Below are positions 1 through 64,000 of a stretch of DNA of 64,000 nucleotides, piece by piece. A model generated the notes under the pieces. That model was not told the DNA's origin. It did not search any database and was given only the letters and a program-made list of their open reading frames with translations. The translations under genes and the position numbers were made by a program. The stretch spans positions 4,392 to 68,391 of the forward strand of contig JAJYWF010000002.1 in the NCBI GenBank assembly GCA_021791635.1. The letters are read 5' to 3'. Each line of letters opens with the position of its first letter. Within the stretch, counting starts at the first letter, position 1. This DNA is from Actinomycetes bacterium (GTDB taxonomy: Bacteria; Actinomycetota; Acidimicrobiia; Acidimicrobiales; RAAP-2).

Positions 1-249
1 ACCCTGCCCGTCTCCAGCCTCCCGTCGACCATCACCAGCCTCCCGTCGACCATCACCAGCCTCCCGTCGACCATCACCAGCCTCCCGTCGACCATCACCA
101 GCCTCCCCTCGACCATCACAACCACGATCTCCGCGGCCACCAAGTCGATGACCGGTGCCGTCCAACCGGTGGTCTCGGGAGGGAGCACACTCCTGCACCG
201 CCTACTCACAGGACTGGGAGCCCTCGGGGGGACCACAACCTCCAAGTAG
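1..249 (+). CDS. 3' end of a CDS entering from upstream; Ser/Thr/Pro-rich protein with LPSTITS heptad repeats
   Basis: Frame 1 is open from base 1 to TAG at 247-249. Translation is TLPVSS(LPSTITS)x4 LPSTITTTISAATKSMTGAVQPVVSGGSTLLHRLLTGLGALGGTTTSK. It is absent from the ORF track because it has no start in the window. Confidence 0.5.
   Translation, partial: TLPVSSLPSTITSLPSTITSLPSTITSLPSTITSLPSTITTTISAATKSMTGAVQPVVSGGSTLLHRLLTGLGALGGTTTSK
19..123 (+). repeat. 21-bp in-frame tandem repeat, 4 perfect copies plus 1 degenerate copy
   Basis: Unit ctcccgtcgaccatcaccagc at 19-39, 40-60, 61-81 and 82-102; diverged copy at 103-123. Confidence 0.95.
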
Positions 250-301
250 CTGCGCGAGCAGAACCCCTGGTAATTCCTGACCAATCTGGTAGGCTTTTGC
301 C

Positions 302-820
302 ATGAGCCCCCGGCCCGGCACCTTGTTCAGCTTTCCCAACCCGGTCAACGAGAAGGCCGCCCGCACTGTGGCCGCCGGGGTGGTGGTGATGGCGGTGGCG
401 GCGGTGGCCTTCGACCTGCCGTGGCTGGTCGTCCCCCTCGCCGCCGGTTTCTACGCCCGGGTGCTGACCGGACCGACCCTGAGCCCGCTCGGCCAACTCG
501 CCACCAGGGTGATCGCACCTCACCTGCTCGGTGCAGCCCGGCCGGTCCCAGGGCCTCCCAAGCGCTTCGCCCAGGGAATCGGCGCGGTCCTCACCAGCGC
601 GGCCCTGGTGGTCTGGGCGACGGAAGGATGGGATCCTGCTCGTTGGCTTATCGGGCTCCTGGCGGCCGCGGCGTTCAGCGAAGCGGCCTTCGGGTTCTGC
701 CTCGGCTGCACCGTGTTCGGCCGCCTCATGCGGATCGGCCTCATCCCCGAGTCAATCTGCGAGGAGTGTGCCGACATCGGCCGCCGGCACCCCACACTGG
801 TCCGCGCCGGACCGGGCTGA
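302..820 (+). CDS. DUF4395-family membrane protein
   Basis: 172 aa with hydrophobic segments and a C-terminal GFCLGCTVF...CEEC motif, typical of DUF4395 as I recall it. Confidence 0.7.
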   Translation: MSPRPGTLFSFPNPVNEKAARTVAAGVVVMAVAAVAFDLPWLVVPLAAGFYARVLTGPTLSPLGQLATRVIAPHLLGAARPVPGPPKRFAQGIGAVLTSAALVVWATEGWDPARWLIGLLAAAAFSEAAFGFCLGCTVFGRLMRIGLIPESICEECADIGRRHPTLVRAGPG

Positions 821-843
821 TCCTCACCGCACCCCAGTCGACC

Positions 844-2472
844 TCACCCGACCCCGGTCGGGTAGTGACCGACGACGGCGCCGTCGACGGCGCGCTCCAG
901 GCGCCTCCACGCCGCCACGGCCTCGACTCTCTCGACCGGCTCGAGCACCACCTCGTCACCAGGTCGACACTGCCCGATCTTCCAGCAGTCGGCACGCACG
1001 ACGACGGCCACGACGGGGTAGCCGCCGAGGGTGCCGTGGTCCGGTCCCAGGATCACCGGTCGCCCGTCGGGGGGCACCTGGATGGCGCCGATCACCATCC
1101 CCTCGGAGCCGATCTCTCCCGGGACCCGTTCGACCTCCGCATCGCCCACCGGGCGAAGGCGGACGCCGACGCGGTCACTCGACGAATCCACCACAAAACG
1201 TGCCGTGCCCAGGCGATCGAGCGCGTCGAGGGCGAACCACGAGAGGTGCGGGCCGGCGACGACCCTCAGACGCCACGGGGATCCGGTGGTCTTCTGGTCC
1301 TGCCCGAGCATGCCCGGGACCAGGTGGTCGCCGAGGTACCCGGCCCGGTCGGCCATTCCCAGGACGTCGCCGACCTCCAGCGCGCCCGGCCCGATCCGCG
1401 ACAGCACATCGCTCGAGCGGCTCCCCATCACCGTGGGGACGTCTACCCCTCCGGGCCACGCAACGTAGGTGCGGAGCCCCGAGCCGAGCCGGCGCACCGC
1501 CACCTGTTGGCCAGCCGACACCGGTACCACCCGGCCTGAGTCGACCCGTCGATCGTCCACGGCGACCTCGGCGGATCCGCCGACGACCGCCAGGTAGGTC
1601 GTGGCCAGGCAGCGGAGCACCGGGCCGTGTGCCGTCACCTCCAACGCTGCGGCCCCACGCCGGTTCCCGACCAACAGGTTCGCCAGCCCGTGGGCCAGTG
1701 CATCGGCCGGGCCGGCGCGCGGGACGCCAAGGTGGGCTACGCCCAGACGTCCACCGTCTTCGACCAAGGTGTGCATACCGGGGTCCAGCACGGCGAAACG
1801 AGGATCGGACACCGACTCCCACGGTCGACGCGACGATCGGGAGCTCCCTTGCGAAGTAGTAGGCCCAGGAGTCAGGTCGGGGACGAAGCGGACGGCGTCC
1901 CCTGGAGACAGCAGCCCGTAGGGCGGCACCTCTGGGTCAAAAGGCCGCCACCGGGTCCGGCCCACCAGTTGCCACCCCCCGGGCGATGCCCGGGGGTACA
2001 CCGCGGCGAATCCCCCGGCGAGAGCGACCGATCCGGCTGGGACCGACGGTCTCGGGGTGTCCCGGCGGGGCACCGAGCACAACCGCTCGGGCAGCCCGCT
2101 CAGGTACCCGAAGCCCGGTGCGAAGCCCACCATCTCCACCCGGAACGTGGCACTGGTCATCAGCTCGGTCAGCTCTTCTGGGCTCACCTGGGCCGACCGG
2201 CAGACGAACTCAAGGTCGGGCCCGTCGAACGCCGTCGGCACGGTGTGAGTGCGCCGCACCTCGGGCACCGCAGCACGATCCAGGTCCAGTCGGGCCACCT
2301 GCTCGACCAACGACTCCACGTCGGTGACGGTCGGATCGATCTCGACGAGCACCGACCGGCTCCCGGGCACCACTTCGACGACACCGGGCAGGTCAGCCGC
2401 GGCGATCCCCGCCGCCCAGTCGGGAACCCGCCGGGACCGGTCGAAGGTGAAGAGCATGCCGGCGTCCCCCAT
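844..2472 (-). CDS. pxpB-pxpC: Fused 5-oxoprolinase subunits B and C (KipI/KipA, allophanate-hydrolase subunit 1+2 family)
   Basis: The N-terminal half is KipI-like (GFAPGFGYL, GGWQLVGRT). The C-terminal half is KipA-like (GVPRAGPAD, GGYPVVAVV). The two are joined by a Ser/Arg-rich linker. ATG at 2472 chosen (MGDAGMLF). Confidence 0.8.
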   Translation of the reverse strand: MGDAGMLFTFDRSRRVPDWAAGIAAADLPGVVEVVPGSRSVLVEIDPTVTDVESLVEQVARLDLDRAAVPEVRRTHTVPTAFDGPDLEFVCRSAQVSPEELTELMTSATFRVEMVGFAPGFGYLSGLPERLCSVPRRDTPRPSVPAGSVALAGGFAAVYPRASPGGWQLVGRTRWRPFDPEVPPYGLLSPGDAVRFVPDLTPGPTTSQGSSRSSRRPWESVSDPRFAVLDPGMHTLVEDGGRLGVAHLGVPRAGPADALAHGLANLLVGNRRGAAALEVTAHGPVLRCLATTYLAVVGGSAEVAVDDRRVDSGRVVPVSAGQQVAVRRLGSGLRTYVAWPGGVDVPTVMGSRSSDVLSRIGPGALEVGDVLGMADRAGYLGDHLVPGMLGQDQKTTGSPWRLRVVAGPHLSWFALDALDRLGTARFVVDSSSDRVGVRLRPVGDAEVERVPGEIGSEGMVIGAIQVPPDGRPVILGPDHGTLGGYPVVAVVVRADCWKIGQCRPGDEVVLEPVERVEAVAAWRRLERAVDGAVVGHYPTGVG

Positions 2473-2501
2473 CGGCACGCCGGAGCGGCCGGCGCCGGCG
2501 A

Positions 2502-3310
2502 TCACCGCACCTGCGCTCGGAGCACAGCCGATCCGACGTAGGGAGCCACGACCACACCCGCCGCCTCCAGGGCCCGCCGGACCCCGGTGACCAGGGCGGG
2601 GGCGCCCGGGGTGTCGCCGTGGACACACAGCGTGTCGCAGAGGAGCGGGAGGGGGTCACCCGACACCGGCGTCACCGTGCCGGTCAGCACGATCGACAGG
2701 GCCTGCTCCACGGCCTCACCGACGTCGGTGATCACCGAGCTCGCTTCCGACCTCGGCACCAGGGTCCCGTCCGATCGGTAGCGGCGGTCGCAGAAGGCCT
2801 CGGCCACGACCGGGACGCCGAAGGTGGGGGGCACCCCGGCCGTGGCCGCGCCGGCCGGCATCACCAGGGCGACCGGCGCCGCGTCACCGCCCGAGCTCCC
2901 GCCCGCGAGCACGTCCGAGATCGCTGCGGCACAAGCTTCGTCGCCGGCCGTCCGGTGGTACAGGGCGCCGTGGGGCTTGACCGAACGGATGCCGGTACCC
3001 CACTCGCGAGTCACCGTGGCAAGGGCGTCGAGCTGCCGGCGGACGTCGGTGGCGACCTGGACGGGGCTCCGCTCAATGTCCCTCCGGCCGAACCCGGCGC
3101 GGTCGGGATACGAGGGATGGGCCCCGACCACGACCCCGCACGACACGGCGGCAGCCACGACCCGTCGCATGGTGGTGTCGTCGCCGGCGTGGTAGCCGCA
3201 AGCCACGTGGACGGTCGTGGTCGCGGCCAGGAGCGCTTCTTCGATGCGGGCCGACGCGTCACCGGTGGATTCGCCCACATCGGCATTGAGATCGACCCTC
3301 CGGACGGCGT

Positions 3311-3314
<4 letters not shown>
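2502..3314 (-). CDS. pxpA: 5-oxoprolinase subunit A (LamB/YcsF family)
   Basis: DLNADVGE N-terminal motif and 270 aa length. The ATG overlaps the lhr stop (ATGA at 3311-3314). Confidence 0.85.
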
Positions 3315-7858
<4,544 letters not shown>

Positions 7859-7906
7859 CCCCCTATTCCACCAGGAGGGAGTGACGGGCGCACCGCTGCC
7901 CCACGG

Positions 7907-8896
7907 TCACCTCCCCGTCACGCTCATCCGATCGACCCCCTCGGGATCGTCGAGGGCCGAGGCCACCGCCGCCCGACCGGCGTCGATCATCTGGGCCGAT
8001 GCCGTGAAGTCACGGTAGTCGGCTCCGGGCTCGCCTCCGGCGGTGAGCACGGTCAGCTCGACGTCGGGGGGCACCATGGCCAGCTCCCGGGCGAAACGGG
8101 CGTGGATCGCCACGAAGAACGCCGTGAGCACTGCTTCGACCGGACGGCTGGGAACCGGGGGCCGGTAGTCGAGCGGACCGCAGAGGAGGACGTAGATCCG
8201 CTTGATCCCGGCGTGAAGCGGTCGGCTGATGGGGACGTTGTCGACCACGCCCCCGTCCACCAGGAGCTCGCCTTCGAACTCGACCGGCGGGAAGATCGCC
8301 GGGATCGCCGCCGAAGCCAGCACTGCGTCCACGACGGGCCCGCGCGTGATCCAGCGCTCCTGGCCCCCGGTGAGCGACGTCGCCACCACTTCCAAGGGGA
8401 TCAGCGCGTCCTCCAGCAGCTCGAACGCCACCCCCTCCTCCAAGATGCGGCGCAGCCCGGTGTTCGGATGGACCGAGGATCGGTGCTGGAGGAACCTCCA
8501 GGGACCGTGGGCCCGGCCCCGCGGGAAGACCGTCTCTCCTGAGAGGTTCCTCCACACGTTCTCCAAGCGCTCCATTCCTCCGGGCGTGGGATCGCCGCAG
8601 TACGCCGCGGCGTTCACCGCTCCGACCGAGGCGCCGTACACGCGGTCGGCACGGATCCCGCGGTCGACCAGCTCGGCCAGCATCCCCACCTGTACGGCCC
8701 CACGGCTGCCCCCGCCGGCCAGTACGAAGGCGGTGAGGCCGGTCCCGACCGGTGCGGGATCGCCCGGCACTCCGACGAGAGCGCCGATCCACCTCCGGCC
8801 CCGGGACCCACGGGCCCGCCACGGACGGAAGGGGTGCCGCGCCTCTTCGGGCTCGCGGTCCCCCACGCTGCGATGATCGCCGGCCGAGCTCGTCAA
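7907..8896 (-). CDS. Patatin-like phospholipase
   Basis: GGGSRG oxyanion motif, GASVGA (GxSxG) nucleophile and DGG catalytic Asp. The first in-frame start is TTG at 8896; the true start may lie downstream. Confidence 0.8.
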   Translation of the reverse strand: MTSSAGDHRSVGDREPEEARHPFRPWRARGSRGRRWIGALVGVPGDPAPVGTGLTAFVLAGGGSRGAVQVGMLAELVDRGIRADRVYGASVGAVNAAAYCGDPTPGGMERLENVWRNLSGETVFPRGRAHGPWRFLQHRSSVHPNTGLRRILEEGVAFELLEDALIPLEVVATSLTGGQERWITRGPVVDAVLASAAIPAIFPPVEFEGELLVDGGVVDNVPISRPLHAGIKRIYVLLCGPLDYRPPVPSRPVEAVLTAFFVAIHARFARELAMVPPDVELTVLTAGGEPGADYRDFTASAQMIDAGRAAVASALDDPEGVDRMSVTGR

Positions 8897-9129
8897 TCCG
8901 AGCGCTCCCTGGCCGTCCCGTGGCGTCCGTGCGGACGGTGCCCGTTCGTCCGGGGGGAAGCGATCCGTCCGTCGTCGGCGTCAGGAACCCGCTGTTGACG
9001 GCGGGCCCACTCTGCTCGTCCCACCCGGTCACGGCGTACCGCCCAGGAGACGGTGATGACGGCCAGGACGACGAACGCCACCACGAACAGGCCGAAGACG
9101 ACATCGAAGGCGACGGCCACCGCCAACAT
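8893..9129 (-). CDS. Small single-pass membrane protein (hypothetical)
   Basis: ATG at 9129 gives MLAVAVAFDVVFGLFVVAFVVLAVITVSWAV plus a basic tail. Third-position GC is high. Its stop overlaps the patatin TTG start (8893-8896). Confidence 0.4.
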   Translation of the reverse strand: MLAVAVAFDVVFGLFVVAFVVLAVITVSWAVRRDRVGRAEWARRQQRVPDADDGRIASPRTNGHRPHGRHGTARERSD

Positions 9130-9234
9130 CGCTGCCGGGTGGAGGGAGAGAAGGGCGTCGGGTCGAAGCACTCCACCCAGGCTACGGGCTGGGCGAACCC
9201 GGGAAGCGTTACATCCCTGGTCCACACTGTCCCG

Positions 9235-10071
9235 ATGACCGCTCCGCACGGCGAAGGGCCTCTCCCACCTGGGGACCGGGCCGTTCTCGGCCGCCTCAGG
9301 GGAGACCCGTCCCGACGCCCGCGCACCGACCCGTCCCTGGCCGGCGGCTTGAGGGAGTGGTTGGAGGACGGCGTGGGTGCGGCTACCAGGGAGTTGCCGC
9401 CCGGCTCACCCCCCGTGTGGATCGACCGTTGGGCGATGTCCGGCCGACCACCGTTCGACCCCGACGCCCCCTTCAACGTCTCATGGGCCCGCCGGGCCAT
9501 GCTCGCCGTGCTGTTCCGCCAGCTCGTCGTGACCGGGCGCATCGACGACCCGGTCGCCGACGCCGTGGGGGCGATGGCCGTCGACGAAGGTGGGGCACGG
9601 GTGCTCGAGGGCCTTCGGGGCCTGCCACCGGCCGAGCGAGCCGCCGTCCGCCGGGCCGTTCTCGCCGGCGCGTCGGTCATGGCGTCGCAGTGGGCGGCCA
9701 TCCCCCCGGCGTGGCGACCGCGGACCCGGGACCGCATCCGCATTCCGCTGGCCGGTGGCCGGGTCGTACTGGCCACTTCCCTCGACCTTGTGCTCGGAAC
9801 ACCGCCGGGGGGCCGGCGTACGGTCTGTACGGTCAGGCTCTCGGCCGGTGCCGGGTCGAACGCTGACCGGAGCGACCGCCTGTTCGACGCGCTCCTCGAG
9901 ACGCTCCGGAGTGGCGCGCCACCTTTTCGGGTCGCCACCTACGATCCCACGTCGGGTGAGCTCGAGACCCTCGACGTCGTCGACGATCACCTGACCGCCG
10001 CCGTGAGCCAGGTCGTCGGAGCCGTCGCCGGCAGGTGCGTCCCCGCCCGGGGTGCCGAGCGCGCCGCGTGA
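9235..10071 (+). CDS. Hypothetical protein, paralogue of the next gene
   Basis: ATG at 9235; the upstream part of track ORF 8752..10071 overlaps patatin and was discarded. No family recognised. Confidence 0.55.
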   Translation: MTAPHGEGPLPPGDRAVLGRLRGDPSRRPRTDPSLAGGLREWLEDGVGAATRELPPGSPPVWIDRWAMSGRPPFDPDAPFNVSWARRAMLAVLFRQLVVTGRIDDPVADAVGAMAVDEGGARVLEGLRGLPPAERAAVRRAVLAGASVMASQWAAIPPAWRPRTRDRIRIPLAGGRVVLATSLDLVLGTPPGGRRTVCTVRLSAGAGSNADRSDRLFDALLETLRSGAPPFRVATYDPTSGELETLDVVDDHLTAAVSQVVGAVAGRCVPARGAERAA

Positions 10072-11126
10072 TCTCCTCGGACCCGTCGGACGGGTGCCGG
10101 CACGACCCCGGCCGGTTCCCGGTGCTGCCCACTTCTGTCGCCGCCTGGCAGGGCTCGCCGGTCGCCGGGCGTGTCACCGACACCCTCACCTCCCCGGCCG
10201 AGCGATTCCCGGTCGTGTCCGAGAGGACCCGGGCCGAGCTCTGCGCACTGATCGAACGCACCTTACGTGACTGCCGAGGTCGACCACCGGGGCCGGGGTC
10301 GACCACCGTCACGCCCTTCCTGGTGCGCCAGCTCCACGCCCGCCGACCCCTTGGCCCCTTCAAGTGGTCGCCCCGGACCGCCCGCAGGACCATCGGCGTC
10401 GCCGCCGCCCGGCGATGCGTGAGCGGACGGTGGACCACGCCGGGCACGGAGGTCGCCGCCACGGTGACCGACCTGGTCGGCAGCGCCGGTCGTCCCGGAT
10501 CGCTCGGCTCCTGGCTGGCCGGGCTGGACAGACCGGTCTTGGCCGCCACGGTGGCCGAGGCCACTACGTGGGCGACCAACCTCCTCGACGCCCTCGACTG
10601 GTCTCGCCCCGATCTCCACCCGCTGGTCGGTACCGCCGATCGATGGTGGCGCTCCGGGGGGACGGCCAGGCTCGCCGTCCGTGGACGGACCGACGTGTCG
10701 GTCGCGGTGCCAGGCCCCCTACCGGGCGCCGTACCGGTCACCACCACGGACGCGACGCCGATCGGTTCGGACGGCCACCTTCCGAGGGCGACCCTCACGA
10801 TGTTCGACGGGAGCCCCAGACCCTCGGGATGGATCGAGCTGGGGCTGGATGCCCTCGTGTCGGTGTTGTCCGGGCCCGTGGAGGAGGTTCCCGTCAGGGT
10901 GAGTGGATGGTGGCCGGCCGCCGGCCGCCTGGTCGTCCTCCAGGTCGACCCCGGCCTCCTCCTTCGGACGGCCGAAGCCGTCGCCGCCACCCTCTCGGAG
11001 ACTGTCGACCAGGATCGTGACCAGGGCCCGTGGGGAGCCACTCGGGGACCTGGAAGCCGAGTGGGCCGGCCCACGGCTGCACGCCGTACTGCCCCGGGGG
11101 AACGGGAGGCCGTACTTCGACGGTAG
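10068..11126 (+). CDS. Hypothetical protein, paralogue of the previous gene
   Basis: GTG at 10068 overlaps the upstream stop (GTGA). Its motif order resembles that of the preceding protein. Confidence 0.55.
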
Positions 11127-11139
11127 AGTCACAGCGGCC

Positions 11140-13041
11140 ATGGAAGCTCGGGACGATCTTCGTAACGTGGCCATCGTGGCCCATGTGGACCACGGGAAGA
11201 CCACCCTGGTGGACGCCATGCTCCGTCAGACCGGCGCCTTCCGGTCCAACGAGGAGGTGGCCGACCGGGTCTTGGACTCGGGTGACCTCGAGAGGGAAAA
11301 GGGAATCACCATCCTGGCCAAGAACACGGCCGTCCGAGCTCGCGGGGTGAAGATCAACATCGTGGACACGCCGGGCCACGCCGACTTCGGCGGGGAGGTC
11401 GAGCGTGGTCTGACCATGGTGGACGGAGTCCTGCTGCTGGTGGACGCGTCCGAGGGTCCGTTGCCCCAGACCCGCTTCGTCCTCCGCAAGGCGCTGGAGG
11501 CCCGGCTCCCGGTGATCCTGGTGGTGAACAAGGTCGACCGGGCCGACGCCAGGGTGGACCAGGTGGTCCACGAAGTCGAAGAGCTCTTCTTGGACCTGGA
11601 CGCCGACGAGCACCAGATCGACTTCCCCATCCTCTACGCCAATGCCCGAGCCGGTTGGGCGACCACCGAGCGGGGGGTCGAGGGCACTGATCTCGGACCC
11701 CTCTTCGACGCCATCGTCCGCTGGATCCCGGCCCCAGAGTTCGATCCCGCCGCACCGCTCCAGGCCCTGGTGTGCAACCTCGACGCGTCGCCCTACGTGG
11801 GCCGCCTGGCCATCTGCCGGATCTATCACGGGACCTTGCGCAAGGGGGAGACCGTCGCCTGGTGCAAGCTGGACGGGACCGTCGAACCAGCCCGCGTGAC
11901 CGAGCTGTACGTGACCAGCGCCCTGGAGCGGGTGGCCACCGACGAAGCAGGGCCCGGCGAGATCGCCGCGGTGGCCGGTATGCCCTTGGTGACCATCGGG
12001 GAGACCCTGGCCGACGCCGAACACCCGGTGGCCCTCCCGGCCATCGTGGTGGACGAACCGAGCTTGACCATGACCGTGGGGATCAATACCTCTCCATTGG
12101 CCGGTTCCGGCGGCGTGGCCGGGACCAAGCTCACGGCCCGCCAGGTGAAGAATCGCCTCGACGCCGAGCTGGTGGGGAACGTCTCGCTCCGGGTCAACCC
12201 CACCGACCGGCCCGACGCCTGGGAGGTGCAGGGACGGGGTGAGCTCCAGCTGGCGGTGTTGGTGGAGACCATGCGCCGGGAAGGCTTCGAGCTGACCGTC
12301 GGGAAACCCCAAGTCGTGACCAGGACCAACGAGGGGGTTCTCGAGGAGCCGATGGAGCGCGTCGCCGTCGACGTCCCCGACGACTACTTGGGGATCGTGA
12401 CCCAGCTGCTGGCCCTACGGAAGGGGTTGATGGTGGAGATGGTGAACCACGGCACCGGCTGGGTCCGCCTCGAGTACCGGGTTCCCGCCCGAGGCCTCGT
12501 GGGGTTCCGAACCGAGTTCCTCACCGAGACCCGGGGCACGGGCGTGCTGCACCACGTGTTCGACGGCTGGGAGCCCTGGTGTGGCGAGCTCCGGACTCGG
12601 CGCAACGGCTCGATGGTCGCCGACCGGCGGGGGGTCACCACGACCCATGCGCTGATGAACCTTCAGGACCGGGGCACGCTGCTGGTGGGACCCGGAGTGG
12701 AGGTCTACGAGGGAATGCTCGTCGGCGAGAACGCCCGCAGCGAGGAGATGGACGTGAACCCCACGAAGGAGAAGAAGCTGACCAACGTGCGGTCGTCTAC
12801 TGCCGAAGAGCTTGAGCGGCTCACCCCGCCGTTGACTCTCTCCCTCGAGCAGGCACTGGAGTTCATCGGGGAAGACGAGTGCGTCGAGGTGACCCCGTCG
12901 GCCGTCCGGCTCCGCAAAGTCGTGTTGGACCGGACGGTGCGCGGCCGTCAACGAGGTCGGGTGCGGTCAGCGGCCCAGTCGGCCCAGTCGGCCCAGTCGG
13001 CGCGCGAGGCGGGTGCTCAGGCCGAGGTGGGCGGCCGGTAG
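11140..13041 (+). CDS. typA: Translational GTPase TypA/BipA
   Basis: [15 protein letters not shown] (G1), DTPGHADF (G3) and NKVDR (G4). ATG at 11140. Confidence 0.95.
12972..12998. repeat. 9-bp in-frame tandem repeat x3 in the typA 3' tail
   Basis: ggcccagtc x3, encoding AQSAQSAQS. Confidence 0.9.
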
Positions 13042-13712
13042 CGGTAGCCGAAACCCCGGGCGTTCTCCAGTGGGCACCCCTCGACCCCGGTCCAACCCAG
13101 CCGCCGTCGCAACCCCATGACCGTGAACTTGACCCGGTCGGTGCGCGATCCGCTGGGATCGTCCCAGACCGCCTTCAGCAGCTCGGGGACCGAGACCACC
13201 TGGTCACACCGGCGGACCAGCTCCACCAGGAGGCGGAGCTCCGTCGGGGTGAGGTTCACCTCGCGGCCGTGGACCCTGACTGAGGACCGGTCGAACTGCA
13301 TCGACAGCACGCCATCGTCATAGGCGTCCTGTTCCCCCCTGGGCGAAGGGTGGCGCCTGAGTAGGGCACCGATCCGGGCCAGCAGCTCGGCGTGGCTGAA
13401 CGGCTTGGTCATGTAGTCATCGGCTCCACTGAGAAGGCCGCGGGCCTTCTCCGACTCCAAGCCACGAGCGGTGAGGACCAGCACCGGGTTGGGGCTCATG
13501 CTCCGGATGCGTTCGAGCACTTCCCAACCGTCCATTTCGGGTAGGCCCACGTCCAAGAGCACTACGTCGGGAAGCTCGGCTGTGAAACGCTCCAGGCCGG
13601 TCTCGCCGTCGGATGCCCATGCGGCTACGTACCCAGCTCGCTCGAGCACCAGCCCCAGCGACCTCCCGATGTCCGGGTCGTCTTCGATGACCAGGACGCG
13701 GAACTGGGTCAT
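13017..13712 (-). CDS. OmpR-family response regulator
   Basis: Receiver domain ([18 protein letters not shown]) plus a winged-helix C-terminus (LTPTELRLL). ATG at 13712 overlaps the kinase stop. Confidence 0.9.
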
Positions 13713-15637
13713 CGTCCCTGGGCCCCGGGAACCGCCGCCGAAAGTGGGGAGAGGCGCGTCCTGGATGTGGCGACGTCGCAGATCACCACGGTGAAGGTCG
13801 ACCCGCGCCCCGGGACGCTGCGCACGTCGACGGAGCCCCCGTGGGACTCGGCCACCCGGCGCACGATGGCTAGGCCCAGGCCCGAGCCCGGCGCCGACCC
13901 TCGTCGGGCGTTCGACGCCCGGTAGAAGCGTTCGAACACCCGGCCTTGCTCGTCTTCGGGGATACCGATCCCGGTGTCGGACACTTCGAGCCTCCACCCA
14001 CCCGCCACCGGATCCAACCGCAGACTGACGGAACCCCCCGGCGGGGTGAACCTGACGGCATTGGCCAGAAGGTTGTCGACCAGCTGACCCAGTCGTTGAC
14101 CGTCCCCCCACAGGGGCGCTCCCTGACCGACGTCCACCGTGACCGACACCCCCCGCGCCGCGGTTGTCGGTCGGATCGAGGCCACGGCCATCTTCACCAC
14201 GTCACCCACGTCGACGAGCTCCAGGTCTGCCGGCGCCGGGCTGCTCTCCGCCCGGTCCAAGAAGAGCAGATCCTCCACCATTCGCTGCAGACGGTCCACG
14301 TTCCGGACGATCACCGAGAGGTGTTCTCGCTGCTCGGTGACGCTCTCGCTCCCGAGCCCGGAGCTCAGGATCTGCGTGAAGCTGGCGATGGAGGTGAGGG
14401 GGGTCCGGAGCTCGTGCGAGACCGAAGCCAAGAGCTCGGTCTTCAGGGTATCGAGCTCGGTCAGGCGGGCGTTCTGTTCCCTCTCCATCTCCAGGAGGTA
14501 CTCGCGCTCGGCCGCCAGTGCCGCCTCGTCGGTGACATCCCGGATCAGCCACATGTGCCCCAGGTCCAGGCCGTGGTCGGCGATGGGCACGAAGTCGGCG
14601 GCGATCGTCCGACCGTCGGCCAGCACGAAACGGGCGTCCACCTCGAGGCGGCCGGCGTCGACGATGGACTCCAGGCGGGCCATGGCCTCTTTGGGATCGG
14701 CCCAGATGTGCTGGAGCCGTCCACGCAGGTCGGCGGCGTTCGACCCCACGACATCGTCTGAAGGGATCGAGAGCCCGAAGAGCTTCATGCAGGCCGGGTT
14801 CACGGCGATGGTCGTCCCGTGCTCGTCGGTGACGTGCACACCCAGGTGCATGGCGGCAATCAGCCCCGACAGGCGGGCATTGGCCGAGCGGAGCGCATCG
14901 TCGGCCAGCCTGCGTTCGGTCACGTCGCGCGAGTGCAGGACGATCCCGCGCACCGACGGTTCGTCCACCAGGTTCACCCCGGCGGTCTCCACCCAACGGC
15001 ACTCTCCCGCCGGCCCCCGTAGCCGTACCTCGTGGAGGAGCCCGGGCGATACCTCATGCCCCTCCACCAGGGCCTCCAGCGCCCGCTTCGCCTCCTCGCG
15101 GTCGTCGGGATGCACCGCTCCCCACCAGCCCACCGAGGCGAGTTCGGAGCTGTCCAGCCCGAGCCCCCAGGCTGTGGAGACGCTGCTCGATCGCCACGTC
15201 CCGTCGGCCTCGAGGATCGTGAGCACGTCGGGGAGGCGGTTGAATATGACCCGGAGCCGCTCTTCGCTCAGCTGGAGAGCCTCGTTCGCCTGCTGGCGCT
15301 CGGTCAGATCGTCGGCGACCAACAGCCAGCCGCTGGGCTTGGACCCGTTCCCGGTGATCGGCGACACCCGGGAGCGCACCCACTTGACCGACTTCCCATC
15401 AGACGAGACGATCCGGGATTCGTAGCTGACCGGTGATGCCGTCTCCACGGCGTGCCGCCCGGCGAGCCGGGCATCGGCCAGGTCGTCGGGATGCACGTAG
15501 ACCATCCAGTGCAGACCTTGGATCTCGGCGAGGGGCCAACCGGTCATCTCGCTCCAGCGCTTCGTGGCGTAGACGACATGCCCCCGATCGTCGATGGCCA
15601 CCATCGCAACCAAGGAGCCCAGGATGTCCAGGATCAC
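13709..15637 (-). CDS. Cytoplasmic multi-PAS sensor histidine kinase
   Basis: H-box SHELRTPL and ATPase boxes LANAVRFTPPGG, DTGIGI and GSGLGLAIV. There are several PAS-like repeats and no obvious TM segment. GTG start at 15637. Confidence 0.85.
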   Translation of the reverse strand: MILDILGSLVAMVAIDDRGHVVYATKRWSEMTGWPLAEIQGLHWMVYVHPDDLADARLAGRHAVETASPVSYESRIVSSDGKSVKWVRSRVSPITGNGSKPSGWLLVADDLTERQQANEALQLSEERLRVIFNRLPDVLTILEADGTWRSSSVSTAWGLGLDSSELASVGWWGAVHPDDREEAKRALEALVEGHEVSPGLLHEVRLRGPAGECRWVETAGVNLVDEPSVRGIVLHSRDVTERRLADDALRSANARLSGLIAAMHLGVHVTDEHGTTIAVNPACMKLFGLSIPSDDVVGSNAADLRGRLQHIWADPKEAMARLESIVDAGRLEVDARFVLADGRTIAADFVPIADHGLDLGHMWLIRDVTDEAALAAEREYLLEMEREQNARLTELDTLKTELLASVSHELRTPLTSIASFTQILSSGLGSESVTEQREHLSVIVRNVDRLQRMVEDLLFLDRAESSPAPADLELVDVGDVVKMAVASIRPTTAARGVSVTVDVGQGAPLWGDGQRLGQLVDNLLANAVRFTPPGGSVSLRLDPVAGGWRLEVSDTGIGIPEDEQGRVFERFYRASNARRGSAPGSGLGLAIVRRVAESHGGSVDVRSVPGRGSTFTVVICDVATSRTRLSPLSAAVPGAQGR

Positions 15638-15767
15638 ACGGCACCCCCACGTCCGTCCCGATCGATTCTACCTTTCGGGGAGCCCGCCCGGTCCTGAGAT
15701 CCGTCCATGGCCCCGGGGTGGCTACCCTTGCCACCACGGAGACCGGGGCACCGGCGGCCTCCGTGCC

Positions 15768-15852
15768 GGAGGGATGGCAGAGCGGACGAATGCGCGGCTC
15801 TTGAAAAGCCGTGGGACTCCGGTTCCCGTGGGTTCGAATCCCACTCCCTCCG
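15768..15852 (+). tRNA. tRNA-Ser, anticodon TGA
   Basis: Hand-folded cloverleaf: acceptor GGAGGGA/TCCCTCC, anticodon stem CGGCT/AGCCG with loop CTTGAAA, long variable arm, and T arm GTGGG-TTCGAAT-CCCAC. No encoded CCA. Confidence 0.9.
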
Positions 15853-15935
15853 CTCTTATTGGGCGGCAGTCCGTGGGCGCCAGTCCGTGGACGGCGTTCA
15901 GGCCGGACCGACGCGCCGGCACCTGGGCTCGGCCG

Positions 15936-16868
15936 TCAACCGATCTGGTCGCGCAACCCCGCCAGCCACGCGTCGGCCTGCTTCCACGCATCCCCGGCGC
16001 GGCGGCGGCGAGCCCGGGCGTGGTCGCCGGCGGCCGGGTACGACCCGAGGAACTTGACCCCGGCCAGCTCGGCGTGAAGGGTTCGGAGGCAGTCGGCCAC
16101 GATCTCGTCCGCCACGTGCCCGTCGAGGTCGATCACGAAGCAGTAGTCGCCGAGCCCGCGCTTGGTGGGGCGTGACTCGACCTTGGTCAGATTGATGTTC
16201 CGGGCGGCGAACTGCCCCAGTATCCCGTGGAGGCTGCCGGGCCGGTCGGACCGCTGGAAGCACACGATGCTCGTCCGGTCGTGCCCGGTGGGAGGCGGTA
16301 TCCCGGCACGGGACACGGCGATGAAGCGGGTCTGGTTCCCGATGTAGTCCTCGACGTCCTCGGCCAGCACGGACAGGCCGTACAACTTGGCTGCCAGCCG
16401 CGGCGCGATCGCGGCGTCGCCCGGAGTGCCGCTCCCACCCACTTGGCGGGCCGCTTCAGCGGTGGAATTGGCCGCCACCGGGGTGGCCTCGGGAAGGTGC
16501 GAGGCCAGGTACTTCCGGCACTGTGCCAGGGCCACGGGAAACGACAGCACCCGTCTCACCCGCGCCAGCTCGGTGCCCGGAGCGGCCATGAGGTGGAGGT
16601 GGATGTCGAGCACCACCTCACGCTGGATCAGCAGGTCGAAGTCCATCACCAGGGCATCGAGGGTGTCGCGGACCGTGCCGTCGATGGCATTCTCGACCGG
16701 GACGAACCCGAGGGCCACCTCACCCGAGTGGACTGCCTCGAGGACGTCGGCGATCGTCGACCTGGCCTCGAAGGCCGCCTCGCGGTAGTCGGGCTCGGTG
16801 AGCAACGCCTCCTCGGTGAAAGTGCCCTCGGGGCCGAAGAAGGCGATCGAGGTCGCACGGTTGCTCAC
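15936..16868 (-). CDS. pheA: Prephenate dehydratase
   Basis: FFGPEGTFTEEA N-terminus and a C-terminal ACT domain with the ESRPTK motif. GTG start at 16868. Confidence 0.9.
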   Translation of the reverse strand: MSNRATSIAFFGPEGTFTEEALLTEPDYREAAFEARSTIADVLEAVHSGEVALGFVPVENAIDGTVRDTLDALVMDFDLLIQREVVLDIHLHLMAAPGTELARVRRVLSFPVALAQCRKYLASHLPEATPVAANSTAEAARQVGGSGTPGDAAIAPRLAAKLYGLSVLAEDVEDYIGNQTRFIAVSRAGIPPPTGHDRTSIVCFQRSDRPGSLHGILGQFAARNINLTKVESRPTKRGLGDYCFVIDLDGHVADEIVADCLRTLHAELAGVKFLGSYPAAGDHARARRRRAGDAWKQADAWLAGLRDQIG

Positions 16869-16882
16869 ACCCGGGCAGGATA

Positions 16883-17653
16883 GTGACCCTGATGGACGAG
16901 CCCGCGCTCCGCCAACTCCTGGCCGACGTCACGTCGGGGACGCTCACGCCCGACGACGCCGTCCAGCGCCTCCGGCGCCTGCCCTTCGCCGACTTGGGTT
17001 TCGCCCGGGTCGACCACCATCGTTCGCTGCGCCAGTCCCTGCCCGAGGCCGTGTACGGACCGGGGAAGACCCCCGAGCAGTGCGCCGCCATCGTGGTCGA
17101 GATGCTGTCTGAGCCCGGGGGGCCGGTCCTGCTCACCCGCGCCGACCCCCTCCAGCTTCGAGCCTCCGTGGAAGCGGTGCGGGGGAAGGGATACCCGGAG
17201 GGAACGGTGACCCGATCAGGCCCGACGGCGACCGCGTCCTGGCGACCGGCCGACCCCCGTCCCGGAAAGATCCTGATCATCACCGCCGGGACCGCCGACC
17301 TTCCCGTGGCCGACGAGTGCGGCACCGTCCTCGCATCGCTGGGGTACCGACCGACGCTGCTGAGCGACTGCGGGGTGGCCGGCGTGCACCGCCTCATCGC
17401 CACGGCCGACGAGCTCATCGACGCCGATGCTGTCGTCGTGGTAGCCGGGATGGAGGGCGCCCTGGCCAGCGTCGTCGGCGGCATCACGCCGGCGCCGGTC
17501 GTCGCGGTGCCCACCGGCGTGGGGTATGGCGCCGCCTTCGAGGGTGTCACGGCCCTGCTGGCCATGTTGGCCTCGTGCGCCGCCGGGGTGACGGTGGTCG
17601 GGATCGACAACGGCTTCGGGGCGGCGTGCGCCGTCGCCCGGCTCCTGCAGTGA
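16883..17653 (+). CDS. larB: Nickel-pincer cofactor biosynthesis protein LarB (PurE-like carboxylase/hydrolase)
   Basis: ITAGTADLPVADE and VVVAGMEGALASVVGG motifs. GTG at 16883, or in-frame ATG at 16892. Confidence 0.85.
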   Translation: MTLMDEPALRQLLADVTSGTLTPDDAVQRLRRLPFADLGFARVDHHRSLRQSLPEAVYGPGKTPEQCAAIVVEMLSEPGGPVLLTRADPLQLRASVEAVRGKGYPEGTVTRSGPTATASWRPADPRPGKILIITAGTADLPVADECGTVLASLGYRPTLLSDCGVAGVHRLIATADELIDADAVVVVAGMEGALASVVGGITPAPVVAVPTGVGYGAAFEGVTALLAMLASCAAGVTVVGIDNGFGAACAVARLLQ

Positions 17654-17694
17654 GCACCCCCGAATCGACCGCGGAGTCCCCCACGACACCGGCG

Positions 17695-18912
17695 ATGCAG
17701 TCGGTGGCCTGGTTCCACTGCTTCGCCGGTATCGCCGGCGATATGGCCCTCGGGAGCCTGCTCGACGCCGGTGCCGACCTCGACGAGGTCCTCAACCTGC
17801 TCCACCGGATACCGCTCGACGGGTGGGGGCTGGAGGTCGAGGAGGTCCTGCGCGGCGGCATGGCCTGCACCCGGGCCCTGGTCACCGTCACCGGCACGAG
17901 TGCCCCGAGCGACGATGTCGGTCGGACCCACGCCCGCATCGCCGAGCTGGTGAACCTGGCCCGCCTCCCCGAGCGGGTCACCGACCGAACCCTGTCGATC
18001 TTCGACCAGCTGGCCCGAGCCGAAGGTCGCGTGCACCGTACGGATCCGAGCGCCGTGCACTTCCACGAGGTCGGAGGGCACGACGCCATCATCGACGTGG
18101 TGGGCACCGCGGCAGCCCTCGAAGTGCTCGGCGTCGACGCCGTGGCCTCCTCCCCGGTAGCCGTCGGGACGGGCACCGTCCGCACCGATCACGGGATCTT
18201 GCCGAACCCGTCGCCGGCGGTCGTGCGCCTGCTCCATGGGATCCCGACCTACGGTCGGGCCACGACGGTGGAGCTGACCACGCCGACCGGTGCTGCCATC
18301 CTGGCGGCACTTTGCGAGGACTTCGGGCCCATGCCCCCGATGCAGATCGGCGCTACCGGCTTCGGTGCCGGCGCCGCCGAGCTCGACGAGCTGCCGAACT
18401 GCGCCCAGGTCGTGGTGGGGCTGTCGACCGATCCCGGGTCCATCGGCGACGGCCAACCCGTCATGGTTCTCGAGACCAACGTTGACGACGCCACCGGCGA
18501 GCAGCTCGCCCACGCCGTGACCCGGCTCATGGAGGCCGGCGCCCACGACGCCTGGATCACCCCGATCGTCATGAAGAAGGGACGCCCGGCCCACACCCTG
18601 CACGCGCTCTGCGACCGGGACCAGACTGCCCCCTTGAGGGAGATCATCCGTCTGACCACCGGCACGTTCGGCGTCCGGACCCTCAGTGGCGTCCGGTGGC
18701 CGGTGCCCCGGGGCTTCGCCGGCGTCGAGGTCGGCGGGCACCACCTGACCGTGAAGGTCGGTCCCGAACGGGTCAAGGCCGAGTTCGACGACGTGGCCGA
18801 CGTGGCAGACCGCACCGGCCTGGGAGTCCACGAGGTGAGCTCCCGAGCCGAAGAGGCGTGGCGGCGGGGGCAGGAGACGCCGGCGGAGCAGCGCGAGGGG
18901 GGGACACGATGA
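17695..18912 (+). CDS. larC: Nickel insertion protein LarC (DUF111)
   Basis: N-terminal FHCFAGIAGDM, about 405 aa. An alternative GTG at 17650 overlaps the larB stop. Confidence 0.85.
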   Translation: MQSVAWFHCFAGIAGDMALGSLLDAGADLDEVLNLLHRIPLDGWGLEVEEVLRGGMACTRALVTVTGTSAPSDDVGRTHARIAELVNLARLPERVTDRTLSIFDQLARAEGRVHRTDPSAVHFHEVGGHDAIIDVVGTAAALEVLGVDAVASSPVAVGTGTVRTDHGILPNPSPAVVRLLHGIPTYGRATTVELTTPTGAAILAALCEDFGPMPPMQIGATGFGAGAAELDELPNCAQVVVGLSTDPGSIGDGQPVMVLETNVDDATGEQLAHAVTRLMEAGAHDAWITPIVMKKGRPAHTLHALCDRDQTAPLREIIRLTTGTFGVRTLSGVRWPVPRGFAGVEVGGHHLTVKVGPERVKAEFDDVADVADRTGLGVHEVSSRAEEAWRRGQETPAEQREGGTR

Positions 18913-20480
18913 GCCGGATCACCACTCGGCTCGGGGTATCGAGGACCACGCTGTGGGCCTCGGGGGTGGCCGTCACGGCCATCGTCGTGGCGATGGCCCT
19001 CCTGGTCTCGGGGGTGTGGGGACCCGGAGGGACCCCGACGGGGTCGGCTCCGACCACCCCCGCCTCGGGGAGGAGCGGTCGGGCGAAGACCGCGGCCGCC
19101 GGTTCCGTGACGACCGCCCCGATCACCTGGGCACCGTGCCCCACCCCGGCGGGGTACCGCTGTGCGACGGTGGTGGTCCCGGTGAGCTACCGCCACCCGA
19201 GGGGGCCCACGATCCCCCTCGCCGTCTCCGAACAGCCGGCGATCGATCCCGTGGGTCCGCCTGGGACCTTGATCTTCAATCCCGGTGGGCCCGGCGAGAG
19301 CGGAGTGGAGATCCTCCCCGTGCTGGCCGCCCTGGTACCGCCGGCGGTAGCCCGCCAGTTCAACCTCGTGAGCTTCGACGAGCGCGGCACGGGTGCCAGC
19401 GATCGGCTCACATGCGGTCCCTCCCCCGCGGCGGCAGCTTCCGTGGATCCGGTGCCGACCCGGCCCGGTGCCCCACTCCCGGGCACCGGACTGTTCGAAG
19501 ACCTGGCGAGGTCGTGCCGGAAGGCCTACCCGTCGCTCCTCTCCCACATCGACACGATCGACGCCGCACGGGACATGGACCGGATCCGCCAGGCGCTCGG
19601 CGTCGACCGGATCAGCTACTGGGGGCTGTCGTACGGGACGGTCCTCGGAGCGGTGTACGCCCGGATGTTCCCCCGGCACGTCCAGTCGATGATCCTCGAC
19701 GGCGCGGTGGACCCGACGCTTCCCCTGGCCACCCAGGCCCGCCAGGAGGCGCCGGCGATCGCGTCCTCCCTCAGCCACTACTTCACCACGTGCGCCGCCA
19801 CCGACTGCCCGCTCGGCCCCCACCCGGCCGCCGCCTTCGATCGGTTGGAGTCGTCCCTCGAAAGAGAGCCCCTCCCCGCCCCCGGTCACGGCGACAGCTG
19901 GCCCGTCACGGTCGGAGATCTGGCAACGGCCACGCTCTTCGCCCTCAGTGTCCCGACGTTCGCCGGCACATTCTCGAATGCCCTGGTGGCCGCCGAGCAC
20001 GGGAACGGCGCACCCCTGCGCGCCCTCTCACTCGAGTTCGAGCTGGACCTGAACGGCACGTCTTTGGTGGGCCCGCAGTGGGCGTACACGTGCAACGACT
20101 CGACCGCGCATCCCAGTGCCGGCGCCGCCGGTCGGCTGGCCCGCTCAGTCGCCGGCCGGTACGGCCTCATCGGCGCTTACGCCGTCACCTACACCCTGGG
20201 TGGCTGCGTGAGCTGGCCCCGGCCGAGCCGGCCGGTGACCGGTGTCCGGATGACGGACGGTCCACCCGTCATGGTCATCGGCAACTCCGGCGACCCCAAC
20301 ACCCCCCACCTGGCGGCGGCCGAGCTCGCCTCGGCTCTCGGTCGGGCCCGGCTCGTGACCTGGGACGGCTGGGGGCACACGTGGCTGCTGAACGGCTCGT
20401 CCGATCCGTGCATGGTCCGGATCGTGACGTCGTACCTGGTTGACCACGTGGTGCCCCAGAGCGGCACCACGTGCCACTGA
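18909..20480 (+). CDS. Membrane-anchored or secreted alpha/beta hydrolase, S33 (tripeptidyl aminopeptidase/TAP-like) family
   Basis: N-terminal hydrophobic anchor, nucleophile elbow GLSYGT and a TAP-like C-terminus. ATG overlaps the larC stop (ATGA at 18909-18912). Confidence 0.8.
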   Translation: MSRITTRLGVSRTTLWASGVAVTAIVVAMALLVSGVWGPGGTPTGSAPTTPASGRSGRAKTAAAGSVTTAPITWAPCPTPAGYRCATVVVPVSYRHPRGPTIPLAVSEQPAIDPVGPPGTLIFNPGGPGESGVEILPVLAALVPPAVARQFNLVSFDERGTGASDRLTCGPSPAAAASVDPVPTRPGAPLPGTGLFEDLARSCRKAYPSLLSHIDTIDAARDMDRIRQALGVDRISYWGLSYGTVLGAVYARMFPRHVQSMILDGAVDPTLPLATQARQEAPAIASSLSHYFTTCAATDCPLGPHPAAAFDRLESSLEREPLPAPGHGDSWPVTVGDLATATLFALSVPTFAGTFSNALVAAEHGNGAPLRALSLEFELDLNGTSLVGPQWAYTCNDSTAHPSAGAAGRLARSVAGRYGLIGAYAVTYTLGGCVSWPRPSRPVTGVRMTDGPPVMVIGNSGDPNTPHLAAAELASALGRARLVTWDGWGHTWLLNGSSDPCMVRIVTSYLVDHVVPQSGTTCH

Positions 20481-20517
20481 GCCCGGGTCCGGGACCACCC
20501 TCGAGCGGCGAGAGCCG

Positions 20518-21675
20518 CTAGAGCACACCCTGGGCGGTCGAGCGAGACAGGTCGACCAGGTCCTCGAGGACCACGTCGAGGAGCCGGAGGAGCGGGGACA
20601 CGTGGCCCTCACCGGCGAGCGGTCGCCACCTGGCTCCGTGGACCTGCCCGGCCAGCCAGGCGCCGTGGGCCGTCGGCACCCACGGGTCGTCGGCGCCGTG
20701 CCACACTGCGAACGGCACGTCGATGGTCGAGACGTCGAAACCCCAGTCGCCGGCCAGTCCCCTCACGTCGTCACACCACCCGTCCAGACCCAGGGCCAGC
20801 GCACTCCGCAGGGCGTCACCGAGGGGCTCGGAGGCGCCCCCGACCATCGCCGCCACGTCGGCCGCGGCCGGGGCGGCCCCGAACACCGATGCCAGCTCCG
20901 TCAGTGGATCAATGGCCTTCCCGTGGTGCGCGGCCTCTGGCCCGCGGTCCAGCAGTCGGGCACGGGCCTCGACGCTCCTGACCAGGTCGGGCATCCCCCG
21001 ATCGGCGGCACCGAGGGCCTCGGTCAGCCCCGGGGCCATGCCGGCGGCCCAGTCGATCCCCTCGGCCGCCATCGGCGCCAAGGAACCGAGCGTTGCCCCG
21101 GCCAGGCACCGGTGACCCAGTTTCGCCGCGCACGCCAGAGCGCACGGCCCTCCGGCCGACCACCCGATCGTGTAGAACGACGTGTGGCCCAGGGCGGCCA
21201 GGACCGCCTCGGCGTCTGCCGCCGTGTCGGACACCGTCCGCGGCGTCTGCCGCGTCGACGACGAGTAGCCGGGCCGGGACCACGTCACCCATCGCAGGCC
21301 GTGCTGCGTGGCCGCTTCGGCCGCCGCCGGCCACGGTGCGGCGGCGAACGGCGTCCCGTGGTGGAAGAGGACCGGCGTGCCCCAGTACGGGCCGCTGGCC
21401 AGGACCTCCAATACCCGCCCCCCGGGAACGACGACCTCCCTGGCCTCGACTCCTGCCCCCACCCCGGGGGTGCGGACCTCGGCCGGGACGACGTCGGCGA
21501 ACGAAGGGAGCTCTTCGGCCTTCCGTGCCGCGACTTCGGGATCCGGCGCGTTGGGGTCCTGATACGCGGGCAGGGGCGGGGGCGGGACCGCCTGGCCCTG
21601 GGGGTGGAGCTCGGGTGGGTACCACCGACCGTCCGAAGCCACCCACCAGCCCGGACCCTGAGGGGTATCGCTCAC
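20518..21675 (-). CDS. Alpha/beta hydrolase with an N-terminal GWWVASDGRWYPP (DUF2510-like) module
   Basis: GWSAGG nucleophile elbow. GTG at 21675 is preceded by GGAGG. Confidence 0.7.
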   Translation of the reverse strand: MSDTPQGPGWWVASDGRWYPPELHPQGQAVPPPPLPAYQDPNAPDPEVAARKAEELPSFADVVPAEVRTPGVGAGVEAREVVVPGGRVLEVLASGPYWGTPVLFHHGTPFAAAPWPAAAEAATQHGLRWVTWSRPGYSSSTRQTPRTVSDTAADAEAVLAALGHTSFYTIGWSAGGPCALACAAKLGHRCLAGATLGSLAPMAAEGIDWAAGMAPGLTEALGAADRGMPDLVRSVEARARLLDRGPEAAHHGKAIDPLTELASVFGAAPAAADVAAMVGGASEPLGDALRSALALGLDGWCDDVRGLAGDWGFDVSTIDVPFAVWHGADDPWVPTAHGAWLAGQVHGARWRPLAGEGHVSPLLRLLDVVLEDLVDLSRSTAQGVL

Positions 21676-21714
21676 CTCAACCTCCGCTCCCTGAAGATCG
21701 GCTGCAGCGTACGT

Positions 21715-23070
21715 CTAATCGGCGGCTTCGGCCAGCGCCTCGGCCAGCGCCGGGTGCACCAAGATGCTCTCGGCGATGTCGGACGCACGCAGCCCGGCGG
21801 TCACGGCCACGGCGAGGACGGAGATCAGCTCGGCCGCGTTCTGTCCCACGATGGACCCGCCCAGCACCACCCCGGTCGCCGGGTCCGAGATGATCTTGAC
21901 GAAGCCCCGAGGGTCGTCGTTGATGAGGGCCTTGGCGCTGGCGGCAAACGGCACCTTGGTGACACGGATCTTGCGTCCCTCGGCGAATGCGTCGGCTTCG
22001 GCCAACCCCACGTCGGCGATCTCGGGCTCGGTGAAGATGGCCGAGGCCGCCTTGTCGTAGTTGAGGTGTCGATGGGCGACCGAATGCCCGCCGAGGACGT
22101 GCTGGGCGATCTTTCGCCCCTGCATCGAGGCCACCGAGGACAGCGGGAGCTTCCCCGAGAGGTCACCGGCGGCGTAGATGTGGGGGACGTTGGTCTGGCA
22201 GTGGTGATTGATCGGCACGTAACCGGCGTCGTCCACGACCACACCTGCCGACTCCAGGCCCAGGCCCTCGAAATTGGGAAGAGAGCCGACGGCCAGGAGC
22301 ATGTGCGACCCTGCCGCAGCCCGGCCGTCGTCGCAGTGGACGACCACACCGCCGACACCGATCTCGACACCGACGGCCCTGGCCCCTTTGAGCAGGCGCA
22401 CCCCTCTTCGGAGGAAGTCCTCCTCCAGCACCGCCGCCACTTCGGGGTCCTTTCGGGGCAGCACCTGCTGACGGCTCACGATGAGGGTGACCTCGCATCC
22501 GAGCGAGGCGAACATGTGGACGAACTCGACGCCGGTCACCCCCGATCCCACCACCACCAGGTGCTCGGGAAGGACGGCGGGAGGGTACGCCTGACGGGTG
22601 GACAGGACCCGCTCCCCGTCGGGACGGGCCCAGTCCGGGACCCGGGGCCGCGACCCGGTTGCCACCAACACGGCGTCAGCCGCCACCCTCCGTGCTCCAC
22701 CTTCGGTCTCGACCACCACGTGGTGCGGCCCGTCCAGGCGGCCTTCCCCCGCCACCATCTCCACGCCCTGGCTGCGAAGGATCGACACCAGGCCATCCTC
22801 CAGGCGGGTCACGATCGAGTCGATCCGGTGCCGCAGGCCGGGGAGGTCCAAGTGACCCTGGATCGGATCCAACCCCATGCCCGAAGACCGGTCGACGAAG
22901 GCCATGGCTCCACCCGTCGCGATCATCGCCTTCGAGGGGATGCAGTCTCGCAAGTTGGCCGCTCCTCCGATGATGTCGCGCTCGACCAAGGTCACGTCCA
23001 CACCGGCTCGGGCGGCGTGCATTGCCGCGTTGCTCCCCGCCGGACCACCTCCGATGACGACGAAACGCAT
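21715..23070 (-). CDS. lpdA: Flavoprotein disulfide-reductase-family NAD(P)H dehydrogenase (mycobacterial LpdA type)
   Basis: GGGPAG FAD motif. GGAANLRDCIPSK carries only one of the two redox cysteines. ATG at 23070 is preceded by AGGAGG. Confidence 0.8.
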   Translation of the reverse strand: MRFVVIGGGPAGSNAAMHAARAGVDVTLVERDIIGGAANLRDCIPSKAMIATGGAMAFVDRSSGMGLDPIQGHLDLPGLRHRIDSIVTRLEDGLVSILRSQGVEMVAGEGRLDGPHHVVVETEGGARRVAADAVLVATGSRPRVPDWARPDGERVLSTRQAYPPAVLPEHLVVVGSGVTGVEFVHMFASLGCEVTLIVSRQQVLPRKDPEVAAVLEEDFLRRGVRLLKGARAVGVEIGVGGVVVHCDDGRAAAGSHMLLAVGSLPNFEGLGLESAGVVVDDAGYVPINHHCQTNVPHIYAAGDLSGKLPLSSVASMQGRKIAQHVLGGHSVAHRHLNYDKAASAIFTEPEIADVGLAEADAFAEGRKIRVTKVPFAASAKALINDDPRGFVKIISDPATGVVLGGSIVGQNAAELISVLAVAVTAGLRASDIAESILVHPALAEALAEAAD

Positions 23071-23138
23071 GACGGTTTCCTCCTGGCTCAACCGGCGTCG
23101 ACCGCGCGTACCCGATCGACCGATGCCGGGGTCGGCGA

Positions 23139-23591
23139 TCAGGCGATCTGGTGCCGGTAGACGTTGGTGGTACGCGGGACGAAGCCCAGGCGGACGTAGA
23201 GCCGGTTCGCCGACTCCCGCTCGGGACGGGACGTGAGGTCCACGGTCCGGGCTCCGGCGCCGCGGGCGATCTCCACAGCAGCCCCGACAAGGGCCGAGCC
23301 CACCCCCGAGCCGCGGCTCCGCCCGTCGACGACAACGTCTTCGATCCAGGCCCGTAGCCCGCTCGGGACGCGGAACGTGGCCAGGGTGAGCGACCCCACG
23401 ATGACCCCACCCGGGTCCCGAGCCACCAGGAGCGTCGTGGCCGGTGTGCGCACGAGGCATTCGAGGTGGGCGACGGTGACCTCGGGTGCCGACGACGACA
23501 GTTGCGGCAGCAGGCGTCCCATGGCCGCCACCAGCTCGTCGTCGACGACCTCGACCTTCTCGACCCCGCACTCCACTCCGCCGATGCTCAT
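23139..23591 (-). CDS. GNAT family N-acetyltransferase
   Basis: RSRGSGVGSALV acetyl-CoA loop. ATG at 23591. Confidence 0.75.
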   Translation of the reverse strand: MSIGGVECGVEKVEVVDDELVAAMGRLLPQLSSSAPEVTVAHLECLVRTPATTLLVARDPGGVIVGSLTLATFRVPSGLRAWIEDVVVDGRSRGSGVGSALVGAAVEIARGAGARTVDLTSRPERESANRLYVRLGFVPRTTNVYRHQIA

Positions 23592-23599
23592 GACCGCGC

Positions 23600-24301
23600 T
23601 CAGCGATCCTGGTCGCCCGTATCCCGCCACGTCGGGAGTCGGACCTGGTCGTAGAGCACGTCACGGTGCTCTCCGGCCAGGGCGGCGAATACGTGCTCAC
23701 CCCAGCGCTCGACACCTACGAGTGGCGACGGCAGCGTGTCGCGAGTGAACCAGCCCACGTCACGGCACTCGAGCGGGTGGGGCGTGAGCGTTCCTCCCTT
23801 GGACCGGCAGTGGAACACCAGTGAGTACAGCGGCACCCGGGTGAAGCCCAGGCGTAGCCCGTCCAGCACGGCGATCAGGCGGACCGGCTCGACTTCGATC
23901 CCGGTCTCCTCGCGTACCTCCTTCACCACCACTTCGGCCGCCGAGTACCCGACGTCGCACCAGCCGGTGGGGTAGAGCCACACCCCCGAGTCGGCCCGCT
24001 GGATCAGCAAGAGCTCCCCCCGGTCGTTGCCGACCGCCGCCCCGACCGCCACCTTGGGCGTGACGTACCCGGGCACACCCCGCCCCACCTCGCTCAGCCA
24101 CTCTTCGACCCGGCCCTGGGCGTCTTCGGGCACGTCCCCGGTCCCGTCCACCTCGGCCCGGATGTCAGCCGCCACGTGAAGGATCTCCTCGAAACGCTCC
24201 TGCTCGTAGAGACTTTCGGTGAAGCCGAGCCCGGTCTTGGCGATCGCCGCCAGGCTCTCGCTCCACCGCAGGAGGGTACGAGTAGGCACGACCTGGTCCA
24301 T
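23600..24301 (-). CDS. NUDIX hydrolase with an N-terminal helical domain
   Basis: Nudix box GWCDVGYSAAEVVVKEVREETGI. ATG at 24301. Confidence 0.8.
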   Translation of the reverse strand: MDQVVPTRTLLRWSESLAAIAKTGLGFTESLYEQERFEEILHVAADIRAEVDGTGDVPEDAQGRVEEWLSEVGRGVPGYVTPKVAVGAAVGNDRGELLLIQRADSGVWLYPTGWCDVGYSAAEVVVKEVREETGIEVEPVRLIAVLDGLRLGFTRVPLYSLVFHCRSKGGTLTPHPLECRDVGWFTRDTLPSPLVGVERWGEHVFAALAGEHRDVLYDQVRLPTWRDTGDQDR

Positions 24302-24389
24302 GACGACGACGCTACCGCGCCGCAGCCGGCGACGGTTCCGCTTGCCGACCCTGCACACCGACGGGTCGCACCGTGGACCAGAATGTGGC

Positions 24390-24590
24390 GTGCCCGTGAA
24401 CGACGACTGCCGCCACTACGTCATGCAGACCACGCCCCGGCGCGAGAAGCTCGAGCGATGCCGGGTCGGAGCCAACGAGCCTCTGCCGTTCTCCTGTCCC
24501 GACGGATGCGTGTTCTACGAGCCTCGCAAGGTGTCGTCGGCGGGTTGGCACGTCGCCCGGGAAGATGGCCCGTCCGACACTTCCCGGTGA
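24390..24590 (+). CDS. Small four-cysteine protein (hypothetical)
   Basis: VPVNDDCRHYVMQTTPRREKLERCRVGANEPLPFSCPDGCVFYEP... Its stop overlaps the next GTG (GTGA at 24587-24590). The start is uncertain (GTG at 24390 or 24396). Confidence 0.45.
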   Translation: MPVNDDCRHYVMQTTPRREKLERCRVGANEPLPFSCPDGCVFYEPRKVSSAGWHVAREDGPSDTSR

Positions 24591-25135
24591 CATCGGTTCC
24601 GTTCCCGACACTCAGCGCCGGACCGATCCGACTGCGCCGGTTCCAGCTCCACGACGTGACCGCGGTGGTGGCAGCAGGTGCCGATCCCGTCACTCCGCTC
24701 GTCTCGTCCGTGCCCCCGAATTGCTCGGCGCCCGAAGCGGCGGCGTTCGTCGAGCGCCAGCGTCACAGCTTCCAGGACGGGACCGGCTACTCCTTCGCCA
24801 TCGCCGACGCCCGGTCTGACCGCGCTCTCGGTGGGCTCGGGCTGTGGCTCCGGGACGCGGACCTGGGACGAACTTCGGTCGGGTACTGGGTGCTGTCGGA
24901 GGCTCGGCGGACGGGGGTGGCCGGGAGGGCGCTGGACGCTGCCTGTGCGTGGGCGCACCGCACACTTGGGATCCCCCGTATCGAGCTCTACGTCGAACCG
25001 TGGAACGTGGCCTCCATCCGGACCGCCGAGCACGTCGGTTTCGTCTGTGAGGGCCTCGTCCGGAGCTGGGAGGAGGTAGACGGCGAGCGACGCGACATGC
25101 TCATGTACTCGCTGCTCGCTTCCGACCGGCCCTGA
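24587..25135 (+). CDS. GNAT N-acetyltransferase, RimJ/RimL-like
   Basis: RRTGVAGRAL loop and IELYVEPWNVASIRTAEHVGF. GTG at 24587. Confidence 0.75.
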   Translation: MTSVPFPTLSAGPIRLRRFQLHDVTAVVAAGADPVTPLVSSVPPNCSAPEAAAFVERQRHSFQDGTGYSFAIADARSDRALGGLGLWLRDADLGRTSVGYWVLSEARRTGVAGRALDAACAWAHRTLGIPRIELYVEPWNVASIRTAEHVGFVCEGLVRSWEEVDGERRDMLMYSLLASDRP

Positions 25136-25175
25136 CCGCGGCACCGGCCGTCGGCCAAGCGAACGGTGACGGCGT

Positions 25176-25415
25176 TCAGCTCTCCAGGACGTCCCCGAGG
25201 AGGTCCACCCGGATCCCCTGCTGGCGGAGCCAGACCAGGGCCGCGTCCACAGCCTCCCCCGAACCGTCCAGCTCGCACACGATCCATCCCTGGTGGTCGT
25301 CGACGTTGGCACGGCGGATGTTCGGCTCCACGTCGAACCGCCGGACCATCCGGGCCAGGATCGGAGCCTGCACCAGGCTCTCGGGGAACGTCAGCTTCAC
25401 CCTCACCTGGATCAC
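25176..25415 (-). CDS. Stand-alone NIL-domain protein (79 aa)
   Basis: VIQVRVKLTFPESLVQAPILARMVRRFDVEPNIRRANV... resembles the MetN C-terminal NIL domain. GTG at 25415 overlaps the larE stop. Confidence 0.65.
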   Translation of the reverse strand: MIQVRVKLTFPESLVQAPILARMVRRFDVEPNIRRANVDDHQGWIVCELDGSGEAVDAALVWLRQQGIRVDLLGDVLES

Positions 25416-26323
25416 GCCCGTCCTCCGCCTTCTTCGATCGCCCCGGAGACCGTGGTCGCCCCGGGAACCGTGGACGCCCCGGGGACGAGCATCCGGTTCA
25501 TGCTCCCAGAGCGGAAGCCGTCGAGGTCGAGGGCGACGAACGCATAGCCCGATGATCGCACCGCGGTGACCACGTCGGCTCTCCTGGCCAGCACGTCGGC
25601 CAACTGCTCCTCGGGCACCTCGACCCGGGCCGTCGGGCCGTGGTGGCGCACCCTCACCTGGGTGAACCCCAACCGGCGCAGGGCAGACTCGGCCCGGGCC
25701 ACCGAGCCCAGGGCCCCAAGGGTGACCGGCGTGCCGTAGGGAAGGCGGGAGGCCAGACAGGCGGCAGCCGGCTTGTCCCAGGTCCGGAGGCCCAGCCGAC
25801 GTGACCAGCTCCGCACGTCGGACTTCGTCAGCCCGGCCTCGGCCAGCGGGAACCGTGCACCCCGTGTGGCAGCAACCTGCTGGCCCGGTCGGTAGTCCCC
25901 GAGATCGTCCACGTTCACTCCCAGCACTACCGTCGCCCCCTCGGCGACGGCGACCGGCTCGAGCGCGCCCATCAGGGCATGCTTGCACCGGGCACACCGG
26001 TCGGGTCCGTTGGCCACGTAGGCCGGGTCGTCCAGCTCGTCGGTCACAATCGCCCGCCAGCGCAGCCCCCACTCGGAGGCCAGGGAGCGGCAGTCCTCTC
26101 GCTCTTCGGGGGCCAGCGACGGTGAGATCGCGGTCACACACAGCACCCGGGACGGCCCCAAAAGGTCGTGAGCCACCCAGGCCAGGAATGCCGAATCGCT
26201 CCCCCCACTGAACGCCACCACCACCCGGTCCAGATCTTCGAGGACCCGGCGCAGGGCGGCGAAGCCGTCCTCGTCCCCCCCGGGCGCGGCCCGGGCCACC
26301 GCGGTCCGGGTGACGCCAATCAT
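25412..26323 (-). CDS. larE: PP-loop ATP-dependent sulfur transferase, LarE family
   Basis: SGGSDS PP-loop, CARC (CxxC) and AAACLASRLPYG. ATG at 26323 overlaps the hemQ stop. Confidence 0.8.
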   Translation of the reverse strand: MIGVTRTAVARAAPGGDEDGFAALRRVLEDLDRVVVAFSGGSDSAFLAWVAHDLLGPSRVLCVTAISPSLAPEEREDCRSLASEWGLRWRAIVTDELDDPAYVANGPDRCARCKHALMGALEPVAVAEGATVVLGVNVDDLGDYRPGQQVAATRGARFPLAEAGLTKSDVRSWSRRLGLRTWDKPAAACLASRLPYGTPVTLGALGSVARAESALRRLGFTQVRVRHHGPTARVEVPEEQLADVLARRADVVTAVRSSGYAFVALDLDGFRSGSMNRMLVPGASTVPGATTVSGAIEEGGGRA

Positions 26324-27060
26324 CCTGGGCTCCCGGCGGTCGGGGCCACCCCGGTCGCCTGAGCGACCCCCGACAGGACCTCGGGCAGGTCTCCGACGAC
26401 CCCGGTGTAGAACGGCCCGAACTCGGCGAACACAGCCGAGGCTTCGTCGAAGCGCATCTGGTAGACGCAGTCCTTCAGATCGTCGGGATGGACGCCGAAC
26501 AGCGTGACCCCCCACTCCCAGTCGTCGAGACCGGTGGAGGCGGTGATGAGCTGCAGGATCCGATCGTGGAAGGTCCGGCCCAGCGCACCGTGACCCATCA
26601 TGAGGCGCTTCCGCTCCTCGAATTCGAGGCTGTACCAGTTCTGGTCGGCCGCCCGCCGCTTCGACATCGGATAGAAGCAGAAGGCCCGCTTGCCCTCTGG
26701 GGGGAGCTCTGGGTAGAGGCGGGCCTGCTTCATCGCGTCTGGGATCCCCGCTGCGTACTCGGAGAGCTCGGTCACCGACACGTAAGAGGCCACCGGCACC
26801 AGGCCGGCACCGTGCACCGCCGTCTGGAACTCCCGTTGCCCCCACAGGTCCGAGCCGAGCACCACGAGGCCGACATCCGCCTTGTGGCCAAGCATCGCCA
26901 CCGACACCACGTGACCACCTTGCTCGCCGACGTGGTCCACCGCGTCCCCGATCCGCACGGCGTCCAGCGCGCCTGCCACCCGGCAGAAGAGATGGAGGAC
27001 GCTCACCCCGACCGAGGGTCGAAGTGGCTCTCTACTCGAGCCTTCGGGCGTCGTTCCCAT
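26320..27060 (-). CDS. hemQ: Coproheme decarboxylase (HemQ/ChdC, chlorite-dismutase family)
   Basis: 246 aa with FCFYPMSKRR, WYSLEFEERKRLM and GLDDWEWGVTLF motifs. Confidence 0.85.
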   Translation of the reverse strand: MGTTPEGSSREPLRPSVGVSVLHLFCRVAGALDAVRIGDAVDHVGEQGGHVVSVAMLGHKADVGLVVLGSDLWGQREFQTAVHGAGLVPVASYVSVTELSEYAAGIPDAMKQARLYPELPPEGKRAFCFYPMSKRRAADQNWYSLEFEERKRLMMGHGALGRTFHDRILQLITASTGLDDWEWGVTLFGVHPDDLKDCVYQMRFDEASAVFAEFGPFYTGVVGDLPEVLSGVAQATGVAPTAGSPG

Positions 27061-27093
27061 GGCCTCAGCTTACGGAAACGGAGCCGGTACGCG

Positions 27094-27123
27094 GTCGAGG
27101 GGCGCCCGCAGGCGCCCCTCGAC
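27094..27123 (-). terminator. Perfect 13-bp stem / 4-nt loop hairpin downstream of groEL
   Basis: GTCGAGGGGCGCC-CGCA-GGCGCCCCTCGAC, 28 nt after the groEL stop. The downstream U tract is weak. Confidence 0.55.
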
Positions 27124-27150
27124 CTTCACGACACGTGCCGATGGAGGCGA

Positions 27151-28839
<1,689 letters not shown>

Positions 28840-28866
28840 TTAGCACTCTCATTCACTGAGTGCTAA
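28840..28866. promoter_or_regulatory. CIRCE operator (HrcA binding site)
   Basis: TTAGCACTC-N9-GAGTGCTAA is a perfect match to the consensus, 70 nt upstream of the groEL ATG. Confidence 0.9.
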
Positions 28867-28977
28867 TAGCAAACCACGCCGGGAGGCCGAGCGCAACTGC
28901 ACCCCAGGCGACCTGGTCCGGTCGGTCACCCGGGGGGGCCTCGGGGCTTCGGATCCCCGGTGCGACCAGCGTCGCCT

Positions 28978-29253
28978 TCAGCCGCCTGCGACGGCCGGGA
29001 CGATGGACACCGTCTGCCCGTCGGTCACGGTCGTGGCCAGCCCGTCGAGGAACCGCACGTCCTCGTCGGCCACGAAGACGTTGACGAAGCGCCGCAGGCC
29101 GCCGTCGTCGTCGAAGAGCCTGGGGGCGAACCCGGGGTGGGCCCCGTCGAGAGCGTGCAGCACCTCTCCGACGGTGGACCCTTCGACCTGCACCTCGCCA
29201 GCGCCGGCGGTCAGGGTGCGCAGCTGGGTGGGAATGCGGACGGACACGGTCAT
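28978..29253 (-). CDS. ThiS/MoaD-family ubiquitin-like sulfur carrier (CysO/MetO-like), ends in GG
   Basis: 91 aa with C-terminal ...SIVPAVAGG immediately before the stop. AAGGAG lies 7 nt upstream of the ATG at 29253. Confidence 0.8.
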   Translation of the reverse strand: MTVSVRIPTQLRTLTAGAGEVQVEGSTVGEVLHALDGAHPGFAPRLFDDDGGLRRFVNVFVADEDVRFLDGLATTVTDGQTVSIVPAVAGG

Positions 29254-29314
29254 CTCGTTGGCTCCTTGCTGTGGGCTGGGCATGAGGTCGGGGGGACGTC
29301 GGGGCGGGGCGGGG

Positions 29315-30595
29315 TCATGCCGGAGGCGGGGTTGCGCCCCTGTCCTCGCTGCCCCCGAGATCGTCCACGACGGTGACGGCCTCGTCAAACGCACTCAGGG
29401 TCGGGGCGATGGTGACCGTCGGACCGGTCCCCGGAGAAAGCGCCTCGACCGTCTTCAGCCCGTGCCCGGTCACCAGAGCCACCACCCGTTCGTCGCGGCG
29501 TACCACCCCCGATGCCGCCAGCTTGGCCAGCGTGGCGATGGTCACCCCACCGGCAGTCTCGGCGAAGATCCCCTCGGTCCGGGCCAGGAGCCGGATCCCG
29601 GCTCGGATCTCGTCGTCGGTGACCGCGGCGCAGCCACCGCCCGAGTCGCGGATGGCGGACAGCGCGTACCAGCCGTCGGCCGGGTTCCCGATGGCCAACG
29701 ACTTGGCGATGGTCGAAGGCTTGACCGGGCGGATGGCGTCGGCCCCTTCGGCGAACGCCGTGGCCACCGGAGAGCACCCGGCCGCCTGGGCCCCCGAGAT
29801 CCGCACCGAAGGACGACGGTCCAGCAATCCCACCTCTCCCAGCTCGGCGAACCCCTTGGCCACCTTGGTGAGCTGGCTCCCCGAGGCGATGGGGACCACC
29901 ACGTGGTCCGGTGCCTCCCAGCCGAGCTGCTCGGCGACCTCGAAGGCCAGGGTCTTGGACCCTTCGGCGTAGTACGTGCGGATGTTCACGTTGACGAACG
30001 CCCAGGTCGGGCGCTCGCTGGTCAGCTCGGCACACAAGCGGTTGACGTCGTCGTAGGTTCCCTCGACCGACACCACGGTCCCGCCGTACACGGCGGTCAT
30101 CGTGACTTTGGCCGTCTCGAGGTCGTGGGGGATGAGGACCACCGACGTCATCCCGGCCCGGGCGGCGTGGGCCGCCACCGAGTTGGCCAGGTTCCCCGTC
30201 GACGCGCACGCCGCCACCTTGAAACCGAGTTGGCGGGCTTTGGTGAGAGCCACCGACACGACTCGGTCCTTGAACGACCCGGTCGGGTTGGCCGTGTCGT
30301 CCTTGATCCAGAGCTCTCCCAGGCCAAGCTCGGCCGCCAAGCGGTCGGCCCGGACCAGCGGGGTGAAGCCGGCACCCAGGTCGACCGGGGCGTCGTCGTC
30401 GACCGGGAGCAGGTCCCGGTAGCGCCAGATCGAACGGGGGCCCTCGGCGATGCGGCCCCTGCTGACCACTGCGGCGATTCCGCGGTAGTCGTAGTCGACC
30501 TCCAACGGGCCGAAGCAGTAGTCGCACACGTGGAGCGCTTCGGCCGGGAACTGGCGACCGCATTCCCGACAGCGCAGTCCCGTGACATGGTCCAT
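29315..30595 (-). CDS. Threonine-synthase-family PLP enzyme with an N-terminal Cys4 zinc ribbon (candidate O-phosphohomoserine-dependent homocysteine synthase, MetM-like)
   Basis: CRECG...CDYC ribbon and PLP lysine motif PTGSFKDR, 426 aa. It is preceded by a SAM riboswitch-like leader. Confidence 0.85.
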   Translation of the reverse strand: MDHVTGLRCRECGRQFPAEALHVCDYCFGPLEVDYDYRGIAAVVSRGRIAEGPRSIWRYRDLLPVDDDAPVDLGAGFTPLVRADRLAAELGLGELWIKDDTANPTGSFKDRVVSVALTKARQLGFKVAACASTGNLANSVAAHAARAGMTSVVLIPHDLETAKVTMTAVYGGTVVSVEGTYDDVNRLCAELTSERPTWAFVNVNIRTYYAEGSKTLAFEVAEQLGWEAPDHVVVPIASGSQLTKVAKGFAELGEVGLLDRRPSVRISGAQAAGCSPVATAFAEGADAIRPVKPSTIAKSLAIGNPADGWYALSAIRDSGGGCAAVTDDEIRAGIRLLARTEGIFAETAGGVTIATLAKLAASGVVRRDERVVALVTGHGLKTVEALSPGTGPTVTIAPTLSAFDEAVTVVDDLGGSEDRGATPPPA

Positions 30596-30599
30596 CTCC

Positions 30600-30730
30600 G
30601 TCCTCCTCATCGGTCGGGCGTTGGCACCTGTTGTCGGCGCCCACGGGACCACGGTGTGGTCGGGAAGCCGGCAATGGTTGCCGCGGCGTCACAGGGCCCG
30701 TCCCTCAGCCGCTCTGGATGATCCCTCCAT
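30600..30730 (-). promoter_or_regulatory. SAM-I-clan riboswitch (SAM-I or a SAM-IV / I-IV variant)
   Basis: The minus-strand leader reads AUCAUCCAGAGCGGCUGAGGGACGGGCCCUGUGACGCCGCGGCAACC...AGGUGCCAACGCC...GAUGAGGAGGACGGAG-AUG. This matches the conserved S-box core. The P1 3' strand abuts the SD. Confidence 0.8.
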
Positions 30731-30845
30731 GGTGGTCCACGCAAGCGGCGCGCGTCAATGCCCCCACGAGAGCCCCGGGGAAGACGCCGACGTCCCCGGA
30801 GGACACGGTTCTACCCGACCGGTCAAAATCGGCGATGATCGGACC

Positions 30846-31640
30846 ATGAGCGCCGGCCCCCGGACCTTCTCCCGCTCCACGATCGCCACCGAGTTCTCCA
30901 CCGGACGGCTGGTGGCGGCCAAGGGCCGGCGGTCGGTGACGGTGTGCATCCCGGCCCGAGACGAGGCCCGAACGGTTGGCGCCGTGGTGCGTGCGGTGGT
31001 CGAGCCCCACGTGGCCGCGGCCGGTGGATCCGGCCTGGTGGACGACGTGCTGGTGGTCGACGACGGCTCGACGGATGGCACCGCCGATGTGGCCCGGGCG
31101 GGCGGGGCCCGAGTGCTCACGGTGGCGCCGGAGGACGCCGGGGGCAAGGGCCGGGCCATGCAGTCCGGTCTGGCCGCCTCGGACGGCGACCTGGTGGTGT
31201 TCCTCGACGCCGACGTGGAGAACACGACCCCCGAGTTCGTCACCGGGCTCCTCGGGCCGTTGCTGGTGCTGGACGACGTCTGCCTGGTGAAGGGTTTCTA
31301 CGAGCGTCCCATCGGCGCCGACGCCAGCGGCGGTGGCCGGGTCACCGAGCTGATGGCCCGACCTCTCATCGAAGTCCTGTTCCCGGATCTGTCGGGTGTG
31401 CGCCAGCCGCTGGCCGGCGAGACCGCAGCCCCCCGCCAGGTCCTGGAGAAGCTGACCCTGGCCGGGGGGTACGGAGTGGAGCTGGGACTCTTGGTCGACG
31501 TGGCCCACCGCTTCGGCACCACGGCGATCGCCCAGGTCGACCTCGGCGTGCGTGTCCACCGGAACCGCCCGCTGGCCCAGCTCCGTCCCCAGGCGGTTGA
31601 CGTCCTTCGGGCCGCCCTGGACCGGGTAGAGCACCTCTGA
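30846..31640 (+). CDS. gpgS: Glucosyl-3-phosphoglycerate synthase (GT81)
   Basis: VVDDGSTDGT and FLDADV (DxD) motifs plus GYGVELGLL. ATG at 30846. Confidence 0.8.
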   Translation: MSAGPRTFSRSTIATEFSTGRLVAAKGRRSVTVCIPARDEARTVGAVVRAVVEPHVAAAGGSGLVDDVLVVDDGSTDGTADVARAGGARVLTVAPEDAGGKGRAMQSGLAASDGDLVVFLDADVENTTPEFVTGLLGPLLVLDDVCLVKGFYERPIGADASGGGRVTELMARPLIEVLFPDLSGVRQPLAGETAAPRQVLEKLTLAGGYGVELGLLVDVAHRFGTTAIAQVDLGVRVHRNRPLAQLRPQAVDVLRAALDRVEHL

Positions 31641-31688
31641 GCGGGGGAATGCGGGTGAGAGGAGTTCCGGGCCGGTAGCGTCGGTGGG

Positions 31689-33092
31689 ATGCCCGAGGTT
31701 GTCGTGGTCTCCAACCGGGGTCCCCGCTCGTTCCAGCTGGACCGTACCGGCCGGCCGGTGCCCGCCGGGGCCGCCGGCGGAGTCGCCGGCACGTTGGGCT
31801 CCCTGCTCCGTGGGAGCGACGCCACGTGGATCGCCGCGGCCATGAACCCGGCCGATCGGGCGGCGGCGGCGGCCGGAATGATGTCGGGAGAGGGGATCCG
31901 GGTGCTCACTGTCGAGCCCGAAGCGGACGTGTACCGCATGGCCTACGACATCGTGGCCAACTCCACGCTGTGGTACTGCCACCACCACCTGTTCGACCTG
32001 TCCCGCCGGCCCCGCCTCGACCGGCGCTGGCACGAGGCCTGGGAGGCCTTCGGGGAGCTCAACGTCCAGTTCGCCGACGCCGTGGGCGATGCCGCGCCGA
32101 CGGGCGCCGTCGTCCTGGTGCAGGACTACCACCTGGCGCTCACCGGCAGCCTCCTGGCCAAGTCCCGCCCCGATCTGCGCACCGTGCACTTCAGCCACAC
32201 GCCGTTCGCCGGGCCCGAAGCCCTGCGCTCCCTGCCGGAGGCGGTGACCTCGGAGCTGCTCGCAGGCATGGCCGGTTTCGGCGCCTGCGGGTTCCACACC
32301 TCACGGTGGGAAGCAGGATTCAGGTCGAACTTCGAAGACGGCGCCCTGGCCCGGGGATCCGAGCCCCCGCCCCCCCCACGCACCTTCGCCGCACCACTGG
32401 GACCGGACCTCGACGGTCTGGCCGCCGAGCTCGCCGCCCCCGAGACCCAGCGGGCCCGTCGTGAGCTCGACTCGTGGATCGGTGACCGTCAGCTCATCCT
32501 CAGAGTCGACCGGGTGGAGCTCTCGAAGAACCTCCTGCGGGGCTTCTGGGCCTACGAGGAGCTGATCGAGACCCGACCCGGGCTGCGGGGGAAAGCGGTC
32601 ATGCTGGCCCTGCTCTACCCATCGCGGCAGGGTCTGGCCGACTACCTGGCCTACCGCTCGGAGGTCGAGCACGTGGCCGCCCGGATCAACGACACCTGGG
32701 GCTCGCCCGACTGGACCCCGGTGGTGCTGGACGTGGCGGACGACCGGAGCCGGTCGTTGGCCGCCCTGACCCGCTACGACGCACTCTTGGTGAACCCGGT
32801 GCGCGACGGGATGAACCTGGTGGCCAAAGAGGGAGCCCTGGCGAACACGGTCGCGGGTTCGGTCGTTCTCTCGCGAGAAGCCGGTGCATGGGAGGAGCTG
32901 CGGCCGGCGGCCATCGGCATCAATCCGTTCGACGTGTCCGAGACGGCCGCGGCGCTGGACCTGGCACTGGCGATGGGTCCCCACGAGAGGGCCGAACGTT
33001 CAGAGACCTTGCGCCGGATCGTTCGAGGCCGCGGTGCCGCCGACTGGCTCGCCGACCAGTTAGACGCGGCGCGGGTCCACACCGCCGGCTGA
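31689..33092 (+). CDS. otsA: Trehalose-6-phosphate synthase-like GT20 glycosyltransferase
   Basis: VVVSNRGP N-terminus, VQDYHL and NPVRDGMNLVAKE. Confidence 0.8.
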   Translation: MPEVVVVSNRGPRSFQLDRTGRPVPAGAAGGVAGTLGSLLRGSDATWIAAAMNPADRAAAAAGMMSGEGIRVLTVEPEADVYRMAYDIVANSTLWYCHHHLFDLSRRPRLDRRWHEAWEAFGELNVQFADAVGDAAPTGAVVLVQDYHLALTGSLLAKSRPDLRTVHFSHTPFAGPEALRSLPEAVTSELLAGMAGFGACGFHTSRWEAGFRSNFEDGALARGSEPPPPPRTFAAPLGPDLDGLAAELAAPETQRARRELDSWIGDRQLILRVDRVELSKNLLRGFWAYEELIETRPGLRGKAVMLALLYPSRQGLADYLAYRSEVEHVAARINDTWGSPDWTPVVLDVADDRSRSLAALTRYDALLVNPVRDGMNLVAKEGALANTVAGSVVLSREAGAWEELRPAAIGINPFDVSETAAALDLALAMGPHERAERSETLRRIVRGRGAADWLADQLDAARVHTAG

Positions 33093-33098
33093 TCCCGG

Positions 33099-33896
33099 TC
33101 AGTCGGGCCGAGGTGAGGTCACGTCCGCCAGCCGTTGGAGAAGCCGCACGGCCCCGGCCGCACCTTCGACCACGACGTCGGCGGCGGCGGCCACCTCCGG
33201 CGGGCTCTCACCGTCGACCACGGCTACCCGGGCCACGGTCACCCCGCTGGCGGACATCGCCGCCAGCGCCTCGAAAGCCGGGAGGTCGCCCAGGTCGTCA
33301 CCGAAACAGGCCACCGGTGTGAAGCCGGCCCCGAGCCGGCTCACCACCCGGCCCTTGTCCACGTCGAGGGGCGGGCGGAGCTCCATCGACATGCGTCCGG
33401 GCTGGACCGCCAGGCCGGTTCGCTCCACCTCTTCGTCGCAGAACCGGGCAACCCAGGCCTGGGCGTCTGGCCTGGCCCGCCAGTGCAAGGTCACCGAGAG
33501 GCCCTTCATCTCCACGCCGACCCGGCGGGGGGCCCGGGCCCCGGCCCGGTCGGCCACGTCGGCCACGATCGGACCCCAGGCGGCGGCCTCTTCGGCGACC
33601 GCCAGCACCCCGTCGGGGTCGACCATCTCCATCCCGTAGAGACCGGCCAGATGCACACCGACGGGGTGGTCCAGCACCTGTCGGAGAAAGGCGGCCGGCC
33701 GGCCGGACACCACCGCCACCAGCCCCAGACCGGCAGCCAGGCGGGTGAGCACGGTCGGCACACCGGGCAGCGGTCGGGCATCGGAGGGATCGTCCACGAT
33801 CGCCGCCAGCGTGCCGTCGAAGTCGACGAACAGCGCGCTCTGTGAGGGGCGATCCCGCAGCGGGGCCAGGGCGGTCGGGAGGTCCACCGAGGCCAT
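33099..33896 (-). CDS. otsB: Trehalose-phosphatase (HAD)
   Basis: HAD motif I FVDFDGTLA and GDDLGD. ATG at 33896. Confidence 0.75.
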   Translation of the reverse strand: MASVDLPTALAPLRDRPSQSALFVDFDGTLAAIVDDPSDARPLPGVPTVLTRLAAGLGLVAVVSGRPAAFLRQVLDHPVGVHLAGLYGMEMVDPDGVLAVAEEAAAWGPIVADVADRAGARAPRRVGVEMKGLSVTLHWRARPDAQAWVARFCDEEVERTGLAVQPGRMSMELRPPLDVDKGRVVSRLGAGFTPVACFGDDLGDLPAFEALAAMSASGVTVARVAVVDGESPPEVAAAADVVVEGAAGAVRLLQRLADVTSPRPD

Positions 33897-33901
33897 CTCG
33901 C

Positions 33902-34519
33902 TCAGGTGCCGGCAGCTGTTGTGCCCGAGCCGGACGTGGCTCCCGAAGACGACGTTGTGCCCGAGGAAACCGCCGTCGTACTGGTCGTGGTCGTGACCTG
34001 TGAGGACAGGTCCGGCCCCACCACCACCACCACGCTCGCGGCTGTGGCCCCGGTGATACCCGACGACGCCGGCAGCGGCTGGACGGCCGTCGCCTTGACG
34101 CCCAGGGTCGTCGCCAGCTGCTCCGCCGGCTTCTGCTGGCCACTGGCGAAGTACACCACCGAAGCTGTGACCTTGGGGGCTGTCGTGGGTGTCAAGGTAG
34201 TCCACCCTGCGGACTTCAGCTTGTTGGTGAAGTAGCCGGCAGCTCCTGTCGTGGTGCTGCCGTTGGCCACGAGCACTTTCACGCTCGGGCTCGGTGCCGG
34301 CGCCGTCGTCGTGGTCGTATGGGGCGTCGTGGTGGTGGTCGTGGTGGACGGCGGAGCGGCGGTCCCACTTCCTCTCGAACTTCCGACCCGGATGAGGAGG
34401 ACACCGAGCACCACGGCCACCACGATCAACACCACGGCCCGGCCGACGGCGATCCGCTCGGGACCCGGCCCTCCACCCCCTTCCCCGATGCGCCCGTCAG
34501 GGTTCTTCGGCCCGTTCAC
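33902..34519 (-). CDS. Membrane-anchored LytR_C-domain protein with poly-Thr linkers
   Basis: TM segment VVLIVVAVVLGVLLI, then a LytR_C-like VKVLVANGSTTTGAAGYFTNKLKSAGW. Confidence 0.7.
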   Translation of the reverse strand: MNGPKNPDGRIGEGGGGPGPERIAVGRAVVLIVVAVVLGVLLIRVGSSRGSGTAAPPSTTTTTTTPHTTTTTAPAPSPSVKVLVANGSTTTGAAGYFTNKLKSAGWTTLTPTTAPKVTASVVYFASGQQKPAEQLATTLGVKATAVQPLPASSGITGATAASVVVVVGPDLSSQVTTTTSTTAVSSGTTSSSGATSGSGTTAAGT

Positions 34520-34622
34520 CGGTTCAGCCTGCCAATCACCGGCGCCGGGCGCAAGGAGCAGGGGCGGTTCGGGGCATGATGATGCACGGGAGAAGGACCA
34601 CGAAGTGGACGGGAGGGATCAC

Positions 34623-35030
34623 ATGTGGAAGGACTTCAAGCAGTTCGTTCTCCGTGGGAACGTGACGGACCTGGCGATCGCAGTCATCATCGGGGCGGCG
34701 TTCACCGCCGTGGTGTCCGCGCTCGTCGAGGACCTCATCACGCCGCTGATCGCGGCCATCGTGGGGAAGCCCACATTCAGCCAGCTGACCTTCACGGTGC
34801 ACCACAGCATCTTCCACTACGGCTCGTTCGTGAACGCCGTCGTCACCTTCGTCATCGTGGCCCTGGTGGTGTTCTTCTTCGTGCTCAAGCCTCTGACGGC
34901 GCTCATGCACCGGATGGGAGTGCTCCCCCCTGAGGAGCCGCCGCGCAAACCGTGCCCCGAGTGCACTACCGAGATCCCCGAGGCGGCGCGGAGGTGCCCC
35001 CAGTGCACGGCCGTCCTGGTGAGCACCTGA
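34623..35030 (+). CDS. mscL: Large-conductance mechanosensitive channel with a C-terminal CxxC-N10-CxxC tail
   Basis: MWKDFKQFVLRGNVTDLAIAVIIGAAF. Tail is CPECTTEIPEAARRCPQC. Confidence 0.9.
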   Translation: MWKDFKQFVLRGNVTDLAIAVIIGAAFTAVVSALVEDLITPLIAAIVGKPTFSQLTFTVHHSIFHYGSFVNAVVTFVIVALVVFFFVLKPLTALMHRMGVLPPEEPPRKPCPECTTEIPEAARRCPQCTAVLVST

Positions 35031-35034
35031 GGGC

Positions 35035-35934
35035 TCAGCCCGGCCGCGCGGCCCGCTGGCGGGCAACTTCGAAGCACGCCAGCGCCCCGGCCACCCCCAC
35101 GTTCAGCGAGGGCACGGAGCCGTGTTGAGGGATGGAGACCACCGCATCGCACCGGCGACGGACGAGCGGTGCCAAGCCACGCTCTTCGCCCCCCACGACC
35201 AGGGCCACCGGACCCGTGCCCAGCGGGAGCTGGTACATGCTCTCGTGGGCCTCGCCGGCCAGGCCCACCGTCCACACACCGAGGGCCGCCAGCCGTTCGA
35301 TCGCCGCCGGGATGCCTCCCACGACGGCGAAGTCCAGGTGCTCGACGGCGCCGGCCGCCACCTTCACTGCGGTCGGGGTCAGACCGGCAGCCCGGTGACG
35401 GGCCAGCACCACCCCGGTGGCGCCGGCGCATTCGGCGCTCCTCAGAAGCGACCCGAGGTTCCTGGGATCGGTCACGCCGGAAACCACCAGGAGAAAGGGC
35501 TCACGACCTTCGGGGCCGTCGCGGACCAGACTTTCGAGAGGCACGTCCTCCACCGGCCGGGCCAGGGCCAACACTCCCTGGGGGGCGTCAGTACGGGCCT
35601 CGAGCTCGATCCGGCGGCGGGGCACCGTCTCCACCCGGACCCCCCGGCGGACGGCCCAGAACTCGATCTGGTCGAGCTGCGGGGACGGGTCGAGACCTTC
35701 GGCCAACCACAGGCGCCGGACCGGGCGCCGGCCGGAGGTCAGGAGCTCCAAGACAGCCCGCCGACCTTCGACCTGGTCGCCTCCGAGGCCGGGTGGCCGC
35801 GTACGGGGAACCCCGCCGCCGCGTCCGAGGACCCGGGCTCCACCGGAGCGACCTGCGCCGCCACCCCCGGCGCGACCTGCGCCGCCACCCCCGGCGCGAC
35901 CTGCGCCACGGGATCCCCCGGCCCGGGGACTCAT
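35035..35934 (-). CDS. rlmB: TrmH/SpoU-family 23S rRNA 2'-O-methyltransferase (RlmB-like) with a Gly/Arg-rich repeat N-terminus
   Basis: GSLLRSAECAG, LVVGGEERGL and IPQHGSVPSLNV. ATG at 35934 overlaps the ispF stop. Confidence 0.85.
   Translation of the reverse strand: MSPRAGGSRGAGRAGGGGAGRAGGGGAGRSGGARVLGRGGGVPRTRPPGLGGDQVEGRRAVLELLTSGRRPVRRLWLAEGLDPSPQLDQIEFWAVRRGVRVETVPRRRIELEARTDAPQGVLALARPVEDVPLESLVRDGPEGREPFLLVVSGVTDPRNLGSLLRSAECAGATGVVLARHRAAGLTPTAVKVAAGAVEHLDFAVVGGIPAAIERLAALGVWTVGLAGEAHESMYQLPLGTGPVALVVGGEERGLAPLVRRRCDAVVSIPQHGSVPSLNVGVAGALACFEVARQRAARPG
35848..35908. repeat. 24-bp in-frame tandem repeat (about 2.5 copies) at the rlmB 5' end
   Basis: gcgacctgcgccgccacccccggc at 35848 and 35872, partial copy at 35896. 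It encodes (AGRAGGGG)n. Confidence 0.95.
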
Positions 35935-36419
35935 GGGGCCTCGGGCACCGCGTCGAGGAGCACCACCGCCGTGCAGACCAGACCCTCGCCCCGACCCAGG
36001 GCGCCGAGCCCTTCGGCCCGGGTGGCTTTCACCGATACCGGAGCGCCCAGCACCGCCGCCACGCGTTCGGCCATCCGCCGGCTGTACGGCGCCAAGCGCG
36101 GGGCCTCGGTCACGACCGTGCAGTCGGCGTTCACGACCCGGAGACCGTGTCCCGAGACCATCTCCACCACCTGGGAGAGAAGGGCCAGGCTGTCGGCCCC
36201 TGACCACCGGGGGTCCGAATCGGGAAAGTGACCTCCGAGGTCACCGAGCCCGGCGGCACCCAGGAGGGCATCGGCCAGCGCGTGGGCCACGGCGTCCCCG
36301 TCGCTGTGCCCGGCCAGGCCCGGGCTCCCGGGGACCACGACCCCCCCGAGCACGAGCGGTCGGTCCGGATCGTCGGAGAAGGGGTGGATGTCGATCCCTT
36401 GACCGACGCGCAGCGTCAC
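35931..36419 (-). CDS. ispF: 2-C-methyl-D-erythritol 2,4-cyclodiphosphate synthase
   Basis: GIDIHPF and GHSDGDAVAHA. GTG at 36419 overlaps the ispD stop. Confidence 0.92.
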   Translation of the reverse strand: MTLRVGQGIDIHPFSDDPDRPLVLGGVVVPGSPGLAGHSDGDAVAHALADALLGAAGLGDLGGHFPDSDPRWSGADSLALLSQVVEMVSGHGLRVVNADCTVVTEAPRLAPYSRRMAERVAAVLGAPVSVKATRAEGLGALGRGEGLVCTAVVLLDAVPEAP

Positions 36420-37099
36420 CCGAGGACCTCCGGGCCGGCCGCCAAGAGGAGCTCGGCCCGGACCAGGTCGGCCGGCGTCGTGACCTTCACGTTGTCCGGG
36501 TCCCCGGGAACCACCCTCACCGTGGCTCCCAGCGCTTCGACCAGCGCCGCGTCGTCGGTGGCCTCCCCTGACGTGCCGTGCGCCCGACGCAGCACGTCGG
36601 TCCGAAAGGCCTGGGGGGTCTGCACGGCCACCAGCTCGGCACGGTCCAGCGTGCCGGCGACCGTGACCAGGGCTCCCGACCCCACCACTCGCTTCACGGT
36701 GTCCACGACCGGGACACCGCAGAGCGCCCCGGCGACCTCCCCTCCGACGGCGGCCACCACGTCGTGGAACAGACGGGGGCGAGCGAGGGGCCGCACGGCG
36801 TCGTGGACCACCACGACGGGGACGTCGGCCGGCACCTCGGACAAGCCCTGACGGACCGACGCCGAACGGGTGGGACCGCCGGGCACGACCAGGTCGGCGC
36901 CAAAGGACCCCTCGGGACGGGGACCGACGCCTTCGGGAACGACGACGACCACCTTGTCCGCCACCGATCGCGCCGCCGCCACCGACCACTCGACGACGAG
37001 ACGCCCGCCGAGCGGGGAGAACTGCTTGGGTCCGCCGAAGCGGCGACCGGAACCGGCGGCCACCACCACCGCCCACACCGGACCCGACGGCCGGGCCAT
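36416..37099 (-). CDS. ispD: 2-C-methyl-D-erythritol 4-phosphate cytidylyltransferase
   Basis: VVVAAGSGRRFG and VVVHDAVRP. Confidence 0.92.
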   Translation of the reverse strand: MARPSGPVWAVVVAAGSGRRFGGPKQFSPLGGRLVVEWSVAAARSVADKVVVVVPEGVGPRPEGSFGADLVVPGGPTRSASVRQGLSEVPADVPVVVVHDAVRPLARPRLFHDVVAAVGGEVAGALCGVPVVDTVKRVVGSGALVTVAGTLDRAELVAVQTPQAFRTDVLRRAHGTSGEATDDAALVEALGATVRVVPGDPDNVKVTTPADLVRAELLLAAGPEVLG

Positions 37100-37109
37100 G
37101 GACCGGCGT

Positions 37110-37586
37110 CTATGGCAGCGCTTCGTCGAGGCGCTGCTCGGCCGTCTCCTCGTCGACGGCCAGGGCGAAGGTCAGCTCGGAGACCAGGATCTGACGGGCC
37201 CGGCTCAGCATCTTCTTCTCACCGGCCGAGAGCCCTTTGTCCTTGTCACGGATGGAGAGGTTCCGGACCACTTCGGCGACCTGGTAGATGTCCCCGGATC
37301 GGAGCTTCTCGGAGTGGTTCTTGTACCGCCGGGACCAGTTCGTGGGCATCCGGGCTTCCTTCTTGCGGAGCACGGCGAACACCTCTTCGACCTCTTCGTC
37401 GTTTATCACCTCGCGCAGGCCGACACCTTCGGTGTTGTCAGCGGGAACCATCAGCGTCAGGTCGCCGTAGGCCAGCCGGAGCACCAGGTACTCACGGTTC
37501 TCGCCGAAGGCCTTCTTCTTCTCCCGACGCTCCACCACCGCCGCTCCGTGGTGGGGATAGACAACCTTGTCACCGACCTTGAACAC
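37110..37586 (-). CDS. carD: CarD-family RNA-polymerase-binding transcription regulator
   Basis: FKVGDKVVYPHHGAAVV. GTG at 37586 with AAGGAG 5 nt upstream. Confidence 0.92.
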   Translation of the reverse strand: MFKVGDKVVYPHHGAAVVERREKKKAFGENREYLVLRLAYGDLTLMVPADNTEGVGLREVINDEEVEEVFAVLRKKEARMPTNWSRRYKNHSEKLRSGDIYQVAEVVRNLSIRDKDKGLSAGEKKMLSRARQILVSELTFALAVDEETAEQRLDEALP

Positions 37587-37681
37587 AGAACTCCTTAGGT
37601 TGCTGACCGTTCGAGCACCCGGGTCGGCGCCGCCCTGTCGGGCCGCGCCGACCGGCACCGGCGGAGGGGGGGTGGGTGCAC

Positions 37682-37687
37682 CATTCT
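37682..37687 (-). promoter_or_regulatory. Candidate -10 hexamer TAGAAT of the carD promoter
   Basis: gcggTAGAATggtgc on the minus strand, about 95 nt upstream of the carD start. No clear -35. Confidence 0.4.
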
Positions 37688-37727
37688 ACCGCACCGGCGA
37701 ACACCGGCGGCTCGTGCCCGCACGTCG

Positions 37728-38849
37728 TCAGTCGTAGCGCTCGAGGATGCTGGCCTCGACCAGCCGGGCCAGGCCGTTCTTCACCGCCCGGGCCTTGGCG
37801 CCGCCCACCCCGCCCACCTGCTCCAAGTCTCCGAGAGACGCCTGCATGATCCGCGGGAGGGTGGCGAACTGCTCGACGATCCGCTCGATGGTGGCCTCGG
37901 ACACCCGTGGGAGGCGGCCGAGCAAGCGGAGCCCCCGGGCCTCCACCGCCTCTTCCAGGGCTGTCGGCCCCGAACCCAACCCCAGCGCCGCGACCACCTT
38001 GCCCATGTCCAACAGATCGTCCGAGCTGAGGCCGTGGAGGGTGGCCAGCGTCGCGTTGGCCCGGTGCTCACGGTCGGCGCGACGCCCTCCCCCACCCCCG
38101 CGCTTGCCGACTCTTCCCGCGCCCTCGGCCACGTAATCGAGCACGACGAGGCGCAGCGCCTCCTCGAGCCCGGCGGCGAGCTCGTCGACCTGGAGACGGA
38201 TGAGCCGGCCGTCGCTCCCGAGCTCGACCAGGTGGCCCCGGATCTCCTCGGAGAAGCGCAGCACCATCTCGCCCGGCTGGAGCACGGCGACGACGTCGCG
38301 TACGGACACGGCGTCTTCCACCTCCAGGGTGGACAAGGTGGCCAGGGCCACGTCGAAGCGGGTCTTGAACCGCTGCACGGTGGACAGCGCCTGGGCGGCC
38401 CGGTCCAGCACCCGGGCGGTGGGCTCCAAGGTGTGCTTACGGTCGTGGCGGTAGACGGCGACCGTCGACATCTCCTCGGAGACGGTGACCACGGGGACGT
38501 CGACCGAACGGGCCACCCGTTCGGCGGTCCGGTGGCGCGTCCCGGTCTCGCTGGTCGGGATGGAGGACCGGGGGACCAGGTGGACGTTGGCCCGGGCGAT
38601 CCTCGACGCGTCGGCGGCCAGGATGACGGCCCCGTCCATCTTGGCCAGCTCGGAGAGGCGCTGGGGGCTGAACTCGGCGTCGAGGAGGAAGCCCCCGGTG
38701 CAGATCGACAGCACGTCGGGTCCGTCGCCGATCACCACCAGAGCACCGCCTTTGGCCTGGAGGATACGTTCGAGCCCGGCCCGCAGCCCGGTCCCCGGAG
38801 CCACGAGGGCCATCGCCTGGATCAGCGGATCGCCGCCGGGTTCGGCCAC
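37728..38849 (-). CDS. disA: DNA integrity scanning protein / diadenylate cyclase DisA
   Basis: DAC motifs GALVVIG, DGAVIL and TGTRHRTAERV. C-terminal HhH. GTG at 38849 overlaps radA by 28 nt; an alternative ATG at 38813 does not. Confidence 0.9.
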   Translation of the reverse strand: MAEPGGDPLIQAMALVAPGTGLRAGLERILQAKGGALVVIGDGPDVLSICTGGFLLDAEFSPQRLSELAKMDGAVILAADASRIARANVHLVPRSSIPTSETGTRHRTAERVARSVDVPVVTVSEEMSTVAVYRHDRKHTLEPTARVLDRAAQALSTVQRFKTRFDVALATLSTLEVEDAVSVRDVVAVLQPGEMVLRFSEEIRGHLVELGSDGRLIRLQVDELAAGLEEALRLVVLDYVAEGAGRVGKRGGGGGRRADREHRANATLATLHGLSSDDLLDMGKVVAALGLGSGPTALEEAVEARGLRLLGRLPRVSEATIERIVEQFATLPRIMQASLGDLEQVGGVGGAKARAVKNGLARLVEASILERYD

Positions 38850-40273
38850 GACGGCATCGTACCCGTGGCGAGGGCCGGCACGTCCCCGCCGGCGCGATCC
38901 GTCAGCCCGAAGGCCACGTCGAGGGCCTCGACCAGCGTCCCAACCCGGAACAGAGCCAAGGCCGCTGGTCCCTCGGCCGTCGACGCCGGGACCAGCGCCC
39001 GCGTGAACCCGAGGCGGGCGGCCTCGGCCAGCCGGCGGTCGGCACCGGGGACCTGACGCACCTCACCGGCCAGCCCGATCTCGCCGAAGGAGATCAGGTC
39101 GGCCGGCAGGGCCAAGCCCTGCGCCGCCGACGCCACGGCCAAGGACACCGGAAGGTCGGTCGCCGGCTCCACCGCCCGGACCCCGGCGGTGGCCGAGACG
39201 AACAGCTCCCCCGACGCCGTGACCACCCCGGCCCGGCACTCCAGCACCGCCACCAGGCTGGCCAACCGGCGCGGGTCGATCCCCTGGGCCGTCCGGGCGG
39301 CGCTCCCCCTCCCGGCCCCGTAGGCCAGAGCCTGGATCTCGACGACCAGGGGACGCCGGCCGTGGAGGAGAGCGGACACGGCGCTCCCGGGCACCTCGGG
39401 GCGTCGATCGCCCAGGAGCAACGGGCCCGGGTCGGCCACCGCCCGCAGCCCCTCCTCGCCCATCTCGAACAGCCCGACCTCCCCGGTCGGGCCGAAGCGG
39501 TGCTTCACCGCTCGCAGCAGGCGGAGGGCGTGGTGGCGGTCCCCTTCGAAGGAGAGCACCGTGTCCACCAGGTGCTCGAGGGCCCGCGGCCCGGCGAGCC
39601 CGCCCTCTTTGGTCACGTGTCCCACCACGACCACGGCCGGGCCCTCCCGGCGGGCCAGCTGCGCCAGCCGGTCGGCACACGCCCGCACCTGGGCCAAGGT
39701 ACCGGGCACCCCGCTGACCTCGGGGTCGACCAGGGCCTGCACCGAGTCGGCCACCACCACGTCGGGGTGCACCGCGGCCACCGCCTCCCCGACGAGGGTC
39801 ACGTCGGCGCCGCCGACGACGAACAGTGACGGCGGGATCGGTCCGAGGCGTGCCGCCCGGACCCGCACCTGTGACGTCGACTCCTCGGCCGAAGCCAGGA
39901 GCGCCGACCTCCCCGACGACGCCGACGCCAGCAGCACCTGGAGCAACAGGGTCGACTTCCCCACCCCAGGCTCGCCGTAGACGAGGGTGAGCGACCCGGG
40001 CACCAGGCCCCCGGCCAGCACCCGGTCCATCTCTGCGACCCCCGTGGGCACCGGGCGGGCGGCATCGGGGTCCACTGCGGCCAGGGACACGGGCTCCCCG
40101 GGAGGGCCGCCCGACATCCCGCCGGGACCCGGGGCGGCGTGCCCACGTCCCGCCGGACGGACCTCCAACGAGTTCCACTCGGCGCACCCCGGGCAGCGCC
40201 CGACCCACCTCTGGGCCGGCGTGCCGCAGGACCGGCAGCGGTAGACGTTCGACGGACGAGGCACGGCACGCAA
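38822..40273 (-). CDS. radA: DNA repair protein RadA/Sms
   Basis: Zinc ribbon CRSCG..CPGC, Walker A GEPGVGKSTLLLQ, VKHRFGPTGE and a Lon-like C-terminus. First start is TTG at 40273 (GTG at 40264 is possible). Confidence 0.92.
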   Translation of the reverse strand: MRAVPRPSNVYRCRSCGTPAQRWVGRCPGCAEWNSLEVRPAGRGHAAPGPGGMSGGPPGEPVSLAAVDPDAARPVPTGVAEMDRVLAGGLVPGSLTLVYGEPGVGKSTLLLQVLLASASSGRSALLASAEESTSQVRVRAARLGPIPPSLFVVGGADVTLVGEAVAAVHPDVVVADSVQALVDPEVSGVPGTLAQVRACADRLAQLARREGPAVVVVGHVTKEGGLAGPRALEHLVDTVLSFEGDRHHALRLLRAVKHRFGPTGEVGLFEMGEEGLRAVADPGPLLLGDRRPEVPGSAVSALLHGRRPLVVEIQALAYGAGRGSAARTAQGIDPRRLASLVAVLECRAGVVTASGELFVSATAGVRAVEPATDLPVSLAVASAAQGLALPADLISFGEIGLAGEVRQVPGADRRLAEAARLGFTRALVPASTAEGPAALALFRVGTLVEALDVAFGLTDRAGGDVPALATGTMPSWPNPAAIR

Positions 40274-40334
40274 GCTAGGCCGGGGGTGTGACTCCAGGAG
40301 TGGGGCGGTGCCGGCGAGTGACCGGGCGCCAGGC

Positions 40335-42848
<2,514 letters not shown>

Positions 42849-42988
42849 GTGACCGCCTCCGTCGTAGGTCGTCCTTGGGAAGCCAGTGTACAGGGAGCAC
42901 CCCTCGACACCGGCGCGACCGGGTGGCTCAGGCGGGCGGCCGGTCCGGGCTGTACGACCCGCCGAGAGGTCGCCTATCGTCTGGGACA

Positions 42989-43963
42989 GTGAACCCTGTC
43001 GAAGCGCTCGGCCTTCCCCACCTGGCAGAGGACCTGTCGGCGCTGGAACCCCTGCTCACCGCTTCGGTCACCACCGGAGACAACTTCCTCGACGACGTGA
43101 CCACCCACCTCATCGCCGCGGGGGGGAAGCGCCTGAGGCCGACGCTGGCCATCGCCGCCGCCACCGGTGGTCGGTCTCCGGCCACCGAGGACCAGCTCTT
43201 GGGCGGGGTGGCGGTGGAGCTCGTCCACCTGGCGTCGCTGTACCACGACGACGTGATCGACGAGGCCACCATCCGACGGAACGTCGAGAGCGTGAACAGC
43301 CGGTTCGGGAACCTGGTGGCCATCGTGGCCGGGGACTACCTCCTGGCCCGCTCGGCAGCCATCGCCGCCGGGCTCGGTACCGAGATCGCCGGGCTCCTGG
43401 CCGACACGCTCGGCCGGCTGTGCCAGGGCCAGGTGACCGAAGTCCGGTCGTCGTTCCAGGTGGGGCGCACCCGCGACGAGTACTTCGCCGCCATCGCCGG
43501 GAAGACGGCGGCGCTCATGGCCACCTCGTGCCGGATCGGCGCGCTGACCGGGGGGGCCCCCGACGACGAGGTCTCGGCCCTGACCACCTTCGGCCACTCC
43601 CTCGGAATGGTCTTCCAGCTGAGAGACGACGTGCTCGACGTCGTGGCCAGCGACGGCGAGCTCGGGAAACCGGCCGGACAGGACCTGGCCGAGGGGATCT
43701 ACACCCTCCCGGTCATCGTGGCCCTCCAAGACCCGGGAACCGGTCCCGAGCTGCGATCCCTCCTCGGCCTGCCGCTGGCCCAGCCCGAGCGGGAGAAGGC
43801 CCGCCAGATCGTGGCCTCGTCTCCGGGTGTGTCGGCGACGGTGGCCGAGGCCCGCCGTTACGCCGACGACGCCGCGGCCGCGGCCGCCGGTGTGCGTTCG
43901 AGCGAAGTGGCCGCCGGCCTGGCCAGGCTGGTCGAGTCCCTCCTCGACGACCTGGTCGGCTGA
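42989..43963 (+). CDS. Trans-polyprenyl diphosphate synthase
   Basis: Two Asp-rich motifs, LYHDDVIDE and QLRDDVLD. GTG at 42989. Chain length cannot be called. Confidence 0.85.
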   Translation: MNPVEALGLPHLAEDLSALEPLLTASVTTGDNFLDDVTTHLIAAGGKRLRPTLAIAAATGGRSPATEDQLLGGVAVELVHLASLYHDDVIDEATIRRNVESVNSRFGNLVAIVAGDYLLARSAAIAAGLGTEIAGLLADTLGRLCQGQVTEVRSSFQVGRTRDEYFAAIAGKTAALMATSCRIGALTGGAPDDEVSALTTFGHSLGMVFQLRDDVLDVVASDGELGKPAGQDLAEGIYTLPVIVALQDPGTGPELRSLLGLPLAQPEREKARQIVASSPGVSATVAEARRYADDAAAAAAGVRSSEVAAGLARLVESLLDDLVG

Positions 43964-44008
43964 CTCCCGGCCCGGCGGCCGGCGGCCAACTGCGTTCTCG
44001 CCCGGGGC

Positions 44009-44398
44009 TCAGCCCTGCCCGGTGGACCCTGTGCCGGACCCGGTGCCCGTGCCCGATCCGGGGCACACCGTCTCGACCCTCTTCACCAGGGCGTTCAACC
44101 GGGTGTCGAGCGCCCCGAAGCGCTTGATCCGGTCCTCGATCCGGGTGGCCTGGCGTGTGCGGTGATGGGCCTTGGCGTTGGCCTCGCGCTGCTCGGCCTT
44201 GGGCAGCCAGGTGTCGTAGCGGGTGTTCAGCTTCTCCAGCCGGTCGACCAGTGCCGGCGCCTTGGCGCAGATCTTCGGTGGCGTCGTGGAGTGGGCCGCT
44301 GCCGAGCCGCCGCTGGCGGCCCCGGCGACCCCGGCGGCCCCCAGCGCAAGGGTGCTCCCCAGCGCTGCGGTGGCGACGATCTTGGTGATGGCGTTCAT
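44009..44398 (-). CDS. Small secreted protein (hypothetical), coiled-coil-like with a Gly/Thr/Ser tail
   Basis: Signal-peptide-like MNAITKIVATAALGSTLALGAAGVAGA and C-terminal GSGTGTGSGTGSTGQG. Confidence 0.55.
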   Translation of the reverse strand: MNAITKIVATAALGSTLALGAAGVAGAASGGSAAAHSTTPPKICAKAPALVDRLEKLNTRYDTWLPKAEQREANAKAHHRTRQATRIEDRIKRFGALDTRLNALVKRVETVCPGSGTGTGSGTGSTGQG

Positions 44399-44560
44399 CG
44401 GTGGATCCTCTCTCATCGTGGAATTCTGTTCGGCAGTGCTTCGGCGATCGGGTGATCGGCTGCGCTGCACTCCCGTTATGCCATGCCGGCATGAGGTCTC
44501 CATGATGCCAATGTGAGGGAGGTATGAGGGATCGGGCCGCCGGCAGTGCGCAGCGTCAGC

Positions 44561-45964
44561 TCAGCGCTCGGGCCGCAGGGTGGGGAAGGCGATGACCTCG
44601 CGGATGTTGGCCACGTCGGCCAGGATCATGGCCAGCCGGTCGATCCCGATCCCCAGACCGGCGGTCGGCGGGAGCCCGTACTCCATGGCCTGGAGGTACT
44701 CCTCGTCTACGGGCATTGCCTCGTCGTCACCGGCGGCGCGCTCGGCCGCCTGGGCCTCGAAGCGGGCCCGCTGGTCGTCGGGATCGGTGAGCTCGCTGAA
44801 GGCGTTCCCCAGCTCCCGTCCGGCGACCACCGGCTCGAACCGTTCCACCAGTGTCGGATCGTCCCGGTGACGTCGGGCCAGCGGCGATACCTCCGCCGGG
44901 TAGTCACAGACGAACACCGGTCCCCACAGTGAGGCTTCGGTGGTCTTCTCGTAGAGCTCCAGCAGCAGCTTGCCCGGACCCCAGGCCTCCTCGAAGGGGA
45001 CGCCTTCGTCGCGTAGGACCCGACGCAATTCCGCCACCGGGACGTGGACGCCGACGTCTCGGCCAGTCGCCTCGGCCACCAGCTCGACCAGCGTGGCCCG
45101 TCGCCAGGGGGGGGTCAGGTCCAGCGGGCGGCCCTGGTACACGAGAGACGTGGTGCCCAGCAGATCGCCGGCCAGGCCGCTCACGAGCTCTTCGACCAGG
45201 ACCATGAGATCGGTGTAGTCGGCGTAGGCCTGGTAGAGCTCGATGGCCGTGAACTCGGGGTTGTGCCGCGGTGACAGTCCCTCGTTGCGGAAGAGGCGAC
45301 CCACCTCGAACACCTTCTCGAACCCACCGACGACCAGTCGCTTCAGGTAGAGCTCGGGGGCGATCCTGAGGTACAGATCGGCGTCGAGGGCATTGTGGTG
45401 GGTGACGAAGGGCCGGGCGTGGGCGCCACCGGGGATGGGGTGCAGGATCGGGGTCTCGACCTCCACGAAGCCCTCGTCCCACAGGCGCTGGCGCAAGCGC
45501 CGGAGCATGTTGCTGCGCAGCAGGAGCACCTTGCGGCTGGCCTCGTTGGCCCACAGGTCGACCTCACGCTGGCGGAACCGGGTCTCGATGTCGGTGACCC
45601 CGCGCCACTTGTCACCGAATGACCGGCGGGCCTCGGCCAGCAGGCACCACTCGGCAACCTTCACCGACACCTCGCCACGCTTCGTCCGGATCACCTCCCC
45701 CCGAGCACCGATCCAGTCCCCCAGTCGCAACCGGGTGAAGGCCTCGAAGTCCTCGGTCAGGGCGTGGAGGGCCATGAGCTGGACCGCGCCCGAGGAGTCG
45801 CGCAACTCGGCGAAGGCCAGTCGCCCCTGGGGACGCGACAGCATCACCCGACCGGCCACTGACACCTCCTGACCGGACTCGCCTCCGGGCTCGAGATCGG
45901 CGCCCTGGTGGGTGACGTCGGCCGCCGTGGCCGTCCGGTCGAAGCGGTAGGGAATGCCGGTCAC
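44561..45964 (-). CDS. lysS: Lysine--tRNA ligase (class II)
   Basis: OB anticodon-binding domain and class II motifs (FRNEG, GLGIGIDRL). GTG at 45964 lies 5 nt after the coaX stop. Confidence 0.9.
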   Translation of the reverse strand: MTGIPYRFDRTATAADVTHQGADLEPGGESGQEVSVAGRVMLSRPQGRLAFAELRDSSGAVQLMALHALTEDFEAFTRLRLGDWIGARGEVIRTKRGEVSVKVAEWCLLAEARRSFGDKWRGVTDIETRFRQREVDLWANEASRKVLLLRSNMLRRLRQRLWDEGFVEVETPILHPIPGGAHARPFVTHHNALDADLYLRIAPELYLKRLVVGGFEKVFEVGRLFRNEGLSPRHNPEFTAIELYQAYADYTDLMVLVEELVSGLAGDLLGTTSLVYQGRPLDLTPPWRRATLVELVAEATGRDVGVHVPVAELRRVLRDEGVPFEEAWGPGKLLLELYEKTTEASLWGPVFVCDYPAEVSPLARRHRDDPTLVERFEPVVAGRELGNAFSELTDPDDQRARFEAQAAERAAGDDEAMPVDEEYLQAMEYGLPPTAGLGIGIDRLAMILADVANIREVIAFPTLRPER

Positions 45965-45969
45965 CAGCT

Positions 45970-46836
45970 TCAGTCCCCGTGACCGCTCGACCGGCCACCG
46001 GCGTTTCGCTCGTAGACGATCCGCAGGCCATGGAGCGTGAGCCACGGCTCCACGTGGTCGACCGTCTCGGCGTGGGGAGCGATCAGCTCGCTCAGCCCCC
46101 CGGTGGCCACCACCGGGCACCGGCCGAGCTCGGCCTGGAAACGCCGGCACAGGCCGTCGACTTGGGCCGCGAAGCCGTAGAGCGCCCCCGACTGGATCGA
46201 CTCGGCGGTCGACCTGCCGATGACGGCGCGGGGGGCCACCAGCTCCACCCGGCGCAGGGCGGCGGCGTGCTGGAACAGGGCTTCGAGGCTTATGGACACG
46301 CCGGGGGTGATCGCCCCTCCCAGGTACTCCCCTTCCCCCGAGATGGCGTCGAAGGTGGTGGCGGTCCCCAGGTCCACCACGATGCACGGGCCACCGAAGA
46401 GATCGAAGGCCCCGATGGCGTTCGCCACCCGGTCGGCACCGACCTCCTTGGGGTTGTCGTAGAGGATCGACATCCCGCTCTTCACCCCGGGACCGAGCAC
46501 CACGCACGAGATGCCCCCGAACCATCTCGCTGCCATCTGGCGCAGCTCGCCGGTCACCGCCGGCACCGACGAGCTCACGGCGATGCCGGTCAACTTGGTG
46601 GTGATGTCGAGGCCCTCGAGGTCCAGGAGCTGGGTGAGCAGCACGGCATACTCGTCAGGGGTCCGGGTGGGAACGGTGGACAGGCGCCAGTGGTGCGTGA
46701 GCCCGCCGCTCGGCTGGTCCTCGGCGGCGATGCCGAACCCGGCATCACTTCGAGGAAGCTCCTCACCTTCGGCGTCGGTGAGGGCGTAGAGACCCACGAC
46801 CGTCTCGGTGTTCCCCACGTCGATGGCCAGCAGCAC
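45970..46836 (-). CDS. coaX: Type III pantothenate kinase
   Basis: LLAIDVGNT and GGPCIVVDLGTATT. Confidence 0.9.
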   Translation of the reverse strand: MLLAIDVGNTETVVGLYALTDAEGEELPRSDAGFGIAAEDQPSGGLTHHWRLSTVPTRTPDEYAVLLTQLLDLEGLDITTKLTGIAVSSSVPAVTGELRQMAARWFGGISCVVLGPGVKSGMSILYDNPKEVGADRVANAIGAFDLFGGPCIVVDLGTATTFDAISGEGEYLGGAITPGVSISLEALFQHAAALRRVELVAPRAVIGRSTAESIQSGALYGFAAQVDGLCRRFQAELGRCPVVATGGLSELIAPHAETVDHVEPWLTLHGLRIVYERNAGGRSSGHGD

Positions 46837-46839
46837 GGG

Positions 46840-47715
46840 TCAGTCCTCCACCGTCAGGTCGAGGCCGATATCGAGCACGGGGGCCGAGTGGGTGAGGGCC
46901 CCCACCGACAGCAGGTCCGCACCGGTGGCGGCGAAGGCGGCGACGCGCTCGAGGCTGAGGCCGCCGGACACCTCGACCAGCACGCCACCCGGCCCGGCCT
47001 CGCTTCGGGCCAGGGCCACGCAGTGGGCCACCTCGTCGGGGGTCATGTTGTCGAGGAGGACGGCCGTCGCTCCGGCCCGGCACGCCTCTTCGACCTGGTC
47101 GGCCCGATCGCACTCGACTTCCACCATCCGACCGGGCCACGCCGACCGTGCCCGGCCGACCGCATCGGTGATCCCGATACCACCCAGGTGGTTGTCCTTC
47201 AAGAGGACGGCGTCGGACAGGCTGGCCCGGTGATTGTGCCCTCCCCCGGCCCGGACGGCAGCCTTCTCCAGGGCGCGAAGCCCGGGAGTGGTCTTGCGGG
47301 TGTCGAGGATCCGGACTGTCGGCGACACGGCGTGAGCGGCGTCGACGAACCGGCGGGTCATCGAGGCAACACCTGAGAGGTGGCAGAGGAAGTTCAGCGC
47401 CGAGCGTTCGGCGGTGAGGATCGACCGCAACCTCCCGCTGACGCGGGCCAGCTCGTCACCGGGGACCACCGACGCGCCGTCGGCCCGAGTCCAGTCCATC
47501 GACAGTTCGGGATCGAACTGCTCGAACACCTCCTCGGCGCATCGACGCCCGGCCACGACCCCCTCCTGGCGGGCCACGAACGCCAACGTCGCCCTCCGGT
47601 CGGGGGAGACGAGGGCCGAGGTGAGGTCACCGAGGGTCGAGATGTCCTCGGCCAGCGCCCGAGCCACCGCCTCGCGCACCGCCGGCCACGGCGGATCGAC
47701 TTCGATGGCCGTCAT
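46840..47715 (-). CDS. nadC: Nicotinate-nucleotide diphosphorylase (carboxylating)
   Basis: 291 aa QPRTase with ILDTRKTTPG and LLKDNH motifs. ATG overlaps the nadB stop. Confidence 0.9.
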   Translation of the reverse strand: MTAIEVDPPWPAVREAVARALAEDISTLGDLTSALVSPDRRATLAFVARQEGVVAGRRCAEEVFEQFDPELSMDWTRADGASVVPGDELARVSGRLRSILTAERSALNFLCHLSGVASMTRRFVDAAHAVSPTVRILDTRKTTPGLRALEKAAVRAGGGHNHRASLSDAVLLKDNHLGGIGITDAVGRARSAWPGRMVEVECDRADQVEEACRAGATAVLLDNMTPDEVAHCVALARSEAGPGGVLVEVSGGLSLERVAAFAATGADLLSVGALTHSAPVLDIGLDLTVED

Positions 47716-49535
47716 CCCAGGTCCCCGGTGTGGTGCCGTACGGGGGGACGCCGGCCGTCCTCACGGCGATGCACCAGGCGACAGCGCCAGTCGGGAGCGG
47801 TGTGGGGGAAGTCGGAACGAGAGTGGGCGCCCCGGCTCTCTTCCCGCAGGCTGGCCGACTCCAGGAGCGCCCGGGCCACGGTCGCCAGGTTCGTGAGCTC
47901 GCCACCGCTCCGGGTCTCGTCGGAGGGTGTGGTGGCAGTGATGGTCGCTGTGGTGGTGGTCGCGGTGGTCGCCGAGTGCGCGACGGCGGCCAGATCCGTC
48001 GAACGTGATCGACCGGCCATGAACCTCTCCACCTGAGTCAGGGCAGCCCGGGCGGACTCGAGCGACTCGGCGGACCTCACCACTCCCGCCCCGGCGGTCA
48101 TCGAGCGTTGTAGCTGGTCTCTCACTTTCGCCATATCGAGCTCCAGCAGGTCACCGAGCCCGCCGGGGCTGGAACCGGCCTCGGGCTCAGCCGCCTCCAC
48201 CAGGTCGACGCGGCGCAGACCGATCCGGGCGGCGGGGTCCAGGGCTCCCGTCGGCGTCGGGTGGCGGCGACCGGAGGCGATCATCTCGGCCAGGCGAGCT
48301 CCGAACACCATCCCCTCGAGGAGGGAATTCGATGCCAGTCGGTTGGCCCCGTGGACGCCGGTGCAGGCCACCTCCCCGGCCGCCCACAGCCCGGGAAGCT
48401 CGGTCGCACCCCACAGGTCGGTCAGCACCCCTCCCGAAAGATGGTGGGCGGCCGGAGCGATGGGCAGCCAGTCCACAGAGGGGTCCAGTCCGATCTCGGT
48501 CAGCGACGCGGCGATGGTCGGGAACCGCTCGTCGAAGCGGTCGAGACCGGTGGCGTCCAACCAGAGGTGCTCCACCCCGTCGTCGGCCATGCGTTGGGCC
48601 ATGGCCCGGCTGACCACGTCCCTCGGGGCCAGCTCGTCCACGAAGCGATCACCGTTGCCGTCCCGAAGCAGCGCCCCGTGGCCCCGGAGGGCTTCGGAGA
48701 GCAGGGGCCGGGGCATCGCCGGATGATGGAGCGCCGTGGGGTGGAACTGCACGAACTCCACGTCGGCCACGCCGACACCGGCCCGGAGCGCCATGGCCAC
48801 ACCGTCCCCGGTCGACTCGGCCGGGTTCGTGGTCACCGCGAACAGCTGGCCGATGCCGCCGGTCGCCAGCACCACGTGCTCTGCCCGGATCACCACCGGG
48901 CGGAGGTCCCCGGCGACGCGGCCCGCGCCCGAGGCCGTCACCTCGAGTGGCGCGCCCACATCGCTTCGAGTCCCCGGGGGAAGGGCCAGGACCCCCCGGC
49001 AGCGCCCCCCCTCGACCACGAGATCGAGGGCGAACCACCGTTCCAGGGTCGTAGCCGCCGCCCGAGTGGCGGCCACCAACGCCCGTTCCACTTCGACACC
49101 GGTGGCGGCACCTCCGGCGTGGACCACCCGGGCCCTGGAGTGACCGCCCTCGCGGGCGAGCGCCAGCGAGCCCGAGACTTCGCGGTCGAACTGTGCGCCC
49201 ATGGCGATCAGCTCGTGCACCCGGTGGGGACCTTCATCCACCAGCACCCGGACGGCTTCGGGGTCGCAGAGACCCGCCCCGGCGGCCAGCGTGTCGGCAA
49301 GGTGCAGGTCGGTGGAGTCCTCATCTCCACCGAGAACCGCGGCAACCCCTCCCTGAGCCCACCGGGTGGCGGACTGTGTGAGCTCGCCTTTCGTGAGCAC
49401 TCCGACTCGGAGACCGGACCGGTACCGGCCCGCCGAAGCCATCCTGACCGCGGCGGACAGGCCGGCTACGCCACTACCGAGCACCAGGACGTCGAAGGGA
49501 CCCGGGTTCCTCGGCGGACGATCCCCGTGCGTCAC
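47712..49535 (-). CDS. nadB: L-aspartate oxidase
   Basis: FAD motif VLVLGSGVAGLSAA and HYxMGG-like HHLSGGV. 607 aa with a Thr-rich insertion near the C-terminus. GTG start. Confidence 0.9.
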   Translation of the reverse strand: MTHGDRPPRNPGPFDVLVLGSGVAGLSAAVRMASAGRYRSGLRVGVLTKGELTQSATRWAQGGVAAVLGGDEDSTDLHLADTLAAGAGLCDPEAVRVLVDEGPHRVHELIAMGAQFDREVSGSLALAREGGHSRARVVHAGGAATGVEVERALVAATRAAATTLERWFALDLVVEGGRCRGVLALPPGTRSDVGAPLEVTASGAGRVAGDLRPVVIRAEHVVLATGGIGQLFAVTTNPAESTGDGVAMALRAGVGVADVEFVQFHPTALHHPAMPRPLLSEALRGHGALLRDGNGDRFVDELAPRDVVSRAMAQRMADDGVEHLWLDATGLDRFDERFPTIAASLTEIGLDPSVDWLPIAPAAHHLSGGVLTDLWGATELPGLWAAGEVACTGVHGANRLASNSLLEGMVFGARLAEMIASGRRHPTPTGALDPAARIGLRRVDLVEAAEPEAGSSPGGLGDLLELDMAKVRDQLQRSMTAGAGVVRSAESLESARAALTQVERFMAGRSRSTDLAAVAHSATTATTTTATITATTPSDETRSGGELTNLATVARALLESASLREESRGAHSRSDFPHTAPDWRCRLVHRREDGRRPPVRHHTGDLG

Positions 49536-49584
49536 TTCGACGACCCGGCCACCCGTGGCACCGCCAAGGTCTCCTCGCGCTCGG

Positions 49585-49977
49585 TCACGACGGGCCGGTC
49601 GCCGCCAACTCGGCGTCGAGGCGAGCTGACGCTTCGTCGATGACGCGGTTCGCCCGGTCGACGTGCACCACCCGGGGTACGTAGGACTCGAGCTCTTCGC
49701 GGGAGTAGTCGGCGTAGGTGATCAGAATGACCCGGTCCCCAGGCGCAACGAGCCGCGCCGCAGCTCCGTTCAGGCAGATCTCCCCGGTACCCCCTTCGAT
49801 GGCGTAGGTCTCGAAACGGGCGCCGTTGTCGATGTCCAAGACTGCCACCTGTTCGTAGGGAAGGATGTCGGCGAGCGCCATGAGCTCGGTGTCGATGCTC
49901 ACCGATCCCACATAGTTCAGGTTTGCCGCCGTCACCGTCGCCCGGTGGATCTTCGATTTCATCATTCTTCGGCGCAT
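49585..49977 (-). CDS. panD: Aspartate 1-decarboxylase
   Basis: [11 protein letters not shown] and YVGSVSID (Gly-Ser self-cleavage site). Confidence 0.92.
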
Positions 49978-49987
49978 TGCTGTCCCT

Positions 49988-51046
49988 TCACCCGCTTTCC
50001 TGAGTCCATGTCCACCGGTTCGGGTCAGTCGACTCACCGCCGGTCCTGACGGCGGTCGCCGCTCCGGCTCTCCCGGCGGTCGCCGCTCCGGCTCCAACGG
50101 TGGCCAGCATCCGTCCGTGGGCCTGGACCGCCCCGTCGCCAACTCCCCCATCGCTGCCGACCAGCTCACGTTCGACCAGCGGGCCGACTGAAGCTGCGCA
50201 GTTGTCGATGAGCCGCACTGTACCGATGAGAGCCGCCACCAGGAGCCGGGTACCGGCGATGTCGCTGATGCGGGAGGGAACTTCGAGCGTGGCGGCATCG
50301 ACAGCCACCGCGTAGTCCAGCCGGGCCAGCGGCTGGCGCTCCACGACGGCGGACATGATCGCCGACACCTCGTCGGGGCGGACATGCCCACTCGCCACGG
50401 CGGCGGTGCCAGCGGCCAGGGCCCGGGGCAGCACCGTGGCGGCGCGGCGCTGCTCGGGGGTGAGGCGCACGTTCCGGCTGGACAATGCCACACCGTCACG
50501 ATCCCGCACGGTCGGGCACCCGACGACCTCCACCGGCATCCCCAGATCGGCCGCCATCCTTCGCACCAGCGCCAACTGTTGAAAGTCCTTCTCCCCGAAG
50601 TAGGCCCGGCACCGGCCGGCGATGGAGAACAGCTTGGCCACCACCGTGGCCACCCCATCGAAGTGCCCCGGTCGTGACCGGCCTTCCCACTCGTCGCCCA
50701 GCCCCCCCACCGAGACGGTGGTGGACGGCAGCTCCGGCCACCCCGGGTACATCTCCTCGACGGAGGGGGCCAGGACGACCGCCACTCCGGACGCGGCACA
50801 CCGATCCAGATCGGCGGCCAACGTCCGTGGGTACGAAGTGATGTCGCTGACGTCACCGAACTGGAGTGGGTTCACGAAGATCGTCACCGCGACCTGGTCG
50901 CACTCCCGTGACGCTCGCTCGATAAGTGACATGTGCCCGTCGTGGAGGGCTCCCATCGTGGGGACCAGCCCGACACTCGATCCGCTTGACCGGGTGTGGT
51001 CAAGGGCTCGGCGGAAATCGTCTATCGCCTCATGAACGATCATCAT
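49988..51046 (-). CDS. panC: Pantoate--beta-alanine ligase with an extended (about 50-70 aa, estimated) repeat-containing C-terminal tail
   Basis: [10 protein letters not shown] and FGEKDFQQ. Confidence 0.9.
50050..50094. repeat. 24-bp-period direct repeat x2 in the panC 3' tail
   Basis: cggcggtcgccgctccggctc at 50050 and 50074. It encodes [17 protein letters not shown]. Confidence 0.85.
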
Positions 51047-51052
51047 CCCGAC

Positions 51053-51895
51053 CTACCCGACCCCGGCTCCGACCCCGACCCCGGCTCCGACCCCGACCCC
51101 AGCTCCGACCCCGACCCCAGCTTCGGCCCCGACCCCAGCTTCGGCCAGCAGATCCCCGTCGAAGTCCGGTTCCGATCGGGCGGGGTCACCATGAGCCAAC
51201 TGCTCCACCAGGGCCACGCCTGCGTCGTACCCCGTCCGCTCCGCCGGATCGAGTGCGACCCGCTGCCGTTCCAGGGTGTCTCGATCACCCCGTGACGCCG
51301 GGCCGGTAAGTGCCCGGCGCGGGCCAAGCCGGGCCACGTCGTCGACGGCCGAGCGGGTGAGATCCAAAAAAGCATCCAGTGGCAACCCCGCTGCTGCGGC
51401 CACCCGCTCCACCTGTCCCAGGAGCGCGACCACGTGGTTGGCGGCGATACAGGCCGCGGCGTGGTACGAAGAGCGGTCCCGATCGCCCAACACCAACGCC
51501 CTGCCGCCAAGGCTCTCGGCCACCTCGGCCGCCATAGGGTCCCCGGCGACGGCGAAGGTGATGCCCGACGACAGGCGGATAGCTCCCACTTCCGGATCGG
51601 GCAGCGGCACGAGCGGATGCAGCGCGGCCCTCCGAGGATGGGGGTAGAGGGCGTCGGGTCCGAGCACTCCGGACAGGTGCAGGACCACGGTGGTCGGGGT
51701 CGGTCGGATCTGACGTGCCACACCGGCGATGGCGTCGTCAGGGGTGGAGACGACCACCAGGTCCACGCCGTCGGCGACTCCCTGGAGGTCCTCGCCGCGG
51801 CCTATGAACCCCACCACGTCCCAGCCGGCGCGCCTCAGGGCCAGAGCCAGTGAACCACCGGCCCTCCCGGGGCCGACGAAGCGTACGGTACGCAC
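51053..51895 (-). CDS. Rossmann-like / DUF2520 oxidoreductase (Rv3603c-like position between folK and panC)
   Basis: RFVGPGRAG dinucleotide fold. GTG at 51895 with an AAGGAGG RBS. C-terminal (AGVGVG)n tail. Confidence 0.7.
   Translation of the reverse strand: MRTVRFVGPGRAGGSLALALRRAGWDVVGFIGRGEDLQGVADGVDLVVVSTPDDAIAGVARQIRPTPTTVVLHLSGVLGPDALYPHPRRAALHPLVPLPDPEVGAIRLSSGITFAVAGDPMAAEVAESLGGRALVLGDRDRSSYHAAACIAANHVVALLGQVERVAAAAGLPLDAFLDLTRSAVDDVARLGPRRALTGPASRGDRDTLERQRVALDPAERTGYDAGVALVEQLAHGDPARSEPDFDGDLLAEAGVGAEAGVGVGAGVGVGAGVGVGAGVG
51059..51146. repeat. 18-bp in-frame tandem repeat (about 5 copies) at the 3' end of the DUF2520 gene
   Basis: Units gaccccgaccccggctcc and variants at 51071, 51089, 51107 and 51125. 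Confidence 0.9.
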
Positions 51896-51943
51896 CGATT
51901 CCTCCTTCGGCGCTCCAGTCCCGCCTGCGGGTACCGGTCGCCT

Positions 51944-52447
51944 TCAGTGATCAGGACTGCCGAGATCCAGCATACCCAGTCGGACGACATTGCCTCCAGC
52001 CCTCTCGACATCCGATGTCGTCACCAGGTCCGGAGCCAGGTCGGCCAGAGGTGCCAGAACGAACCGCCGCCGCCACATGCGCGGGTGGGGCACCACGAGA
52101 TCGTCTTCGTCGATCTCCAGGTCTCCCACCATCAAGACGTCGGCATCGAGCGTACGGGGGCCGTTGCGAACGGTCCGCACCCGGTGGGCGTCGGTCTCCA
52201 GGCGTCGGCAGCGCTCCAGCAGCCGGCGGGGCGAGTCGGTGGTGGCCAGCTCCACCACGATGTTCAGGAACGAGCGCTGCTCCCTGGGTCCACCGACGGG
52301 CTCGGTCTCGTAGACCGGAGAGACCGCCACCATGTCCCCGTCCTTACGCAGCGTGCTGACCGCTCGATCCAGGGCGGCCCGGCGATCACCGAGGTTCGAA
52401 CCCAGCCCGAGGAACGCCCGACGGACCACGCTTGGTTCGGCGGTCAC
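51944..52447 (-). CDS. folK: 6-hydroxymethyl-7,8-dihydropterin pyrophosphokinase
   Basis: GLGSNLGD, RTLDADVL and PHPRM. GTG overlaps the folB stop. Confidence 0.9.
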   Translation of the reverse strand: MTAEPSVVRRAFLGLGSNLGDRRAALDRAVSTLRKDGDMVAVSPVYETEPVGGPREQRSFLNIVVELATTDSPRRLLERCRRLETDAHRVRTVRNGPRTLDADVLMVGDLEIDEDDLVVPHPRMWRRRFVLAPLADLAPDLVTTSDVERAGGNVVRLGMLDLGSPDH

Positions 52448-52848
52448 CCGGAGCTGTCGCCTGACGCGGGATCGTCGCCTCGACGGCGCGCCACCCGTAC
52501 GCCTACCGAGCCGACCAGGTGGGGGAGTGGTGGGCGCACTTTGCGGACCGTGACCGCCACCTCGGCCAGCCGGCGGTCCGAGGCCAGCAGCGACGACGCC
52601 ACGGCATCGGCCAGGGTCTCGATGAGCTGGAACGACGACGACGTCACGACACCCGCCGCCCGCTCCACGAGCTCCCCGTAGTCGACCGTGCCTTCTATCG
52701 CGTCGTGCCCGCTCCCGACGGGGACGTCCACGCAGGCGTCGATGTCAACACTGAAGGGCTGCGCCCGCTGGCGCTCTTCGGGCAGGACGCCGTGCACCCC
52801 CATCACCAACAGGTCGCGAACCTCGATCCGTGTCGGTCGCCGCGTCAC
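52444..52848 (-). CDS. folB: Dihydroneopterin aldolase
   Basis: IEVRDLLVMGVHGVLPEERQRAQPF and TVDYGEL. GTG at 52848. Confidence 0.85.
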   Translation of the reverse strand: MTRRPTRIEVRDLLVMGVHGVLPEERQRAQPFSVDIDACVDVPVGSGHDAIEGTVDYGELVERAAGVVTSSSFQLIETLADAVASSLLASDRRLAEVAVTVRKVRPPLPHLVGSVGVRVARRRGDDPASGDSSG

Positions 52849-52877
52849 GTCTGGTCGTTTGGCATCATCGGGCCGAC

Positions 52878-53390
52878 TCACCGGGTCGACGACGTGGGCA
52901 GGGCGCTCGCCACGACCACCAGTTCCCGTCCCACCGAGCCCATCTGGTGACCCACCAGCGTCTCGACCAGGGCCACGGACTGCGGACCGGTCGCCAGCCT
53001 CCCCGACCACACGAGGAAGCCGGCGACCACCCCCATGACCCGGTCTCCCAGCTCCTCTTGGTGGACGAGGATCCGCTGACCGGCGTTCAACGAGCTCTCC
53101 AGATCCCCATAGCAGCTCAGGAGGATCGGTCGGGCGTCGGCCGCCGCCGGGAACGGATAGTGGGCGTGGGCCAGCTCTCCCTCTTCGTAGGCCGAGAGGT
53201 TGTGGGGGGATGCCAGCAGGGAGATGACACGGTCGAAACCCTGCACCCTCAGCCAGATGATCTCCTCTTGACGCCGTACCCGGCGGTGGCTCGGTGCGTA
53301 CCCGCCTGGGCGCTCGCTCACCCCCAGGCGGTCCCGGATGATCCAGGTGAAGTTCCGCGGTGGGATGCCGGCGGCCCACTTCCCCCTCAT
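52878..53390 (-). CDS. Dual-specificity-phosphatase-like protein lacking the catalytic cysteine
   Basis: 170 aa. A P-loop-like VHQEELGDRV occupies the position of HCxxGxxR(S/T). ATG overlaps the folP stop. Confidence 0.6.
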   Translation of the reverse strand: MRGKWAAGIPPRNFTWIIRDRLGVSERPGGYAPSHRRVRRQEEIIWLRVQGFDRVISLLASPHNLSAYEEGELAHAHYPFPAAADARPILLSCYGDLESSLNAGQRILVHQEELGDRVMGVVAGFLVWSGRLATGPQSVALVETLVGHQMGSVGRELVVVASALPTSSTR

Positions 53391-54208
53391 CGTCGCACCC
53401 GTGCGGGGACCATGCCGGCGGCCTGGACGGTCGGCTCGACGTCGTGCACCCGCACCATGCCCGCGCCGTGGCAGATGGCCCACGCCGACGTCGCCAGAGA
53501 GGCTTCCAGGCGGTCTTCCACCGGCACCAGGCCGTCGGGTCTGTCGGGGTCCGCTCCGAACCGGCCCAGGAAGCTCTTGCGGCTGGTGCCGATCAGGACC
53601 TTGTGCCCGGCCTGGCCGGCGGCCGCGACCAGCTCCCCCACGTGGCGCAGCAGGGACAGGTTGTGGTCGGGGGTCTTGCCGAAGCCGATGCCTGGGTCCA
53701 CCCATATCTCGGTGATCCCGGCGGCCGAGGCCGTCTCGGCCAGGCCCAGGACGTGCCCGTGGACTTCGGCCACCACGTCGTCGTAGTGGGGGTTTCGCTG
53801 CATGTCACGCGGCGTCCCTTGGATGTGCATCGCCACCCAACCGACGCCGAGCTCGGCCGCCACCGGCCAGAGCTTCCCCGACACGTCGTTCACCAGCGTG
53901 GCCCCGGCACCCACCGCGGCGGTGGCCACCGCCGGCTTCACCGTGTCGACCGACACCCGGACGTGAGGAGCCAGCGCTTCCACCACCGGCACGACCCTTC
54001 GGAGCTCTTCGTCTTCCCCGACCGCTTCGGCTCCGGGTCGGCTGGACTCACCCCCCACGTCGACCACGTCGGCCCCCTGGGCGACGAGCTCGTGACCGTG
54101 GCGAATGGCATCGTCCGTCCGCAGGAAGCGCCCCCCGTCGGAGAACGAGTCCGGGGTGACGTTCAAGACGCCCATCACCATCGGACGTTCCCCCAGGTGG
54201 TCATCCAT
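53387..54208 (-). CDS. folP: Dihydropteroate synthase
   Basis: VMGVLNVTPDSFSDGG and VVDVGGES. Confidence 0.93.
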   Translation of the reverse strand: MDDHLGERPMVMGVLNVTPDSFSDGGRFLRTDDAIRHGHELVAQGADVVDVGGESSRPGAEAVGEDEELRRVVPVVEALAPHVRVSVDTVKPAVATAAVGAGATLVNDVSGKLWPVAAELGVGWVAMHIQGTPRDMQRNPHYDDVVAEVHGHVLGLAETASAAGITEIWVDPGIGFGKTPDHNLSLLRHVGELVAAAGQAGHKVLIGTSRKSFLGRFGADPDRPDGLVPVEDRLEASLATSAWAICHGAGMVRVHDVEPTVQAAGMVPARVRR

Positions 54209-54307
54209 GGCGATCAGCGTAGGCGAACCGCCGGAGACCCGCCGGGGCCACCCGAGACTGCCGGTGCGGCTGAAGCCCCTGAGCCACGAGGCCGCCGCGC
54301 CGGGTAC

Positions 54308-54336
54308 GGCCGGGTCCGGCCGGGTCCGGCCGGGTC
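54308..54336. repeat. 10-bp tandem repeat x3 within a GGGTC-rich folE-folP spacer
   Basis: ggccgggtcc x3. GGGTC occurs 5 times (plus one GGTC) between 54312 and 54358. Confidence 0.8.
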
Positions 54337-54356
54337 AGATCAGGTCGGGTCGCGGG

Positions 54357-54938
54357 TCAGCGACCGTGCACGAACTGCATCGCCTCGGCCCGGGTGGCGG
54401 CGTCGGAGCGGAACAAGCCGCGGACCGACGAGGTGACCGTCAAGGTGCCCGGCTTCTTCACCCCGCGCATCGACATGCACAAGTGCTCGGCCTCGACTAC
54501 CACCAGGACACCGCGGGGGGCCAACACCCGCTCGACCGCCTCGGCGATCTGGGTGGTCATCCGTTCTTGGACCTGGAGCCGTCGGGCGTACCCGTCGACC
54601 AGGCGGGCCAGCTTCGACAGCCCGGTGATCCGTCCGTCGACGCCGGGGATGTAGGCGACGTGGGCCCGACCGATGAAGGGAACGAGGTGGTGCTCGCACA
54701 GCGAGGCGAAGGGGATGTCCCGGACCATCACCATCTCGTCGTGGTCCGCGGCGAACGTCACGGTGAGATGCCGGGCCGGATCGTCGGCCATGCCGGCGAA
54801 GAGCTCCTCGTACATCGCCGCCACCCGCGTGGGGGTGTCGGTGAGCCCGTCGCGGTCCGGGTCCTCGCCGATAGCGGCCAGGATCTCGGTCACCGCACGC
54901 CGGACCCGCTCGGCGTCCACTTTCCCCGCCGGGCTCAC
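54357..54938 (-). CDS. folE: GTP cyclohydrolase I
   Basis: [10 protein letters not shown] and [12 protein letters not shown] overlaps the hpt stop. Confidence 0.93.
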
Positions 54939-56449
54939 GAACCGTCGCCGAGGTAGCGGTGGACGCCGGCCAGGTTCCGGTAGCGCTCGGCCACGTCGAG
55001 CCCGTACCCGACGACGAACTCCGATGGGATGACGAAGCCGACGTAGCGCAGGTCGAGCTCGACCCGCTGCTCACCTTCTTTGACCAAGAGCGCGCACACG
55101 TCCACCGAGGACGGCCGGCGAGCTTGGAGGTACTTGCGCAGGTAGTTCAACGTGAGACCGCTGTCGATGATGTCCTCGACCACGAGGACCCGTCGGCCGG
55201 TCAGCTCGGCGTCGAGGTCCTTCACGATGCGGACCACCCCGGAGGTCCGGGTGGCACTGCCGTAGGAGGACACGGCCATGAAGTCCACGTCGACCGGGAG
55301 CTCGATCGCCCGGCAGAGGTCGCTCATGAACGTCATGGCCCCCTTGAGCACGCCCACCAGGAGCGGCGGGTCACCGGCGTAGTCGGCGGTGATGGACGCC
55401 CCCATCTCGGCAACCCGGGCAGCAATGGCCTCGGCACTCACCACCACCGGGCCCACCGCCGGCATCGCCCACTCGGGCGCCACCCTGGCCATCTCCTCGG
55501 TCGGCACGCCGCCGACCTTACCGGACACCGGTGGGACCAGCTCCAGGCGACCGCCGCGCCGGCGGACCCGGCGCCCTCCGGTCACTTCGGTGGCCACCGC
55601 CGACCCCGAGGCCACGTCCAGCACCCGGTCCACGTCGGCCAGGCTCGGTGGGTACCGGTCCTCGGGACCGGCCGTTCCACCGATCGAAGGTGCCCCCACA
55701 GCCTGGCGCAGCCACCGGCGGACAGCCCGGCGGGCCAGGGGGCGGGCCACGCCGGCCAGTGAGCGGGCGTCGGTCGGGTCCGGGACGGCGTCGGAGGCCA
55801 GAAGGTCGAGGAGGACCGCCTCGGCCCCCACGACGTCGGCGTGGCGTGCCAGCAGGGGTACCGGGTCACGCCGGGCCATCTCCGCACACAGGGGGAGCAG
55901 CTCGTGACGGATCCGGTTGCGAAGGTGGCGGCGATCCTCGTTGGACCGGTCCTCCACCCAGGTGAGGCCCATGGCCCGGCACACGGCCCGGGTGTCGGCC
56001 CGGCGGACTTCGAGAAGCGGGTGGGTCGGTCCGGGACGCATCGCCGCCAAACCGTCGAGCCCGGCACCACGCAGCAGGTTCACCAGGACCGTCTCGGCCT
56101 GGTCGTCCATCGTGTGCCCGGTGGCCGTCCCGCCCGGGAGCACGGCGAAGCGCGCTGCCCGGGCCCGGGCCTCCAGGTTCGGTCCATCTTCCAGCACCAC
56201 CCGCTCGGTGCGGAACGCCGCTCCGAGCCGAACAGCGGCCGCGGCGACGACCTCCGCCTCCTCGGCCGAGCCGGGCCGCAACCCGTGATCGACGTGGATC
56301 GCCGTCACCTGGCAACCCGAAGCCACCGCCAAGACCAGCAGGGCCAGCGAGTCGGCGCCGCCGGACACCGCGCACGGGAGCGGGCTCCCCGGCGGCGGGA
56401 AGGTGGATCGCCTGAGAGCGGCGGTGACCTCCGCCGGCCAGCCGCTCAC
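54935..56449 (-). CDS. tilS-hpt: In-frame fusion: tRNA(Ile)-lysidine synthase (N) + hypoxanthine phosphoribosyltransferase (C)
   Basis: PP-loop SGGADSLAL in the N-terminal half and PRPP motif [14 protein letters not shown] in the C-terminal half. No stop codon lies between them. GTG at 56449 overlaps the upstream stop. Confidence 0.8.
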
Positions 56450-57594
56450 CCCGAGGGCGGCAGGGCCCCCACCCGGGCGATCCACTCGGCCGGAGCGCGG
56501 ATCTCGGCCAGCGACGGAAGCCACTCGGGACCTCGCCACACCCGGTTGAACAGGTCGGGACCGCCGGCCTTCTCCACCTCCTGGATGAAGCCCTCGCCTT
56601 CGGCGTACTGGCGCAGCTTGGCTTCGATCCCCAGCAACTGCTGGAGGAGCCGGGCCGGGCCACGCACCTGCTGGCGGCGCTCCCGCAGCACCCGGCTGAA
56701 GCGGGCCGCTCCGGGAACGAGCGCGGCCCCGGCCCGGTCCATGGTCACGTCTCCGTGCCCCTCCAGGAGGCTCATCAGGGCCTGGACCTTCTCGAAGGCG
56801 TCGAGCTGCTCAGGGGTGGCAACGAGACCCAGCATTCCCGATTGCTCCATCGGGTTCCGGCCGGCCCGGATCTCCTCGACCACCCGACGGAGCACTTCGG
56901 CCATCCGGTTGGGGTCGTTCACCATGGGTTCGAGGCCCCGGTCCACCAGGGACAAGAAGTAGCCGCGCAGCCACGGCACCGCGGTGAACTGAGCGCGGTG
57001 GGTGACCTCGTGGAGAGCCAGCCACAGGCGGAACGGGTGAGGAGCGAAGCCGAATCTGGCCTCCATGGCTACGACGTTGGGTCCGACGAAGTAGACGATG
57101 TCCTGATCGTCGGTCGGCTCGTCGGTGATGAGGAGGTCGTACTGACCCAGGACCCTGGTCGACAGCCACGCCAGGATCAAGCCGACCTGGGCCCCGTTCA
57201 CGGTGCGACCGGCACCGGACACTGGTCGGGTCACCCAACCCGGAAGGCGGCCCATGGCCGACGACCCGTCCTCGGCGCGCTCGTGACGCCGCTCCTCCAG
57301 CGCACACAGGGTGGGGCCCAGCAGCCGCTGCATGGAGGCCACGTTGGCCTGGACCCATCCGGCACGGTCCGTCACCCGGGCACGGGCCGGCGTCGGTGAC
57401 CTCAGTCCGGTGCTCTCGGCGACCAGCTCCTCGGCCTGGGCGGTCATGGTCTCGAAGTCCGCCTGCACCGAAGCAGGCCGGTACGCCGGAGGCAGCCGTC
57501 GCCGAGCCAGGGCCCACTCGGCCACCCTCTGCGCGGCCATCCAGTCCACGGCGCCGCCCGCCTCGGGAGGCAGGGCGCGAGGTGACGTGGTCAC
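56446..57594 (-). CDS. Zinc-dependent metalloprotease (HExxH; DUF2342-like)
   Basis: LALHEVTHRAQF. GTG at 57594 overlaps the rsrA stop. Confidence 0.75.
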   Translation of the reverse strand: MTTSPRALPPEAGGAVDWMAAQRVAEWALARRRLPPAYRPASVQADFETMTAQAEELVAESTGLRSPTPARARVTDRAGWVQANVASMQRLLGPTLCALEERRHERAEDGSSAMGRLPGWVTRPVSGAGRTVNGAQVGLILAWLSTRVLGQYDLLITDEPTDDQDIVYFVGPNVVAMEARFGFAPHPFRLWLALHEVTHRAQFTAVPWLRGYFLSLVDRGLEPMVNDPNRMAEVLRRVVEEIRAGRNPMEQSGMLGLVATPEQLDAFEKVQALMSLLEGHGDVTMDRAGAALVPGAARFSRVLRERRQQVRGPARLLQQLLGIEAKLRQYAEGEGFIQEVEKAGGPDLFNRVWRGPEWLPSLAEIRAPAEWIARVGALPPSG

Positions 57595-57908
57595 GAACCG
57601 CCGGGGTCGGAGACCCCCGGGCCGGTGCCGGCCCCACGCTCGGCCTCGAGATGAAGAGCCTCGGCGATTCGGGCCTTCAAGCTCTCGGGCACCCGGTCCC
57701 GGCAGCAGTTGGCGATGACCACTCTCAGCTCCTGCTCGAACCCGGCGGCGTCGGCACACGAGCCGCACAGGTCGAGGTGGTAGGAGATGGCCTTCCGGCG
57801 CTCCTCGGTCAGCTCACCGTCGAGGTAGTGGTAGAGCTGGTGCACGGCCTCCACGCAGTCGACGTCCGGCGGGCCGGTCTCCTTTTTTGTTCCCACTTCT
57901 TCCTTCAT
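57591..57908 (-). CDS. rsrA: Zinc-associated anti-sigma factor (RsrA/RshA type)
   Basis: ZAS motif HLDLCGSC (HxxxCxxC) plus upstream Cys residues, 105 aa. Immediately downstream of the ECF sigma gene. Confidence 0.85.
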   Translation of the reverse strand: MKEEVGTKKETGPPDVDCVEAVHQLYHYLDGELTEERRKAISYHLDLCGSCADAAGFEQELRVVIANCCRDRVPESLKARIAEALHLEAERGAGTGPGVSDPGGS

Positions 57909-57942
57909 CGCTCCGGCCCCCCTCTGCCCCTGCGCGCCCACG

Positions 57943-58524
57943 TCACTCGGCGGCGCTCGGACTCGTTCCCACGAGGCCGCGTGCTTCGGCGAATTCGTGC
58001 AACGCCTTCTGCAGCGCCCTTCTTCCCCGATGGATCCTGCTCATCACCGTGCCGATGGGAACGTCGGTGATGTCGGCGATCTCCTTGTAGCTGAATCCCT
58101 CGACGTCGGCCAGCAGCACGGCGATGCGGAAAGCATCGGGCAGGGACTCGAGCGCCGCCTTCACGTCGTCGTCGGTGAACCTCTCCAGGGCCAGGTCCTC
58201 GGCGCTGCGCCCCGGGTCGCCCCCCCCGGTGGAGGCCAGCCGGCGGTAGAGGTAGAGGTCCTCGACATCCTCCACGTCGGCGATCTCGGGTCGCCGCTTG
58301 GCCGCCCGGTAGGTGTTGATGTAGGTGTTCGTCAAGATCCGGTACAGCCAGGCCTTCAGGTTCGTGCCCTCGGTGAACCCGGCGAACGCCCGGTAGGCCT
58401 TGAGGTAGGTCTCTTGAACCAGGTCCTCGGCGTCCGACGGGTTCCGGGTCATGCGGAGGGCGGCGCTGTAGAGCGCCGGCATGTACTCCATCGCCAGCTC
58501 GGTGAACCGAGCCTGGTCTGCCAT
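57943..58524 (-). CDS. sigH: ECF sigma factor, SigH/SigR group
   Basis: Region 2 [17 protein letters not shown] and region 4 [25 protein letters not shown]. Confidence 0.9.
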
Positions 58525-58603
58525 ATCCAGACCCTAGCGCCCGGGGCTCCCGCGCTAGCTTGGCCAGGAGGGCTCACCGGCTCGAGGACCCCGGTGACGG
58601 ACC

Positions 58604-59812
58604 ATGGGAGACCCGATGACCCGACCGCCCGCCGAGCTGGGCATCGATCTGATGAGCGGAGCGTTCTTCGGGGGTGACCCGTACCCGGCGTTCGACTGGA
58701 TGCGCCGGCACGAGCCCGTGTTCCTGGACGAAGCCAACGGCCTGTGGGCGTTGGCCGCATACCGTGACGTGAAGTCGGCATCCACCGATACCGCCACCTT
58801 CTCCAACGCCGGGGGTGTCCGGCCCCGGTTCCCGCCCCTGCCCATGATGATCGACTTCGACGCCCCCGAGCACGTCCGGCGGCGCCGGCTGGTCAGCTCC
58901 GGATTCACGCCCGCTCGGGTCCGGGCCATGGAGGACCACGTGCGGCGCATCTGCGACGACGTCATCGACCGGGTGTGCGAGCTCGGCTCCTGCGACTTCG
59001 TGACCGACATCGCCGCTCCCCTCCCGCTGGCCGTGATCGGCGACATGCTGGGCGTCGACCCCGACGACCGGGCCGACCTGCTCCGCTGGTCCGAGGACAT
59101 GCTCCGGTCCCAGGGTGTGATGACCGACGAGGCCGTCACCGGCGCCATGCGAGCCTTCGCCGAGTACACCGAGTACATGGAACCGGTGCTGGAGGCACGG
59201 CGCCGTACCGGGTCCAGCGACGACCTGGTCGGCATCCTCGTGCACGCCGAGATCGACGGGGACCGGCTCGACCGCGACTCGCTGATCCACGAGACGCTCC
59301 TCATCCTCGTGGGCGGGGACGAGACCACCAGGCATGTGATGAGTGGTGGGATGGAGGTCCTCCTCGGTCACCGTGACCAGCTGGAGCGACTTCGCCGGGA
59401 CCGGACGCTCCTGGCCGGCGCGGTGGAAGAGATGCTCCGTTGGGTCTCGCCGATCAAGAACATGGTCCGCACCGTGACCACCGACACCCGGATCGGGGAT
59501 CGCGAGCTCAAGGCCGGCGACGAGGTCCTGCTCCTCTACCCCTCGGCCAACCGCGACGCCGACGTCTTCGACGAGCCGGACCGCTTCGACATCACGAGGA
59601 GCCCCAATCCCCACCTGGCCTTCGGCTTCGGGGCCCACTTCTGCCTGGGCAACCAGCTGGCCCGCCTCGAGCTCCGGGTCATGCTGGACCGCCTCCTCAC
59701 CCGCCTCCCAGACCTGGACCTGGCCGGGCCCGGCCCGTTCCCCCGGCGGCAGGCCAACTTCATCACCGGGATCGAGTCCATGCCCGTCACGTTCACCCCG
59801 ACGTCCCCGTGA
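58604..59812 (+). CDS. Cytochrome P450
   Basis: Heme-thiolate loop FGFGAHFCLG and ETTRH (I-helix-like). An alternative ATG at 58616 has a better SD (GGGAGA). Confidence 0.9.
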   Translation: MGDPMTRPPAELGIDLMSGAFFGGDPYPAFDWMRRHEPVFLDEANGLWALAAYRDVKSASTDTATFSNAGGVRPRFPPLPMMIDFDAPEHVRRRRLVSSGFTPARVRAMEDHVRRICDDVIDRVCELGSCDFVTDIAAPLPLAVIGDMLGVDPDDRADLLRWSEDMLRSQGVMTDEAVTGAMRAFAEYTEYMEPVLEARRRTGSSDDLVGILVHAEIDGDRLDRDSLIHETLLILVGGDETTRHVMSGGMEVLLGHRDQLERLRRDRTLLAGAVEEMLRWVSPIKNMVRTVTTDTRIGDRELKAGDEVLLLYPSANRDADVFDEPDRFDITRSPNPHLAFGFGAHFCLGNQLARLELRVMLDRLLTRLPDLDLAGPGPFPRRQANFITGIESMPVTFTPTSP

Positions 59813-60645
59813 GCGGAGGGTTGGAGACAACGACCGCCCTGGTCACCGGCGGTGGGAGCGGCATCGGACTGGCTACCGCCGCCCGCCTGGCCGCCGACGG
59901 GGCGGCGGTCACCATCTGCGGCCGCACCGAGAGCAAGCTGGCCGGGGCACTGCCCACCATCGACGCCGCCGCCCGGACGGCCCGTGGAACGGGTTCGGGA
60001 GCCGCCGCCCCTGCGCCCTCCACCTACGTCGTCGCCGACGTGACCGTCGAAGAGCAGATCGCCGCTGCCGTGGCGGCTGCCGCCGGCGACCGGGGACTGG
60101 ACATCCTCTTCGCCTGCGCCGGGGGTGCCCACCACATGGGGCCGCTCGCCGACGCCGACGCCGGGGCCGTTCGGGCCACCGTCGAGCTCAACCTCATGGG
60201 CTCGTTCCTGTCGGTGAAGCACGCCGCTGCCGCCATGCGCACCACCGGTGGCGGGTCGATGGTCCTCATGTCCTCGGGAGCCGGTCACTTCCCGCACCGC
60301 TGGCTGTGGGCCTACGGGATGGCGAAAGCCGGCATCGAGGCGCTGTGCGCGTCGGCGGCCGAGGAGCTCGGTGGGGACGGCATCCGGGTCAACGCCGTGC
60401 AGCCGGGCATCGTCGACGACGAGCTCATGGCCCCGATCACCGCCGGAGGCGCGCTCCTCGACGACTACCTCGACCAGATGCCGGTGCGCCGGCTGGGAAC
60501 CGTCGACGACGTGGCCGCGGCGGTCCGGTTCCTGGCCGGACCCGAAGCCGGGTGGATCACCGGAGTGTGCCTGGCCGTCGACGGGGGACACCACCTCAGG
60601 CGCGGGGCGGACTACTCCCTCCTGTTCGCTCCTTCGGGACCCTGA
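59809..60645 (+). CDS. SDR-family oxidoreductase
   Basis: TGGGSGIG and YGMAKAG (YxxxK). GTG overlaps the P450 stop. Confidence 0.85.
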   Translation: MSGGLETTTALVTGGGSGIGLATAARLAADGAAVTICGRTESKLAGALPTIDAAARTARGTGSGAAAPAPSTYVVADVTVEEQIAAAVAAAAGDRGLDILFACAGGAHHMGPLADADAGAVRATVELNLMGSFLSVKHAAAAMRTTGGGSMVLMSSGAGHFPHRWLWAYGMAKAGIEALCASAAEELGGDGIRVNAVQPGIVDDELMAPITAGGALLDDYLDQMPVRRLGTVDDVAAAVRFLAGPEAGWITGVCLAVDGGHHLRRGADYSLLFAPSGP

Positions 60646-61473
60646 GTGGTGCCGGACGCTCCCGCCGCGGCGGAGCACGAGGTGAGGAGCTTGGCCGGCG
60701 TCGGCGTCGTGGTGTGGCCGGCGCTGGAGGATCTCGGCGTGGACGTGGTCGTCACCACCCGCCAGGGCGGGGTCTCGACGGGTCCCTACCGGTCGCTCAA
60801 CCTCGGTCTCGGCGTGGGCGACGACCCCGGGGCAGTGCTGGAGAACCGGCGGCGGGCGGCGGGCGCGCTCGGGGCGTCGCTCCATGACCTGGTGGTCGGC
60901 GCGCAGGTCCACGGTCGGACGGCCACGATCGTGGGGTCCGAGGACCGGGGCCGGGGCGCGGCCGAAGGCGCCGCGGCCGTACCCGACACCGACGCCCTGG
61001 TCACCCGGTCCCGCGATCTGGTCCTCGTGACGTTGGTCGCCGACTGCGTCCCGATCGTCCTGGTGGACCCCGAGGCCGGGGTGCTCGCCACGGTCCACGC
61101 CGGGTGGAGAGGTACCGCCGGGCGGGTGGTGGATGCGGCCGTCGCCGCCATGTCCACGCTCGGAGCACGACCGGAGCGGATGGTCGCCGGGATCGGTCCG
61201 GCGGTCTCGCGGGACACCTACGAGGTGGACCACGACGTCGCCGAGGCGGTACGGGCCGGGACCGGCGACGACCTGACCGCGACTCCGGCGGGGGAGGGGC
61301 GCTGGCTCGTGGACCTGCCCGGAGCGAACCGGCGGCTCTTGGAGGCAGCCGGCGTGCCGTCGTCGTCGGTCTGGGTGATGGGGCTCACCACCGGAGTCCG
61401 GGGCCCGTTCTACAGCCACCGGGCCGAGCGCCCCTGCGGGAGGTTCGGCCTCCTGGCCCGGCTCCGGCCGTGA
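60646..61473 (+). CDS. pgeF: Peptidoglycan editing factor PgeF (YfiH/DUF152, laccase-domain protein)
   Basis: VHAGWRGTAG, ADCVPI and FYSHRAE. Confidence 0.85.
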   Translation: MVPDAPAAAEHEVRSLAGVGVVVWPALEDLGVDVVVTTRQGGVSTGPYRSLNLGLGVGDDPGAVLENRRRAAGALGASLHDLVVGAQVHGRTATIVGSEDRGRGAAEGAAAVPDTDALVTRSRDLVLVTLVADCVPIVLVDPEAGVLATVHAGWRGTAGRVVDAAVAAMSTLGARPERMVAGIGPAVSRDTYEVDHDVAEAVRAGTGDDLTATPAGEGRWLVDLPGANRRLLEAAGVPSSSVWVMGLTTGVRGPFYSHRAERPCGRFGLLARLRP

Positions 61474-61544
61474 CCCGGGCCTCGTAGCATGGTGCCATCC
61501 CGCCAGGTCGCCGACCTCCGGTGGCCGGGGACGGAGAGGACCCG

Positions 61545-62879
61545 ATGAGCCCTACGCCGGATGCGGCCGATCGATTCGTCTACGACCGCTACACGCTGGA
61601 TCCCGACGCCGGTCAGCTCACGTGCCACTACCGGATGGGCAAGCGTCCCTTCGCCGAGCGGTTCACTTTCGGCCCGGCCGGTGACTGGGGATCGCCCGCC
61701 CTCGACGCCGCGGCGCGAACCGTCTTCCTCCTGGCCGGCGTCTCCTACTTCAAGACGAAGGCGCCTCGGGTGGTCGATCTCGGGGACCTCGCCACCACGG
61801 TCGCCGAGCGCCGGTTCCTGCGCCGGTTCTACGTCGAAGGCCTGGCCGAGTTCGCCTATCGGAACCATCTGGACCTCTCGGGCTTGGAGGTACACGGCCC
61901 GAGCCTCGACCGTCGGGAACCTGTGAGCTACCGCGGTGAGCCGGGACGACCGATAGTCCCCTTCGGCGGGGGCATCGACTCCATCGTCACCGCCGAGCTC
62001 GTCCGCCGTCGGCATCCCGGGGCGCGCCTGTGCATCGTCGACCGTCCCGACGATCGTTTCGAGGCCATCGAGCGGCCGGCCGCAGTCACCGGGCTCCCGG
62101 TGTCGCGGGTGGAGCGGGCGGTGGACCCGGCGGTGATCCGGTCCGCCGAGCTGGGGTTCCTGAACGGGCACGTGCCGGTGACCGGGATCATCTCGGCCGT
62201 GGCCGTGGTGGCCGCCGTGCTCGGTGGGCATGACTCGGTGGTGATGTCCAACGAATGGTCGGCCTCGATCGGGAACCTGGTCGTCGACGGCCACACGGTG
62301 AACCACCAGTGGTCCAAGGGCTTCGACTTCGAGAAGGAGCTCCGTGGGCACCTGGCCGCCACGCTCCAGCCGGGGGTCGACTACTACTCCCTGTTGCGCC
62401 CGTACTCGGAGCTGTGGGTGGCCAGGAGGTTCGCGGCCCTGGGGACGTACCACCGGGTCTTTCGGAGCTGTAACCGGGCGTTCCACATCGACCGCGGCCG
62501 CCGCCTCGACCACTGGTGCGGCACTTGCGACAAGTGCTGCTTCACCGACCTCGTCCTGGCACCGTTCCTCTCGACCGCCGAACTGTCCGACATCTTCGAC
62601 GGGCACGAGCCGCTGGCCAACGAGGACCTGGACAACCGCTTCCGGGCACTGCTCGGGCTCCGGCTCGAGACCAAGCCCTTCGAGTGCGTCGGAGACGTCG
62701 AAGAGTGCCGGGCCGCGCTCTCGCTGGCTGCGGCACGGCCCGACCGGCTCGATACCCCCCTACTCCACAAGCTCGTCGCCGAAGTCGGACCGGACGTCGC
62801 CGACCCGGCACCGCTGTTCGGGCTCATGGGCGAGCACTTCATCCCCGATGCCGACACCCCCCAAGATCAGCTGGTCTGA
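61545..62879 (+). CDS. PP-loop-like protein; candidate UDP-MurNAc-L-Ala-L-Glu epimerase (MurL-like)
   Basis: PFGGGIDSIV (degenerate SGGxDS) and C-terminal CGTCDKCC. ATG at 61545 is preceded by GGAGAGGA. It is immediately upstream of, and overlaps, a MurD-like ligase. Confidence 0.6.
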   Translation: MSPTPDAADRFVYDRYTLDPDAGQLTCHYRMGKRPFAERFTFGPAGDWGSPALDAAARTVFLLAGVSYFKTKAPRVVDLGDLATTVAERRFLRRFYVEGLAEFAYRNHLDLSGLEVHGPSLDRREPVSYRGEPGRPIVPFGGGIDSIVTAELVRRRHPGARLCIVDRPDDRFEAIERPAAVTGLPVSRVERAVDPAVIRSAELGFLNGHVPVTGIISAVAVVAAVLGGHDSVVMSNEWSASIGNLVVDGHTVNHQWSKGFDFEKELRGHLAATLQPGVDYYSLLRPYSELWVARRFAALGTYHRVFRSCNRAFHIDRGRRLDHWCGTCDKCCFTDLVLAPFLSTAELSDIFDGHEPLANEDLDNRFRALLGLRLETKPFECVGDVEECRAALSLAAARPDRLDTPLLHKLVAEVGPDVADPAPLFGLMGEHFIPDADTPQDQLV

Positions 62880-64000
62880 CCTTCCCGGTCAGGCCGTCGG
62901 CCTCTGGGGGCTCGGCGTAGAGGGCCGAGCCAACTTGCGACGGGTTCGGGCCCTGGGGATCACTCCCGTCCTGGTGGACGACCACCCGACCGGCGACCTC
63001 GTAGACGACCTGGTCGTCCTGCCCACTTCGGACGGAGGCCTGGAGGCGCTCCAGCGGTGCGACGTGGTGGTCAAGACCCCTGGCGTCAGCCGCCATCGTC
63101 GGGACGTAGAAACCCTCACCCGGCAGGGGGTGAAGGTGGTCGGGGGGCTGGGGCTCTGGATGGAGGAGGTCGACCGCTCGCGGGTCCTGTGCATCACCGG
63201 AACCAAGGGCAAGAGCACGACGGCGGCCATCGCCGGTCATCTACTCGAGGGAATGGGGTACCGGTGCCTGGTCGCCGGGAACATCGGGCTCCTCCCCTAC
63301 GACCCCGCACTTTCGGACCTCTCCTACGACTACTGGGTGGTCGAGACGTCGAGCTTCCAGGTGACCGACCTGGCCGCGTCACCCCCGGTGGTGGCGGTCA
63401 CCTCCCTGCATCCGGACCACTTGGACTGGCACGGGGACGTCGAGACCTACTACCGCGAGAAGCTGGCACTGTGCTCCCGGCCCGGTGCGCTGGTGACTGT
63501 GGCCGCCGGAGACGACCCGGTGCTCCGCGCCCACCGGCACCTGCTCGGCCACGAAGTCCGATGGGTGTCCGCCGACGGCGACGCGGGCTCGTGGACCGAC
63601 GCGCTGGCTCTCCGGGGGCGGCACAACCGCACCAACGCGTTGATCGCCCGGACCTGCCTTCGAGAGATGGGGGTGACTGAAGCGTCGGACGACGACTGCG
63701 TCACCCGGGCCGCTGCCGGATTCCGGGGCCTCGCCAGCCGCCTGTCGGAGGTCGGCACGGTCGGTGGAGTCGAGTTCGTCGACGACAGCCTTTCCACCAA
63801 CGTCCTGGCCACCCTCGCCGCGCTCGCCACCTACCCGCGGCGCCGGGTCGCACTCATCGTGGGCGGGCACGACCGGGGGATCGACTACGGGCCGCTGGCC
63901 GAGGGCCTGGCCAACAGGATGGCCAGCGGTGCCGGGAGCGGGGCGGGCTCCAGCGCGGCCAGCGGGGCGGAGCCCCTGATCGTCCTCACGCTTCCTGGAG
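62848..64000 (+). CDS. MurD-like Mur ligase (candidate MurD2), truncated by the window end
   Basis: Frame 1 is open from ATG 62848 to the window end, so it is not in the ORF track. GLWGLGVEGRA Rossmann N-terminus, ITGTKGKSTT P-loop, and DDSLSTN where canonical MurD has DSKATN. Confidence 0.8.
   Translation, partial: MPTPPKISWSDLPGQAVGLWGLGVEGRANLRRVRALGITPVLVDDHPTGDLVDDLVVLPTSDGGLEALQRCDVVVKTPGVSRHRRDVETLTRQGVKVVGGLGLWMEEVDRSRVLCITGTKGKSTTAAIAGHLLEGMGYRCLVAGNIGLLPYDPALSDLSYDYWVVETSSFQVTDLAASPPVVAVTSLHPDHLDWHGDVETYYREKLALCSRPGALVTVAAGDDPVLRAHRHLLGHEVRWVSADGDAGSWTDALALRGRHNRTNALIARTCLREMGVTEASDDDCVTRAAAGFRGLASRLSEVGTVGGVEFVDDSLSTNVLATLAALATYPRRRVALIVGGHDRGIDYGPLAEGLANRMASGAGSGAGSSAASGAEPLIVLTLPG

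Follow-up and report, generated by a model that had tools for sequence, protein, structure and literature searches.

The MetM/MetO/Mec/MoeZ pathway has been described for Streptomyces albulus (bioRxiv 10.1101/2024.10.14.618325); this thiocarboxylate pathway is attributed to Hasebe et al. 2024 (Appl Environ Microbiol 90:e01247-24), as that report is cited in the GapMind 2026 preprint and in PMC12172450. MetM is a homologue of ThrC and is “often misannotated” as threonine synthase, and the threonine-synthase HMMs TIGR00260 and NF006050 are said to capture MetM as well (GapMind 2026 preprint, bioRxiv 10.1101/2024.10.14.618325). A SAM riboswitch is located upstream of S. albulus metM (PMC12172450). 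In SAM-I riboswitches, the 3' side of P1 often contains the ribosome-binding site, and it is among Actinobacteria that direct translation attenuation occurs most frequently (PMC2258182). SAM-I aptamers that lack P4 have been found in “a group of Actinomycetota” (PMC12714719).

Here, we describe a locus of an Acidimicrobiales bacterium that is likely a methionine-biosynthesis operon of two genes, one metM-like and one metO-like, under the control of a SAM-I riboswitch that would turn translation off, and with homocysteine as the product. On the minus strand of the window, i.e., the whole 64-kb stretch of DNA that was analysed, the SAM-I leader is followed by the ThrC-family gene, a 61-nt spacer, and the carrier gene (Table 1). 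What the data establish is that the leader belongs to its RNA family and covaries, which genes are present, and that their linkage is conserved. Both the riboswitch type and the MetM/MetO pathway have already been described in other bacteria, and the locus is an ordinary further example. Because the MetM/MetO route with an upstream SAM riboswitch has been published for S. albulus, we regard the locus as an additional Acidimicrobiales example of a known system. A preliminary description had proposed that a SAM-responsive leader controls a ThrC-like enzyme and a carrier ending in GG; this proposal is supported by a covariance-model match, covariation in relatives, conserved pairing, ThiF neighbours in other phyla, and the literature. 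The MetM/MetO route that it named and the analogy that it drew to CysM/CysO were correct; Mycobacterium tuberculosis CysO is the best solved relative of the carrier.

Table 1. Features of the operon and its leader, with positions in the window
Feature	Position	Strand	Basis
Putative -35, TTGACG	30753..30758	-	read from sequence; conservation in relatives
Putative -10, CACCAT	30729..30734	-	aligns with TACCAT/TACAAT/CACCAT of relatives at equal distance from P1
SAM-I riboswitch aptamer, P4-less	30604..30724	-	RF00162 match of 56.7 bits and covariation
P1, 5 bp	30721-30717 with 30611-30607	-	aptamer model
P2a	30712-30708 with 30687-30683	-	aptamer model
K-turn, UGA and GAC, around the P2a/P2b junction	between P2a and P2b	-	read from sequence
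P2b	30704-30702 with 30696-30694	-	aptamer model
Pseudoknot 5' strand, CGGG, in the P2b loop	30697..30700	-	pairs with CCCG 30618-30615
P3 with 38-nt distal insert	30682-30623	-	aptamer model
J3/1	30622-30612	-	aptamer model
Pseudoknot 3' strand, CCCG, in the fused J3/4-J4/1 segment	30615..30618	-	usual P4 site lies just 3' of the strand
Shine-Dalgarno GGAGGA of the enzyme gene	30601..30606	-	read from sequence; abuts the P1 3' strand
metM-like gene, 426-aa ThrC-family PLP fold-type-II enzyme	29315..30595	-	translation; PALP and ThrC models
Shine-Dalgarno AAGGAG of the carrier gene, inside the 61-nt spacer	29262..29267	-	read from sequence
metO-like gene, 91-aa ThiS/MoaD-fold sulfur carrier	28978..29253	-	translation; ThiS and SAMP1 models

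The enzyme, the carrier, and their linkage

The translation and the Pfam and NCBIfam matches agree with the earlier reading of the first gene as encoding a 426-aa ThrC-family PLP enzyme with an N-terminal Cys4 ribbon. The protein contains the motif NPTGSFKDR and the four Cys residues of the putative zinc ribbon, C9, C12, C24, and C27. It matches Pfam PALP (E 1e-75) and the NCBIfam threonine-synthase models TIGR00260 (298.5 bits vs. a cut-off of 167.1) and NF006050 (306.4 vs. 303), scores that show homology at the family level only. An identity as a cysteate synthase or a dehydratase was rejected, the corresponding HMM scores being far under their cut-offs. The best solved relatives are the ThrC structures 2zsj and 2d1f, which align only from residue ~53 on. 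Among 20 diverse homologues, C9, C24, C27, K109, D110, R111, S132, G134, and N135 are invariant, and C12 and T133 are nearly so. The link to S. albulus MetM is indirect: the enzyme is 57 to 60% identical to cyanobacterial homologues with adjacent metO-like genes, and a Microcystis homologue is reported to be 51.6% identical to S. albulus MetM (PMC12172450). A profile search from Actinomycetes homologues returned only proteins of Pseudonocardiales and Jatrophihabitantaceae and none of Streptomyces.

The second gene starts with an ATG at 29253 and encodes a protein that ends in VPAVAGG, and translation thus confirmed a 91-aa carrier with a C-terminal GG located 61 nt downstream of the enzyme gene. 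ThiS, SAMP1, and MoaD models were assigned to it, with Pfam ThiS at E 1e-13 and NCBIfam SAMP1 at 63 bits; among solved structures, the closest are M. tuberculosis CysO (3dwg_C, E 7e-22 over the full length) and 4n6e_B. Because the carrier ends exactly at the GG, C-terminal trimming is unnecessary.

From this gene content, we infer the substrates and the product of the operon. The enzyme is most likely a homocysteine synthase that depends on the MetO thiocarboxylate. Conservation of the PLP-lysine motif and of the STGN loop makes O-phosphohomoserine its probable substrate. We suggest that the carrier would be adenylated and sulfurated by an E1 of the MoeZ type encoded elsewhere in the genome, and that the enzyme would take O-phosphohomoserine and, rather than adding water to yield threonine, would carry out a γ-replacement with the C-terminal thiocarboxylate of the carrier to give homocysteine. 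Release of the product may require a hydrolase of the Mec type, the gene for which would also lie elsewhere in the genome. The ~40 ORFs scanned across the 64-kb window include no E1 of the ThiF/MoeZ type, no JAMM/Mec protein, no thrB or other homoserine kinase gene, no hom, no second thrC, and no further met gene, in line with the earlier remark that an E1-like activating enzyme is not visible nearby. The absence of an E1, a Mec, and a homoserine kinase from the window counts against the proposed route.

The gene pair is widely conserved. In 73 of 74 close loci and 71 of 80 distant loci, covering more than 10 phyla, the gene directly 3' of the enzyme gene encodes a carrier homologue. Most relatives have the two genes overlapping at ATGA or almost adjoining, unlike the arrangement with a 61-nt spacer described here. 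In the four Nitrospirota loci checked, the pair has ThiF E1 genes on either side, and ThiF is the immediate neighbour in 6/73 downstream and 6/75 upstream ORFs. In three loci of the class Actinomycetes examined, no metO adjoins the metM homologue. CysK-like and sulfonate-binding genes adjoin some other homologues. The other neighbouring ORFs identified include Tgt, an amidohydrolase, CysK, SsuA, and an OmpA/MotB-family protein; one further ORF matched no family.

The leader as a SAM-I aptamer without P4

Rfam cmscan identified a single riboswitch match in the whole 64-kb window. This match is to the SAM family RF00162, covers the full model (1-108), and has a score of 56.7 bits (E 2e-10) compared to a gathering score of 44.4 bits. 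Thus, the covariance-model check proposed in the preliminary description gave a significant match, and the SAM-I core motifs that it had recognized are supported by a score above the gathering score. The leader strings quoted in that description are present on the minus strand, with AUCAUCCAGAGCGGCUGAGGGACGGGCCCUGUGACGCCGCGGCAACC at ~30722-30676 and GGUGCCAA at 30628-30621. Its two structural observations, an absent P4 hairpin and an enlarged P3, also agree with the Rfam alignment, in which 1 nt takes the place of the 18 consensus positions of P4 and the P3 loop has 38 nt vs. 7 in the model. The leader accordingly lacks the P4 hairpin and the four-way junction of RF00162 and has a three-way junction. 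Natural loss of P4 is already known in this family (PMC12714719), and we therefore keep the leader in SAM-I as a subgroup. We conclude that it is a P4-less SAM-I leader of the Actinomycetota P4-less subgroup already present in the literature, and SAM binding is predicted.

Several lines of evidence come from related loci. The same leader is present across ~150 of them, in which P1, P2, P3, and the pseudoknot covary, and it is found in all of the ~79 close metagenomic relatives with sufficient upstream sequence. SAM-I leaders precede homologous genes in Acidimicrobiia, Actinomycetes, Solirubrobacterales, Chloroflexota, Acidobacteria, and Methylacidiphilales, the scores ranging between 51 and 91 bits. 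None of the close relatives has P4, several other lineages also lack it, and the P4-less form is conserved with compensatory changes across several orders and phyla. In a structure test on 42 P4-less relatives, 92.8% of cells were paired vs. 34 to 45% in slid controls, and compensatory changes were observed at 14 pairs, a number reached by 0 of 500 shuffles. By helix, these pairs include four of the five in P2a, one in P2b, four in P3, and two in P1. All five pseudoknot pairs are formed in 100% of the relatives, with covariation at three of them, in the variants CGGG/CCCG, CAGG/CCUG, CGGC/GCCG, and CUGG/CCAG. The K-turn positions G20/A21 and G36/A37 as well as the core nucleotides are invariant in the 42 sequences.

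The preliminary description had also considered, with reservation, a variant of the SAM-IV or SAM-I/IV type. This assignment did not hold up, as the leader retains the K-turn and PK-1 and is missing the 3' P5/PK-2. SAM-IV (RF00634) was rejected since there is neither room nor conserved pairing for the 3' P5/PK-2, the AUG following 11 nt after P1. SAM-I/IV has a continuous P2 without an internal loop and has no PK-1 (PMC2864571, PMC6890682); this family (RF01725) was rejected because the P2 internal loop (K-turn) and PK-1 are both present in the leader. Rfam clan competition selects SAM-I as the best match.

Promoter and proposed mode of control

In 61 of 77 related loci, a TTGAC-type hexamer, a spacer of 17 to 19 nt, and a TAnnAT-type -10 element ending 6 to 7 nt before AUCAUC precede the aptamer. 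A scan for strict sigma-70 promoters and intrinsic terminators made no call at the putative operon promoter and found no terminator. Based on the conserved elements, transcription probably starts 0 to 2 nt before P1. With a start at P1, the entire 5' UTR of ~125 nt would be aptamer.

As pointed out previously, GAUGA of the P1 3' strand abuts GGAGGA; the one passes straight into the other (Table 1), and the core AGGAGG shares 1 nt with the last P1 pair. GGAGGA is separated by 5 nt from the AUG, which is located at 30595-30593. The sequence GAUGAGGAG(G)A is invariant across ~75 close relatives. The 5-bp P1 abutting the Shine-Dalgarno and the probable start at P1 imply direct translational OFF control, which we consider plausible for this operon. 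SAM binding and the translational mechanism are what we infer from this architecture. When SAM is abundant, P1 would be locked by SAM, and the Shine-Dalgarno, from the last P1 pair on, would be stacked on the folded aptamer, in that way keeping off the 30S subunit and lowering translation of both genes of the operon. Under scarcity of SAM, P1 would open, and the purine-rich GAUGAGGAGGA tract would be freed.

The Shine-Dalgarno is ~90% unpaired in the aptamer-constrained secondary-structure ensemble, and its sequestration by base pairing in the window is therefore not supported. Because the Shine-Dalgarno is unpaired in the modelled bound state, any occlusion would have a steric or tertiary basis. 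P1 is extended into the Shine-Dalgarno by an A.G mismatch and a subsequent C-G pair in 21 of 42 relatives but not in the window. Both observations count against the proposed mode of control. The P3 insert in the window is complementary to codons 4-11 of the enzyme gene in two 8-bp stretches, and the unconstrained MFE is -75 kcal/mol vs. -57 kcal/mol for the aptamer-constrained fold. A duplex between the P3 insert and the CDS was rejected as a conserved anti-aptamer: over 65 related loci, the P3 loops show no excess of complementarity to the initial 60 nt of the CDS (mean z of +0.26), the duplex z in the window being -1.6. The P3 loops of relatives vary in length from 14 to 60 nt.

On a more speculative note, the leader may be a platform-free riboswitch in which a ~125-nt P4-less three-way-junction aptamer sets a 5-bp P1 on an unpaired Shine-Dalgarno and acts by steric exclusion of the 30S subunit, and in which the loss of P4 raises the SAM threshold to suit a thiocarboxylate-dependent homocysteine route, which may be the main one in Acidimicrobiia and many uncultured phyla. 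We put this proposal forward tentatively and regard it in its full form as rather doubtful.

Alternative explanations and comparison with known systems

A bona fide threonine synthase, regulated by SAM, e.g., to partition O-phosphohomoserine between threonine and methionine, and encoded next to a carrier that serves another pathway, is an improbable explanation of the locus. It has in its favour that NCBIfam equivalog models score above their cut-offs, that the closest solved structures are all ThrC, and that every relative in the databases carries this name. Moreover, the Microcystis homologue encoded beside a metO-like gene was reported to act mainly as a threonine synthase/deaminase in vitro and not clearly as a MetM (PMC12172450). 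However, the GapMind authors warn of MetM being misannotated as ThrC (bioRxiv 10.1101/2024.10.14.618325). The genomic context also argues against a threonine synthase: the carrier gene lies directly downstream, often with an ATGA overlap, in 73/74 close loci and in 71/80 loci across phyla; ThiF E1 genes are direct neighbours in Nitrospirota; and the N-terminal Cys4 ribbon is missing from all solved ThrCs. Finally, SAM-OFF control would be opposite to the known branch-point logic, plant threonine synthase being activated by SAM.

We consider it very unlikely that the pair is a cysteine synthase of the CysM/CysO type, which would use O-phosphoserine and the carrier thiocarboxylate and in which SAM control would reflect general regulation of sulfur amino acids. 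The enzyme belongs to the ThrC branch, with CysK/CysM and cysteate-synthase models far lower or below their cut-offs, and MetM, the ThrC-like enzyme that experiments have paired with such a carrier, makes homocysteine (bioRxiv 10.1101/2024.10.14.618325). These points stand against the closeness of the carrier to M. tuberculosis CysO (E 7e-22), the control of some cysteine-related genes by SAM-I in Firmicutes (PMC2258182), and the CysK-like genes that adjoin a few homologues. Similarly, there is little reason to believe that the leader is a degenerate SAM-I remnant in which loss of P4 has ended ligand binding, leaving the operon constitutive or otherwise controlled. P4 is missing, P1 is limited to 5 bp, and the leader, at 56.7 bits, falls at the low end of the 51 to 91 bits of relatives; P4-less aptamers are also reported to bind SAM more weakly (PMC12714719), which counts against a riboswitch-controlled methionine operon. 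Nevertheless, the core nucleotides are invariant, the P4-less form is maintained with compensatory changes in several orders and phyla, and natural Actinomycetota P4-less aptamers as well as designed ones respond to SAM (PMC12714719).

The preferred reading, a riboswitch-controlled MetM/MetO operon, does not overturn current understanding but implies a correction of annotation: in public databases, the enzyme gene and hundreds of relatives are annotated as “threonine synthase” but most likely make homocysteine via a protein thiocarboxylate. It would extend the riboswitch-controlled MetM/MetO route from Streptomyces to Acidimicrobiia and, based on the survey, further to relatives in Solirubrobacterales, Chloroflexota, Acidobacteria, and Verrucomicrobiota, an extension useful for reconstructing the metabolism of uncultured bacteria from soil and peat. 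For work on minimal translational riboswitches, the P4-less, platform-free SAM-I leader could provide a compact example from nature.

Compared to known RNAs, the leader shares the core, P1 to P3, the K-turn, PK-1, and the absence of P4 with SAM-I (RF00162) including the P4-less Actinomycetota representatives (PMC12714719), and the ribosome-binding site at the P1 3' side with actinobacterial SAM-I (PMC2258182). It differs from canonical SAM-I, as in Thermoanaerobacter tengcongensis metF, by having a three-way rather than a four-way junction and a P1 of only 5 bp, and by having neither a terminator nor a separate expression platform. SAM-IV and SAM-I/IV belong to the same clan and resemble the leader in the logic of the ligand-binding core and in having no P4 inside the junction; however, a 3' P5, the pseudoknot PK-2, and another turn in P2 are features of SAM-IV that the leader does not share.

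The enzyme aligns with canonical ThrC (Aquifex 2zsj, M. tuberculosis 2d1f) over ~350 residues (E 1e-59 to 1e-63), with conservation of the PLP-lysine motif and the STGN loop, but adds an N-terminal Cys4 ribbon of ~50 aa, obligate linkage to a carrier, and predicted SAM-dependent control. In the CysO-CysM-Mec+/MoeZ system of M. tuberculosis, as in the route proposed here, a PLP fold-type-II enzyme transfers sulfur from a thiocarboxylated carrier to a phosphorylated hydroxy-amino acid, and the carrier of this operon is close to CysO (3dwg_C). By contrast, the enzyme described here is of the ThrC rather than the CysM type, its presumed substrate is O-phosphohomoserine rather than O-phosphoserine, and the operon has no mec and is predicted to be riboswitch controlled. 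The S. albulus metM-metO system also combines a ThrC-homologous enzyme, a small ThiS/MoaD-type carrier, and a SAM riboswitch upstream of metM, and its E1 (MoeZ) and hydrolase (Mec) are likewise separate functions; it differs in that its host belongs to the Actinomycetes rather than the Acidimicrobiia and in that the carrier described here ends exactly at GG.

The SAM-I leader and its missing P4

Direct reading and database searches confirm that the riboswitch, enzyme and carrier noted in the preliminary description are real. All the strings quoted there are present on the minus strand of 28800-31000, and the proposed SAM riboswitch leader is borne out by a match to RF00162 (SAM-I) that scores 56.7 bits, above the gathering threshold of 44.4 (E 2e-10). 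A whole-window Rfam scan at gathering thresholds returned only this element and one tRNA, and a permissive rescan of 30500-30850 gave RF00162 again with no other notable match; thus, the covariance-model check proposed earlier yields SAM-I and no other SAM family. The match is full length with two departures from the consensus, both already recognized by eye: the P3 loop has 38 nt instead of 7, and a single nucleotide stands for 18 consensus positions of P4.

The further suggestion of a SAM-IV or SAM-I/IV-type variant did not hold. SAM-I/IV is defined by the absence of the P2 internal loop and of PK-1, the pseudoknot between the P2 loop and J3, and SAM-IV by a 3' P5/PK-2 (PMC2864571, PMC6890682). 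The leader keeps the K-turn and PK-1 and fits neither definition; it belongs to SAM-I, in a form without P4. The literature already describes such a subgroup, in that [quoted passage not shown], and SAM-I aptamers without P4 work with reduced affinity (PMC12714719).

A hand-written structure was scored on an alignment of 42 P4-less leaders. Standard pairs occupied 92.8% of cells, versus 34-45% once the 3' partners were slid by 1-3 columns, and 14 of the 30 pairs changed on both sides, which none of 500 shuffles reached. Four of the five P2a pairs covary, P1 changes from UCAUC/GAUGA to ACAUC/GAUGU, and the pseudoknot is 100% paired, with the variants CGGG/CCCG, CAGG/CCUG, CGGC/GCCG and CUGG/CCAG. 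The K-turn G and A positions do not vary. A C inserted in the loop pairs with the G located two positions ahead of P1, reminiscent of the long-range SAM-I pair that Barrick and Breaker predicted (PMC2258182).

Among close relatives (a metagenome scan giving 80 loci with enzymes 82-91% identical), every locus with sufficient upstream sequence has the same leader: AUCAUCCAGAGC..CUGAGGGAC(C)GGGCCC...GACG..GCGGCAACC, a P3 arm of 14-60 variable nt, and GGUGCCAAUGCCCGA-N-CGAUGAGGAG(G)A, followed ~5-8 nt on by the start codon. When 40 diverse loci were scanned with Rfam, RF00162 preceded the homologous gene in 27 (51-91 bits), and no further family of the SAM clan appeared upstream of these genes. 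The cyanobacterial and Nitrospirota loci among the 40 had no SAM riboswitch upstream, which for cyanobacteria agrees with the description of Microcystis thrC as lacking it (PMC12172450). Two forms are told apart by the length of the segment 3' of GGUGCCAA. The P4-containing form (36-63 nt) occurs in Chloroflexota, Pseudonocardiales, Jatrophihabitans and Methylacidiphilales; the P4-less form (24-26 nt) occurs in Acidimicrobiia, several "Actinomycetes" MAGs, one Acidobacteria MAG and Solirubrobacterales. In five Solirubrobacterales loci (L122, L125, L136, L137, L147; ~2333-2500), the P4-less aptamer has a longer P1, CACAUC/GAUGUG, and is separated from the Shine-Dalgarno by an expression platform of ~70 nt, whereas the window aptamer abuts its Shine-Dalgarno directly. 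One minimal aptamer thus serves two platform designs.

Features of the metM-metO-like locus and its surroundings
Feature	Position	Strand	Remarks
tRNA-Ser	15768-15853	+	anticodon UGA, long variable arm; sole tRNA in window
groEL	27151-28770	-	CIRCE operator upstream
CIRCE (HrcA) operator	28840-28866		perfect, TTAGCACTC-N9-GAGTGCTAA; between metO end (28978) and groEL
Carrier (metO-like)	29253-28978	-	91 aa, ends VPAVAGG*
Enzyme (metM-like)	ATG 30595 to stop 29315	-	426 aa
Enzyme codons 4-11	30585-30560	-	CACGGGAC ... GUCGGGAA
Cys4 ribbon	30595-30446	-	residues 1-50
Shine-Dalgarno	30606-30601	-	GGAGGA
In-frame AUG in P1 3' strand	30610-30608	-	AUG AGG AGG ACG GAG AUG
P1 3' strand	30611-30607	-	GAUGA
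P3 insert	30670-30640	-	UUCCCGAC ... GUCCCGUG
SAM-I aptamer (RF00162)	30604-30724	-
Putative -10 hexamer	30734-30729	-	CACCAT; position matches -10 of relatives
Putative -35 hexamer	30758-30753	-	TTGACG; position matches -35 of relatives
gpgS (glucosyl-3-phosphoglycerate synthase)	30846-31640	+	divergent compatible-solute cluster, 30846-34496
OtsA-like GT20 gene	31689-33092	+	compatible-solute cluster
Trehalose-phosphatase-like gene	33099-34496	-	compatible-solute cluster

Predicted control at the ribosome-binding site

The leader is preceded in 61 of 77 relatives by a -35 of TTGAC type and a -10 of TAnnAT type, the latter ending 6-7 nt ahead of AUCAUC. From the corresponding hexamer positions in the window, the transcript probably starts at P1, so that the untranslated region would be the aptamer alone. 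A scan of the leader found no terminator-like site, nor is there room for one. Instead, as had been noted from the sequence, the P1 3' strand runs directly into the Shine-Dalgarno, which is followed after 5 nt by the AUG. Direct translation attenuation, with the ribosome-binding site at the 3' side of P1, is reported to be common in actinobacterial SAM-I (PMC2258182), and it is our best inference for this operon.

In a fold of the leader plus 40 nt of coding sequence with the aptamer pairs enforced, the Shine-Dalgarno is 90% unpaired; classical sequestration by base pairing is therefore not predicted. Of 42 relatives, 21 have a C three positions ahead of UCAUC that can pair, across an A.G mismatch, with the second Shine-Dalgarno G; the window leader has a G there. 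Attenuation in the window leader would act mainly through stacking and steric exclusion.

The P3 insert is complementary to enzyme codons 4-11, and the unconstrained minimum free energy structure containing this pairing (-75 kcal/mol) disrupts the aptamer. As a functional fold it was set aside: the complementarity is specific to the window and, with a mean z of +0.26 across 65 relatives, not conserved, which makes chance the probable explanation. The AUG within the P1 3' strand is in frame with the enzyme but is an unlikely start codon because its counterpart is out of frame in most relatives.

The enzyme-carrier pair and its neighbours

The ThrC-family enzyme and GG-terminated carrier were correctly read from the sequence. 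The enzyme matches Pfam PALP (E 1e-75) and has the motif NPTGSFKDR and paired CxxC motifs at residues 9, 12, 24 and 27. Its nearest solved structures are bacterial ThrCs (2zsj, 2d1f, 6cgq, 1uim; E 1e-58 to 3e-63), and all these alignments begin at residue ~53-56; thus, solved ThrCs have nothing equivalent to the N-terminal Cys4 ribbon. Across 20 homologues at 42-57% identity, C9, C24 and C27 are invariant and C12 is kept in at least 90%. Carrier docking is one example of a role that the ribbon might have.

The carrier gene follows after 61 nt. Its product matches Pfam ThiS and NCBIfam SAMP1/MoaD and, over its full length, M. tuberculosis CysO (3dwg_C, E 7e-22) and an Amycolatopsis ThiS/MoaD protein (4n6e_B). 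Among evaluable close loci, 73 of 74 have a carrier gene ending VPAVAGG* next, its start often overlapping the enzyme stop (ATGA). A distant set of 80 loci at 54-88% identity, retrieved from GTDB species genomes with a profile of diverse homologues, spans Acidimicrobiia, Actinomycetes, Solirubrobacterales, Chloroflexota, Nitrospirota, Cyanobacteria, Acidobacteria, Planctomycetia, Verrucomicrobiota and others; in 71, the next gene downstream is MetO-like. Eight distant loci had no carrier within 2.5 kb by a more sensitive HMM search, three of them of the Actinomycetes class (L150, L152 and L155, from Pseudonocardiales, Jatrophihabitans and an Actinomycetota MAG). These three have a P4-containing SAM-I upstream, and their carrier must be encoded elsewhere in the genome. 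The carrier ends exactly at Gly-Gly in the window and most Acidimicrobiia. In ~17 of 71 loci, 1-4 or more residues follow (L099, L110, L113, L114, L118, L121, L128, L130, L139, L140, L142, L147, L149, L157, L158 and others), which implies Mec-type proteolytic maturation of these extended carriers.

Within the window the pair is isolated. Downstream lie the CIRCE operator, groEL and then hemQ; groEL follows the pair in 11 related loci too, indicating conserved synteny. The divergent upstream genes also have counterparts: in many Acidimicrobiia relatives, the pair has GT2 and GT20 genes as its neighbours on the upstream side. A scan of ~40 ORFs across the 64-kb window turned up no ThiF/MoeZ, JAMM/Mec, rhodanese, thrB, hom, second thrC or other met gene, in line with the earlier remark that no E1 is visible nearby. 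When the immediate neighbours of distant pairs were profiled with Pfam, 6 of the 73 ORFs downstream and 6 of the 75 upstream belonged to the ThiF E1 family. The four Nitrospirota loci checked (L112, L116, L133, L139) have the order thiF-metM-metO-thiF on one strand (thiF at ~1550-2490 and ~4150-5150); two E1 paralogues around a single carrier are unusual. CysK-like and sulfonate-binding genes adjoin a few other homologues. Two Rfam matches in the flanks of distant loci are unrelated to the metM leader: PYLIS_3 in an Anaerolineae MAG, beside a gene of the MttB family (L119, 4716-4815), and a T-box leader in a Chloroflexi MAG (L143, 4205-4631).

Threonine synthase or MetM

The main rival reading is that the enzyme is a true threonine synthase. 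Its scores exceed the NCBIfam threonine-synthase cut-offs (TIGR00260, 298.5 versus 167.1 bits; NF006050, 306.4 versus 303), its matches to the dehydratase, CysK/M and cysteate-synthase models are much weaker, and identical or near-identical enzymes in Acidimicrobiales MAGs are all named "threonine synthase" in the database. However, the obligate linkage to a carrier gene, the ThiF neighbours of homologous pairs and the direction of SAM control disfavor this reading. Judged from gene content, the neighbour pattern is that expected for a sulfur-carrier-dependent enzyme of sulfur amino acid synthesis and not for a housekeeping threonine synthase. Thus, of the preliminary interpretation, the SAM-controlled MetM/MetO-like pair stands, on RF00162, carrier linkage and ThiF neighbours, while the riboswitch subclass does not.

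Assignment to the MetM family is indirect, through context and a chain of cyanobacterial homologues, which have adjoining metO-like genes (PMC12172450). Earlier work has described both P4-less SAM-I leaders and a metM-metO route under SAM control; new here is a SAM-I-led metM-metO-like locus in an uncultured Acidimicrobiales lineage, of practical value for annotation and pathway reconstruction. The Streptomyces albulus pathway of Hasebe et al. 2024, as summarised in the GapMind 2026 preprint, has MetO as its sulfur carrier, Mec as hydrolase, MoeZ as sulfur ligase and MetM as the MetO-thiocarboxylate-dependent homocysteine synthase; the preprint adds that MetM is "often misannotated" as threonine synthase. 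S. albulus metM has a SAM riboswitch upstream (PMC12172450). In architecture and regulation, the window locus matches this description of the S. albulus pathway.

Follow-up and report, generated by a model that had tools for sequence, protein, structure and literature searches.

An alternative pathway to the D-glutamate of peptidoglycan, involving MurD2 (XOO_1320) and MurL (XOO_1319), is known from Xanthomonas oryzae (Feng et al. 2017; reviewed in PMC8788868 and PMC5808125). MurL was described to catalyze an ATP- and Mg-dependent, one-way L-to-D epimerisation with release of AMP, and bacteria employing MurD2/MurL are, in the published view, devoid of D-Glu-forming genes. Activity was also confirmed in vitro for the MurD2/MurL orthologues of Micromonospora sp. 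and Salinispora tropica (PMC8788868). PgeF, an amidase editing peptidoglycan precursors, has UDP-MurNAc-monopeptides as its published preferred substrates (PMC8844914).

The 64-kb stretch of DNA analysed here (the window), from an uncultivated Acidimicrobiales-type actinobacterium, harbours three consecutive plus-strand genes at its 3′ end, just as a preliminary description had read them: (i) pgeF, (ii) murL and (iii) a MurD-family ligase gene. Very probably, the three genes represent a module, likely co-transcribed, for forming position 2 of the stem peptide via the MurD2/MurL route. This assignment is supported by homology, signature residues, synteny and the loss of dcw murD in murL-bearing relatives.

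PgeF and MurL

The pgeF gene (yfiH/ylmD family; 60646..61473, plus strand) starts immediately 3′ of the stop codon of an SDR gene and encodes a protein of 275 aa from the GTG at 60646, or of 274 aa from 60649, the start called in contig L001. Its initial assignment as PgeF/YfiH is borne out by a very strong match to Pfam Cu-oxidase_4 (DUF152, PF02578; E 5e-73), by PDB matches to YlmD and YfiH (E 7e-43 to 4e-21; Geobacillus YlmD 6t0y, 7e-43) and by a full YfiH active site, while the equivalog cut-off of TIGR00726 (141 bits) is slightly missed with 130 bits. Based on the catalytic and specificity residues listed for E. coli YfiH (PMC8844914), the Cys107-His124-Asp89 triad is complete on the DUF152 fold, and Q69, H71, W127, R128, R228 and R235 are conserved as well (E. 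coli numbering).

The murL gene (61545..62879, plus strand; ATG at 61545, TGA at 62879) is preceded by GGAGAGG 7 nt upstream of the ATG and encodes 444 aa. Profile comparison of this reading frame with MurL, which the preliminary description had proposed, yielded a full-length match to NCBIfam NF041275 (E 7.8e-101, 338 bits; protein residues 15-444 on model positions 6-438 of 447). Precomputed Pfam domains are PF26299 (MurL_N) and PF26298 (MurL_epimerase_C), and 38.9 % identity (E 6e-67) is shared with the annotated MurL of Xanthomonas sacchari. The bit score remains far below the equivalog cut-off (700) of NF041275, a model built for Xanthomonadales, against which X. sacchari MurL itself reaches 836 bits. 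Since a MurL paralogue encoded on a Pseudonocardia plasmid without adjacent ligase gene scores almost alike (323 bits), orthology is not proven by score alone; the argument is carried by synteny. An ATP-dependent epimerase activity is predicted for the protein, with indirect support from its PP-loop-like GGGIDS motif and predicted QueC/LarE-like fold (see below).

MurL of the window, Xanthomonas MurL and the plasmid paralogue have the motifs GGGxDS, NExSAS, NHQWSK, SCN, WCxxCxKC and KPFECVG in common, all of them invariant. The degenerate PP-loop and the C-terminal CGTCDKCC noticed earlier could both be located. The former is the PP-loop-like ATP-binding motif PFGGGIDS (residues 139-146; 61959..61982, plus strand), the core GGGxDS of which is invariant from actinobacteria to Xanthomonas. 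The latter forms part of a region with four invariant cysteines (62469..62540, plus strand), i.e., C309 (SCNR) as well as C325, C328 and C331 (WCGTCDKCC, 62514-62540). A chance origin of these motifs and of those in the ligase (see below) is contradicted by their invariance across 16 aligned MurL sequences and 71 ligases, respectively.

An AlphaFold2 model of MurL (pLDDT 88) was compared with known structures by Foldseek. The matches with best target coverage were QueC structures 2pg3 and 3bl5 (TM 0.62, probability 1.0), followed by LarE, NAD synthetase and TtuA, all PP-loop ATP pyrophosphatases, albeit at weak E-values (1e-3 to 1e-2). At the sequence level, no match to PP-loop pyrophosphatases was found in searches including Pfam. 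The C...CxxCxxC pattern, which we take to resemble the zinc site of QueC, together with the structural match of the model suggests a QueC-like metal site at the MurL cysteines. QueC-type PP-loop enzymes use ATP and release AMP, as does MurL, and the predicted fold would fit the published ATP-to-AMP stoichiometry.

The MurD2-type ligase

The ligase gene (62848..64000, plus strand; Pfam Mur_ligase_M, MurD-like_N and Mur_ligase_C) starts with the ATG at 62848, overlaps murL by exactly 32 nt and is cut by the window end, with 384 of its 465 codons inside the window. The full-length protein (465 aa) was read from contig L001, where murL is identical. Besides the overlap and the truncation, the MurD-type N-terminus (GxGxxG) and the P-loop GTKGKST (63199-63219, plus strand) of the preliminary description are confirmed; these motifs and VDDSLSTN do not vary among 71 orthologous ligases. 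The catalytic residues of MurD are retained without exception (K115, N138, E157, H183, K198, R302, T321 and S415).

At the positions of E. coli K319, K348, A414 and L416, the ligase has Leu (L315, 63790-63792, plus strand), Arg (R343, 63874-63876, plus strand), Pro (P433) and Phe (F435), the latter two lying past the window end and read from the full protein in L001. R343, P433 and F435 correspond to R358, P433 and F435 of X. oryzae MurD2, which are among the residues distinguishing this enzyme (PMC8788868); in X. sacchari MurD2, the four positions are occupied by Ile, Arg, Pro and Phe. K319 is located near ADP, and the K319T mutant of E. coli MurD accepts L-Glu (PMC8788868). Among 71 MurL-linked ligases, Leu (at K319), Arg (at K348) and Phe (at L416) are found in every case and Pro (at A414) in 67. 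In contrast, 52 mraY-adjacent dcw MurD proteins of actinobacteria mostly have K319 (49), K348 (47), A414 (50) and Met or Leu at the position of L416 (38). The earlier comparison of VDDSLSTN with INDSKATN of E. coli MurD had rightly pointed to a Lys-to-Leu exchange (K319, mature numbering), but its labelling of the segment as D-Glu-contacting is imprecise: the classical D-Glu contact is K348 in GGDGK, which is Arg here.

Of five positions compared, four carry MurD2 residues. At the position of E. coli D182, Asp is found in the window ligase (D190, 63415-63417, plus strand) and in all 71 MurL-linked actinobacterial ligases, as opposed to Glu in X. sacchari. In X. oryzae MurD2 the position is occupied by Glu197, and the stereospecificity of an E197D mutant is altered (PMC8788868). 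Judged solely by this rule, D-Glu or both isomers could serve as substrate of the ligase.

Overall, the ligase is more similar to Xanthomonas MurD2 (X. sacchari, 34.6 % identity, 172 bits) than to E. coli MurD (27.5 %, 116 bits), and the median identity of MurL-linked ligases is 39 % to X. sacchari MurD2 compared to 28 % to the 52 actinobacterial dcw MurD. The comparison with both clades, as advised in the preliminary description, places the protein on the MurD2 side. The murD equivalog model TIGR01087 is passed by the full-length ligase (258 bits; cut-off 212), but cannot separate MurD2 from MurD, since X. sacchari MurD2, likewise annotated as D-glutamate ligase, also passes it (298 bits). 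These sequence features assign the ligase to the MurD2 (L-Glu) type, and its specificity is predicted to be for L-Glu.

Synteny and the proposed pathway

A MurL relative is found in at least 568 species genomes of GTDB; the best 80 of these matches include Frankia, Protofrankia, Nakamurella, Pseudonocardia and MAGs labelled Streptosporangiaceae. A MurD2-type ligase gene is located directly downstream of murL in all 79 testable related loci, usually overlapping, and fused MurL-ligase proteins occur in both orders. The direct linkage to pgeF highlighted in the preliminary description is real and conserved: among 80 loci at species level, from several families of actinobacteria, 69 have pgeF directly upstream of murL.

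Within the 64-kb window, no dcw gene, murI, D-amino-acid aminotransferase domain or separate canonical murD was found; for this stretch, the trio indeed resides outside a dcw cluster, as originally claimed. In canonical actinobacterial dcw loci, pgeF follows ftsZ, at a distance of 7-8.3 kb 3′ of mraY, and is separated from murD by ftsW, murG, murC, ftsQ and ftsZ. In Protofrankia and Frankia sp. Cr3, the trio takes the place of murD in the dcw cluster, between mraY and ftsW. The MAGs DATKRG01 and DATIXO01 (Streptosporangiaceae) harbour a dcw mraY-ftsW segment without murD, with the trio encoded on a different contig of each MAG; this type of dcw cluster has lost murD as well as pgeF. The complete genome of Nakamurella antarctica has a dcw cluster without murD, but with pgeF kept after ftsZ. 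Where testable (the two MAGs, N. antarctica and Frankia), murL-bearing relatives possess no separate dcw murD, and the ligase is presumably the only MurD of the present genome.

In the proposed pathway, MurC would provide UDP-MurNAc-L-Ala, and PgeF would hydrolyze mis-made UDP-MurNAc-Ser or -Gly to UDP-MurNAc, so that only the L-Ala monopeptide would proceed. The MurD2-type ligase would then add L-glutamate, rather than D-glutamate, at the expense of ATP, followed by ATP-dependent epimerisation of the L-Glu residue to D-Glu by MurL, most likely via adenylation of the Glu alpha-carboxylate on its PP-loop, QueC-like domain. By virtue of this route, the cell would not need glutamate racemase.

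One may alternatively consider a redundant or accessory second route in a genome with a canonical murD in its dcw cluster and also with murI or a D-amino-acid aminotransferase, where MurL/MurD2 would serve conditionally, e.g., during D-Glu shortage, or form a different product. The distance of the trio from any dcw gene (in a view limited to the 64-kb window), an IS256-like transposase 3′ of the ligase gene hinting at a mobile neighbourhood, and ligase-less MurL-like paralogues on Pseudonocardia plasmids, which indicate other contexts for the family, would agree with such a role. It is nevertheless improbable, considering the absence or replacement of dcw murD in the above relatives, the published view of MurD2/MurL bacteria as lacking D-Glu-forming genes, and the conserved chromosomal position of the trio (next to a sigma/anti-sigma pair, tilS-hpt and fol genes) in relatives whose MurL is 62-71 % identical. 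Very unlikely indeed is the relocation of an ordinary, D-Glu-specific MurD from the dcw cluster to the side of a 444-aa protein of other function, even though the ligase passes TIGR01087, retains the canonical-like Asp at position 182, and close MurL homologues (P0003, P0004, P0017) carry NCBI names such as 'endonuclease domain-containing protein'. X. sacchari MurD2 shares both the TIGR01087 match and the D-glutamate ligase annotation, the four exchanges at K319, K348, A414 and L416 are those of Xanthomonas MurD2 and not of the 52 dcw MurD, the MurL match is full-length and highly significant, and no endonuclease family was detected in the 444-aa protein by Pfam or NCBIfam.

With the MurD2/MurL route as the preferred reading, it is well conceivable that the linkage of pgeF is a relic of shared dcw origin and plays no part peculiar to the L-Glu route. 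In ordinary actinobacteria, murD and pgeF both belong to the dcw cluster, the Frankia trio resides within that cluster, Xanthomonas murL-murD2 has no neighbouring pgeF, an adjacent pgeF is missing from 9 of the 80 actinobacterial loci, and N. antarctica has kept pgeF after ftsZ despite loss of dcw murD. [quoted passage not shown] A rather speculative extension would be that, in many Actinomycetota, pgeF, murL and murD2 form a 'proofread, ligate, epimerise' unit which replaces dcw murD and pgeF, with a PgeF task in the L-Glu route and a distinct recognition of L-Glu. In such a unit, PgeF may, e.g., clear mis-made or un-epimerised precursors or gate the supply of UDP-MurNAc-L-Ala, and L-Glu recognition by the actinobacterial ligases (Asp and Leu) may differ from that in Xanthomonas (Glu and Ile).

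Comparison with known systems

The present locus extends the MurD2/MurL route to peptidoglycan D-glutamate, which has been proposed as narrow-spectrum antibiotic target, to Acidimicrobiales. By the present survey, the route is common among soil actinobacteria; the published list contains only Micromonosporaceae from among the actinobacteria. Current pipelines give the ligases the name D-glutamate ligase and some MurL homologues that of an 'endonuclease domain-containing' protein. A simple sequence rule, with Leu or Ile at K319 combined with Arg, Pro and Phe, tells MurD2 from MurD. The conserved pgeF linkage and the predicted PP-loop/QueC-like fold can be followed up experimentally to address fidelity control and the mechanism of MurL.

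The resemblance to the Xanthomonas system pointed out in the preliminary description is supported by MurL profile and identity, by ligase signature residues and by gene layout. Both protein families are shared, as are the order murL-then-ligase with overlapping stop and start (X. sacchari), the GGGxDS, NHQWSK, SCN, CxxCxKC and KPFECVG motifs of MurL, and Arg, Pro and Phe (R358, P433 and F435) plus a hydrophobic residue replacing K319 in MurD2. However, identity amounts to only 35-39 %, Glu197 is replaced by Asp and, at K319, Ile by Leu in the ligase, pgeF is joined to the operon here while absent beside murL-murD2 of X. sacchari, and the host belongs to a group absent from the published distribution list. 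The Micromonospora/S. tropica pair, from the same phylum and with presumably the same pathway, is the published actinobacterial precedent.

Three-domain architecture and all catalytic residues are common to the ligase and canonical MurD (E. coli b0088, actinobacterial dcw murD), from which it differs by K319L, K348R, A414P and L416F, by an identity of 27-28 % and by the location of its gene beside murL instead of between mraY and ftsW. PgeF shares fold, triad, Q69, H71, W127, R128, R228 and R235 with E. coli YfiH and Geobacillus YlmD (PMC8844914, PMC12280929), but Y227 of E. coli YfiH is replaced by His (mostly by Asp among cluster-linked orthologues), and pgeF is located upstream of murL and not after ftsZ. 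In the predicted model, MurL has a central domain with the fold of QueC, LarE, NAD synthetase and TtuA; unlike in these PP-loop enzymes, additional N- and C-terminal domains are present, GGGxDS replaces the SGGxDS loop of QueC, and the outcome is epimerisation instead of amidation or sulfur transfer. Since the MurD2/MurL pathway has already been published, including for some actinobacteria, the trio is a new member rather than a new system, to which the conserved pgeF link and the PP-loop/QueC-like fold predicted for MurL add modestly.

Organization of the pgeF–murL–ligase trio and its surroundings

Five closely packed genes on the plus strand occupy the 3′ end of the window: (i) a cytochrome P450 gene (58604–59812), (ii) a short-chain dehydrogenase (SDR) gene (59809–60645) overlapping the former by 4 nt, (iii) pgeF (60646–61473), the start of which abuts the SDR stop codon, (iv) murL (61545–62879), separated from pgeF by a 71-nt gap, and (v) a gene for a MurD-family ligase (62848 to beyond 64000), overlapping murL by 32 nt and truncated by the window end. 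Judged from sequence comparisons, the latter three genes probably constitute a functional MurD2/MurL module to which PgeF is joined. The trio named in the preliminary description is confirmed, and its reading as a MurD2/MurL system is supported by homology, signature residues and synteny.

The start of MurL at ATG 61545 is preferred on account of a good ribosome-binding site (GGAGAGG 7 nt upstream, within the gap to pgeF) and the called product; a longer form from GTG 61521 (452 aa) was dismissed, its product being absent from database records. The TTG start assigned to the ligase by the gene caller (436 aa) was likewise rejected, as it would delete the GxGxxG loop. Alignments with orthologues begin at residues 1–7 of the form starting at ATG 62848, and the ligase of one relative is called at 466 aa, also with a 32-nt overlap. 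The full ligase comprises 465 aa, as completed from contigs with identical murL (e.g., L001). Several contigs end at an IS256-like transposase fragment downstream of the ligase gene, the probable cause of the assembly breaks at this place. On L001, an N-terminal fragment of an IS256-type transposase (12824–13045) lies ~120 nt past the ligase stop codon, outside the window; in a relative with 71 % identical MurL, its place is taken by convergent genes for a FAD-linked oxidase and an amino-acid permease. The window DNA is actinobacterial (71 % G+C), and scanning it for promoter and terminator consensus sequences was uninformative.

PgeF matches Pfam Cu-oxidase_4 (DUF152; E 5e-73), and its best solved relatives by PDB sequence comparison are Geobacillus YlmD and E. 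coli YfiH. The YfiH residues Q69, H71, D89, C107, H124, W127, R128, R228 and R235, representing the catalytic triad together with substrate/specificity residues (PMC8844914), are all kept in the aligned window PgeF and in nearly all of 65 cluster-linked orthologues. PgeF/YfiH is conserved bacteria-wide and cleaves UDP-MurNAc-Ser and -Gly, far preferring monopeptides over dipeptides (published, incl. PMC8844914). The P450 and SDR genes (58604–60645, plus strand) form a translationally coupled pair, which occurs 2–7 kb upstream of pgeF in less closely related Acidimicrobiaceae loci and is thus probably an unrelated neighbour of the trio.

The remainder of the window contains housekeeping genes (e.g., clpC, radA, disA, carD, ispD, panC, nadB, nadC, coaX, folK, folB, folP, folE, tilS-hpt). 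The product encoded at 54935–56449 on the minus strand (504 aa; L001:3391–4905) combines TilS (ATP_bind_3) with an Hpt-like phosphoribosyltransferase domain, unlike in the related locus L093, where hpt is called separately. A SAM riboswitch (30604–30724, minus strand; Rfam RF00162, 56.7 bits) is located at the start of a gene for a PLP-dependent enzyme (29315–30688), which is followed by a ThiS-family gene (28978–29394); together they look like a CysO/CysM-like sulfur amino-acid module. In the regions 844–8980 and 17113–18912 lie 5-oxoprolinase-type genes, namely a LamB/YcsF gene and a CT_C_D/CT_A_B fusion, and further genes coding for an Lhr helicase (1531 aa), a patatin-like lipase and a nickel insertion protein of the LarC type. 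A tRNA-Ser(TGA) (15768–15853, plus strand) is the window's sole tRNA.

Family affiliation and predicted fold of MurL

The product of 61545–62879 matches NCBIfam NF041275 (MurL of Xanthomonadales) over its full length (E 7.8e-101), in line with the MurL assignment of the preliminary description; the score of 338 bits lies below the equivalog cut-off of 700, which is order-specific. Precomputed Pfam annotation assigns MurL_N and MurL_epimerase_C, families present in that annotation only, the local Pfam copy providing none for MurL; a search of the sequence against PDB gave chance matches only. An annotated murL in a Xanthomonas sacchari record (plasmid collection) encodes a protein with 836 bits on NF041275 and 38.9 % identity to the window MurL. 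The actinobacterial sequences, Xanthomonas MurL and one plasmid paralogue have in common the invariant motifs GGGxDS, GHxPVT, NExSAS, NHQWSK, SCN, WCxxCxKC and KPFECVG.

The family comprises 2403 clusters (50 % identity) at E ≤ 1e-3 and 1130 at E ≤ 1e-30, and relatives of MurL are present in at least 568 GTDB species genomes. The closest homologues (81 and 71 % identity) originate from MAGs labelled Acidimicrobiales and Actinomycetota. The closed Acidimicrobiales relative OY969891.1 also contains murL. Many actinobacterial homologues are already labelled as epimerase by JGI. The NCBI name of the close homologues P0003, P0004 and P0017 is "endonuclease domain-containing protein", and X. sacchari MurD2 (locus L089) carries a D-glutamate ligase annotation; both labels look like systematic misannotations. 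Pseudonocardia plasmids encode MurL-like paralogues (34–37 % identity, 323 bits on the MurL model; hits including L090, H2 and H4). On the one plasmid inspected, pPaSha1 of Pseudonocardia alni (L090, gene at 7788–9188), no Mur ligase gene is present beside the MurL-like gene, and orthology of the plasmid proteins was rejected for want of an adjacent ligase. The pPaSha1 gene adjoins one encoding a WD40 protein; genes for a transglycosylase, GH16 and ParA are located farther upstream.

An AlphaFold2 model of MurL (pLDDT 88, pTM 0.90) matches mostly PP-loop ATP pyrophosphatases in PDB. QueC (2pg3, 3bl5) shows a target-normalised TM of 0.62 at a probability of 1.0, followed by QueC-like Cap9, LarE, NAD synthetase and TtuA, with weak E-values for these structure matches (1e-3 to 1e-2). 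Four invariant cysteines display a QueC-like C...CxxCxxC pattern, and an additional invariant cysteine resides within KPFECVG. The "degenerate PP-loop" noted initially is borne out by these structural matches and the GGGIDS loop, and from the model we infer a PP-loop/QueC-like fold for MurL. Since reviews describe MurL as lacking recognisable domains (PMC8788868, PMC5808125), this predicted assignment represents a useful refinement. According to the same reviews, MurL converts one ATP to AMP in a one-way epimerisation, for which adenylation of the Glu α-carboxylate was proposed (PMC8788868, PMC5808125); the GGGIDS loop, the C...CxxCxxC cysteines and the KPFECVG cysteine fit both the reaction and the proposed adenylation.

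Affiliation of the ligase with MurD2

The ligase contains the Pfam domains Mur_ligase_M, MurD-like_N and Mur_ligase_C, keeps all MurD catalytic residues and, at full length, scores 258 bits on TIGR01087 (murD). This model cannot separate MurD from MurD2 specificity, since X. sacchari MurD2, named a D-glutamate ligase, also passes (298 bits). The signature residues named in PMC8788868 were mapped by alignment to E. coli K-12 MurD, X. sacchari MurD2, 71 murL-adjacent ligases and 52 mraY-adjacent actinobacterial MurD from metagenomic dcw loci. K319 of E. coli MurD is kept in 49 of the 52 dcw MurD and replaced by Ile in X. sacchari MurD2 and by Leu in the window ligase and all 71 MurL-linked ligases; K348 (47/52 dcw MurD) is replaced by Arg in X. 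sacchari, the window and 71/71 MurL-linked ligases. Correspondingly placed are Pro for A414 (Ala in 50/52 dcw MurD; Pro in X. sacchari, the window and 67/71) and Phe for L416 (Met or Leu in 38/52; Phe in X. sacchari, the window and 71/71). The sole discordant signature residue is Asp at position 182, found in E. coli MurD, 47 of 52 dcw MurD, the window ligase and all 71 MurL-linked ligases vs. Glu in X. sacchari MurD2. This Asp matters, as the exchange E197D altered the stereospecificity of X. oryzae MurD2 (PMC8788868).

The Lys-to-Leu change of the preliminary description is real, but alignment to E. coli MurD identifies the replaced lysine as K319 and not K348; E. coli MurD K319T accepts L-Glu (PMC8788868). 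MurL-linked ligases share a median identity of 39 % with Xanthomonas MurD2 vs. 28 % with actinobacterial dcw MurD, and for the window ligase, the bit scores are 172 with X. sacchari MurD2 vs. 116 with E. coli MurD. Signature residues, identities and bit scores together place the ligase, by sequence, with MurD2, as had been suggested.

Conservation of the trio and relation to the dcw cluster

Among the 80 best-matching genome loci, a MurD2-type ligase gene follows murL in all 79 testable cases (median distance between murL end and ligase start, −13 nt), and pgeF is immediately upstream of murL in 69 and ~2 kb away in 2 more. Record labels of these 80 loci include Acidimicrobiales, Frankia, Protofrankia, Streptosporangiaceae, Pseudonocardiaceae, Nakamurella, Kineosporiaceae and Nocardiopsaceae. 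MurL and the ligase also occur as single polypeptides of 830–890 aa in both orders (MurL first in P0194, P0202 and P0239, ligase first in P0150), one such fusion originating in an alphaproteobacterial MAG. An apparent PgeF-MurL fusion (P0121, 739 aa) is a singleton on a long contig with a frameshifted PgeF C-terminus reading through the spacer, and most likely represents an assembly or frameshift artefact. A MAG labelled Gemmatimonadota (L036) harbours an actinobacterial-type murL-murD2 pair (58–61 % identity) without pgeF, attributable to horizontal transfer or else to faulty binning.

Within the 64-kb window, neither dcw genes nor domains of a glutamate racemase or D-amino-acid aminotransferase were found, such that the location outside the dcw cluster, as first described, holds at this scale. 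Ordinary actinobacterial dcw loci have the order mraY-murD-ftsW, with pgeF 7–8 kb further on, after ftsZ. The trio could in principle represent a redundant second system in the window's genome, but this is unlikely in view of relatives in which the trio fills the murD slot or the dcw cluster is devoid of murD. Frankia sp. Cr3 carries the trio in the murD slot (murE-murF-mraY-pgeF-murL-murD2-ftsW-murG-murC); in Protofrankia coriariae and the Frankia-type Datisca glomerata symbiont, the trio is located in or beside the dcw cluster in inverted orientation. In six metagenomic loci of a Streptosporangiaceae-labelled MAG clade and Nakamurella, ftsW directly follows mraY without a MurD-like gene; L107, representing the second murD-less type, was considered as Acidimicrobiales, an affiliation rejected in favour of Nakamurella. 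The Streptosporangiaceae-type dcw cluster contains neither murD nor pgeF, and, with the usual caveat of MAG binning, the assemblies DATKRG01 and DATIXO01 each contain a murD-less dcw contig and a pgeF-murL-murD2 contig (paired by shared MAG accession prefix). The dcw cluster in the complete genome of Nakamurella antarctica (L200, CP034170.1) also lacks murD, while pgeF is kept after ftsZ; pgeF adjoins murL in the Nakamurella MAG loci L025 and L039, so its position or copy number differs within the genus. Scanning the 80 loci for an FtsZ signature gave a single match, which falls outside any long ORF and was discarded as chance. The absence of murD from dcw clusters of murL-bearing relatives lends support to the view in the literature that MurD2 serves as the working MurD in MurD2/MurL bacteria (PMC8788868/PMC5808125).

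In the searchable literature, neither a conserved pgeF-murL-murD2 trio with complementary dcw loss of murD and pgeF, nor a K319 loss (to Leu/Ile) common to both MurD2 lineages, nor a PP-loop/QueC-like fold for MurL was found; trio linkage with dcw loss, K319 loss and MurL fold are moderate additions and hold no surprises. The MurD2/MurL route has been known from X. oryzae since 2017 (PMC8788868, PMC5808125) and is reported for some Gamma- and Alphaproteobacteria and for Micromonosporaceae; for Micromonospora and Salinispora, it was confirmed in vitro (PMC8788868). Given these publications and the JGI epimerase naming, the window trio adds to an already described pathway. It shares the overlapping murL-ligase order with the Xanthomonas locus, but differs from the latter in the adjacent pgeF.
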